Below, piece by piece: positions 1 through 64,000 of a stretch of 64,000 bases of DNA (position 1 is the stretch's first letter; every line of letters starts with the position of its first letter). The notes under the pieces were generated by a model. It saw nothing but the letters and a program-made list of their open reading frames with translations. It had not been told where the DNA came from and ran no database searches. The DNA lies in contig OZ024740.1 in NCBI GenBank assembly GCA_964016885.1, positions 15,500,001 to 15,564,000 on the forward strand, in the 5' to 3' direction. The DNA comes from Eledone cirrhosa. Its lineage: Eukaryota. A program made the translations under genes and the position numbers.

Positions 1-324
1 GGTTCAACTTATCCATGATGGTATTTGTTTAGCACCCCCACCCCGCGAGCACTTGGGAACCTTTAGCGGAGTCCTCACAGATCCAAACCTTCCGATCAGA
101 ACTCCGGAAGTTAATAGGTCTATCAGGAAAACCACCCTGCGGGTGGTTTTCTGCTAGCATGTGTAGTGTGCATATTGATATTATACACAAATATATATAC
201 ATATACATATGATACATCAAATAACATCGTAATTGACAATATACACAGAAATTGAACGAAGACTGTGTTACACTGTCTCATGTAATCAGTAAAGTAATCC
301 ATGATACATTAAAAAAAGACGATA

Positions 325-720
325 TCTATATGATAAAGCTGACGGCCGTATGTATGTAATAAACTTTTCGCCAAACGGCTGGACCAAACAGCACCAAATT
401 TGCACCATAGATGTAACTTTTTCCAAGTAAGAAAGTGAGGGTATTTTTGTCATCTAAATTTGGTTAAAAGGTTAAAGATATTTTATTGTTTATTTAAATG
501 TTCACTTCTTTAAAATTTGCAAATGTCAACACTTCCGGTTAGCGACCTCTCTCTTTCTCACTCTGTCTTTTTAGATGGATACATAGCTATAACGTCGCGC
601 CCTTATAATATCTGCCTGTATGTCTGGCTGTTTGCATTACGAAAACCATTCTGTACATTGACTTCGTTATCTGTGTGCGTGTGTGTATATGTATATATAG
701 TGTGTGTGTATATATATATA

Positions 721-784
<64 letters not shown>

Positions 785-1100
785 TTAGTATCATAAATAA
801 GAGACAGTTTAATTTGTACATTTTATTACAACATTCCTTTATACGTATATATTCATAAACAAGTTATTTACAGTTGTATAAAAAAGAAGTATAATTCTTC
901 TACTTTTGGCACAAGGCCAGCAATTATTCCAGTACATTGTTGGTACTTTATTATATATAATATATATAATACGACATTCCTCTCTCTTTCTCACTCTGTC
1001 TTGTTAGATAGATACATAGCTATATAACGTCGCGCCCTTATAATATATGTCTGTATGTCTGCCTGTCTGCATTGACTTCGCTTCTAACTAACTTTTAATT
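325..1100 (+). mobile_element. Helitron-like non-autonomous repeat, copy 1 (contains (TA)n and a SINE 3' fragment)
   Basis: Starts A|TCTATATGATAAAGCTG, resembling Helitron 5'-TC ends. The block AAACTTTTCGCCAAACGGCTG...GCACCAAATTTGCACCATAGATGTAAC recurs at ~3043 (+) and ~26465-26525 (-). The repeat is seen directly; the Helitron call is inference. Confidence 0.45.
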
Positions 1101-1168
1101 ATATATATATATATATGAAAGACGTAAAATAAGAAAATTTTAAAATTAACTTACTTACTAAAATTTTC

Positions 1169-1250
1169 ACTCCAACTAATTAGTTTCTGTAAGGGAATAA
1201 ATATAGTTACGCAACGCAACCATAGAGAAATCCTTACGTCATCAGGGAGT
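1169..1250 (-). ncRNA. Type I hammerhead ribozyme motif (inverted copy of 2011-2092)
   Basis: Reverse complement of 2011-2092 inside the inverted arm. Confidence 0.65.
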
Positions 1251-2010
1251 CTATTCTCAGCTAAGTTCCCAGGCAATGCGCGGACACTAGGAACCCATAT
1301 AAAAATAATAATTCAGTGGATGGAAAAAAGCGAGCGGGGACTAGATTCCAGGGCACTGAAAACATTCACTGCCTACTTGGTCAGTGGCAAATTCTAAAGA
1401 ATCAATCACGTGACACTGAGGTTAATCAGTGAGGAGTGGAGTGGTAATAAGACAAGAGCCTAACTACTACCATGAACGATAGTAGTAATTTCGGCAAGTT
1501 TTGCTCAACAAATAATTTGGAGATAAATATAGAGAATTAGTATATCTACCAACATATGTATACAGATGTATACTAAGTAAGTTAATTTTAAAATTTTCTT
1601 ATTTTACGTCTTTCATATAATTGTTCTGCATCCCCTTGCATAGAACCACAAAGGTACTAAGACATAACATATATATTTGCTAGCATAGGTATACATCTGT
1701 ATACATATGTTGGTAGATATACTAATTCTCTATATTTATCTCCAAATTATTTGTTGAGTAAAACTTGCCGAAATTACTACTATGGTTCATGGTAGTAGTT
1801 AGGCTATTGTCTTATTACCACTCCACTCCTCACTGATTAACTTCAGTGTCACGTGATTGATTCTTTAGAATTTGCCACTGACCAAGTAAGCAGTGAATGT
1901 TTTCAGTGCCCTGGAATCTAGTCCCCGCTCGCTTTTTTCCATCCACTGAATTATTATTTTATATGGGTTCCTAGTGTCCGCGCATTGCCTGGGAACTTAG
2001 CTGAGAATAG

Positions 2011-2092
2011 ACTCCCTGATGACGTAAGGATTTCTCTATGGTTGCGTTGCGTAACTATATTTATTCCCTTACAGAAACTAATTAGTTGGAGT
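2011..2092 (+). ncRNA. Type I hammerhead ribozyme motif
   Basis: Stem I ACTCC/GGAGT; core CTGATGA 2016-2022; stem II GTAAGG/CCTTAC with a C-A mismatch at its base and a long loop; GAAA 2074-2077; palindromic stem III ACTAATTAGT; predicted cleavage triplet GUU. Confidence 0.65.
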
Positions 2093-2252
2093 GAAAATTT
2101 TAGTAAGTTAATTTTAAAATTTTCTTATTTTACGTCTTTCATATAATTATTCTGCATTCCCTTGCATAGAACCACAAAGGTACTAAGACATAACATATAT
2201 ATTTGCTAGCATAGGTATACATCTGTATACATATGTTGGTAGATATACTAAT

Positions 2253-2283
<31 letters not shown>

Positions 2284-2344
2284 TTATAAAGTAATTAAGT
2301 CAAATATGTAAAATTTGGCTTCGTTTATTATAACTTATATATAT

Positions 2345-2399
2345 ACTGCTATATATGTTTCGGTGACAGCCATCATTGGCTGTGACCTCTTCAAGCAGT
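2345..2399 (-). ncRNA. Degenerate inverted copy of the 2634-2688 hammerhead
   Basis: Same stems, but the core reads TTGAAGA (conserved C lost). Confidence 0.55.
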
Positions 2400-2633
2400 C
2401 AGGATTGGTGTGGGAAAGACAGGTACACATGTTGTTGAAGTGTGTTTTACTCCGTCAATACATCGATATGTCCAGCTCCTGGTTGTGTGGTTATTCTTCT
2501 GAGGAACTGAAAACATATGATTCCAGTTCCTCAGAGGAATAACAACACAACCAATAGCTGGACATATCGATGTATTGACGGAGTAAAACACACTTCAACA
2601 ACATCTGTACCTGTCTTTTCCACACCACCCCTG

Positions 2634-2688
2634 ACTGCCTGAAGAGGTCACAGCCAATGATGGCTGTCACCGAAATTTATATAGCAGT
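2634..2688 (+). ncRNA. Minimal type I hammerhead ribozyme motif
   Basis: ACTGC-CTGAAGA-GGTCACAGCC aatgat GGCTGTCACC-GAAA-tttata-TA-GCAGT: stem I 5 bp, intact core, stem II 9/10 bp, very short stem III, predicted cleavage after A2683. Confidence 0.75.
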
Positions 2689-2837
2689 ATATCTATAAGT
2701 TATAATAAACGAAGTCAAATTTTACATATTTGATCTAATTATTTTACATTACTCCGGAGTAAACAAACCAACCTGCATACTTCGTCGAGTGCTCCAATCT
2801 GCATACTGATGTGTCGGTAAACAACCAACATATACTC

Positions 2838-2947
<110 letters not shown>

Positions 2948-3006
2948 TATATTCGTATACATATTCTCAACTAATACTATACTATATATTTTCAACAGTA
3001 ATACTA

Positions 3007-3364
3007 TCTATACTAATAAAGCTTATGGCCATATGTATATAACAAACTTTTCGCCAAACGGCTGAATCAAACGGCACCAAATTTGCACCATAGATGTAAC
3101 TTTTTCCATGTAAGAAAGTGAGGGTATTTTTGTCAACTAAATTTTGTTTAAAGATTAAAGATATTATCTAAATATTCACCTCTTTAAAATTTTCAAATGT
3201 CAACACTTCCGGGTATACGACATTCCTCTCTCTTTCTTAGTCTGTCTTTTTAGATAGATACATAGCTATAACGTCGCGCCCTTAAAATATGTCTCTATAT
3301 GTCTGGCTGTCTGCATTATGAAAACCGTCTGTGTATATATGTATATATAGTGTGTGTATATATA

Positions 3365-3416
<52 letters not shown>

Positions 3417-3660
3417 TGTGTATATATATATATAGTGTGTATATATATATATAGTGTTAGTATCATAAATAAGAGACAGTTTAATTTGTACATTTTACTA
3501 CAGCATTCCTTTATACATATATATACATACATAAACATGTTATTTACAGTTGTATAAAAAAGATATATAATTGTTTCTACTTTTGGCACAAGGCCAGCAA
3601 TTATTCCAGTACATTACTGGTACTTTATTATATAGAATGGCCCGGCGTTGCTCGGGATTC
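3007..3660 (+). mobile_element. Helitron-like non-autonomous repeat, copy 2
   Basis: A|TCTATACTAATAAAGCT start; colinear with 325-955. A GC hairpin CCCGGCGTTGCTCGGG at ~3640-3656 resembles a Helitron 3' terminal hairpin on the minus strand. Confidence 0.45.
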
Positions 3661-3721
3661 TAAACATAGATTGGCATGTTTATATTACTTATAAAACATT
3701 ATAGCAAGAATATAAATAATT

Positions 3722-3829
3722 ATTTCTACTTTAGGCACAAGGCCAGCAATTATCTAGTGCATTACTGGTACTTTATTTTATCGACCCCGTAAGAATGAAA
3801 GGCAAAGTCAACCTCGGCGGGATTTGAAA
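3722..3829 (-). mobile_element. tRNA-derived SINE fragment (B-box remnant plus Meta-domain-like core)
   Basis: Minus strand reads TTCAAATCCCGCCGAGGTTGACTTTGCCTTTCATTCTTACGGGGTCGATAAAATAAAGTACCAGT. Shorter pieces of its 3' part lie at ~898-950 and ~3574-3627. Family call is from recall, not from a search. Confidence 0.55.
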
Positions 3830-4104
3830 TAATAGCAGAGAATATGCAATGATTGTAAGACAATCGTGTAGTGAGAGTATACGTATAGGTGTTATATGTT
3901 ATAAGTATTATAAGATATATTAGTTATAGGCGAAAAGATTTAGGTGAAAGGTTTTATAATGTTAGTCATAAAGTTTATGTAGAAAATGGTAATATTTATA
4001 GTTGTGAAGTGTTATTTCTGTTCTGTAGTATATCTGATATTTTACATTGAGCTAATAATCTTATGGTTAATCAGGTAATGCACAATATTACCCGTATCTT
4101 ATTT

Positions 4105-4319
4105 ATAATTATATATATATATATTATATATATTATATATATATATATATTATATATATATATTATATATATATATATTATATATATATATTATATATAT
4201 ATATATTATATATATTATATATATATATATTATATATATATATTATATATATATATATTATATATATATTATATATATATATTATATATATATATATATA
4301 TTATATATATAAGTATAAC

Positions 4320-4374
<55 letters not shown>
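4105..4374. repeat. Compound (TA)n / (ATT)n microsatellite
   Basis: Read directly; (ATT)n at 4320-4374 abuts the 3' end of R4 copy A1. Confidence 0.95.
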
Positions 4375-7057
4375 GCTCTTTAAGTCTCAGTCATTGATGT
4401 TATTTAACTGGAAAGTTTGTTGAAATGAATATCTAGCCGCTACCTCATATTCAGGACGTATCGGAGGGTTCTTGCTGTTCCCAGCAAGCATGCCTTTTGA
4501 AGTGTTCCAAAAAGCGGGGCTGGACTAATTTTCTTTAACCATCCTTGGAAACTCTTTGAGATAGTACTTAGTGCGCCTATGACAATCGGGCTGACTCTGA
4601 CTTCATGGCAGTTCCAAATGCTTTTTACCTCCCACTTTAAGTTCTGGTATCGGTTAATTTTCTCCCTCTCCTTTTCTTGAACTCACGTGTCGAATGGGCA
4701 GGCTACATCTACAATCAGGCACGATCTTTTTTCCTTGTCCAAAACCACCAGGTCTATTGTGTTCCAGTTTCTTGTCCGTCTGTATCCTAAAATCCCACAG
4801 CACCTTCACCTGATCGTTTTCTATCACCGACTCTGGCTTATGCTCATACCACTTCTCAGAATGTGGTAAATCGTTTACTTTGCATAGGTGCCAGTGGATC
4901 ACCCTGCCCATCACATCATGTCTCCAGCCCTTATAGTGAGTCTGGGCTAGGTGTTTACACTCGGATACAATGTGAGCCACAGTCTCCTCTCTCTCTCTAC
5001 AGATCCTACACAGTGGGCTAGCCTCCTCCTTGTAAATATGGTGTTTCACCCACTTCGTTTTGAGTGCCTGCTCTTGCGCAGCCATTAGCATTCCTTCTGT
5101 AGCCTTTTTAAGGTCTCCTCTTTTTAACCAGTTCCATGTCTGTGGATCTCTAAATTCAGTTTTCTCAAAGAAAGTACTATGAAGGGATTTTTTATGAAGG
5201 TTGCTCTTTCTCCTTGATGTTATTTACTCATTGGACATCCCCTGGTCTATTGTTCTCATTCAGTACAATTCTGAGCATTGGCTCCCTACTGTCGGTCACG
5301 TATTTGTGCAGGTTGTTTTTCTCCATCTGAACACAGTCCTCTATGCTGATAAGACCTCTTCCACCTTCAGATCTCTTTAAGTAGAGTCTATCGACATCAC
5401 TCCTCTTGTGGAACATGTTGTAGATAGTCAATAGCTTCCTAGTTTTCCTATCCATTTCTTTTTGTTCAGCAACATTCCATTTCAGAATTCCCGCACTGTA
5501 CCTAATAATAGACACAGCTCGGGATTTACTCCACTTATGACATTCCTATTGTTCAGATGTGACTTTAATACGCTCCTTACTCGCCTAATGTACTCAGATC
5601 TTATCAATTCCTTAATTTTTTTGTTCTTGATGTCATCTGCCTCCAGAACACCTAAATATTTGTATCCTTCTTCAGTGTCAATTTCCTTTATCATCTCACC
5701 TGTTGGTACCTGGATTCCGTTGTTTCTGCTCAATTTACCCCTCTTCATCACAAGGACTCCACACTTACTAATACCAAATTGCATACATATATCACTGCTG
5801 AAAATACGGACAGTATCAACAAGTACATCCAACTCCTTCTCACTCTTCCCAAAGAGTTTAAGATCGTCCATGAAGAGGTGGTGGTTGATGGTAAGCTCTC
5901 CTTTTCCCAACTTGTATCCTGCTCTCACTTTTCGCAGTATAATGGTCAGGGGTATCAGGGCAAGGACAAACAACAGAGAGGACATACTATCTCCCTGGAA
6001 GATACCTCTTTTGATCTTCACGCTTCCCAAGGATTCTCCACCCGATGTTAATTCTGTTTCCCAGGACTTCATACTTTTGCTCAACAACTGTCTGATGTTA
6101 TCTGCCACCTTGAAGATCTCTAGGCTTTTGGTTATCCAAGAATGAGGTACCATGTCGAATACATTTTTGTAGTCTATCCATCTCATGGCAAGACCAGTGT
6201 GTCTCCTCTTGCAATTCCTCATTACCATCTTATCAATAAGTAGCTGGTCTTTTGCACCACAGGACTTCTTTCAGCATCTTTTCTGTTCTCCCGTAACAAG
6301 TTGTTTGTGTGGAGGTGATGGTAGATTTCCTCAGATACAATGTTTGTTAACAGTTTCCACATTACGGATAGACACGTGATAGGTCTATAGTTGGTAATAT
6401 CATTACCCTTGATTCGGTATTTCATTACCAGGACTGTGGTACCCTTTGTCAACCACTCTGGTATCTCACCCGACATCAAGCAGTCATTGAACATGGTTGT
6501 CAGTTTCGGGTGGAGGGATGTTATATTTTTAATCCAATACCCCTGCACACCATCTGGGCCTGGTGATTTCCAGTTGGTTAGTTTTCTGGCCTGCCCTTTA
6601 AGAGTTTCAGCTGTGATACTTAAATCAGTTTGTTGGTGTGCCTGTTCACTAATCTCTTTTGTACTGTCTCAATCCACACTGCCTGATCATTATGTTCAAC
6701 ATCCTGCTCCCATATTCCTCTCCAGAATGTCTTAGTCTGTTCCGCCTCAGGGATCAAGTCGTTGCCTCTTTCTTTCCCTTCAAGCTGCCCAAATAACATC
6801 TGGTTGTTGTCAAACATGCGATTCTGTCTATACTGACTGACTCTTCTCTCATACCGCCTAATCTTTGCACTCTTTGCTACAATGCGTTGCTTCAGTTCCT
6901 CTATGATCATATTTAGCTTTTTCCTCCTAGTGTTGTACTTTATTTCCAGTCTATTTTTAGTATCTATGTTTTGTAGTGTCCCATTCAGTAGGGACTCAAG
7001 CTTTCCAATGTCATTTCTCATTTCCCTGATTTAACCATTCAGTCGTTTCTTCCACCA
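4375..7057 (-). mobile_element. R4/Dong-like RLE non-LTR retrotransposon, family A copy 1; 5'-truncated and frameshifted
   Basis: ORF fragments with RT motifs ([30 protein letters not shown]), CCHC finger CRIC..HIVSEC and RHD. Same 3' UTR as the other family A copies. Confidence 0.92.
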
Positions 7058-7087
7058 TCTTTTTAAAGTCATTCGATTTTTCCACCA

Positions 7088-7499
7088 TTTTTTAAAGTCC
7101 TTCAGTATTATATCAGGTCTATTTGCACCTATTTTTCCGTCTGTTTGGATGCTAAAGTTCCACAAAATTGAAATGTGATCTTTTTCAAGTACGGGAGGTG
7201 GTTGATGCTCCAACCAATTCTTTTGATGGGGCAGGTCAAAATGCTTACACATTATCCAATGTATGTATTGTGCAGCTCTGTCATGCCTGTTTAGGTATTC
7301 GGTTGGAGCTATAGGACTGCACATTGAAATTATATGATCAATGGTCTCTGGTTGTTTTTTACATACATGGCATAATGAGTTACATCCATTTTTTATTATG
7401 TTGGCTTGATAGTTTTTTGTTGGCAGACACTTCAGTCCTTCAGTCTCCGATTTAAGTCCAGAGGATGCCAACCACTGATGGGTTAAAGTTTTGTCAACA
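7088..7499 (-). mobile_element. Internal fragment of R4-like family B fused to the 5' end of copy A1
   Basis: Matches 8480-8899 (CHVC..HIISMC, RHD, NRPDIILKD) and lacks the family B 3' end. Confidence 0.88.
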
Positions 7500-7513
7500 T
7501 TATTATTATTATT

Positions 7514-8015
7514 GTTCTTTGAGTCTCAGTCATTGATGTTAGTTAACTGGAAAGTTTGTTGAAATGAATATCAAGCCACTACCTGCAGCCTCAGATATTC
7601 AGGACGTATCGGAGGGTTCTTGCTGTTCCCAGGAAGCATGCCTTTTGAAGCGTTCCAGAAAGTGTGAAGGGGCCAATTTTCTTTAACCATCCCTGGAAAC
7701 TTTTTGAGATAGTACCTAGTGCGCCTATGACAATCGGGACCACTTTGACTTCATGGCAGTTCCAAATCCTTTTTACCTCCCACTTTAAGTCCTGGTATCG
7801 GTTAATTTTCTCCCTCTCCTTCTCTTGCACTCTCGTGTCAAATGGGCAGGCTACATCCACAATCGGGCACGATCTTTTTTCCTTGTCCAAAACCACAAGG
7901 TCAGGTCTATTGTGTTCCAGTTTCTTGTCCGTCTGTATCCAAAAATCCCACAGCACCTTCACCTGATCGTTTTCTATCACCGACGCTGGCTTATGCTCAT
8001 ACCACTTCTCAGAAT
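7514..8015 (-). mobile_element. R4-like family A copy 2, ~500-bp 3' fragment (RLE domain and 3' UTR)
   Basis: NRPDLVVLD..IVDVACP..EKINRYQDL..LRYVLNI*; (ATT)n on both sides. Confidence 0.92.
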
Positions 8016-8198
8016 TATTATTATTATTATTATCATTATTATTATTATTATTACAGTTGCATTTATCTTGCTTTATGTTCATACGAGTTATCACCAAGTC
8101 ACAACCAGTGACCTCAAGAGACAACAAGGTCCACCATGTTCAAGAAAGAACATACATACTCACACATGCATCTTTAGGTGTTTAGACTTGTGATGTAC

Positions 8199-11100
8199 TT
8201 ATATTGACAGAATCTTCCTTAGTATATGGGCAGTTCCTATTAGTACTATCTTTTGTATTTCTCCTATACGCGGGTTTCCTGGGATTTGCGATAAGTAATC
8301 ATTAGACCCCTTAGGTATCATTCCCAGAGCGCCTACAGCCACTGGTATTGTTTTAGTTCTCAACTTTCACATTTTTCCAATTTCTATCTCCAGATCCTTA
8401 TACTTGCTCAATTTTTCAAATGTTTTTATAGATACATTCTTGTCTATTGGAACGGACATATCAATTAGCAGGCATATCCTCTTTTTAAAGTCCTTCAGTA
8501 TTATATCAGGTCTATTTGCATCTATTTTTCGGTCTGTTTGGATGCTAAAGTTCCACAAGATTGAGATGTGATCTTTTTCAAGTATGGGAGGTGGTTGATG
8601 CTCCCACCAATTCTTTTGATGGGGCAGGTCAAAATGCTTACACATTATCCAATGTATGTATTGTGCAGCTCTGTCGTGCCTGTTTAGGTATTCGGTTGGA
8701 GCTATAGGACTGCACATTGAAATTATATGGTCAATGGTCTCTGGTTGTTTTTTACATACACGGCATAATGGGCTGCATCCATTTTTTATTATGTTGGCTT
8801 GGTAATTTTTTGTTGGCAGACACTGATCTTGTGCTGATATCAGTCTCCGATTTCAGTCCAGAGGATGCCAACCACTGATGGGTTAAAGTTTTGTCAACAT
8901 CAGGATTGTTAGCTCGTTCTGGGTATTTTCCATTCAGAGGCTTTTCTTGCCATTTCTTAGCCAGTTTCTGTAGCAGTTCTTTCTTTGCAGTTACTTTTAC
9001 CTGCTTTGCTTTTTCTGTGTTTTCCATTTCAGCAGTAAATGGGACTTCTGAAATTTGTAGTCCATTACTGTATCTTTGTGCATCTTTTGTAATGGAATAT
9101 GATCTTTTGATGCTTTCGTGTTTCAAAACGAGTTTGATCATCCAATCATGTGATTCCCTTAGATATGTAGATAATCCAATTGTTGCAGTTTTCAACACAA
9201 TGTCTAACTGGATTAACCCACGTCCTCCTTCTTTCCTAGGGAGATATATTCTATCTGTATCTGCCTTAGGGTGATGCATTCTGTGCATGGTTAAGAATTT
9301 TCGAATTTTTGTATCGAGCCTACGGATCTCTGTGCTTGACCAGTTGATGACATTGTAACAGTAGGTTACTACTGGTATGGTAAGCGTGTTTATGGCATCG
9401 ATCCTATTCCTTGCATTCAATTCCGCTCTTAAGATTGCTCTTACTCTGCGGTAACATTCCTTCCTTATCCTTTCCCTCATTGTCGAGTGCTTGATTCCGT
9501 CTCCTTCACAAACACCTAGATATTTGTAAGTTTCCTCTTGATCAAGTTCTCTTATCACATTCCCTCGATCAAGATTAATGTCTGAACTTTTCAGCAGCTT
9601 TCCTCTGGTGAACTTTGCTTTGGCGCATTTATCTAGTCCAAACTCCATTTTAATGTCATCACTGAACTGCTCCACAGTGGATAATAGCCCTTGCAATTGT
9701 TCATCATTTTTTGCAAATAGTTTCAGATCATCCATGTAGAACAAGTGATTAATGGTTTTGTCATAGACTTTATATCCATGTTTTGTTTCATTGAGCATTT
9801 TACTTTATGGTATAAGTGCGATGCAGAATAAAAGCGGTGATAAAGACTCACCCTATAAAATTCCACAATTAATATTAACTTCTCCAGCTTCCAGTGATTT
9901 TGTTTCACTATTCAAAAGGAGTGTCGTTTTCCATGTCTTCATACTGAACGATAAAAACCTCCTGACAACGGGAGATATTTTGAAAATCTCTAAACATTTT
10001 TCAATCCAACTGTGTGGCAAACTATCGAATGCTTTTTTATAATCTATCCAAGCAATTGATAGATTTTTTGTGTCTATTATGACAATCTTCCAGTATCATT
10101 TTGTTAACCAAAAGCTGATCCTTACAGCCATATGAGCCTCGTTTACACCCTTTCTGCTCAATGGGAAATAGGTCATTTGTTATCAGGTGGTCATATGTAT
10201 ATTCAGTTAGCACTGATGTTAACATTTTATACATTGTGGTCAAGCAAGTTATCGGTCTGTAATTTTGGGGATTGTTTGTCTCATCATTCTTCGGAAGCAG
10301 GAATGTAATGCCGTTAACTAGCCATGATGGTATCTTTTCTGGCTCCTTAACTATTTCATTGTAAAGTTGGGCAAACAGCTCATGAGACTCTGTGAAGGCA
10401 TTTATACAAAAATTTAGTATTTTGTCTTTTCCTGGGGATTTCCATTTGCTGGTTTTTCTAAGAGCCAAACGCAACTGTTCAACTGTTATATTTTCCCATA
10501 TTTGTTCCTCAAGGTGAGCTGTATCTTTCATTTGTCTGTCTATCCATGGGGCATGTATATTATGAACTTTTTCTTCGGCCCAGATCTTTTCCCAGAATTC
10601 TTGCACTTCCTCCTTGGGTGGTATTGATTTAGCAGTTATTGTTGACTTACCAATTTTTCTGTAGAAGTTTCTTTGGTTGTTTTTGAACATATTATTGTCC
10701 TTATAGAATCTAGATCGTTTTTCAAAGCGCCTTATACGAGCAGCTTTGGCCGACACTTTTTTGCTTGATTATTTCTATCAGCATGTCTATGTCACTTGTT
10801 GATTTTATACTGTACTTTCTTTTCAATTTTCTAAGTTTAGTTTGTTTAACATGTTCACCTACTTTATAGTTTGTTAAAATGTCTATGTCAGATCGGAGAA
10901 GGTTTATTTGGCGATTGATGTTCTCTTGCCAAGTAGATTTCTTGTGGGAATTCCTTTGTTTTTTCATTTTCACTCCACATAAGTGAGTGGTGACTTTAGC
11001 CGATGCATAATAGAGATGATTTAAATCAGTAATGTTTAGTTTGTTTGTGATGATAATGTTTTTGAGAATTATGTTAGTCTTGTGTATTATCTTTTGGTTC

Positions 11101-11840
11101 TGTTTGGAGTTCTGGATCTTAGGGAGGGTGTCTCGTTCCCCCATGTCAGATTCTTTCATTTTCATCCATTCCATCATAATTTCATCCTTCAAGTTGGCAA
11201 GTTCATTCTCATTCATTTCTTTATCATTTACGATCTCATTGTTTTCATTTTGAGTTTCATCTTGAGCATGCACTCCTTCCACTTTTTCGATCCTTTCTTT
11301 AATTTGTTCTGTTGTCAGTGATTCCGCCCCAACCCTGGGATTCGAAGTGTTACAATTTACCTCGTTTTCACTGACACATGTTTCATTTTCCCTTCGCTGA
11401 CTTTGTGCTAATAGCTTGATCTGATCAATTTCTATATCAGTTAGTAACTTTTTTTTTACAATATTTCTTCGTATATTGGCTAGTTTGTTACTGTCAATAT
11501 AGCCTCTGTTTTCGGGATGTTTCTTTTTCCAGTTGATATATGTCTGTTCTGTATTCGATGTATTTGATGGGTAGTACATGGTAGTGTAGAAAGCCTCAAG
11601 GACTTCTTTATTATCTTCCCTTGACCATTTTTCTCTCTTTTTCTTTGGATTTCTTGGTGGTGAGCATGGAGGGCCAACAGTAGGAGTATTCCGGTTATGG
11701 GAGGTCTCCAGCTCCGAAGTGATGGGAAGGTTTGAACCATTAGCTGATTTTTCGACCCCAGTCTGGTTCCTCTCTGAGGGACGCGGCCCTTTTTGACCCG
11801 GGTGACGGCCGATCCGGTATGAGATTTTATCATTCGACAT
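8199..11840 (-). pseudogene. Family B RT-RLE polyprotein, frameshifted
   Basis: Consecutive ORFs 10722-11840, 10037-10756, 9723-9908 region, 8752-9798 and 8367-8717, with KWKSPGKD, NYRPITCL, EQKGC, YMDDLKL, YKYLGV, RHD and RPDII..IDMSVP. Confidence 0.9.
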
Positions 11841-12220
11841 TTACTTTATTTTGTCGCGTTTTATCCTTATCCGCCAAGGGGTAATCATTTCGTGTTACCA
11901 CTTCTAGGACGAGTGTCAACCAAGACTAGAGGGGTCGTCCTTCCCTAGAGACACGGCTATTCCTCGCCGGCCGCCATCCCGGTATTTCTTGGTCACGGGG
12001 TTTTCTTTTTTGTTGTTTTTGTAAATTGTTATTATCATGAGTGGTTCCTTAATGTGAGTATTGCGTGGCTTAAGAATGAAATTATTATTAATAATATAAT
12101 GCTGGGGCTTTTTCTATTGTTGGTGGGGAATGCAGGAGCCAGCAGTGCCATAGTCGTTGACGTTTGGCTGGTGGCCGGGTCACTAAGTCAATCAATTTAT
12201 ATCTTTTGCTAGCCTCTCCC

Positions 12221-12927
12221 TTGTCTAGTGATACCGCCACCTTCCCCTTTCTTAAGTTAACAGAAGGTAATGGGGGAATAGTGGTGATAGCAATGAAGGA
12301 GTGGTGGCGGCGGTGATGGGATAGTGGTAGCAATGATGGATGGAGTGGTGGCGGCGGTGACTATAGCGATGGCGTTGTCGTTACTGAGTTTTGTTGAATA
12401 GACTGTAGTTTTTTTTATCTGTGTATCATTGCGGTTTGTCGCGTATGTTTAATATGTGTTGACATATTTTCTTAATATTGGAATTAAACATTTTGTGAAA
12501 ACTTGAGACAATAATAATAGTAATTATTATTATTATGCTGGGATTGGTGGTGGTGGTGGTGAAATTGCCGTTATCTGGCTGTTGTATTTAGTGTACACAG
12601 AAGGGTGATGGGATAGGTGGTGTATCTACTTTGTGGTGTTGGTGAAATTGCTGTTATTTGGCTGTTCTATATAGTGTAGACAGAGGGGGCTTTTTCTTCC
12701 ATTTATAACCATTTTCTTTTTTGAATATAAAATTTATAATACAAAATTGAATATTTGAGCGATATAACAGGATATTATGGATCCGAATTTTTCTGAGAGT
12801 TGAGTCTGGTGCTTTATGTATCATTTGTACTAAGAATTGTTATATCACAATTGTTTTAAATATGTTAAAAATCAAATTCTTACGGGAGCGATTTCATGAC
12901 CTTCTATCCACCAGGTGCGTCTTCTTC
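12221..12927. repeat. ~700-bp block repeated at ~17193-17890 (shared 5' leader)
   Basis: Colinear from TTGTCTAGTGATACCGCCACC to GTGCGTCTTCTTC in both places, high identity by eye. Confidence 0.9.
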
Positions 12928-12930
12928 TTC

Positions 12931-12971
<41 letters not shown>

Positions 12972-15900
12972 GTTCTTTGAGTCTCAGTCATTGATGTTAG
13001 TTAACTGGAAAGTTTGTTGAAATGAATATCAAGCCACTACCTGCAGCCTCAGATATTCAGGACGTATCGGAGGGTTCTTGCTGTTCCCAGCAAGCATGCC
13101 TTTTGAAGCGTTCCAAAAAGCGTGGCGGGGCCAATTTTCTTTAACCATCCCTGGAAACTTTTTGAGATAGTACCTAGTGCGCCTATGACAATCGGGACCA
13201 CTTTGACTTCATGGCAGTTCCAAATCCTTTTTACCTCCCACTTTAAGTCCTGGTATCGGTTAATTTTCTCCCTCTCCTTCTCTTGCACTCTCGTGTCGAA
13301 TGGACAGGCCACATCCACAACCAGGCACGATCTTTTTTCCTTGTCCAAAACCACCAGGTCAGGTCTATTGTGTTCCAGTTTCTTGTCCGTCTGTATCCTA
13401 AAATCCCATAGCACCTTCACCTGATCGTTTTCTATCACCGACTCTGGCTTATGCTCATACCACTTCTAAGAATGTGGTAAATTGTTTACTTTGCATAGGT
13501 GCCAGTGGATCACCCTGCCCATCACATCATGTCTCCAGCCCTTATAGTGAGTCTGGGCTAGGTGTTTACACTCGGATACAATGTGAGCCACAGTCTCCTC
13601 TCTCTCTCCACAGATCCTGCACAGTGAGCTAGCCTCTTCCTTGTAAATATGATGTTTCAACCACTTCGTTTTGAGGGCCTGCTCCTGCGCAGCCATTAAC
13701 ATTCCTTCTGTAGCCTTTTAAGGTCTCCTCTTTTCAACCAGTTCCATGTCTGTGGATCTCTAAATTCAGTTTTCTCAAAGAAGGTACTATGAAGGGATTT
13801 TTCCTGAAGGCTGCTCTTTCTCCTTGATGTTATTTCCTCCCTGGACATCCCCTGGTCTATTGTCCATCCTTCAGTACAGTTCTGAGCATTGGCTCCTTAC
13901 TATCAGTCACGTATTTTGTAGGTTGTTTTTCTCCATCTGAACACAGTCCTCTATGCTGATAAGACCCCTTCCACCTTCAGATCTCCTTAAGTAGAGTCTA
14001 TCGACATCACTCCTCTTGTGGAACATGTTGTAGATAGTCAATAGCTTCCTAGTCTTCCTATCCATTTCTTTTTGTTCAGCAACATTCCATTTCAGAATTC
14101 CCGCACTGTACCTAATAATAGACACAGCTCGGGAATTTACTGCACTTATGGCATTCCTACTGTTCAGATGCGACTTTAATACGCTCCTTACTCTCCGAAT
14201 GTATTCAGTTCTTATCAATTCCTTCATTTTTTTGTTCTTGATGTCATCTGCCTCCAGAACACCCAAATACTTGTATCCTTCTTCAGAGTCAATTTCCTTT
14301 ATCATCTCACCTGTTGGTACCTGGATTCCGTTGTTTCTGTTCAATTTAACCCTCCCCATCACAATGACTCCACACTTACTAATACCAAATTGCATACATA
14401 TATCATACGGACAGTGTCAACAAGCACATCCAACTCCTTCTCACTCTTCCCGAAGAGCTTAAGATCGTCCATGAAGAGGAGGTGCTTGATGGTAAGCCCT
14501 CCCTTTCCCAACTTGTATCCTGCTCTCACTTTTCGCAGTATAATGGTCAGGGGTATCAGGGCAAGGACAAACAACAGAGGGGACATACTATCTCCCTGGA
14601 AGATACCTCTTTTGATCTTCACGCTTCCCAAGGATTCTCCACCCGATGTTAATTCTGTTTCCCAGGACTTCATACTTTTGCTCAACAACTGTCTGATGTT
14701 ATCTGCCACCTTGAAGATCTCCAGGCTTTTGGTGATCCAAGAAAGAGGCACCATGTCAAATGCCTTTTTGTAGTCTATCCATCCCATGGCAAGACCAGTG
14801 TGTCTCCTCTTGCAATTCCTCATTACCATCTTATCAATAAGTAACTGGTCCTTTGTACCACGTGACTTCTTTCGGCATCCTTTCTGTTCGTCCGGTAACA
14901 AGTTGTTTGTGTGGAGGTGATGGTAGATTTCCTCAGACATAATGCTTGTCAACAGTTTCCACATTACGGACAGACATGTGATAGGTCTATAGTTGGTAAC
15001 ATCATTACCCTTGATTCGGTCTTTCATTATCAGAACTGTGGTACCTTTTGTCAACCACTCTGGTACCTCACCTGACATCAAGCAGTCATTGAACATGGTT
15101 GTCAGTTTCGGGTGGAGGGATGTTATATTTTTAATCCAATACGCCCTGCACACCATCTGGGCCTGGTGATTCCCAGTTGGTTAGTTTTTTGGCCTGTCCC
15201 TTAAGAGTTTCAACTGTGATACTCAAATCAGTTTGTTGGTGTGCCTGTTCACTAATCTCCTTCTGTACTGTCTCAATCCACACTGCCTGGTCATTATGTT
15301 TAACATCCTGATCCCATATTCCTCTCCAGAATATTTTAGTTTGTTCCGCCTCAGGGATCAAGTCGTTGCCTTTTTCTTTCCCTTCAAGCTGTCCAAACAG
15401 CATCTTCTGGTTGTTGTCGAACATGCGGTTCTGTCTATACTGACTGACTCTGTTCTCGTATCGCCTGATCTTTGCACTATTTGCTACAATGCGTTGCTTC
15501 AGTTCCTCTATGATAATATTTAGCTTTTTCCTCCTAGTTTTGTACTTTATTTCCAGTCTATTTTTAGTGTCTATGTTTTTTAGTGTCCCATTCAGTAGGG
15601 ACTCAAACTTTCCAATGTCATTTCTCATTTTCCTGATTTGACCACTCAGTCGTTTCTTCCACCAAGGCTCTGATCTTTCTTGTCTGTTGTTTCCTCTCGC
15701 TTTTATACCAAGTAGTTTCCTCACCGTATTTGCTGTTGCTTTGAGGATATTGTTGCACTGGTGACGGCTCCTCGCCTCAAGGTATGGGATGACTTTGTTT
15801 ACCTTAGCTGTTGTTTCTTTTAACTTTTTCCTGTCTACAAATCTTAGGTTCATAGGTTTCCCACTATCATTGTTCAATTCATCTACCACTAAATTTAGGA

Positions 15901-17891
15901 TATCAACCAAATATTGTCCTAGCCCGTCAGCATTCATCTCCTCAGTGGCCGTATCTCTGTTCCAGGTATTATTTATCTCAGCATTCAGATCATTGTCTGC
16001 TTCGGGTGGTTCCTCCGTTCTCTCGACCTCATCACCTTCATTTCCCACTGGCTCGTTTGCCTGGCATACTCCACTCTCCATCTCCAAGCTAATCTCTCTG
16101 CTCAGTTCCTCCAGTTCCAGCTCTCTTATCCACCCATTAGTTCCTATTATCCGAGCCTGCCCGGCCAATTTTTGTTCATCTAATTTAAATAGACCAACCT
16201 CGTTCTAGATGTTATGCATCCGTTTCCTATAGCCTTTCTCGTTGGGGTTACTCTTCGGGTAACATTGCATAACAGTTCTATTTAATTCTTTCGTCCAGTT
16301 GGTTCTGGTCCCTTTCCTTCTTCTTCTTCCTCCGACACCAGCAGTATTTGGTTGACAGCCAGGTCCCTGCTGCTGAGCCAGGGAGCACCTGTTGGGTGAG
16401 AGTCTGTCACATGACATTCTAGTCTCCATTTCACCGTTATTCGAACTGTTTAGGTTCGACATTTAAACACTCTTATCGAGGATTGGCGAATGTATGGTTA
16501 CATAACCACCGGTGATTTCGTCACTCCCGGTGATTTTTGTGTGGCATTATCACGCTGTAGACGAACATAAATAAACAAACAAACAAACAGGCAAAAAAAA
16601 ACCCAAAAATGAATAAGCATAAGTTTCATTGTAATGTAATGTTTGAATGTCTGACTTAGTTTTTCCCTTCCCTTCTCTGTCCGTCTGTTTGTTTTTCTCT
16701 TCATTTTTCTTTTCTTTACGTTTTTCGTTGTTGCTGTGCTGCTTTGATTTTGATTTTTGTTTTTTTGATTTTGACCGGGTCATCAATTCAGTCTATTTAT
16801 ATATTTTGATGCCTTCCTCTTTTAGTGGGGACACTACGATGTAGCAGGGGGTAGCGGGAGAGAATAGCCGCGGTAGTGATAATGAGGCAGTGGTGGTGGT
16901 GGTGGTGGTGGTGGTGGCGGTGCTGTGCTAGCAGCACCTAGCAGGAGGTAGTGGGAGAGAATAGCGGCGGTAGCGATAATGAGGCAGTGGTGGTGGTGAT
17001 GTGATCGTAGTACTGTAGTGATGGTGTTGAAGTTGGAGTAGACTTGACCAGAGTTTTCATCGTGGTAGTGGTGGTGGTGTTGGTGGTGAAACTATCTTTA
17101 GCTATTTAGCTATTTAGTCATTTTGCCATTTTTCTCCTTTTCGACTCTAACATTCCTGATCCAAAATTAAATATTAATCTTGTTTATTGATATTGTCTAG
17201 TGATACCGCCACCTTCCCCTTTCGTAAGTTAACAGAAGGTAATGGGGGAATAGCGGTGGTAGCAATGAAGGAGTGGTGGCGGCGGTGATGGGATAGTGGT
17301 AGTAATGATGGATGGGTGGTGGCGGCGGTGACTGTAGTGATGGCGTTGTCGTTACTGAGTTTTGTTGAATAGACTGTATTTTTGTTTGATCGGTGAATCT
17401 ATGGGGTTAGTCGCGTATATGTGTTGACATATTTTCTTAATATTGGAATTAAACATTTTGTGAAGACTTGAGACAATAATAATAGTAATTATTATTATTA
17501 TGCTGGGATTGGTGGTGGTGGTGGTGAAATTGCCGTTATCTGGCTGTTGTATTTAGTGTACACAGAGGAGTGATGGGGTAGGTGGTGTATCTAGTTTGTG
17601 GTGTTGGTGAAATTACTGTTATTTGGCTGTTCTATATAGTGTAGACAGAGGGCGTTTTCTTCCATTTATAACCATCTTCTTTTTTGAATGTAAAATGTTT
17701 ATTACAAAATTGAATATTTGAGCGATATAACAATATATTATGGATCCGAATCTTCCTGAGGCTTGAGTCTGGTGCTTTGTGCATCATTTGTACTAAGAAT
17801 TGTTATTTCACAATTGATTTAAATATGTTAAAAATCAAAAACTTACGGGAGCGATTTCATGACCTTCTTTCCACCATGTGCGTCTTCTTCC

Positions 17892-17892
<1 letters not shown>
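12972..17892 (-). mobile_element. R4/Dong-like family A copy 3, apparently full length
   Basis: 3' UTR, disrupted ORF 16462-13049 and ~1.4-kb 5' leader, bounded by (ATT)n at 12931-12971 and 17893-17937. Confidence 0.88.
13049..16462 (-). pseudogene. Family A RT-RLE polyprotein, disrupted
   Basis: ORF pieces 16205-16462, 15131-16168, 14359-15156 (IDYKKAFD, QGDSMSP, FMDD), 13907-14395, 13466-13702 (CCHC) and 13049-13438 (PD-(D/E) nuclease). Confidence 0.92.
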
Positions 17893-17937
<45 letters not shown>

Positions 17938-18152
17938 GGTTGGTGAAGCCACGCTTCTTATCGCCTCCAGTCTTTTTCAACGTTTTACCTCTTTTTCAAC
18001 CGTTCTAAACCTTTTATTCAAGTTTTAAATTTGATAAAAGTTTAGAAGAAGTGACCCACCTAATACAGGGGTTCACTAGTAAATAATACGGCACCCCTTT
18101 ACGGGGTGTCGTATTCGTATTTGTGTAAAAATATTTTTTGAAAAATTTCAAC

Positions 18153-20254
18153 ATGGATAACACAAAAAAGAGAGAGAGCGCTGTCAGACAACACAGAGAG
18201 AGGGAGACTTTATCAGCATGTTAACAAGACAGCGTTCCAGCGGAGGTAAATATAAACGAAAATATTACAAAGGAAAAAAAGATTGTTACAGATTTAAAAT
18301 TAACAAATATTTCTAACACAAACAACACCAACAATAACACCAACAACATCACCAACAACAACACCCAAAATAACAGCGGTAAAGTCGAGAACGACAATAA
18401 CAAAAATAACAGCGGTAAGGTCGAGAACGACAATAACAAAAATAACAGCAGTAAGGTCGAGAACGACAATAACAATGACAATAACAACAGCCACAACAAC
18501 AATAATAGTAGGAACAGTATCAACAAAAACAACAATAATAACAACAGCCACAATAACAGTAACAGCAGCAACAGTATCAACGAAAACAACACCAACAACT
18601 GTACCAGCTAAAAGAACAACAATGACACCGATACCTGTAATAGCGATCTCAGCACCACCAGTAAGACCAGTAGCGGCAGCAATAGTGGTGCTGCTGAAAA
18701 AGGGACCACTTCTTTTGCAGGTGTCGCCCGAAATATCGAGACAGTGTTAGTCACAGAGGAGGAGATGGCAGTCGCAAGGGCCATGGTGACAAGAAGCGCA
18801 AATAGAGTTTCCCTGAAACCTCCACCCGATTTTTTCAAGGACCAGCAGCTACGAACGGTGACTTACCGCACCGTAAGCAAAATATCACATCGAGTGGAGA
18901 GAGCCACGGAGGCTCAAATCCAAAAGGCCTTGGGGTGCGTCTGGGCACGCAAAACCCACATCACCCGAGGCAGAAAGTACGCCACAGTAGACATACTTTT
19001 CGCCACCCCCCAGGAAGCAAAGTCTCACTCTTTGGAAACCCTAAAGAGTGAGGAGATAATCTTGGTGCCCTCCTACCGCGGGCAGAAAATTGTGAGGGTC
19101 AAAGTGACCCAGGTCCCACCCGACGTGCCCATACCTTGGCTGGCCGCGTCTGTCCTTGCTGGAATTGAGAACAGGGCGACCATGCTGCAAGTAGAAAAAA
19201 TAGGGAGAGAAAAATGGTCAGGTATAGGCATGCAAATGCTTATAGAAACTGACCAGGAATGTATCGAGGCTATCCCGATATCATAGACATCGAGGAAGGA
19301 CTCCAGTTCCCTATAAGTGTAGAAGGAAGACGGCCAAAATGTTATCTCTGTGGGTCGAAAGGTCACCTCAGGGCCTTTTGCCCGCAGAAGACACCGAAGA
19401 GGGCCCTTCTCCTTCCAATACCTGGTCCGCTGCTACCAAGAGCAGGGCAGACAACAAACGCAGAAGCCCCTTCCACGGTGAGTAGGAGGGCAACATTCGT
19501 AGCACCCGTACCAAGGCCACGGATAACTAAAGCAGCATCATCAGTAGCAGCAACACCAATAGCTACATTTGAAATAGCTACACCAGCAACAACATTGCCG
19601 AAGAGGGCTCCACTACCACCACCAACAGCCTTGGAGCACATACCCCTCCCAGACGCCACAAAATCTGACATGGAGTTTGAGGCGGGAGTGACGTGGCAAA
19701 CAGTCTGCCACAAAAAACAAATGAGAAAAAAACCCTTAGATTCACCCTCCAAAAGCGAAGGCATACAAAGAGGGGTAAAGACAGCAAGGAAACTTGCAGC
19801 AACACCACCACCATCACCACCACAAACACCACTGACAACAACAACCACACCATCACCAGCATCACCACAAACACCAACAACGCAAACACAACAAGACACA
19901 CACACCAAACAGCAACAAGAAGAAAACGGCAACAAAATCACCCCTCCCCCAAAAAGGTACACAGCCATAAACATAGCAAAAAAAGAACTCATAAAATATA
20001 TAAAGCAGCACGCAGACATCACAGAAACAAACTACTACACCCCACCAACACCAAGAATTGTCCCGACAAACATAAGCATCATCGAAATCTCAATAGAACA
20101 ATACAAACCTTTAAAACAAAAATTCCCCAACGCAGTTGGAGACTTCAGAGGGACGGTTACCAAGAGGATATACAGTGACATCCTCCTGGAAACACCCATG
20201 ACCAGAGAAAGGGACGGTTCTACTATCCCTTCACCACACGATCAAGGTAAGTGA
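18153..20254 (+). pseudogene. ORF1 (gag-like nucleic-acid-binding protein) with stops and one frameshift
   Basis: ATG 18153 is in frame with ORF 18744 through two TAA stops. Asn-rich N-terminus. Zinc knuckle CYLCGSKGHLRAFC (CX2CX4HX4C) in 19259-20254. Pro/Thr-rich tail. Confidence 0.8.
18369..18475 (+). repeat. 36-bp tandem repeat x3 in ORF1 (NNSGKVENDNNK)
   Basis: TAACAGCGGTAA(A/G)GTCGAGAACGACAATAACAAAAA recurs with period 36. Confidence 0.85.
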
Positions 20255-20286
20255 CCCTTTCTCATTTGCCCCGTTTCTCATCCAAC

Positions 20287-23281
20287 ATGGCTGTACTCAG
20301 AATAGGCAGTATAAATGCACGTGGCCTGGGGTCATCTTGGAAGCAGGGTCACCTGCTCAATGACCTCAGGTCACTAAACATAGATGTGGTGGCCATCAGT
20401 GAAACCAGAATCTCCGAGGCACGGGCCTTCGCACCGATCTTCGGCGGCTACGATGTATACGCATCTCCCAGCCGTCCAGGATCGGGGAGAGGGGTTGCCG
20501 TCCTTTTTTGGAGAGGCTTGGATCTCGCGATACAGGCCATCTTCCTGGACCCAGAAGGTAAGTCGGTGGTACTGGACGTGACCGGCAGCGAAGGCAATGC
20601 TTTCAGGCTAGTAGCCGTCTACGCCCCAACAGGGGCAGGACGGCCAGATTTCTTCAGACGTCTAGAGACCTTTCTTGGAACGTCCCGCTCATTAGTGTTA
20701 GTGTGCGACTGGAACGGTATCTTGGATGCACGCTGGAATCGTGTGGGGCTAGTGGATAGGGGAGGAGGGTGCAAGAGCCTCACCAACCTGCTCAGACGTT
20801 TTGAACTGTCTGACAGGTATCGACTGGATCACCCGAATGTGCCAATGTGGACATGGACAAACCGCACCGGGTCATCCAGATCGTATCTAGATAGGGTAGT
20901 CTGCAGGGAACTAGATAAGGCTAGTATAAGTTGTCTACAATTTAAAATAGTCGACTACACAGACCTCAAATTTGTGATCTGTGAGATCGACATAGACAGA
21001 CTTCATAGACAAGGGCCTGGTTACTGGAAGCTGAACGCGTCTTTCCCGGCGCGCAAAGCCTACAGAGACCGGATTAGCGTATTAGTTAAGCGGGCGTTGA
21101 CGGGAGCGGTCGTCAACAACAGGTGGTGGTTCGCCCTGAAAAGGGCAATTAAAGTAGAGTCGATTAGGTTTAGCAAAGGAGTAGTGATAGAGGAAAATAG
21201 AGTAGAGGGAGAGCTAGTCAGAAAGCTAGAAGAGGCGTTTAGGACAGGCATCGCAACCGACGTGCTTGCGGCGAGATTGGCACTCGACCAATTCTTCAAC
21301 GCAAAACACAAAGGCTGCGTTGTCAGAGCTAGATCGCGTGCTCTGAAACACGAGGGGACAAAAGCCGTCCAATGGGCCCGGGTGGCAGAGGCGCGACGTG
21401 GCAATAAAGCCACAATTCGGTCTTTGTCTGACCAAAACGGGTGCGTGATGCTCGATCCCGAGTGGATGTGTGAAGCTTTTCAGCAGCACTTTGCTGAACT
21501 GTTCGGGAGCGGCGGCGGCCCGGATCGGGACATGGACTTCAGTGCATACCTCGACGGACTGCCTCGGCTCTCGACGACCGCAGCACAGTGTTGCGAAAAG
21601 CCAATAACAGCCGGTGAAATACGGGAAGCGATGGCTAACTGCACAAGATGTAAATCGCCAGGTTTAGATGGTCTGCCCTACGAGCTTTATGCATTTATGC
21701 CAGACTTGTTCGGTACCTTCTGGCAGACGTCTACTGCAACTGGCAGCAGAACAGGAGCATTCCCAGTTTTGTGAGCCGTGGAGCAGTGGAGATGCTGGGA
21801 AAAGACCCGAACAAGGGGGATGTTATTGATAATTTCAGGCCCATAACTCTGCTAAACGCATAGTTCAAGATTTTGGCCAAGGTGTTAGGAACGAGGTTGG
21901 CGCTTGTCGTCAAGGGTCTGGTGGGAGAGGCGCAGACATGCGCCATCCCGGACAGATCCATACACGACAACCTCCACCTCATGCGATACATCATAGAGAG
22001 GGTGGTTAAGGAACCTGGCAAGGGTGGGGCCCTGATCAACTTGGATCAATCCAAAGCATTCGATAGGGTCGACCATCGGTACCCGGCGGCGGTCCTCGAG
22101 GCAGCCGGTTTCGGGCCCGTTTTCAGGGGTTGGATCGCAGCAATGTACAGCGACATCTGCTCAGTTGTGAGGGTGAACGGTCACCTGTCGCAGCCGTTCA
22201 GCATCATGCGCTCAGTCAGCCAGGGTTGTCCCCTCTCGTCCCCCTTGTACGTATTGGCTCTCGAGCCGTTACTGCACAAACTGGGGGCGATGAGGGGCGT
22301 CCCACGCGAACTAGGATGCGGGAAACCCGAGTCGGCTTACGCTGACGACGTCACCGTGGTGGTGTCGAGCACCAGACACGTTCAGATGCTCGGCACCGCT
22401 CTCAAGGAATACTAAACGGTGACAGGAGCAAAGATAAACCAGGAAAAGTCGGTGGGCTTGCAGCTCGGCACCTGGAGAGGCAAGTCCATGCCCTCCGACA
22501 GCGTCGTGGGGCGTTGGACGGACGGACCGGTTAAATTGCTCGGGGTCTGGTTCGGACCGGACCTCCAGATGGAGAAAAACTGGAACGAGGTGACGAGCAG
22601 GGTGGCCTCCCTCAGTATCGGGCACCAGTATCGGTGGAACATCCACCTCGGCGTTCTATAGAGGACTAGTGGAGGGGAAGAGTGACGACGTTCTCGGAGA
22701 GATCCTGGGCGTCGAAGAAGATCAGCTGCTTGCTCTCTTCCGGAGAACTTTCAGCCCGCGGCCTATGGATAACTTCCAAAAATCCCTGGCCAGGCAGTGC
22801 TACCGGAGAGCGCTGCCGGTTCGAGATAAGGTCTACAGACACGGAAGTGCCGTCAGCCGAGCCTGACCGAGATGCGCGCATAGCGACGAAACCGTTGTGC
22901 ACGCACTCGTTCAGTGCCCAAGCATTGCTAACTTGTGGAGCTCTGTCGAACAGTTTCTGTCACGTGTGGGACTGATCCGGTTGTCGACTGAGTCCATTGT
23001 GCAGATGGTCTTGCCGTCTTCCTTTGAGGAGGAAGGGCAGGCGGTTTTCATCTGCCTGGTGGCCATGGCGAAATAGATTGTGTGGTGGACAAGGTTAAAA
23101 GGATTAAAGACAAACCACTTTCCTCTTCGGCGAATCCCTAATTAACTTTTTCAAGTTTCACTTGAAGAGGAAAATCAGGGTGGAGAGGCAAGTGCTGCTT
23201 TCTAGCAAGTTTGTTGAAAGGTGGGTGAATGTAGCGAGAATGGTCCGAGTTAACGGGACCACTCTGAATATACGTCTGTAG
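20287..23281 (+). pseudogene. ORF2 APE endonuclease plus reverse transcriptase, disrupted
   Basis: INARGL, ISETR, VYAP, DWNG, SYLDR, GYWKLN, SPGLDGLP, LDQSKAFDRV, QGCPLS, AYADD, LLGVWF. Remnant finger PRCAHSDETVVHALVQC at ~22865-22920. Confidence 0.92.
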
Positions 23282-23569
23282 TTTGAGAGATGGAAAAATT
23301 GAGAGAGGGCGCTTGCCCTGGTAGTCAGGGTGGCCGTGGTCTTTTGTGTGGTTTTCGCCACGAGTAACCCTCGGAGGTTTCCCCCCCTGTTGGGGAATTT
23401 TTCATTGATTCAATTTTCATTTTATTGTTTATATATATATATATGTTTTGTCTTTTTTCTTTTCTTATATAAATAATAAAAATATTTACACGCACAAAAC
23501 CCACATCGTACCGTCCTGTTCCGGCTGTGATGTTTTTCTTGATGTCAGCCCTTGTGGCCAATAAAGAAA

Positions 23570-23625
<56 letters not shown>

Positions 23626-23644
23626 TTATTATTATTGTTGTTAT

Positions 23645-26085
23645 TCCTTGAATCTCAGTCATTGATGTTGGTTAACTGGAAAGTCCGTTGGAATGAATAT
23701 CAAGCCACTACCTGCAGCCTCAGATATTCAGGACGTATCGGAGGGTTCTTGCTGTTCCAAGCAAGCATGCCTTTTGAAGCGTTCCAAAAAGCGTGAAGGG
23801 GCCGATTTTCTTTAACCATCCCTGGAAACTTTTGGAGATAGTCCCCAGTGCGCCTATGACAATCGGGATCACTTTGACTTCATGGCAGTTCCAAATCCTT
23901 TTCACCTCCCACTTTAGGTCCTGGTATCGGTTAATTTTCTCCCTCTCCTTCTCTTGCACTCTCGTGTCGAACGGGCAGGCCACATCCACAATCAGACACG
24001 ATCTTTTTTCTTTGTCCACAACCACCAGGTCAGGTCTATTGTGTTCCAGTTTTTTGTCCGTCTGTATCCTAAAATCCCACAGCACCTTCACCTGATTGTT
24101 CTCCATCACCGCCTCCGGCCTATGCTCATACCATTTCTCAGAATGTGGTAAATTGTTTACTTTGCACAGGTGCCAGTGGATCACCCTGCCCATCACATCG
24201 TGTCTCCAGCCCTTATAGTGGGTCTGGGCTAGGTGTTTACACTCGGACACAATGTGAGCCACAGTCTCCTCTCTCTCTCCACAGATCCTGCACAGTGGGC
24301 TAGCCTCCTCCTTGTAAATATGGTGCTTCAACCACTTCGTTTTGAGGGCCTGCTCCTGCGCAGCCATTATCATTCCTTCTGTAGCCTTTTTGAGGTCTTC
24401 TCTTCTCAACCAGTTCCATGTCTGTGGATCTCTAAATTCAGTTTTCTCAAAGAAGGTACTATGAAGGGATTTTCCCTTAAGGCTGCTCTTCCTCCTTGAT
24501 GTTATTTCCTCCTTGGACATCCCCTGGCCTACTGTCCCCTCCTTCAGTACAGTTTTGAGCATTGGCTCCTTACTATAGGTCACGTATTTGTATAGGTTGT
24601 TTTTCTCCATCTGAACACAGTCCTCTATGCTGATAAGACCTCTTCCACCCTCAGATCTCCTTAGGTAGAGTCTATCGACATCACTCCTCTTGTGGAACAT
24701 GTTGTAGATAGTCAATAGCTTCCTAGTCTTCCTATCCATTTCTTTTTGTTCAGCAACATTCCATCTCAGAATTCCCGCACTGTACCTAATAATAGACACA
24801 GCTCGGGAATTTACTGCGCTTATGGCATTTCTGCTGTTCAGATGTGACTTCAATACGCTCCTTACTCTCCGAATGTATTCAGTTCTTAACAATTCCTTCA
24901 TTTTTTTGTTCTTTATGCCATCAGCCTCCAGAACGCCCAAATACTTGTATCCTTCCTCAGAGTCAATTTCCTTTATCATCTCACCTGTTGGTATCTGGAT
25001 CCCGCTACTTCTGCTCAACCTACCCCTCCTCATCACAATGACTCCACATTTACCAATACCAAACTGCATACATATATCACTGCTGAAAATACGGACAGTG
25101 TCAACAAGCACATCCAACTCCTTCTCACTTTTCCCGAAGAGCTTAAGATCGTCCATGAAGAGGAGGTGATTGATGGTAAGCTCTCCCCTTCCCAACTTGT
25201 ATCCTGCTCTCACTTTTCGCAGCATAATGGTCAAGGGCATTAGGGCAAGGACAAACAACAGAGGGGACAGGCTATCTTCCTGGAAGATACCTCTCTTGAT
25301 CTTCACGCTTCCCAAGGATACTCCAGTTGATGTCAACTCTGTCTCCCAGGACCCCATACTCCTGCCCAGCAACTGTCTGATGTTATCTGCCACCCTGAAG
25401 ATCTCCAGGCTTTTGGTGATCCAAGAATGAGGCACCATGTCAAATGCCTTTCTGTAGTCTATCCATCCCATGGCAAGATCAGTGTGTCTCCTCCTGCAAT
25501 TCCCCATTACCATCTTATCAATAAGTAACTGGTCCTTTGTACCACGTGACTTCTTTCGGCATCCTTTCTGTTCGTCCGGTAACAAGTTGTTTGTGTGGAG
25601 GTGATGGTAGATTTCCTCAGACACAATGCTCGTCAACAGTTTCCACATTACGGACAGACATGTGATAGGTCTATAGTTGGTAACATCATTACCCTTGATT
25701 CGGTCTTTCATTATCAGAACTGTGGTACCCTTTGTCAACCACTCTGGCACCTCACCCGACACCAAGCAGTCATTGAACATGGCCGTCAGCTTCGGGTGGA
25801 GGGATGTTAAATGTTTAATCCAATACCCCTGCACACCATCTGGGCCTGGTGATTTCCAGTTGGTTAGTTTTTTGGCCTGCCCCTTAAGAGTTTCAACTGT
25901 GATACTCAAATCAGTTTGTTGTTGTGCCTGCTCACCGATCTCCCTCTGTACTGTCTCAATCCACCCTGCCTGGGCATTATGTCTAACATCCTGCTCCCAT
26001 ATTCCTCTCCAGAATGTTTTAGTTTGTTCCGCCCCAGGGATCAAGTCGTTGCCTCTTTCTTTCCCCTCAAGCTGTCCAAACAGCA

Positions 26086-26086
<1 letters not shown>
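23645..26086 (-). mobile_element. R4-like family A copy 4, 5'-truncated
   Basis: Family A 3' UTR; truncated in mid-ORF; (ATT)n on both sides. Confidence 0.93.
23720..26086 (-). CDS. Uninterrupted 788-aa RT + CCHC + RLE reading frame (N-terminus missing; QGD motif changed to QED)
   Basis: Single ORF with all RT motifs (FMDD), CRICGEREETVAHIVSEC, RHD and RPDLVVVD..IVDVACP. Probably not functional. Confidence 0.85.
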
Positions 26087-26130
<44 letters not shown>

Positions 26131-26150
26131 CGCACGGTATCTTTGCACTG

Positions 26151-26703
26151 AATTAATTAAAAGTTGGTTAGAAGCGAAGTCAATGCAGACAGGCAGCCAG
26201 ACAGACAGATATTATAAGAGTGCGACGTTATAGTTATGTATCTAATGCAGACAGCCAGACATACAGAGACATATTATAAGGGCACGACGTTATAGCTATG
26301 TATCTAAAATGACAGACTAAGAAAGAGAGATGAATGTCGTATAACCGGAAGTGATGACTTTTGAAAATTTTAAAGAAGTGAATATTTAAATAAACGATAA
26401 AATATCTTTAATCTTTTAACCAAATTTAGATGACAAAAATACCCTCACTTTCTTACTTGCAAAAAGTTACATCTATGGTGCACATTTGGTACTGTTTAGT
26501 CCAGCCATTTGGCGAAAAGTTTGTTATATACATACGGCCGTCAGCTTTATAATATAGATAATATATATAATACGACACTCCTCTCTCTTTCTTACTCTGT
26601 CTTTTTAGATAGATACATAGCTATAACGTCGCGCGCTTATAATATCTGTCTGTATGTCTGACTGTCTGCATTGACTTCGCTTCAAACCAACTTTTAATTA
26701 ATT
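26151..26703. mobile_element. Helitron-like repeat, inverted plus direct pieces forming a fold-back
   Basis: 26151-26558 is a reverse-complement relative of 325-1100; 26563-26703 matches 960-1100 directly; arms 26151-26233 and 26621-26703 are inverted. Confidence 0.6.
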
Positions 26704-26717
26704 ATATATTCGTGTAC

Positions 26718-27595
26718 ATATTTTCAACAGAAATACTGTACTATATATTTTCAACAGTAGTACTGTACTATATATTTTCAACATTAATACTATACTATAC
26801 TATATATTTTCAACAGTAATACTGTACTGTACTATATATTTTCAACAGTTATACTATACTATATATTTTCAACAGTAATACTATACATTTTCAACAGTTA
26901 TACTATACTATATATTTTCAACAGTAATACTATACTATATATTTTCAACAGTAATACTGTACTATACTATATATTTTCAACAGTAATACTGTACTATATA
27001 TTTTCAACAGTAATACTATACTATATATTTTCAACAGTAATACTATACTATATATTTTCAACAGTAATACTATACTATATATTTTCAACAGTAATTCTGT
27101 ACTATACTATATATTTTCAACAGTAATACTGTACTATATATTTTCAACAGTTATACTATACTATATATTTCCAACAGTAATACTATACTATATATTTTCA
27201 ACAGTAATACTGTACTATATATTTTCAACAGTAATACTATACTATATATTCTCAACAGTAATACTATACTATATATTTCCAACAGAAATACTATACTATA
27301 CATTTTCAACAGTTATACTATACTATATATTTTCAACAGTAATACTGTACTCTATATTTCCAACAGTAATACTGTACTATATATTTCCAACAGTAATACT
27401 ATACTATATATTTTCAACAGTAATACTGTACTATATATTTTCAACAGTAATACTATACTATATATTTCCAACAGAAATACTATACTATACATTTTCAACA
27501 GTTATACTATACTATATATTTTCAACAGTAATACTGTACTCTATATTTCCAACAGTAATACTGTACTATATATTTTCAACAGTAATACTGTACTA
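26718..27595. repeat. 27/32-bp minisatellite (TATATATTTTCAACAGTAATACTRTAC with an optional pentamer), ~30 copies
   Basis: Period 27 measured from 27005 to 27032; longer units carry an extra TATAC. Confidence 0.93.
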
Positions 27596-27665
27596 CACAG
27601 ACAGCTTATTGTCTGTTTATCCAAGCGAAGCTAGGTACGTCACCTATATATATATATATATGGAT

Positions 27666-27717
27666 GCCGTAGAACACGGCAATGGTAGCCGGGCGCCAGC
27701 CGGACGGGCCAGCTAGT
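27666..27717 (+). other. Helitron-like 3' terminus (GC hairpins followed by CTAG|T)
   Basis: GCCGT-agaac-ACGGC, then CCGG..CCGG, then CTAG at 27713-27716. Confidence 0.4.
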
Positions 27718-27890
27718 TATATATAAACTGCATTAGGAGAACATTAGTGGCGGAAATATATGAATGTTTATTTAAGCGATCGCTAACCGGAAGTGTTGAC
27801 ATTTGAAAATTTTAAAGAAGTGAATCTTTAAATAAACAATAAAATATATTTCATCAACATCTACGAAATTTAGTAGATAAATTATGTAAT

Positions 27891-28072
27891 ACTAGCAGAA
27901 AAACCACCCTTTGGGTGGATTTCTGCTAGCATGTGTAGTGTGCATATTGATATTATACGCAGGTATGTACATCAAATAAAATCGTAATTGACAATATATA
28001 ATACATAGAAATTGAACGAAGACTGCGTTTAATCAGTAACGTAATGCATGATACATTAAAAAAGACGATATA
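27891..28072 (+). repeat. Direct repeat of ~125-325, starting with the palindrome CTAGCAGAAAAACCACCC-ttt-GGGTGGATTTCTGCTAG
   Basis: Colinear with AAAACCACCCTGCGGGTGGTTTTCTGCTAGCATGTGTAGTG...AAAGACGATAT near the window start. Confidence 0.75.
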
Positions 28073-28689
28073 TTAAAAAAAACTGCATTAGGAGAAAATT
28101 AGTGACGGAAAATTAATATGTTTATTTAAACGATGGCCAACCGGAAGTGTTGACATTTCAGAAATTTTAAAGAAGTGAATCTATTTAATCAATTTAATCA
28201 ACAGCCACGAAATTTAGTAAATAAATTATGTAATATTCATTCATTATTTATTCAAAGTAATGCAACTTATTTTACTAATGGGATAAAAAATTATAAACCG
28301 TACGCAGTCCCGCGCTCCTTACTTTATTATAGTTTAGATACATTCCCTCTGTCTTATAAATCTCGGAGCCCTTGAAAAATGTCAGAGGCTCTGTTTTTCT
28401 TTCCTTGGCGAAACAGCAATATACACATATGTATGTGTGTGTATGTGTGTGTGGGTATGTATGTGTGTGAATGTATGTTGGTGTGTGTATGTGTGTGTAT
28501 GTATTTATGTATGCGTGTATCTATGTATGCATGTTTGTATTTATGAATGTATATATATATGTATACATACATATAATATATATACACATTCATGCATACT
28601 CAGTCACAACTTATATATATGTATATAAGAACATATATATGTGTGTGAAGGTGTGTGCGTATAAACGTGCGCTCATTCTATATATACAC

Positions 28690-31600
28690 GTGGAGCAGCG
28701 GTGACCCTGGCTGTCTGATAGCTATGGTAGCGAGACTCAATGTCCTGGCAGGTTTTACCATGTTACACAGGTATCAGACTATTGGTCCTAGACATGATTC
28801 ATCATCTTCTAGAGTTCAAAAGCTAGCTAAACTGAAGAGGTACCGGCCTGCCCGCCCAGCCAATGGGATGGCGTCATCTTATGGTTAAAATAGCACGAAG
28901 AAAAGGGCCTCAGTACCCTGCGCGTCAATCGGGCCACTCCACGACGGCGGAGTGCAACCCGAGCGACGAGAGGCTGCTAAGAATCACAGGTTCCCGAAGG
29001 CCGCCAAGGAACAGGACTAACCTTGCCATATGCACCTTCAACTGCAGGTCTTTGGCAGGGGGCAAGGACTGAACCACCTAATGGAGGAGAAGAAGAATAT
29101 CAGGTGCGACGTGTTAGGGTTGTGCGAGACCCACCAGAAGAAGGAGGCGAGTTCGCGATGACAAGATGGATGCGCCGTGAGACTCGGGAAAGCAGAGGGT
29201 ACCAGATCGGTCGGAGGTATAGGGTTTATCTTAAGCAAAGAATGGGCTTCGAAGGTCGCTTCTTGCCAGTTCATATCGTCACTGATTGGTGTACTGAATG
29301 TGAACCTCTCAGGGAAGGCCACCCTCAAGATCGTCCAGACCTACGCTCCCACAAGTGCCAGCGACAACGATGAAGTGGAAGAATTCTATCGCCAGTTGGA
29401 CAAAGTGCTAGCTGTGAAGTCCACTTACACCGTCGTGATGGGAGACTTCAACGCAAAGGTCGGACAAGGACGGCAAGGGGAAGAGTATGTCGGAAGATTC
29501 AGCTTAGGAGAGCGAAATGAGAGCGGAGAGCGTCTGGTCACCATGGCGGAGGCGAGAGGGCTCTACATTGGAAACAGCCTATTCAGGAAGACGAAGGAGA
29601 CGAGATAGACCTAGGTATCGCCAAATTCTGAGCACTGAAACGAGATCGACTACATCTTGGTCGACAAGCGACGCATACTGCAGGACGTCTCCGTCATAAC
29701 GCCATTCAACATTGGCAGTGATCATCGTCTGGTGAGGGCGAAGGTCGTCATCGACCGGACGAGGGAGAAGAAGGCGCTGCATTTGGCGTCGAAAGGAGAA
29801 CGCGTCCGAGTCTTCAACGAGGCGCAGCTGCAGGAAGCCATCATGCAGGGAAACTGGCGTCAAGGAGTTGGCATAGACGCTGAGTACGACTCACGGATAA
29901 AGAAACTGAAGGAGTGCTTGAGGAAGGCTAAGGGTGTGTGCCCGAGGGAGCGGAAGGGAAGAGTCTTGGAGGAAACTATGAAGTTGCTTGAGAAGAGGAA
30001 GAATATGAAGAAGACACCTGAAGATCACCTCGAATATTCCCTTCTCAGCAGAGTGATACGTCAACAACTGAAGACAGACTTCGAGGCATACCGGATGGAG
30101 AAGCTCCTGAAGGTCGCAAAGGAAAAGAAGAGCCTCAAGAAATGCAAGAGGGACATGACAATGTACAGGTGACGACCCTGAAGAACACAGCTAGAGTACC
30201 AGTCAGCGACAAGAGTGAGGTGGAAAAGGTTTGCGAAGACTTCTACACCAAGCTCTTCAAGTCTGCCGGAAATGTGCAGCCGTTTCCATCACTCCAACAG
30301 GAAGAAAATGTGCCACCCATCCTTATCGGTGAGGTCGAAAGAGCCGTCGGCTTGATGAAAAGCGGAAAGGCGCCAGGGAAAGACGGCATAACATCGGAGG
30401 TGTTGAAGTCAGGCGGAGAGCAGCTCTGGAAAATCCTCGCCGAGCGATTCACACACTATCTGGACGAGGGAAGAATACCCTCGCAGTGGAAAGAGTCGAA
30501 TACCATCCTGCTATACAAGAAGGGTGATAGAGAAGATCTGAAGAACTACCGACCCATATGCCTGCTGTTTCACGTGTACAAGCTGTTCACGAAGATAATC
30601 CTGAACAGGTTATCACGTCATCTGGACGAACAGCAACCGAGAGAGCAAGCCGGCTTCCGGAAGATCTACAGCACGATGGACTACATATTTACTCTGACAC
30701 AACTGCTTGAGCAAGCAAAAGAGTACAATATGCCTCTTTGTGTCGCGTTCGTAGACGAGAAGGCCTTCGACAGCGTCGAAATCAACGCAGTGCTGAACTC
30801 GCTGCAAAGGCAAGCAGTCGAGGTGCAATACGTTCAACTACTCAGGGAGGCGAGTTCCGGATGCACTACCGACATAGCTCTGCTGTCATCACCCGTATGA
30901 GTCCCGGTCGAGAAGGGAGTGAAGCAAGGAGATACGATCTCTCCAAAAATTTTCACCACGTGTCTCGAGCAGATCATCAGAGGCATTGACTGGCAAGGCG
31001 GTGTCAACATCAACGGCGAGATACTTACCCACCTCCGTTTCACTGATGACATCGTACTCATCGCTGAAACCACGGATCAGCTTCAGACCATGCTGACGGA
31101 GCTCAGCATCAAAAGCTCTGCAGTAGGCCTCAAGATGAACCGCAGTCCGACAACGTACCAACAGGTCGAATGGTGGTTGGCGGTGATGAGATAGAGGAGG
31201 TGGAGGAATACGTCTACCTAGGACAAGAAGTGAACATGCACCGAGACATTGAGAGGGAGATCTCGCGGAGAGTAAGGGCCGGATGGAAGGCGTTCAACGG
31301 CATAAGGGATGTGCTCAGGGGGAAGGTTGGACAAGACCACCCGCACCAACCTCTTCAATAGCACAGTTTTACCTGCAATGTTATATGGCAGTTAAACTTG
31401 GGCTACAACGAAGAGAGAAGAGCAGAGGCTGGTAACGGCTCAAAGAGCCATGGAGAGATCAATGCTAGGAATCTCTTTGAGAGAGCACATCAGGAGCGAA
31501 GTCATCAGACAGAAGTCCGGCGTGAGGGACGTCATCACGGAATATATGCGCAGCAAGTTCAGATGGGCTGGACACGTCGCCCGGTTCACCGATAATCGGT

Positions 31601-31806
31601 GGACCCGCGCAGTTGCCAAGTGGTTCCCGCTCGAGCGGAAACGACCACTCGGAAGGCCTCCACGAAGGTGGAGTTACGATTTTAAGAATACGATTGGGAC
31701 TACATGGATGAGGAAAGCACGATCCAGAGAGGAATGGACGGCGTGCTGTTACCAGGGGCGCTGAATGGACGCCCGACAGACTGGTCGGTCAAGGTGATCA
31801 AGGTGA
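28690..31806 (+). mobile_element. RTE-clade non-LTR retrotransposon, near full length, frameshifted
   Basis: Single APE-RT frame in pieces: CTFNCRSL, LGLCET, TYAPTS, MGDFNAKVG, GSDHRLV, KAPGKDG, NYRPICLL, EQAGFR, QGDTISP, RFTDDIVL, YVYLGQ, WAGHVAR, RPLGRPPRRW. Tail (TCAAGGTGA)2 then (TA)n. Confidence 0.93.
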
Positions 31807-32155
31807 TATATATATATATATATAAATGAAAATAGAGAAATTAATGTAAGCAAGAAGCCAACAGTAATTCAGACATATAAGTGACTATTACGTCAAGATG
31901 AAAAATATTTAACGTAAGATATGGGAAAATAATTTAATCCCAATTCAAAACAAGTCAAGACCAGAAATTTTATCCCCAGATTTTGTGTAATCCGGGGAAA
32001 AAACCAATAGAGTCTTAACTCAAAATAAAATTAAGAGTAAATACTTATCCGTCAATTTGGAAAAATCTACAAATGCACTATATAGTCTTAAAAAGACTAT
32101 TTCACGAAACTTTTCTGTGGGGTTAGTCACGGTTATATATATATATATATATATG

Positions 32156-32210
<55 letters not shown>

Positions 32211-32212
<2 letters not shown>

Positions 32213-32288
32213 AGGAACCAGTAAGACCCCGACAGCTGAGCTCAAGCCTTGGCTTGAGCTCAGCTGTCGGGGTCTTACTGGTTCCTAT
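32211..32288. repeat. Perfect 38-bp inverted repeat with a 2-nt spacer
   Basis: ATAGGAACCAGTAAGACCCCGACAGCTGAGCTCAAGCC-tt-reverse complement, directly after (TA)n. Confidence 0.95.
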
Positions 32289-32611
32289 TACCCACTCTAC
32301 TACCTCAAGTATTGAGTACTTTGGTGCGTTATGGTCCACCTGGTTCCTTACCACATTTCCTTCGTTATATATATATATATATATATATATATCGTTTCTG
32401 AATTTGTTTAGCAAGATTCTTTATCTGAAATCGTGTGTTGAAACCGATATTGTTATACTTTGGGAGGGTCATGTTGCCAATAAGAAACACACGCACCAGT
32501 GCTTTCACTTCAATTTATTATATATTTATAAATTTATAAATTTACAAATCTACAAATCTATAAATTTCTGGTTGGTTGGTTGGTTCCACAACCAGATAGT
32601 TGTTTATATAT

Positions 32612-32656
32612 AGTCATAGTCCTTTCGTCACACACTCTGTGACCTCTTCAGTGACT
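32612..32656 (-). ncRNA. Minimal type I hammerhead motif downstream of the GIY-YIG fragment
   Basis: Minus strand: AGTCA-CTGAAGA-g-GTCACA gagtg TGTGAC-GAAA-ggac-TA-TGACT. Confidence 0.72.
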
Positions 32657-32859
32657 GGGATTCCTTTCTTTGTTTCTGTGCCTTTCCTTTCTTCTGTCCT
32701 ACGCCATTTTGTTTCTGTGTGTGTGTTGTGTGCTCAGTTTGCGCATGCGCCACATCCGGGTGTCTGTGTGTGTTTGTGTTCATTTATCTATTTGTTTATT
32801 TATTTACATGTTGTTGGTTGGTTGTTTGTTCTATGTGTGTGTGTGTTTTCATTTTGTCC

Positions 32860-33283
32860 TTAATTGTAAGTTGTGATGTTGCGGTTCCACTCATATTTTC
32901 TATTTAATTTTGGTTGTAATTCTTTTATGCTTACTGCCTCTGTAATTTGCCTAAACATTGCATCTTTTCTGTGTGTGGATTCTATTTTTATTTCTGTTCT
33001 CTAATTTGCCCTTGTGTTCTATCTTAGCATGTTGGTAGAGTACAGATGATTCTTTACTATCTTGAAGGTCTCGCCAGTGTTCATTTATCCGTTCCCCTAT
33101 ACTACGAGCTGTCTCACCTATGTACACTATATTTTTGTTTCTACATTGTCCTTCAGTACATCTTATGCTATACACTACATTTCTAGTTTTACAGTTAATA
33201 TGGGGGCTTATTTTACAGGTTATACATTTCTTGTCTATACATGAGGGTCTTTGGAACGGGTATGTCTTGCTAATAAGTGTTTT
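32860..33283 (-). pseudogene. Penelope-like element GIY-YIG endonuclease, C-terminal fragment with one frameshift
   Basis: [50 protein letters not shown]; after a frameshift, [33 protein letters not shown] (stop 32860-32862). Confidence 0.88.
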
Positions 33284-33327
33284 TATATATACATATATAT
33301 ATATGCATATATATATATATATATATA

Positions 33328-33426
<99 letters not shown>

Positions 33427-33661
33427 TATACATACATATATATATATATAGATAATATATATATATATATGCGCACACATACACACATATATATAAATAT
33501 ACGTATCCTCCCATAAATATATGTACACTGACAAACTGTATTAGGTGGTGGTCCCGTAATAACAACACTTGATACCCCATTAGAATTACTTAAAGTGATT
33601 AGCTGCCTCCTTAAATTCTCCGCACACTGTATCATACATACACATATACACCTATACATAG

Positions 33662-33708
<47 letters not shown>

Positions 33709-33810
33709 GAAGTTATATTTAATTTGTTGAGATTCCAACAAATTCCAGCGAATTTTCAACCGTCAAGGTTGTTTTCCACAGTTATGTCACTATTTATAAA
33801 TCAAATTTTG

Positions 33811-33875
33811 TATTTTATCTGATGAAAGCGCACCAAGATTGCCTTGGTTGCCCTTGAAATATATATAATAAAATA
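33811..33875 (+). ncRNA. Minimal type I hammerhead motif
   Basis: TATTTTAT-CTGATGA-AAGCGCACCAAG attgc CTTGGTTGCCCTT-GAAA-tatata-TA-ATAAAATA: 8-bp stem I, intact core, imperfect stem II, palindromic stem III ATATATAT. Confidence 0.75.
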
Positions 33876-33909
33876 ATTATGGTATTATAAATATAGTTTC
33901 CATTTATTA

Positions 33910-33986
<77 letters not shown>

Positions 33987-33987
33987 C

Positions 33988-34015
33988 ATGAGTATTGACG
34001 TACGTCAATACTCAT
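33988..34015. repeat. Perfect 28-bp palindrome next to (TA)n
   Basis: ATGAGTATTGACGTACGTCAATACTCAT. Confidence 0.9.
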
Positions 34016-34261
34016 CTTTTTCCATTTCTCCGAGGGTTCTTAACCCCACTATCAGGCTAAATAATTTCTTTAATTTCTTTAGTCAAAATACGGCCATAGC
34101 TTACATTTCTAATAATTTCAAACCCACTCGCTGTTTTGAAAGTATTCTTTACAGCTTCTAATTTGAATGAAAAAGGACGGGTGATGTGTTGGTGTAAATG
34201 GTAGAACAGTGGTCCGGATAAACATATATATATATATTCATGCATCTATATAATTCATGCA

Positions 34262-37200
34262 TCTATATAATACAGTAGTTCCCAGCCCAGGTATGTCTAT
34301 ATTATATAATACAGTAGTTCCCAGCCCAGGTATGTCTATATAATACAGTAGTTCCCATCCCAGGTATGTCTATATAATACAGTTCCCAGCCCAGGTATGT
34401 CTATATAATACAGTAGTTCCCAGCCCAGGTATGTCTATATTATATAATATAGTAGTTCCATGCCAAGGTATGTCTATATAATACAGTAGTTCCTAGCCCA
34501 GGTATGTCTATATAATACAGTAGTTCCCAGCCCAGGTATGTCTACATAATACAGTAGTTCCCAGCCCAGGTATGTCTATATAATACAGTAGTTCCCAGCC
34601 CAGGTATGTCTATATAATACAGTAGTTCCCAGCCCAGGTATGTCTATATAATACAGTAGTTCCCAGCCCAGGTATGTCTATATATTACAGTAGTTCCCAG
34701 CCCAGGTATGTCTATATGATACAGTAGTTCCCAGCCCAGGTATGTCTATATATTACAGTAGTTCCCAGCCCAGGTATGTCTATGTAATACAGTAGTTCCC
34801 AGCCCAGGTATGTCTATATAATACAGTAGTTCCCAGCCCAGGTATGTCTATGTAATACAGTAGTTCCCAGCCCAGGTATGTCTATATTATATAATACAGT
34901 AGTTCCCAGCCCAGGTATGTCTATATAATACAATAGATCCCAGCCCAGGTATGTCTATATAATACAGTAGTTCCCAGCCCAGGTATGTCTATATAATACA
35001 GAAGTTCCCAGCCCAGGTATGTCTATGTAATACAGTAGTTCCGAGCCCAGGTATGTCTATATATTACAGTAGTTCACGGCCCAGGTATGTATATATAATA
35101 CAGTAGTTCCCAGCAAAGGTATGTCTATATATTACAGTAGTTCCCAGCCCAGGTATGTCTATATATTACAGTAGTTCCCAGCCCAGGTATGTCTATATAA
35201 TATAGTAGTTCCCAGCCCAGGTATGTCTATATTATATAATACAGTAGTTCCCAGCCCAGGTATGTCTATATAATACAGTAGTTCCCATCCAAGGTATGTC
35301 TATATAATACAGTAGTTCCCATCCAAGGTATGTCTATATAATACAGTAGTTCCCAGCCCAGGTATGTCTATATAATACAGTAGTTCCCAGCCCAGGTATG
35401 TCTATATAATATAACACAGTAGTTCCCAGCCCAGGTATGTCTATATAATACAGTAGTTCCCAGCCCAGGTATGTCTATATAATACAGTAGTTCCCAGCCC
35501 AGGTATGTCTATATAATACAGTAGTTCCCATCCCAGGTATGTCTATATAATACAGTAGTTCCCAGCCCAGGTATGTCTATATAATACAGTAGTTCCCAGC
35601 CCAGGTATGTCTATATAATACAGTAGTTCCCAGCCCAGGTATGTCTATATAATACAGTAGTTCCCATCCCAGGTATGTCTATATAATACAGTAGTTCCCA
35701 GCCCAGGTATGTCTATATAATACAGTAGTTCCCAGCCCAGGTATGTCTATATAATACAGTAGTTCCCATCCCAGGTATCTCTATATAATACAGTAGTTCC
35801 CAGCCCAGGTATGTCTATATTATATAATACAGTAGTTCCCAGCCCAGGGAAGTCTATATAATACAGTAGTTCCCAGCCCAGATATGTCTATATAATACAG
35901 TAGTTCCCATCCCAGGTATCTCTATATAATACAGTAGTTCCCAGCCCAGGTATGTCTATATTATATAATACAGTAGTTCCCAGCCCAGGTATGTCTATAT
36001 AATACAGTAGTTCCCATCCCAGGTATCTCTATATAATACAGTAGTTCCCAGCCCAGGTATGTCTATATTATATAATACAGTAGTTCCCAGCCCAGGGAAG
36101 TCTATATAATACAGTAGTTCCCATCCCAGGTATGTCTATATAATACAGTAGTTCCCAGCCCAGGTATGTCTATATAATACAGTAGTTCCCAGCCCAGGTA
36201 TGTCTATATAATACAGTAGTTCCCAGCCCAGGGAAGTCTATATAATACAGTAGTTCCCAGCCCAGGTATGTCTATATTATATTATACAGTAGTTCCCAGC
36301 CCAGGTATGTCTATATTATATTATACAGTAGTTCCCAGCCCAGGTATGTCTATATTATATAATACGGTAGTTCCCAGCCCAGGTATGTCTATATAATACA
36401 GTAGTTCCCAGCCCAGGTATGTCTATATAATACAGTAGTTCCCAGCCCAGGTATGTCTATATAATACAGTAGTTCCCATCCCAGGTATCTCTATATAATA
36501 CAGTAGTTCCCAGCCCAGGTATGTCTATATAATACAGTAGTTCCCAGCCCAGGTATGTCTATATAATACAGTAGTTCCCAGCCCAGGTATGTCTATATAA
36601 TACAGTAGTTCCCTGCCCAGGTACGTCTATATTATATAATACAGTAGTTCCCAGCCCAGGTATGTCTATATAATACAGTAGTTCCCAGCCCAGGTATGTC
36701 TATATAATACAGTAGTTCCCAGCCCAGGTATGTCTATATTATATAATATAGTAGTTCCATGCCAAGGTATGTCTATATAATACAGTAGTTCCCAGCCCAG
36801 GTATGTCTATATTATATAATATAGTAGTTCCATGCCAAGCTATGTCTATATAATACAGTATTTCCCAGCCCAGGTATGTCTATATTATATAATACAGTAG
36901 TTCCCAGCCCAGGTATGTCTATATAATGCAGTAGTTCCCAGCCCAGATATGTCTATATAATACAGTAGTTCCCAGCCCAGGTATGTCTATATAATACAGT
37001 AGTTCCCAGCCCAGGTATGTCTATATAATACAGTAGTTCCCAGCCCAGGTATGTCTATATAATACAGTAGTTCCCATCCCAGGTATGTCTATATAATACA
37101 GTAGTTCCCAGCCCAGGTATGTCTATATAATACTGTAGTTCCCAGCCCAGGTATGTCTATATAATTCAGTAGTTCCCAGCCCAGGTATGTCTATATTATA

Positions 37201-40200
37201 TATTACAGTAGTTCCCAGCCCATGTATGTCTATATAATACAATAGTTCCCAGCCCAGGTATGTCTATATAATACAGTAGTTTCCAGCCCAGGTATGTCTA
37301 TATTATATATTACAGTAGTTCCCAGCCCAGGTAAGTCTATATAATACAGCAATTCCCAGCCCAGGTATGTCTATATTATATAATACAGTAGTTCCCAGCC
37401 CAGTTATGTCTATATAATACAGTAGTTCCCAACCCAGGTATGTCTATATATTACAGTAGTTCCCAGTCCATGTATGTCTATATAATGCAGTAGTTCCCAG
37501 CCCAGGTATGTCTATATAATACAGTAGTTCCCAGCCCAGGTATGTCTATATAATACAGTAGTTCCCAGCCCAGGTATGTATATATAATACAGTAGTTTCA
37601 AGCCCAGGTATGTCTATATTATATAATACAGCAGTTCCCAGCCAGGTATGTCTATATAATACAGTAGTTCCCATCACAGGTATGTCTATATAATACAGTA
37701 GTTATCAGCCCAGGTATGTCTATATTATATAATACAGTAGTTCCCAGCCCAAGTATGTCTATATAATACAGTAGTTCCCAGCCCAGGTATGTCTATATAA
37801 TACAGTAGTTGCCAGCCCAGGTATGTCTATATAATACAGTAGTTCCCAGCCCAGGTATGTCTATGTTATATAATACAGTAGTTCCCAGCCCAGGTATGTC
37901 TATATAATACAGCAGTTCCCAGCCCAGGTATGTCTATATAACATAATACAGTAGTTCCCAGCCCAGGTATGTCTATATAATACGGTAGTTCCCAACCCAG
38001 GTATGTCTATATAATACAGTAGTTTCCAGCCCAGCTATGTCTATATAATACAGTAGTTCCCAGCCCAGGTATGTCTATATAATACAGTAGTTCCTAGCCC
38101 AGGTATGTCTATATAATACAGTAGTTTCCAGCCCAGGTATGTCTATATTATATAATACAGTAGATCCCAGCCCAGGTATGTCTTTATAATACAGTAGTTT
38201 CCAGCCCAGGTATGTCTATATAATGCAGTAGTTCCCAGCCCAGGTATGTCTATATAATACAGTAGTTCCTAGCCCAGGTATGTCTATATAATACAGTAGT
38301 TTCCAGCCCAGGTATGTCTATATTATATAATACAGTAGTTCCCATCCCATGTATGTCTATATTATATAATACAGTAGTTCCCAGCCCAGGTATGTCTATA
38401 TAATACAGTAGTTCCCAGCCCAGGTATGTCTATATAATACAGTAGTTCCCAGCCCAGGTATGTCTATATTATATAATACAGTAGTTCCCAGCCCAGGTAT
38501 GTCTATATAATACAGTAGTTCCCAGCCCAGGTATGTCTATATAATACAGTAGTTCCCAGCCCAGGTATGTCAATATAATACAGTAGTTCCCAGCCCAGGT
38601 ATGTCTATATAATACAGTAGTTTCCAACCCAGGTATGTCTATATAATACAGTAGTTCCCAGCCCAGGTATGTCTACATAATACAGTAGTTCCCAGCCCAG
38701 GTATGTCTACATAATACAGTAGTTCCCAGCCCAGGTATGTCTATATAATACAGTAGTTCCCAGCCCAGGTATGTCTATATTATATAATACAGTAGTTCCC
38801 AGCCCAGGTATGTCTATATAATACAGTAGTTCCCAGCCCAGGTATGTCTATATTATATAATACAGTAGTTCCCAGCCCAGGTATGTCTATATTATATAAT
38901 ACAGTAGTTCCCAGCCCAGGTATGTCTATATAATACAGTAGTTCCCAGCCCAGGTATGTCTATATTATATAATACAGTAGTTCCCAGCCCAGGTATGTCT
39001 ATATTATATAATACAGTAGTTCCCAGCCCAGGTATGTCTATATAATACAGTAGTTCCCAGCCCAGGTATGTCTATATTATATAATACAGTAGTTCCCAGC
39101 CCAGGTATGTCTATGTAATACAGTAGTTCCCAGCCCAGGTATGTCTATATTATATAATACAGTAGTTCCCAGCCCAGGTATGTCTACATAATACAGTAGT
39201 TTCCAACCCAGGTATGTCTATATAATACAGTAGTTCCCAGCCCAGGTATGTCTACATAATACAGTTGTTCCCAGCCCAGGTATGTCTATATAATACAGTA
39301 GTTCCCAGCCCAGGTATGTCTATATTATATAATACAGTAGTTCCCAGCCCAGGTATGTCTATATAATACAGTAGTTCCCAGCCCAGGTATGTCTATATTA
39401 TATAATACAGTAGTTCCCAGCCCAGGTATGTCTATATTATATAATACAGTAGTTCCCAGCCCAGGTATGTCTATATAATACAGTAGTTCCCAGCCCAGGT
39501 ATGTCTATATTATATAATACAGTAGTTCCCAGCCCAGGTATGTCTATATTATATAATACAGTAGTTCCCATCCCAGGTATGTCTATATTATATAATACAA
39601 TAGTTCCTAGCCCAGGTATGTCTATATTATATAATACAGTAGTTCCCAGCCCAGGTATGTCTATATAATACAGTAGTTCCCAGTCCAGGTATGTCTATAT
39701 AATACAGTAGTTCCCAGTCCAGGTATGTCTATATAATACAGTAGTTCCCAGCCCAGGTATGTCTATATTATATAATAAAGTAGTTCCCAGCCCAGGTATG
39801 TCTATATAATACAGTAGTTCCCAGCCCAGGTATGTCTATATAATACAGTAGTTCCCATCCCAGGTATGTCTATATTATATAATACAGTAGTTCCCAGCCC
39901 AGGTATGTCTATATAATACAGTAGTTCCCAGCCCAGGTATGTCTATATTATATAATACAGTAGTTCCCAGCCGAGGTATGTCTATATAATACAGTAATTC
40001 CCAGCCCAGGTATGTCTATATAATACAGTAGTTCCCAGCCCAGGTATGTCTATATAATACAGTAGTTCCCAGCCAGGTATGTCTATATAATACAGTAGTT
40101 CCCAGCCCAGGTATGTCTATATTATATAATACAGTAGTTCCCAGCCGAGGTATGTCTATATAATACAGTAGTTCCCAGCCCAGGTATGTCTATATAATAC

Positions 40201-43200
40201 AGTAGTTCCCAGCCAGGTATGTCTATATAATACAGTAGTTCCCAGCCCAGGTATGTCTATATTATATAATACAGTAGTTCCCAGCCCAGGTATGTATATA
40301 TAATACAGTAGTTTCAAGCCCAGGTATGTCTATATTATATAATACAGTAGTTCCCAGCCAGGTATGTCTATATAATACAGTAGTTCCCAGCCCAGGTATG
40401 TCTATATAATACAGTAGTTCCCATCCCAGGTATGTCTATATAATACAGTAGTTCCCAGCCCAGGTATGTCTATATTATATAATATAGTAGTTCCCAGCCC
40501 AGGTATGTCTATATAATACAGTAGTTCCCAGCCCAGGTATGTCTATATAATACAGTAGTTCCCAGCCCAGGTATGTCTATATTATACAGTAGTTCCATGC
40601 CAAGGTATGTCTATATAATACAGTAGTTCCATGCCAAGGTATGTCTATATAATACAGTAGTTCCCAGCCCAGGTATGTCTATATTATATAATATAGTAGT
40701 TCCATGCCAAGGTATGTCTATATAATACAGTAGTTCCCAGCCAAGGTATGTCTATATAATACAGTAGTTCCCAGCCCAGGTATGTCTATATAATACAGTA
40801 GTTCCCAGCCCAGGTATGTCTATATAATACAGTAGTTCCCAGCCCAGGTATGTCTATATAATACAGTAGTTCCCAGCCCAGGTATGTCTATATAATACAG
40901 TAGTTCCCAGCCCTGGTATGTCTATATAATACAGTAGTTCCCAGCCAGGTATGTCTATATAATACAGTAGTTCCCAGCCCTGGTATGTCTATATTATATA
41001 ATGCAGTAGTTCCCAGCCCAGGTATGTCTATATTATATAATGCAGTAGTTCCCAGCCCTGGTATGTCTATATAATACAGTAGTTCCCAGCCAGGTATGTC
41101 TATATAATACAGTAGTTCCCAGCCCAGGTATGTCTATATTATATAATACAGTAGTTCCCAGCCAGGTATGTCTATATAATACAGTAGTTCCCAGCCCAGG
41201 TATGTCTATATAATACAGTAGTTCCCAGCCCAGGTATGTCTATATAATACAGTAGTTCCCAGCCCTGGTATGTCTATATTATATAATACAGTAGTTCCCA
41301 GCCCAGGTATGTCTATATAATACAGTAGTTCCCAGCCCTGGTATGTCTATATTATATAATACAGTAGTTCCCAGCCCAGGTATGTCTATATAATACAGTA
41401 GTTCCCAGCCCTGGTATGTCTATATTATATAATACAGTAGTTCCCAGCCCAGGTATGTCTATATAATACAGTAGTTCCCAGCCCTGGTATGTCTATATTA
41501 TATAATACAGTAGTTCCCAGCCCAGGTATGTCTATATAATACAGTAGTTCCCAGCCCTGGTATGTCTATATTATATAATACAGTAGTTCCCAGCCCAGGT
41601 ATGTCTATATAATACAGTAGTTCCCAGCCCAGGTATGTCTATATTATATAATACAGTAGTTCCCAGCCAGGTATGTCTATATAATACAGTAGTTCCCAGC
41701 CCAGGTATGTCTATATAATACAGTAGTTCCCAGCCCAGGTATGTCTATATAATACAGTAGTTCCCATCCCAGCTATGTCTATATAATGCAGTAGTTCCCA
41801 GCCCAGGTATGTCTATATTATATAATATAGTAGTTCCATGCCAAGGTATGTCTATATAAGACAGTAGTTCCCAGCCCAGGTATGTCTATATATTACAGTT
41901 GTTCCCAGCCCAGGTATGTCTATATAATACAGTAGTTCCCAGCCCTGGTATGTCTATATTATATAATACAGTAGTTCCCAGCCCAGGTATGTCTATATAA
42001 TACAGTATTTCCCAGCCCAGGTATGTCTATATAATACAGTAGTTCCCAGCCCAGGTATGTCTATATTATATAATATAGTAGTTCCATGCCAAGGTATGTC
42101 TATATAATACAGTAGTTCCCAGCCCAGGTATGTCTATATTATATAATACAGTAGTTCCCAGCCCAGGTATGTCTATATAATACAGTAGTTCCCAGCCCAG
42201 GTATGTCTATATTATATAATACAGTAGTTCCCAGCCGAGGTATGTCTATATAATACAGTAGTTCCCAGCCCAGGTATGTCTATATAATACAGTATTTCCC
42301 AGCCCAGGTATGTCTATATAATACAGTAGTTCCCAGCCCAGGTATGTCTATATTATATAATATAGTAGTTCCATGCCAAGGTATGTCTATATAATACAGT
42401 AGTTCCCAGCCCAGGTATGTCTATATTATATAATACAGTAGTTCCCAGCCCAGGTATGTCTATAATACAGTAGTTCCCAGCCCAGGTATGTCTATATAAT
42501 ACAGTAGTTCCCAGCCCAGGTATGTCTATAGAATACAGTAGTTCCCAGCCCAGGTATGTCTATATTATATAATATAGTAGTTCCCAGCCCAGGTATGTCT
42601 ATATAATACAGTAGTTCCCAGCCCAGGTATGTCTATATAATACAGTAGTTCCCAGCCCAGGTATGTCTATATTATATAATATAGTAGTTCCATGCCAAGG
42701 TATGTCTATATAATACAGTAGTTCCCAGCCCAGGTATGTCTATATAATACAGTAGTTCCCAGCCCAGGTATGTCTATATAATACAGTAGTTCCCAGCCCA
42801 GGTATGTCTATATAATACAGTAGTTCCCAGCCCAGGTATGTCTATATAATACAGTAGTTCCCAGCCCTGGTATGTCTATATTATATAATACAGTAGTTCC
42901 CAGCCAGGTATGTCTATATAATACAGTAGTTCCCAGCCCAGGTATGTCTATATAATACAGTAGTTCCCAGCCCAGGTATGTCTATATAATACAGTAGTTC
43001 CCATCCCAGCTATGTCTATATAATACAGTATTTCCCAGCCCAGGTATGTCTATATAATACAGTAGTTCCCAGCCCAGGTATGTCTATATTATATAATATA
43101 GTAGTTCCATGCCAAGGTATGTCTATATAAGACAGTAGTTCCCAGCCCAGGTATGTCTATATATTACAGTAGTTCCCAGCCCAGGTATGTCTATATAATA

Positions 43201-46200
43201 TAGTAGTTCCATGCCAATGTATGTCTAAATAATACAGTAGTTCCCAGCCCAGGTATGTCTATATAATACAGTAGTTCCCAGCCCAGGTATGTCTATATAA
43301 TACAGTAGTTCCCTGCCCAGGTACGTCTATATAATACAGTATTTCCCAGCCCAGGTATGTCTATATGATACAGTAGTTCCCAGCCAAGGTATGTCTATAT
43401 AATACAGTAGTTCCCAGCCCAGGTATGTCTATATAATACAGTAGTTCCCATCCCAGGTATGTCTATATAATACAGTAGTTCCCAGCCCTGGTATGACTAT
43501 ATAATACTGTAGTTCCCAGCCCAGGTATGTCTATATAATTCAGTAGTTCCCAGCCCAGGTATGTCTATATAATACAGTAGTTTCCAGCCCAGGTATGTCT
43601 ATATTATATATTACAGTAGTTCCCAGCCCAGGTATGTCTATATAATACAGTTGTTCCCAGCCCAGGTATGTCTATATTATATAGTAGAGTAGTTCCCAGC
43701 CCATGTATGTATATATAATACAATAGTTCCCAGCCCAGGTAAGTCTATATAATACAGCAATTCCCAGCACAGGTATGTCTATATTATATAATACAGTACT
43801 TCCCAGCCCAGTTATGTCTATATAATATAATACAGTAGTTCCCAGCCCAGATATGTCTATATTATATAATACAGTAGTTCCCAGCCCAGGTATGTATATA
43901 TAATACAGTAGTTTCAAGCCCAGGTATGTCTATATTATATAATACAGTAGTTCCCAGCCAGGTATGTCTATATAATACAGTAGTTCCCAGCCCAGGTATG
44001 TCTATATAATACAGTAGTTCCCAGCCCAGGTATGTCTATATAATACAGTAGTTGCCAGCCGAGGTATGTCTATATAATACAGTAGTTCCCAGCCCAGGTA
44101 TGTCTATGTTATATAATACAGTAGTTCCCAGCCCAGGTATGTCTATGTTATATAATACAGTAATTACCAGCCCAGGTATGTCTATATAATACAGCAGTTC
44201 CCAGCCCAGGTATGTCTATATAACATAATACAGTAGTTCCCAACCCAGGTATGTCTATATAATACAGTAGTTTCCAGTCCAGCTATGTCTATATAATACA
44301 GTAGTTCCCAGTCCAGGTATGTCTATATAATACAGTAGTTACCAGCCCAGGTATGTCTATATAATACAGTAGTTCCCAGCCCAGGTATGTCTATATAATA
44401 CAGTAGTTTCCAGCCCAGGTATGTCTATATTATATAATACAGTAGTTCCCAGCCCAGGTATGTCTTTATAATACAGTAGTTTCCAGCCCAGGTATGTCTA
44501 TATTATATAATACAGTAGTTCCCAGCCCAGGTATGTCTATATAATGCAGTAGTTCCCAACCCAGGTATGTCTATATAATACAGTAGTTCCCATCCCAGGT
44601 ATGTCTATATAATACAGTAGTTCCCAGCCCTGTTATGTCTATATAATACAGTAGTTCCCAGCCCAGGTATGTCTATATATTACAGTAGTTCCCAACCCAG
44701 GTATGTCTATATAATACAGTAGTTCCCATCCCAGGTATGTCTATATAATACAGTAGTTCCCAGCCCAGGTATGTCTATATTATATAATACAGTAGTTCCA
44801 TGCCAAGGTATGTCTATATAATACAGTAGTTCCCAGCCCAGGTATGTCTATATTATATAATACAGTAGTTCCATGCCAAGGTATGTCTATATAATACAGT
44901 AGTTCCCAGCCCAGGTATGTCTATATTATATAATACAGTAGTTCCCAGCCCAGGTATGTCTATATAATATAGTAGTTCCCAGCCCAGGTATGTCTATATA
45001 ATACAGTAGTTCCCAGCCCAGGTATGTCTATATTATATAATACAGTAGTTCCCAGCCCAGGTATGTCTATATAATACAGTAGTTCCCATCCCAGGTATGT
45101 CTATATTATATAATATAGTAGTTCCATGCCAAGGTATGTCTATATAATACAGTAGTTCCCAGCCCAGGTATGTCTATATAATACAGTAGTTCCCAGCCCA
45201 GGTATGTCTATATTATATAATATAGTAGTTCCATGCCAAGGTATGTCTATATAATACAGTAGTTCCCAGCCCAGGTATGTCTATATATTACAGTAGTTCC
45301 CAGCCCAGGAATGTCTATATAATACAGTAGTTCCCAGCCCAGGTATGTCTATGTATTACAGTTGTTCCCAGCCCAGGTATGTCTTTATAATACAGTAGTT
45401 CCCAGCCCAGGTATGTCTATATAATACAGTAGTTCCCAGCCCAGGTATGTCTATATTATATAATACAGTAGTTCCCAGCCCAGGTATGTCTATATAATAC
45501 AGTAGTTCCCATCCCAGGTATGTCTATATTATATAATACAGTAGTTCCCAGCCCAGGTATGTCTATATAATACAGTAGTTCCCAGCCCAGGTATGTCTAT
45601 ATAATATAAGTAGTTCCCAGCCCAGGTATGTCTATATAATACAGTAGTTCCCAGCCCAGGTATGTCTATATAATACAGTAGTTCCCAACCCAGGTATGTC
45701 TATATAATACAGTAGTTCCCAGCCCAGGCATGTCTATATAATACAGTAGTTCCCAGCCCAGGTATGTCTATATAATACAGTAGTTCCCAGCCCAGGTATG
45801 TCTATATATTACAGTAGTTCCCAGCCCAGGTATGTCTATATAATACAGTAGTTCCCAGCCCAGGTATGTCTATATATTACAGTAGTTCCCAGCCCAGGTA
45901 TGTCTATATATTACAGTAGTTCCCAGCCCAGGTATGTCTATATAATACAGTAGTTCCCAGCCCAGGTATGTCTATATAATATAGTAGTTCCCAGCCCAGG
46001 TATGTCTATATAGTACAGTAGTTCCCATCCAAGGTATGTCTATATAATACAGTAGTTCCCAGTCCAGGTATGTCTATATTCTATAATACAGTAGTTCCCA
46101 GCCCAGGTATGTCTATATTATATAATACAGTAGTTCCCAGCCCAGGCATGTCTATATAATACAGTAGTTTCCAGTCCAGGTATGTCTATATTCTATAATA

Positions 46201-49200
46201 CAGTAGTTCCCAGCCCAGGCATGTCTATATAATATAGTAGTTCCCAGCCCAGGTATGTCTATATTATATAATACAGTAGTTCCCAGCCCAGGTATGTCTA
46301 TATAATACAGTATTTCCCATCCAAGGTATGTCTATATAATACAGTAGTTCCCAGCCCAGGTATGTCTATATAATATAATACAGTAGTTCCCAGCCCAGGT
46401 ATGTCTATATAATACAGTAGTTCCCAGCCCAGGTATGTCTATATAATACAGTAGTTCCCATCCCAGGTATGTCTATATAATACAGTAGTTCCCAGCCTAG
46501 GTATATCTATATTATATAATAAAGTAGTTGCCAGCCCAGGTATGTCTATATAATACAGTAGTTCCCAGCCCAGGTATGTCTATATTATATAATACAGTAG
46601 TTCCATGCCAAGGTATGTCTATATAATACAGTAGTTCCCAGCCCAGGTATGTCTATATTATATAATACAGTAGTTCCCAGCCCAGGTATGTCTATATAAT
46701 ATAGTAGTTCCCAGCCCAGGTATGTCTATATAATACAGTAGTTCCCAGCCCAGGTATGTCTATATTATATAATACAGTAGTTCCCAGCCCAGGTATGTCT
46801 ATATAATACAGTAGTTCCCATCCCAGGTATGTCTATATTATATAATATAGTAGTTCCATGCCAAGGTATGTCTATATAATACAGTAGTTCCCAGCCCAGG
46901 TATGTCTATATAATACAGTAGTTCCCAGCCCAGGTATGTCTATATTATATAATATAGTAGTTCCATGCCAAGGTATGTCTATATAATACAGTAGTTCCCA
47001 GCCCAGGTATGTCTATATATTACAGTAGTTCCCAGCCCAGGAATGTCTATATAATACAGTAGTTCCCAGCCCAGGTATGTCTATGTATTACAGTAGTTCC
47101 CAGCCCAGGTATGTCTTTATAATACAGTAGTTCCCAGCCCAGGTATGTCTATATAATACAGTAGTTCCCAGCCCAGGTATGTCTTTATAATACAGTAGTT
47201 CCCAGCCCAGGTATGTCTATATAATACAGTAGTTCCCAGCCCAGGTATGTCTATATTATATAATACAGTAGTTCCCAGCCCAGGTATGTCTATATAATAC
47301 AGTAGTTCCCATCCCAGGTATGTCTATATTATATAATACAGTAGTTCCCAGCCCAGGTATGTCTATATAATACAGTAGTTCCCAGCCCAGGTATGTCTAT
47401 ATAATATAAGTAGTTCCCAGCCCAGGTATGTCTATATAATACAGTAGTTCCCAGCCCAGGTATGTCTATATAATACAGTAGTTCCCAACCCAGGTATGTC
47501 TATATAATACAGTAGTTCCCAGCCCAGGCATGTCTATATAGTACAGTAGTTCCCAGCCCAGGTATGTCTATATAATACAGTAGTTCCCAGCCCAGGTATG
47601 TCTATATATTACAGTAGTTCCCAGCCCAGGTATGTCTATATAATACAGTAGTTCCCAGCCCAGGTATGTCTATATATTACAGTAGTTCCCAGCCCAGGTA
47701 TGTCTATATATTACAGTAGTTCCCAGCCCAGGTATGTCTATATAATACAGTAGTTCCCAGCCCAGGTATGTCTATATAATATAGTAGTTCCCAGCCCAGG
47801 TATGTCTATATACTACAGTAGTTCCCATCCAAGGTATGTCTATATAATACAGTAGTTCCCAGTCCAGGTATGTCTATATTCTATAATACAGTAGTTCCCA
47901 GCCCAGGTATGTCTATATTATATAATACAGTAGTTCCCAGCCCAGGCATGTCTATATAATACAGTAGTTTCCAGTCCAGGTATGTCTATATTCTATAATA
48001 CAGTAGTTCCCAGCCCAGGCATGTCTATATAATATAGTAGTTCCCAGCCCAGGTATGTCTATATTATATAATACAGTAGTTCCCAGCCCAGGTATATCTA
48101 TATAATACAGTATTTCCCATCCAAGGTATGTCTATATAATACAGTAGTTCCCAGCCCAGGTATGTCTATATAATATAATACAGTAGTTCCCAGCCCAGGT
48201 ATGTCTATATAATACAGTAGTTCCCAGCCCAGGTATGTCTATATAATACAGTAGTTCCCATCCCAGGTATGTCTATATAATACAGTAGTTCCCAGCCTAG
48301 GTATATCTATATTATATAATAAAGTAGTTGCCAGCCCAGGTATGTCTATATAATACAGTAGTTCCCAGCCCAGGTATGTCTATATTATATAATACAGTAG
48401 TTCCCAGCCCAGGTATGTCTATATAATACAGTAGTTCCCAGCCCAGGTATGTCTATATAATACAGTAGTTCCCAGCCCAGGTATGTCTATATAATAGAGT
48501 AGTTCCCAGCCCAGGGAAGTCTATATAATACAGTAGTTCCCAGCCCTGGTATGTCTATTTTATATAATACAGTAGTTCCCAACCCAGGTATGTCTATATT
48601 ATATAATACAGTAGTTCCCAGCCCAGGTATATCTATATTATATAATACGGTAGTTCCCAGCCCAGGTATGTCTATATAATACAATAGTTCCCAGCCCAGA
48701 TATGTCTATATAATACAGTAGTTCCCAGCGCAGGGAAGTCTATATAATACAGTAGTTCCCAGCCCAGGTATGTCTATATTATATAATACAGTAGTTCCCA
48801 GCCCAGGTATGTCTATATAATACAGTAGTTCCCAGCCCAGGTATGTCTATATTATATAATACAGTAGTTCCCAGCCCAGGTATGTCTATATTATATAATA
48901 CAGTAGTTCTCAGCCCAGGTATGTCTATATTATATAATACAGTTGTTCCCAGCCCACGTATGTCTATATAATACAGTAGTTCCCATCCCAGGTATGTCTA
49001 TATAATACAGTAGTTCCCAGCCCAGGTATGTCTATATAATACAGTAGTTCCCAGCCCAGGTATGTCTATATAATACAGTAGTTCCCTGCCCAGGTACGTC
49101 TATATAATACAGTATTTCCCAGCCCAGGTATGTCTATATAATACAGTAGTTCCCAGCCCAGGTATGTCTATATAATACAGTAGTTCCCAGCCCAGGTATG

Positions 49201-52200
49201 TCTATATAATACTGTAGTTCCCAGCCCAGGTATGTCTATATAATTCAGTAGTTCCCAGCCCAGGTATGTCTATATAATACAGCAGTTCCCAGCCCAGGTA
49301 TGTCTATATTATATAATACAGTTGTTCCCAGCCCAGGTATGTCTATATTATATAGTAGAGTAGTTCCCAGCCCATGTATGTCTATATAATACAATAGTTC
49401 CCAGCCCAGGTATGTCTATATAATACAGTAGTTTCCAGCCCAGGTATGTCTATATTATATATTACAGTAGTTCCCAGCCCAGGTAAGTCTATATAATACA
49501 GCAATTCCCAGCCCAGGTATGTCTATATTATATAATACAGTAGTTCCCAGCCCAGGTATGTCTATATAATACAGTAGTTCCCAGCCCAGGTATGTCTATA
49601 TAATACAGTAGTTGCCAGCCCAGGTATGTCTATATAATACAGTAGTTCCCAGCCCAGGTATGTCTATGTTATATAATACAGTAGTTCCCAGCCCAGGTAT
49701 CTCTATATAATACAGTAGTTCCCATCCCAGGTATGTCTATATTATATAATACAGTAGTTCCCAGCCCAGGTATGTCTATATAATACAGTAGTTCCCAGCC
49801 CAGGTATGTCTATATAATACAGTAATTCCCAGCCCAGGTATGTCTATATAATACAGTAGTTCCCAGCCCAGGTATGTCTATATAATACAGTAGTTCCCAG
49901 CCAGGTATGTCTATATAATACAGTAGTTCCCAGCCCAGGTATGTCTATATTATATAATACAGTAGTTCCCAGCCGAGGTATGTCTATATAATACAGTAGT
50001 TCCCAGCCCAGGTATGTCTATATAATACAGTAGTTCCCAGCCCAGGTATGTCTATATAATACAGTAGTTCCCAGCCAGGTATGTCTATATAATACAGTAG
50101 TTCCCAGCCCAGGTATGTCTATATTATATAATACAGTAGTTCCCAGCCCAGGTATGTATATATAATACAGTAGTTTCAAGCCCAGGTATGTCTATATTAT
50201 ATAATACAGTAGTTCCCAGCCAGGTATGTCTATATAATACAGTAGTTCCCAGCCCAGGTATGTCTATATAATACAGTAGTTCCCATCCCAGGTATGTCTA
50301 TATAATACAGTAGTTCCCAGCCCAGGTATGTCTATATTATATAATATAGTAGTTCCCAGCCCAGGTATGTCTATATAATACAGTAGTTCCCAGCCCAGGT
50401 ATGTCTATATAATACAGTAGTTCCCAGCCCAGGTATGTCTATATAATACAGTAGTTCCATGCCAAGGTATGTCTATATAATACAGTAGTTCCATGCCAAG
50501 GTATGTCTATATAATACAGTAGTTCCCAGCCCAGGTATGTCTATATTATATAATATAGTAGTTCCATGCCAAGGTATGTCTATATAATACAGTAGTTCCC
50601 AGCCAAGGTATGTCTATATTATACAGTAGTTCCCAGCCCAGGTATGTCTATATAATACAGTAGTTCCCAGCCCAGGTATGTCTATATAATACAGTAGTTC
50701 CCAGCCCAGGTATGTCTATATAATACAGTAGTTCCCAGCCCAGGTATGTCTATATAATACAGTAGTTCCCAGCCCAGGTATGTCTATATAATACAGTAGT
50801 TCCCAGCCCTGGTATGTCTATATTATATAATACAGTAGTTCCCAGCCCAGGTATGTCTATATAATACAGTAGTTCCCAGCCCTGGTATGTCTATATTATA
50901 TAATACAGTAGTTCCCAGCCAGGTATGTCTATATAATACAGTAGTTCCCAGCCCAGGTATGTCTATATAATACAGTAGTTCCCAGCCCAGGTATGTCTAT
51001 ATAATACAGTAGTTCCCATCCCAGCTATGTCTATATAATGCAGTTGTTCCCAGCCCAGGTATGTCTATATTATATAATATAGTAGTTCCATGCCAAGGTA
51101 TGTCTATATAAGACAGTAGTTCCCAGCCCAGGTATGTCTATATATTACAGTAGTTCCCAGCCCAGGTATGTCTATATAATACAGTAGTTCCCAGCCCTGG
51201 TATGTCTATATTATATAATACAGTAGTTCCCAGCCCAGGTATGTCTATATAATACAGTATTTCCCAGCCCAGGTATGTCTATATAATACAGTAGTTCCCA
51301 GCCCAGGTATGTCTATATTATATAATATAGTATTTCCCAGCCCAGGTATGTCTATATAATACAGTAGTTCCCAGCCCAGGTATGTCTATATAATACAGTA
51401 TTTCCCAGCCCAGGTATGTCTATATAATACAGTAGTTCCCAGCCCAGGTATGTCTATATTATATAATACAGTATTTCCCAGCCCAGGTATGTCTATATAA
51501 TACAGTAGTTCCCAGCCCAGGTATGTCTATATTATATAATACAGTAGTTCCCAGCCCAGGTATGTCTATATAATACAGTAGTTCCCAGCCCAGGTATGTC
51601 TATATAATACAGTAGTTCCCAGCCCAGGTATGTCTATATTATATAATACAGTAGTTCCCAGCCGAGGTATGTCTATATAATACAGTAGTTCCCAGCCCAG
51701 GTATGTCTATATAATACAGTATTTCCCAGCCCAGGTATGTCTATATAATACAGTAGTTCCCAGCCCAGGTATGTCTATATTATATAATATAGTAGTTCCA
51801 TGCCAAGGTATGTCTATATAATACAGTAGTTCCCAGCCCAGGTATGTCTATATTATATAATACAGTAGTTCCCAGCCCAGGCATGTCTATAATACAGTAG
51901 TTCCCAGCCCAGGTATGTCTATATAATACAGTAGTTCCCAGCCAGGTATGTCTATATAATACAGTAGTTCCCAGCCCAGGTATGTCTATATAATACAGTA
52001 GTTCCCAGCCCAGGTATGTCTATATTATATAATATAGTAGTTCCCAGCCCAGGTATGTCTATATAATACAGTAGTTCCCAGCCCAGGTATGTCTATATAA
52101 TACAGTAGTTCCCAGCCCAGGTATGTCTATATAATACAGTAGTTCCCATCCCAGGTATGTCTATATAATACAGTAGTTCCCAGCCCAGGTATGTCTATAT

Positions 52201-55200
52201 AATACAGTAGTTCCCAGCCCAGGTATGTCTATATTATATAATATAGTAGTTCCATGCCAAGGTATGTCTATATAATACAGTAGTTCCCAGCCCAGGTATG
52301 TCTATATAATACAGTAGTTCCCAGCCCAGGTATGTCTATATAATACAGTAGTTCCCAGCCCAGGTATGTCTATATAATACAGTAGTTCCCAGCCCAGGTA
52401 TGTCTATATAATACAGTAGTTCCCAGCCCTGGTATGTCTATATTATATAATACAGTAGTTCCCAGCCAGGTATGTCTATATAATACAGTAGTTCCCAGCC
52501 CAGGTATGTCTATATAATACAGTAGTTCCCAGCCCAGGTATGTCTATATAATACAGTAGTTCCCATCCCAGCTATGTCTATATAATACAGTATTTCCCAG
52601 CCCAGGTATGTCTATATAATACAGTAGTTCCCAGCCCAGGTATGTCTATATTATATAATATAGTAGTTCCATGCCAAGGTATGTCTATATAAGACAGTAG
52701 TTCCCAGCCCAGGTATGTCTATATATTACAGTAGTTCCCAGCCCAGGTATGTCTATATAATATAGTAGTTCCATGCCAATGTATGTCTAAATAATACAGT
52801 AGTTCCCAGCCCAGGTATGTCTATATAATACAGTAGTTCCCAGCCCAGGTATGTCTATATAATACAGTAGTTCCCTGCCCAGGTACGTCTATATAATACA
52901 GTATTTCCCAGCCCAGGTATGTCTATATGATACAGTAGTTCCCAGCCAAGGTATGTCTATATAATACAGTAGTTCCCAGCCCAGGTATGTCTATATAATA
53001 CTGTAGTTCCCATCCCAGGTATGTCTATATAATACAGTAGTTCCCAGCCCTGGTATGACTATATAATACTGTAGTTCCCAGCCCAGGTATGTCTATATAA
53101 TTCAGTAGTTCCCAGCCCAGGTATGTCTATATAATACAGTAGTTTCCAGCCCAGGTATGTCTATATTATATATTACAGTAGTTCCCAGCCCAGGTATGTC
53201 TATATAATACAGTTGTTCCCAGCCCAGGTATGTCTATATTATATAGTAGAGTAGTTCCCAGCCCATGTATGTATATATAATACAATAGATCCCAGCCCAG
53301 GTAAGTCTATATAATACAGCAATTCCCAGCACAGGTATGTCTATATTATATAATACAGTACTTCCCAGCCCAGTTATGTCTATATAATATAATACAGTAG
53401 TTCCCAGCCCAGATATGTCTATATTATATAATACAGTAGTTCCCAGCCCAGGTATGTATATATAATACAGTAGTTTCAAGCCCAGGTATGTCTATATTAT
53501 ATAATACAGTAGTTCCCAGCCAGGTATGTCTATATAATACAGTAGTTCCCAGCCCAGGTATGTCTATATAATACAGTAGTTCCCAGCCCAGGTATGTCTA
53601 TATAATACAGTAGTTCCCAGCCCAGGTATGTCTATGTTATATAATACAGTAGTTCCCAGCCCAGGTATGTCTATGTTATATAATACAGTAATTCCCAGCC
53701 CAGGTATGTCTATATAATACAGCAGTTCCCAGCCCAGGTATGTCTATATAACATAATACAGTAGTTCCCAACCCAGGTATGTCTATATAATACAGTAGTT
53801 TCCAGTCCAGCTATGTCTATATAATACAGTAGTTCCCAGTCCAGGTATGTCTATATAATACAGTAGTTACCAGCCCAGGTATGTCTATATAATACAGTAG
53901 TTCCCAGCCCAGGTATGTCTATATAATACAGTAGTTTCCAGCCCAGGTATGTCTATATTATATAATACAGTAGTTCCCAGCCCAGGTATGTCTTTATAAT
54001 ACAGTAGTTTCCAGCCCAGGTATGTCTATATTATATAATACAGTAGTTCCCAGCCCAGGTATGTCTATATAATGCAGTAGTTCCCAACCCAGGTATGTCT
54101 ATATAATACAGTAGTTCCCATCCCAGGTATGTCTATATAATACAGTAGTTCCCAGCCCTGTTATGTCTATATAATACAGTAGTTCCCAGCCCAGGTATGT
54201 CTATATATTACAGTAGTTCCCAACCCAGGTATGTCTATATAATACAGTAGTTCCCATCCCAGGTATGTCTATATAATACAGTAGTTCCCAGCCCAGGTAT
54301 GTCTATATTATATAATACAGTAGTTCCATGCCAAGGTATGTCTATATAATACAGTAGTTCCCAGCCCAGGTATGTCTATATTATATAATACAGTAGTTCC
54401 ATGCCAAGGTATGTCTATATAATACAGTAGTTCCCAGCCCAGGTATGTCTATATTATATAATACAGTAGTTCCCAGCCCAGGTATGTCTATATAATATAG
54501 TAGTTCCCAGCCCAGGTATGTCTATATAATACAGTAGTTCCCAGCCCAGGTATGTCTATATTATATAATACAGTAGTTCCCAGCCCAGGTATGTCTATAT
54601 AATACAGTAGTTCCCATCCCAGGTATGTCTATATTATATAATATAGTAGTTCCATGCCAAGGTATGTCTATATAATACAGTAGTTCCCAGCCCAGGTATG
54701 TCTATATAATACAGTAGTTCCCAGCCCAGGTATGTCTATATTATATAATATAGTAGTTCCATGCCAAGGTATGTCTATATAATACAGTAGTTCCCAGCCC
54801 AGGTATGTCTATATATTACAGTAGTTCCCAGCCCAGGAATGTCTATATAATACAGTAGTTCCCAGCCCAGGTATGTCTATGTATTACAGTTGTTCCCAGC
54901 CCAGGTATGTCTTTATAATACAGTAGTTCCCAGCCCAGGTATGTCTATATAATACAGTAATTCCCATCCCAGGTATGTCTATATTATATAATACAGTAGT
55001 TCCCAGCCCAGGTATGTCTATATATTACAGTAGTTCCCAGCCCAGGTATGTCTATATAATATAAGTAGTTCCCAGCCCAGGTATGTCTATATAATACAGT
55101 AGTTCCCAGCCCAGGTATGTCTATATAATACAGTAGTTCCCAACCCAGGTATGTCTATATAATACAGTAGTTCCCAGCCCAGGCATGTCTATATAATACA

Positions 55201-58200
55201 GTAGTTCCCAGCCCAGGTATGTCTATATAATACAGTAGTTCCCAGCCCAGGTATGTCTATATATTACAGTAGTTCCCAGCCCAGGTATGTCTATATAATA
55301 CAGTAGTTCCCAGCCCAGGTATGTCTATATATTACAGTAGTTCCCAGCCCAGGTATGTCTATATATTACAGTAGTTCCCAGCCCAGGTATGTCTATATAA
55401 TACAGTAGTTCCCAGCCCAGGTATGTCTATATAATATAGTAGTTCCCAGCCCAGGTATGTCTATATACTACAGTAGTTCCCATCCAAGGTATGTCTATAT
55501 AATACAGTAGTTCCCAGTCCAGGTATGTCTATATTCTATAATACAGTAGTTCCCAGCCCAGGTATGTCTATATTATATAATACAGTAGTTCCCAGCCCAG
55601 GCATGTCTATATAATACAGTAGTTTCCAGTCCAGGTATGTCTATATTCTATAATACAGTAGTTCCCAGCCCAGGCATGTCTATATAATATAGTAGTTCCC
55701 AGCCCAGGTATGTCTATATTATATAATACAGTAGTTCCCAGCCCAGGTATGTCTATATAATACAGTATTTCCCATCCAAGGTATGTCTATATAATACAGT
55801 AGTTCCCAGCCCAGGTATGTCTATATAATATAATACAGTAGTTCCCAGCCCAGGTATGTCTATATAATACAGTAGTTCCCAGCCCAGGTATGTCTATATA
55901 ATACAGTAGTTCCCATCCCAGGTATGTCTATATAATACAGTAGTTCCCAGCCTAGGTATATCTATATTATATAATAAAGTAGTTGCCAGCCCAGGTATGT
56001 CTATATAATACAGTAGTTCCCAGCCCAGGTATGTCTATATTATATAATACAGTAGTTCCATGCCAAGGTATGTCTATATAATACAGTAGTTCCCAGCCCA
56101 GGTATGTCTATATTATATAATACAGTAGTTCCCAGCCCAGGTATGTCTATATAATATAGTAGTTCCCAGCCCAGGTATGTCTATATAATACAGTAGTTCC
56201 CAGCCCAGGTATGTCTATATTATATAATACAGTAGTTCCCAGCCCAGGTATGTCTATATAATACAGTAGTTCCCATCCCAGGTATGTCTATATTATATAA
56301 TATAGTAGTTCCATGCCAAGGTATGTCTATATAATACAGTAGTTCCCAGCCCAGGTATGTCTATATAATACAGTAGTTCCCAGCCCAGGTATGTCTATAT
56401 TATATAATATAGTAGTTCCATGCCAAGGTATGTCTATATAATACAGTAGTTCCCAGCCCAGGTATGTCTATATATTACAGTAGTTCCCAGCCCAGGAATG
56501 TCTATATAATACAGTAGTTCCCAGCCCAGGTATGTCTATGTATTACAGTAGTTCCCAGCCCAGGTATGTCTTTATAATACAGTAGTTCCCAGCCCAGGTA
56601 TGTCTATATAATACAGTAGTTCCCAGCCCAGGTATGTCTTTATAATACAGTAGTTCCCAGCCCAGGTATGTCTATATAATACAGTAGTTCCCAGCCCAGG
56701 TATGTCTATATTATATAATACAGTAGTTCCCAGCCCAGGTATGTCTATATAATACAGTAGTTCCCATCCCAGGTATGTCTATATTATATAATACAGTAGT
56801 TCCCAGCCCAGGTATGTCTATATAATACAGTAGTTCCCAGCCCAGGTATGTCTATATAATATAAGTAGTTCCCAGCCCAGGTATGTCTATATAATACAGT
56901 AGTTCCCAGCCCAGGTATGTCTATATAATACAGTAGTTCCCAACCCAGGTATGTCTATATAATACAGTAGTTCCCAGCCCAGGCATGTCTATATAATACA
57001 GTAGTTCCCAGCCCAGGTATGTCTATATAATACAGTAGTTCCCAGCCCAGGTATGTCTATATATTACAGTAGTTCCCAGCCCAGGTATGTCTATATAATA
57101 CAGTAGTTCCCAGCCCAGGTATGTCTATATATTACAGTAGTTCCCAGCCCAGGTATGTCTATATATTACAGTAGTTCCCAGCCCAGGTATGTCTATATAA
57201 TACAGTAGTTCCCAGCCCAGGTATGTCTATATAATATAGTAGTTCCCAGCCCAGGTATGTCTATATACTACAGTAGTTCCCATCCAAGGTATGTCTATAT
57301 AATACAGTAGTTCCCAGTCCAGTTATGTCTATATTCTATAATACAGTAGTTCCCAGCCCAGGTATGTCTATATTATATAATACAGTAGTTCCCAGCCCAG
57401 GCATGTCTATATAATACAGTAGTTTCCAGTCCAGGTATGTCTATATTCTATAATACAGTAGTTCCCAGCCCAGGCATGTCTATATAATATAGTAGTTCCC
57501 AGCCCAGGTATGTCTATATTATATAATACAGTAGTTCCCAGCCCAGGTATATCTATATAATACAGTATTTCCCATCCAAGGTATGTCTATATAATACAGT
57601 AGTTCCCAGCCCAGGTATGTCTATATAATACAGTAGTTCCCAGCCCAGGTATGTCTATATAATACAGTAGTTCCCTGCCCAGGTACGTCTATATAATACA
57701 GTATTTCCCAGCCCAGGTATGTCTATATTATATACTACAGTAGTTCCCAGCCCAGGTATGTTTATATAATACAGTATTTCCCAGCCCAGGTATGTCTATA
57801 TAATACAGTAGTTCCCAGCCCAGGAATGTCTACGTTATATAATACAGTTGTTCCCAGCCCAGGTATGTCTATATTATATAATACAGTAGTTCCCAGCCCA
57901 GGTATGTCTATATAATACTGTAGTTCCCAGCCCAGGTATGTCTATATAATTCAGTAGTTCCCAGCCCAGGTATGTCTATATAATACAGCAGTTCCCAGCC
58001 CAGGTATGTCTACATTATATAATACAGTTGTTCCCAGCCCAGGTATGTCTATATTATATAGTAGAGTAGTTCCCAGCCCATGTATGTCTATATAATACAA
58101 AAGTTCTCAACCCAGGTATGTCTATATAATACAGTAGTTTCCAGCCCAGGTATGTCTATATTATATATTACAGTAGTTCCCAGCCCAGGTAAGTCTATAT

Positions 58201-61200
58201 AATACAGCAAATCCCAGCCCAGGTATGTCTATATTATATAATACAGTAGTTCCCAGCCCAGGTATGTCTATATAATACAGTAGTTCCCAACCCAGGTATG
58301 TCTATATATTACAGTAGTTCCCAGTCCATGTATGTCTATATAATACAGTAGTTCCCAGCCCAGGTATGTCTATATAATATAATACAGTAGTTCCCAGCCC
58401 AGATATGTCTATATTATATAATACAGTAGTTCCCAGCCCAGGTATGTATATATAATACAGTAGTTTCAAGCCCAGGTATGTCTATATTATATAATACAGT
58501 AGTTCCCAGCCAGGTATGTCTATATAATACAGTATTTCCCATCACAGGTATGACTATATAATACAGTAGTTATCAGCCCAGGTATATCTATATTATATAA
58601 TACAGTAGTTCCCAGCCCAGGTAAGTCTATATAATACAGTAGTTCCCAGCCCAGGTATGTCTATATAATACAGTAGTTCCCAGCCCAGGTATGTCTATAT
58701 AATACAGTAGTTCCCAGCCCAGTTATGTCTATGTTATATAATACAGTAGTTCCCAGCCCAGGTATGTCTATATAATACAGCAGTTCCCAGCCCAGGTATG
58801 TCTATATAACATAATACAGTAGTTCCCAGCCCAGGTATGTCTATATAATACAGTAGTTCCCAGCCCAGGTATGTCTATATAATACAGTAGTTCCCAACCC
58901 AGGTATGTCTATATAATACAGTAGTTTCCAGCCCAGCTATGTCTATATAATACAGTAGTTCCCAGCCCAGGTATGTCTATATTATATAATACAGTAGTTC
59001 CCAGCCCAGGTATGTCTATATAATACAGTAGTTCCCAGCCCAGGTATGTCTATATTATATAATACAGTAGTTCCCAACCCAGGTATGTCTATATAATACA
59101 GTAGTTTCCAGCCCAGCTATGTCTATATAATACAGTAGTTCCCAGCCCAGGTATGTCTATATAATACAGTAGTTCCTAGCCCAGGTATGTCTATATTATA
59201 TAATACAGTAGTTCCCAGCCCAGGTATGTCTATATAATACAGCAGTTCCCAGCCCAGGTATGTCTATATAATACAATACAGTAGTTCCCAGCCCAGGTAT
59301 GTCTATATTCTATAATACAGTAGTTTCCAGCCCAGGTATGTCTATATTATATAATACAGTAGTTCCCAGCCCAGGTATGTCTATATTATATAATACAGTA
59401 GTTCCCAGCCCAGGTATGTCTATATTATATAATACAGTAGTTCCCAGCCCATGTATGTCTATATAATACAGTAGTTCCCAGCCCAGGTATGTCTATATTA
59501 TATAATACAGTAGTTCCCAGCCCAGGTATGTCTATATTATATAATAAAGTAGTTCCCAGCCCAGGTATGTCTATATTATATAATACAGTAGTTCCCAGCC
59601 CAGGTATGTCTATATTATATAATACAGTAGTTCCCAGCCCAGGTATGTCTATATAATACAGTAGTTCCCAGCCCAGGTATGTCTATATAATGCAGTAGTT
59701 CCCAGCCCAGGTATGTCTATATAATACAGTAGTTCCCAGCTCAGGTATATCTATATTATATAATACAGTAGTTCCCAACCCAGGTATGTCTATATTATAT
59801 AATACAGTAGTTCCCAACCCAGGTATGTCTATATTATATAATACAGTAGTTCCCAGCCCAGGTATGTCTATATAATACAGTAGTTCCCAGCCCAGGTATG
59901 TCTATATATTACAGTAGTTCCCAGCCCAGGTATGTCTATATTATATAATATAGTAGTTCCATGCAAAGGTATGTCTATATAATACAGTAGTTCCTAGCCC
60001 AGGTATGTCTATATAATACAGTAGTTCCCAGCCCAGGTATGTCTATATAATACAGTAGTTCCCAGCCCAGGTATGTCTATATATTACAGTAGTTCCCAGC
60101 CCAGGTATGTCTATATTATATAATATAGTAGTTCCATGCAAAGGTATGTCTATATAATACAGTAGTTCCTAGCCTAGGTATGTCTATATAATACAGTAGT
60201 TCCCATCCCAGGTATGTCTATATAATACAGTAGTTGCCAGCCCAGGTATGTCTATATAATACAGTAGTTCCCATCCCAGGTATGTCTATATTATATAATA
60301 CAGTAGTTCCCAGCCCAGGTATGTCTATATAATACAGTAGTTCCCAGCCCAGGTATGTCTATATAATACAGTAGTTCCCAGCCCAGGTGTGTCTATATAA
60401 TACAGTAGTTCCCAGCCCAGGTATGTCTATGTAATACAGTAGTTCCCAGCCCAGGTATGTCTTTATAATACAGTAGTTCCCAGCAAAGGTATGTCTATAT
60501 ATTACAGTAGATCCCAGCCCGGGTATGTCTATATTATATAATACAGTAGTTCCCAGCCCAGGTATGTCTATATATTACAGTAGTTCCCAGCCCAGGTATG
60601 TCTATATTATATAATACAGTAGTTCCCAGCCCAGGTATGTCTATATATTACAGTAGTTCCCAGCCCAGGTATGTCTATATAATATAGTAGTTCCCAGCCC
60701 AGGTATGTCTATATTATATAATACTGTAGTTCCCAGCCCAGGTATGTCTATATAATACAGTAGTTCCCAGTCCAGGTATGTCTATATTCTATAATACATT
60801 AGTTCCCAGCCCAGGTATGTCTATATTATATAATACAGCAGTTCCCAGCCCAGGTATGTCTATATTACATAATACAGTAGTTCCCAGCCCAGGTATGTCT
60901 ATATATTACAGTAGTTCCCAGCCCAGGTATGTCTATATAATACAGTAGTTCCCAGCCCAGGTATGTCTATATAATACAGTAGTTCCCAGCCCAGGTATGT
61001 CTATATAATACAGTAGTTCCCAGCCCAGGTATGTCTATATTATATAATATAGTAGTTCCATGCCAAGGTATGTCTATATAATACAGTAGTTCCCAGCCCA
61101 GGTATGTCTATATAATACAGTAGTTCCCAGCCCAGGTATGTCTATATAATATAATACAGTAGTTCCCAGCCCAGATATGTCTATATAATACAGTAGTTCC

Positions 61201-64000
61201 CAGCCCAGGTATGTCTATATAATACAGTAGTTTCCAGCCCAGGTATGTCTATATAATACAGTAGTTCCCAGCCAGGTATGTCTATATTATATAATACAGT
61301 AGTTCCCAGCCCAGGTATGTCTATATAATACAGTAGTTCCCAGCCCAGGTATGTCTATATAATACAGTAGTTCCCAGCCCAGGTATGTCTATATAATACA
61401 GTAGTTCCCAGCCCAGGTATGTCTATATAATACAGTAGTTCCCAGCCCAGGTATGTCTATATAATACAGTAGTTCCCAGCCCAGGTATGTCTATATAATA
61501 CAGTAGTTCCCAGCCCAGGTATGTCTATATAATACAGTAGTTCCCAGCCCAGGTATGTCTATATTATATAATATAGTAGTTCCATGCCAAGGTATGTCTA
61601 TATAATACAGTAGTTCCCAGCCCAGATATGTCTATAAAATACAGTAGTTCCCAGCCCAGGTATGTCTATATTATATAATATAGTAGTTCCATGCCAAGGT
61701 ATGTCTATATAATACAGTAGTTCCCAGCCCAGGTATGTCTATATATTACAGTAGTTCCCAGCCCAGGTATGTCTATATAATACAGTAGTTCCCAGCCCAG
61801 GTATGTCTATATATTACAGTAGTTCCCAGCCCAGGTATGTCTTTATAATACAGTAGTTCCCAGCCCAGGTATGTCTATATAATACAGTAGTTCCCAGCCC
61901 AGGTATGTCTATATTATATAATACAGTAGTTCCCAGCCCAGGTATGTCTATATAATACAGTAGTTCACAGCCCAGGTATGTCTATATAATACAGTAGTTC
62001 CCAGCCCAGGTGTGTCTATATAATACAGTAGTTCCCAGCCCAGGTATGTCTATGTAATACAGTAGTTCCCAGCCCAGGTATGTCTTTATAATACAGTAGT
62101 TCCCAGCAAAGGTATGTCTATATATTACAGTAGTTCCCAGCCCGGGTATGTCTATATAATACAGTAGTTCCCAGCCCAGGTATGTCTATATATTACAGTA
62201 GTTCCCAGCCCAGGTATGTCTATATAATACAGTAGTTCCCAGCCCAGGTATGTCTATATTATATAATACAGTAGTTTCCAGCCCAGGTATGTCTATATAA
62301 TATAGTAGTTCCCAACCCAGGTATGTCTATATAATACAGTAGTTCCCAGCCCAGGTATGTCTATATAATACAGTAGTTCCCAACCCAGGTATGTCTATAT
62401 AATACAGTAGTTTCCAGCCCAGGTATGTCTATATAATACAGTAGTTCCCGGCCCAGGTATGTCTATATTATATAATACAGTAGTTCCCAGCCCAGGTATG
62501 TCTATATAATATAGTAGTTCCCAGCCCAGGTATGTCTATATTATATATTACAGTAGTTCCCAGCCCAGGTATGTCTATATAATACAGTAGTTTCCAGCCC
62601 AGGTATGTCTATATAATACAGTAGTTCCCAGCCCAGGTATGTCTATATAATACAGTAGTTCCCAGCCCAGGTATGTCTATATAATACAGTAGTTCACTGC
62701 CCAGGTATGTCTATATAATACAGTAGTTCCCAGCCCAGGTATGTCTATATAATACAGTAGTCCCCAGCCCAGGTATGTCTATATATTACAGTAGTTCCCA
62801 TCCCAGGTATGTCTATATTATATAATACAGTAGTTCCCAGCCCAGGTATGTCTATATAATACAGTAGTTCCCAGCCCAGTTATGTCTATATAATACAGTA
62901 GTTCAGAGCCCTGTTATGTCTATATAATACAGTAGTTCCCAGCTCAGGTATATCTATATTATATAATACATTAGTTCCCAACCCAGGTATGTCTATATAA
63001 TACAGTAGTTCCCAGCCCAGGTATGTCTATATAATACAGTAGTTCCCAGCCCAGGTATGTCTATATAATAAAGTAGTTCCCAGCCCAGGTATGTCTATAT
63101 AATACAGTAGTTCCCAACCCAGGTATGTCTATATAATACAGTAGTTCCCAGCCCAGGTATGTCTATATAATACAGTAGTTCCCAACCCAGGTATGTCTAT
63201 ATAATACAGTAGTTCCCAGCCCAGGTATGTCTATATAATACAGTAGTTCCCATCCCAGGTATGTCTATATTATATAATGCAGTAGTTCCCAGCCCAGGTA
63301 TGTCTATATAATACAGTAGTTCACAGCCCTGTTATGTCTATATAATACAGTAGTTCCCAGCCCAGGTATGTCTATATAATACAGTAGATCCCAGCCCAGG
63401 TATGTCTCTATAATACAGTAGTTCCCAGCCCAGGTATGTCTATATAATACAGTAGTTCCCAGCCCAGGTATGTCTATAAAATACAGTAGTTCCCTGCCCA
63501 GGTATGTCTATATTATATAATACAGTAGTTCCCAGCTCAGGTATGTCTATATTATATAATACAGTAGTTCCTAGCCCAGGTATGTCTATATAATACAGTA
63601 GTTCCCAGCCCAGGTATGTCTATATAATATAGTAGTTCCCAGCCCAGGTATGTCTATATAATACAGTAGTTCCCAGCCCAGGTATGTCTATATAATACAG
63701 TAGTTCCCAGCCCAGGTATGTCTATATAATACAGTAGTTGCCAGCCCAGGTATGTCTATATAATACAGTAGTTCCCAGCCCAGGTATGTCTATATTATAT
63801 AATACAGTAGTTCCCAGCCCAGGTATGTCTATATAATACAGTAGTTCCCAGCCGAGGTATGTCTATATTATATAATACAGTAGTTCCCAGCCCAGGTATG
63901 TCTATATAATATAGTAGTTCCTAGCCCATGTATGTCTATATAATACAGCAGTTCCCAGCCCAGGTATGTCTATATAATATAATACAGTAGTTCCCAGCCC
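34262..64000. repeat. Satellite array: 34-bp monomer TATAATACAGTAGTTCCCAGCCCAGGTATGTCTA with a 39-bp (+TATTA) variant; runs off the window end
   Basis: Period 34 measured from 34511 to 34545. About 29.7 kb with no interruption seen, i.e. roughly 800-870 monomers. Confidence 0.98.

Follow-up and report, generated by a model that had tools for sequence, protein, structure and literature searches.

Two divergent R4/Dong-type retrotransposon families of Eledone cirrhosa begin with one terminal 5′ leader, probably exchanged between them

Two divergent, (TAA)n-targeting R4/Dong-type retrotransposon families, A and B, begin with the same block of sequence, which is probably a 5′ leader that was exchanged by recombination at least twice and that likely serves as an internal promoter. 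They lie in a 64,000-nucleotide (nt) stretch of Eledone cirrhosa DNA (the window), and their features are listed in Table 1. An earlier note on this DNA had reported high similarity between positions 12221-12927 and 17193-17890, and pairwise alignment confirmed this, with 92.8% identity over 708 columns (17890-17193 versus 12927-12221). Both copies abut (ATT)n runs, as that note had claimed, and both are at the 5′ ends of elements, each being 5′ of a near-complete, decayed minus-strand open reading frame (ORF) for reverse transcriptase (RT), a CCHC zinc finger, and an REL endonuclease. The abrupt end of similarity was also found, with high identity breaking off sharply at TTGTCTAG.

Table 1. 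Positions of the leader features and associated elements in the window
Feature	Position	Strand	Basis or remark
Family A ORF: RT, CCHC zinc finger, PD..D..K endonuclease	13049..16462	-	Stops and frameshifts
Family B ORF: domain order as in A	8205..11840	-	Broken
Shared leader block, element A copy (newer, distal leader)	17193..17892	-	Starts right after (TAA)n
Shared leader block, element B copy	12221..12933	-	Runs unbroken into motif M
(TAA)n at the 5′ end of A	17893..17937	.	Sequence
(TAA)n between the 3′ end of A and the 5′ end of B	12934..12971	.	Sequence
A-old, a diverged, older leader paralog in A; CAC-rich units	16820..17192	-	Alignment, divergence
Motif M in A; TATA-like TATAAAT near 16801	16763..16819	-	Alignment, word scan
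B copy of motif M, with TATA-like TATAAAT at 12201	12163..12220	-	Follows the TTGTCTAG junction directly
Degenerate TAA-like run and its flanks, paralogous to 12512-12553 inside the block	12071..12126	-	
Conserved, predicted structured RNA domain, B proximal UTR	11888..12000	-	E 4.3e-10; profile made from non-window sequences
ATG-proximal half of the conserved UTR domain, weakly matched in A	16468..16518	-	E 0.02 over 34 kb; best of 6
GTAAG resembling a splice donor, 47 nt in from the 5′ end; B counterpart 12883	17842..17846	-	Predicted only
Acceptor-like pyrimidine tract ending TACAG, about 92 nt before the A ATG	16555..16600	-	Predicted only
Second A/B join: internal B fragment (like 8482-8911) on the 5′ side of truncated A copy 4375-7057	7039..7500	-	

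Both proteins have RVT_1 and zf-RVT matches, and the C-x2-C..H..C and PD..D..K motifs are visible in their translations. Their closest solved relatives are R2 proteins. The A and B proteins are 34.8% identical over 1104 columns, and they fall into different supported clades in a tree of 59 of the 80 related loci plus three window rows; the relatives in it are unnamed, and none of the 10 clusters looked up carried a name. Elements of the Dong (Bombyx)/R4 clade encode RT and REL in a single ORF, lack an N-terminal zinc finger, and target (TAA)n (PMC7998251, PMC3774820). A and B are alike in all of this. RT, a C-terminal CCHC motif, and an REL endonuclease are in a single ORF in both, and the N-terminal ORF pieces of A and B had no Pfam match to an N-terminal zinc finger. 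All five copies that keep their 3′ end finish in (TAA)n, which is also at the 5′ junction in four of five copies, the exception being A4375, which is fused to a B fragment. A diverged N-terminal Myb/SANT domain is a further feature of the clade (PMC7998251). The region is repeat-rich and lies beside a 30-kb satellite.

The block copies differ by 40 substitutions in 697 aligned bases and by four gaps (K2P 0.06). K2P is 0.03 to 0.10 among A copies and 0.04 among B copies, so the leader value is inside the A spread and matches B. This suggests that the last leader exchange was recent. An assembly artefact or a simple recent tandem duplication might be suspected in such surroundings, but with that many differences between the copies, and with the DNA past both block ends unrelated at block-level identity, we find it hardly credible. 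The exact 23-nt block-terminus pattern had no matches in metagenome, viral, and prokaryote collections. Two other identities for the block were rejected. It is not the 3′ end of a plus-strand element, because the same junction is in both copies, there is no target duplication, and a paralog is inside the A UTR. It is not an insertion target either, because all 3′ ends and truncated 5′ ends sit in (TAA)n.

The leaders have different anatomies. In B, the block directly adjoins a 57-nt motif, M, whereas A has the new leader, then the old leader (A-old), and then M. The M copies (A 16819-16763 and B 12219-12163) are 70 to 75% identical (score 52, 0 of 1000 shuffles, E 5e-6). Over A 17188-16763 and B 12534-12163 there are 238 identities in 333 positions (71%), with a local score of 115.5, where the best of 300 shuffles reached 69.5, although the A-old similarity is partly CAC-rich low-complexity sequence and one of its sub-segments was matched by 1 of 300 shuffles. 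A-old has an internal 63-nt duplication (16842-16904 and 16939-17001) and no terminus of its own; its start is homologous to the block interior. Because new and old leaders are stacked before M in A, at least two transfers are implied. The earlier note had held that the ORFs and the proximal 5′ and 3′ UTRs of A and B do not align by eye at the DNA level. That is true of the stretch between M and the ATG, which gave no pairwise alignment (277 of 300 shuffles were as good), but the proximal UTRs are related, as described above, and the ORFs align weakly as DNA (57.8% over 890 nt). A proposal of the same note, that a leader module was swapped between RLE lineages, fits best, and A goes beyond it with two stacked leader generations; the promoter role of the module is one that we infer.

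Could the leader instead have been inherited from the A/B ancestor, never passing between active lineages, and have stayed alike through selection or local gene conversion? Divergent R4 elements do retain short structured UTR domains, and conversion is possible between copies 5 kb apart. However, 93% identity over 700 nt of unstructured noncoding DNA (folding z +1.0 and +2.7) cannot outlast a split to 35% protein identity, and conversion requires prior homology and leaves the stacked copy unexplained. The first 150 nt of the block and the M regions folded no better than shuffles. M was matched in 0 of 80 related loci at E<0.1, and the block terminus had only one 15-nt match among them. Therefore, we consider common inheritance very unlikely.

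The block probably occurs at other loci too, because reads and contigs of other runs have a B-type block-M junction and block sequence joined to A-type leader units. This evidence comes from 15 listed joints out of 57 and from 24 listed loose-end rows out of 861. An X1 contig has the M-block junction, one letter off the window B copy, with 28 letters on its short side. Its depth is 129, versus 6 to 13 for the long X1 pieces listed, where depth does not give copy number. Among the rows listed, a joint from 17029 to 17251 in X1, X4, and four X17 reads connects A-type units with the block. Its shorter side has up to 56 letters, and this 56-mer is only 42 to 43 of 56 identical to either block. A similar X4/X6 joint, 17026 to 17268, has just 21 letters on its shorter side. 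In 5262 X17 reads and one X4 contig, (TTA)n comes next after the block terminus (loose ends 17865 and 17868). These short joints, from three to four runs, would favor a block carried by a propagating family rather than by a single copy. Five of the six listed read variants inside the block carry B's letter, suggesting that both block copies came from one pool.

A one-off chimera would account for some of this. The block would belong to family B only, and a single A copy would have gained it by one template jump or a nested B/A deletion without founding a subfamily. The divergence of the block copies equals ordinary copy decay, and A and B are head to tail here. They are fused again nearby, at 7057-7089, where the join is direct, without (TAA)n, and has a 30-nt duplication at the joint; this join also fits exchange between the families. 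Also, the window's own 17192/17193 junction was explicitly spanned by none of the rows listed from other runs. However, the joints of block to A units in X1, X4, and X17 are not in the window, and A-old, with no terminus of its own, starts at a point homologous to the block interior. A single event also leaves the older transfer of A-old and M unexplained. This suggests that a chimera confined to one copy is unlikely, though it deserves some weight.

The earlier note had also proposed an independent (TAA)n-targeting module. As a non-autonomous element made of the block plus M, to about 12100, it would land upstream of R4 copies and sometimes be captured by read-through. Leader length bears both on this and on exchange. 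It is 147 to 293 nt in 12 of 14 relatives with a measurable leader and 1090 and 1430 nt in the window elements, which is 4 to 9 times longer than in most relatives compared, so the long leader is an addition, which fits exchange. Relatives' 5′ ends, about 150 to 290 nt from the ATG, would place the ancestral B end near the degenerate TAA run at 12080-12100; there are TAA-like relics within the leader; and the X1 junction proves block plus M rather than block, M, and ORF, there being no block-to-ORF span among the reads and contigs listed from other runs. However, the TAA-like run at about 12080 is paralogous to a block-internal motif, resembling it on both flanks (0 of 300 shuffles). The proposal is weakened further because both window copies lack a clean (TAA)n tail 3′ of the block, and because the 3′ termini of A and B are unlike the block's 3′ end. 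Summed depth over the block, which is a weak measure, is well below that of the ORF in each of the three contig sets, whereas a free element that was abundant would not be expected to show this. Such an element is therefore an improbable explanation of the window, but it may be the ultimate origin of the leader even if the leader was then exchanged between families.

UTR and ORF relationships are incongruent, not only in A and B (93% leader identity versus 35% protein identity) but also among the related loci L006, L023, L024, and L007. In the metagenome pair L006/L024, the UTRs are 96.3% identical over 271 nt and the ORFs are 61% (DNA) and 51% (protein) identical; for L024/L023 the values are 90%, 72%, and 75%. 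Relatives' short UTRs generally diverge less than their ORFs, and the L006/L024 pattern is therefore partly due to constraint. Also, L006 is a single metagenome contig that could be misassembled, although the identical stretch at its junction extends over only 19 nt. The conserved domain in the B proximal UTR is common to R4-like elements of other organisms, and by eye it resembles the RTE 5′-UTR/Ceph-SINE domain. A hand-drawn structure is 93% paired with seven compensatory pairs, although it was derived from the same sequences, in which L001 and L002 are one family, and RNAalifold gave only eight pairs on a fragmentary seven-row alignment. L004 and L005 start with tRNA-like heads by eye; ARAGORN predicted no tRNAs in 15 loci.

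Dong and R4 self-cleave at their 5′ end by means of an HDV-like ribozyme (PMC7998251, PMC3774820). None was detected at the leader terminus here. Rfam had nothing meaningful in window positions 4000-34300 or in 16 of the 80 related loci, and no ribozyme at E<=5. A descriptor without a positive control found no HDV-like fold beginning in the first 12 nt of any of 37 leaders, including 35 from relatives. There was no hammerhead core, and no HDV fold at the leaders was convincing. One AU-rich match to the HDV descriptor, starting 34 nt in, was judged to be chance.

Because copies in scattered microsatellites cannot depend on being transcribed along with rRNA, starting transcription would fall to the leader, a likely internal promoter. 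TATA-like and splice-like words do arise by chance in AT-rich DNA. The CpG observed/expected ratio is 0.81 to 0.84 in the block versus 0.43 to 0.50 in the ORFs, but it is equally high in the proximal UTRs (0.89 to 1.09) and in a neighboring L1/Tx1-type element (0.80). An old transfer would have left A-old and M in A, and a recent one would have added the block, most simply from B or a common donor. During target-primed reverse transcription, RT might jump from the 5′ end of an A RNA onto the other family's leader RNA. Alternatively, recombination might take place between neighbors where A and B are nested head to tail in (TAA)n. Translation could skip the many upstream ATGs by way of a predicted intron (17846-16555) or of the structured domain near the ATG.

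Swapping of 5′ UTRs is known in mammalian L1 and plant RTE elements, and we found no report of it for R4/Dong families this divergent. Studies of mouse L1 (Sookdeo 2013, PMC3600994) and perissodactyl L1 (PMC5872511) describe repeated promoter recruitment, also from other families, with tandem units in some leaders, and the latter terms this turnover mammal-specific. However, L1 exchange is among closely related families of one lineage, whereas A and B are RLE families of a non-L1 clade at 35% protein identity, and A kept its old leader behind the new one. SolRTE in Nicotiana is described as having successive 5′ UTR exchanges and mosaic UTRs, for which template switching was proposed (bioRxiv 10.1101/2022.11.04.512097). 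It belongs to the RTE (APE) clade and has one conserved body with nonhomologous UTRs; here, one leader is on two divergent bodies. The RTE 5′-UTR domain in Ceph-SINEs, Ingi-3_AC, and R4-1_ADi is a UTR module that crosses LINE clades, with one R4 element among its carriers (Kojima 2018, PMC5786205), but it is short (45 to 90 nt), old, and mid-UTR, unlike a recently exchanged 700-nt terminal piece. The literature searched, with subscription papers and Repbase/Dfam records outside its scope, had no report of leader sharing between R4/Dong families, and the parts of the octopus literature examined do not describe Dong 5′ ends.

More tentatively, R4/Dong elements in microsatellites might trade the ribozyme and co-transcription route for a mobile, stackable promoter-and-intron leader that circulates among families down to 35% protein identity and is captured serially, with old copies behind new ones. 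Swapping of 5′ leaders could then be widespread in the clade, whatever the animal host (L006/L024). To our knowledge, the transcription of RLE retrotransposons outside rDNA is poorly known, and a shared terminal leader is a concrete promoter candidate. The stacked old and new leaders are a record of the order of events. If a family-level swap is true, then turnover of 5′ UTRs also acts between deeply divergent RLE families, those families would have a regulatory module and a silencing target in common, and repeat libraries based on ORF similarity would misassign their 5′ ends.

Positions 4375-17892 hold a nest of minus-strand non-LTR retrotransposons within (TAA)n, built from two families, A and B. 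Each family has a single ORF with an RT, a CCHC finger, and a PD..D..K endonuclease, and the closest solved structures to both proteins are R2 proteins. A and B match R4/Dong elements, as PMC7998251 describes these, in anatomy and target; the tree below is made up of loci other than named references. Their proteins are 34.8% identical over 1104 columns, with ORF breaks read through as X. A midpoint-rooted FastTree phylogeny was built from three window rows and 59 of the 80 R4-like loci that we fetched (those covering at least 640 query residues). It placed A with L001/L002 (support 0.97) and B with L031/L033/L053/L058/L059/L061 (support 0.99), on opposite sides of the root. The L1/Tx1-type element next to the nest has (ATT)n flanks, which suggest that it may have the same (TAA)n target as the R4 elements.

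Features of the window, with the strand where assigned
Feature	Position	Strand	Remarks
Family A copies	4375-7057, 7514-8015, 12972-17892	minus	
Further family A copy	23646-26086		
Family B	8054-12933	minus	
Family B fragment	7089-7500	minus	
Shared block, B copy	12221-12927	minus	
Shared block, A copy	17193-17890	minus	
Facing runs inside block	12493-12545, 17463-17510		(AAT)n and (ATT)n, facing each other
Older leader in A	16820-17192	minus	
Motif M (57 nt)	A 16763-16819, B 12163-12220	minus	
L1/Tx1-type element	17938-23572	plus	CCHC ORF1, APE endonuclease, RT-like ORF2; (ATT)n on both sides
27-bp tandem array	26718-27595		32 copies; adjoins inverted-repeat, MITE-like DNA
Repeats of that MITE-like DNA	323-639, 946-1110, 3001-3318		
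Decayed RTE-like LINE	~28700-31800	plus	RT match; stops before (TA)n run
Near-perfect palindrome	32211-32288		78 nt; adjoins (TA)n
34-bp satellite	34262-63979		~841 copies, 30 kb

An earlier note had described two highly similar ~700-bp leaders that adjoin (ATT)n and lose their similarity abruptly, and our alignments bear this out. Self-comparison of the first 34 kb of the window paired 12221-12972 with 17193-17938 at 92.6% identity, or 92.8% over 708 columns without the microsatellite. Identity begins abruptly at TTGTCTAG, and its other limit is the (ATT)n runs. Read on the minus strand, each block therefore comprises the 700 nt that directly follow (TAA)n. K2P distance between the blocks is 0.06, which lies within the range among A copies (0.03-0.10) and is close to that among B copies (0.04). 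The block terminus had a single 15-nt match in the 80 related loci. The facing runs inside the block may be what is left of two tails that met head to head; the side on the plus strand is similar to the 3' terminus of the related locus L007 over 37 nt (E 1e-4), most of it low-complexity sequence.

The note also held that the proximal 5' UTRs of A and B do not align, and here it was mistaken. The 430 nt below the block in A match the B leader at 238/333 positions, and the alignment runs past B's TTGTCTAG junction into M. It scored 115.5, as against a mean of 35.6 and a maximum of 69.5 for shuffles (0/300 as high). Most sub-segments tested separately were also significant (0/300), with one CAC-rich piece marginal (1/300). 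Therefore, the order in B is block-M-UTR-ORF, and that in A is block-older leader-M-UTR-ORF. M had no counterpart at E<0.1 in the 80 related loci. Two layers of similarity (~71% and 93%) in families so distant imply, we infer, that the leader moved between A and B at least twice.

Among 35 relatives with a near-complete N terminus, 14 have a microsatellite run upstream. Their leaders are 147-293 nt long in 12 cases and 585 and 914 nt in the other two, so the window leaders of 1090 and 1430 nt are additions. The domain directly before B's ATG is common to L001, L002, L003, and L035 (E 4.3e-10 against a profile from which window sequences were left out), and A weakly matches its 3' half (E 0.02). 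It has compensatory changes, scored on a structure hand-drawn from those same sequences. By eye, it is like the RTE 5'-UTR domain in OegopSINE, which, according to Kojima 2018 (PMC5786205), is also present in R4-1_ADi. In L003 the domain begins directly at (TAA)n, and the ancestral 5' end of B was therefore probably near 11985-12100. This leaves room for the leader to have originated as a separate insert.

We also compared 15000-17890 with four public runs (X1, X4, X6, and X17, out of 19 listed; three species labels) at an 82% identity threshold; of the 57 joints and 861 loose-end rows, the results cover 15 and 24, respectively. An X1 contig runs from M into the block by way of the sequence found between them in B, and it differs from B of the window at a single letter. 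Its depth is 129 (long X1 pieces are listed at 6-13), which is not a copy number. Joint 17029->17251, from A-type units straight to the block, occurs in X1, X4, and four X17 reads; its A-type side is only 42-43/56 identical to either block, under the threshold. A variant of this joint, supported by only 21 letters, occurs in X4 and X6. Joint 17285->16951 (depth 461) has the units in reverse order, so the leaders are mosaics. In 5262 reads of X17 and a contig of X4, the block terminus is followed by (TTA)n, and five of six listed variants within the block have B's letter. Neither the window's own A junction nor a span from block to ORF was found among these joints and rows. Leader sharing is likely at the family level. 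X1 contigs with a loose end at 16508 diverge on the 5' side of the ATG-proximal motif of A; there is thus an A subfamily whose proximal UTR differs.

Two relatives, L006 and L024, have UTRs that are 96.3% identical over the entire 271 nt to the start codon and ORF proteins that are 51% identical. L024 and its ORF relative L023 are 75% identical in protein and 90% in UTR, whereas L006 and its relative L007 are 69% identical in protein and just 64% in UTR. This appears to be an independent whole-UTR swap between R4 lineages, with a limit 7 nt into the ORF; mis-assembly could give the same pattern, L006 being one metagenome contig. If RT jumped from A RNA onto B RNA, the expected product would be a fusion like that at 7057-7089. 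There, the 5' side of a truncated A copy is joined to an internal B fragment (7039-7500) of like orientation; no (TAA)n lies between them, and 30 nt are duplicated at the joint. Nested neighbours that had lost the DNA between them by deletion would give an equivalent structure.

Other 5' ends among the relatives are also distinctive. A 34-45-nt motif, 86-100% identical among elements only 45-75% identical in protein, lies in the first 70 nt after (TAA)n in L006, L007, L008, L017, L018, L021-L024, L026, and L039. By eye it forms a hairpin, with base pairing between the loop and the 5' end; it had no Rfam match and is a candidate new structured RNA or ribozyme. tRNA-like heads with A- and B-box-like words, seen by eye, occur at L004:25-100, L005:10-90, L065:1-70, and L071:107-180, directly after (TAA)n in L004 and L071. 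ARAGORN called no tRNA in L004 or L005. These loci may be autonomous LINEs whose 5' end is of polymerase III type.

Exchange of 5' UTRs is itself already known. Parts of the literature document recruitment and exchange in L1 of mouse (Sookdeo 2013, PMC3600994) and horse (PMC5872511), exchange in tobacco RTE (bioRxiv 10.1101/2022.11.04.512097), and a short UTR domain that crosses LINE clades (Kojima 2018). Unlike in the L1 and RTE cases, the exchange here involves an RLE clade and partners at 35% protein identity, and one leader sits on two bodies with an older copy retained. A search of the open-access literature found no report of comparable sharing in R4/Dong.

HDV-like ribozymes free the 5' ends of Dong and R4, according to PMC3774820. 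None was found in the window leaders, the descriptor was likewise blank at the ends of the 35 relatives, and the block terminus folds as unstructured. Both families have a TATA-like word in M, and both block copies have a predicted donor-like GTAAG 47 nt from the end. An acceptor-like tract is predicted before A's ATG, and the leader also has repeated CAC/CCG units and CpG retention. Together with the terminal position, these features fit an internal polymerase II promoter, each a weak pointer alone. On balance, we lean toward the leader being an internal promoter.
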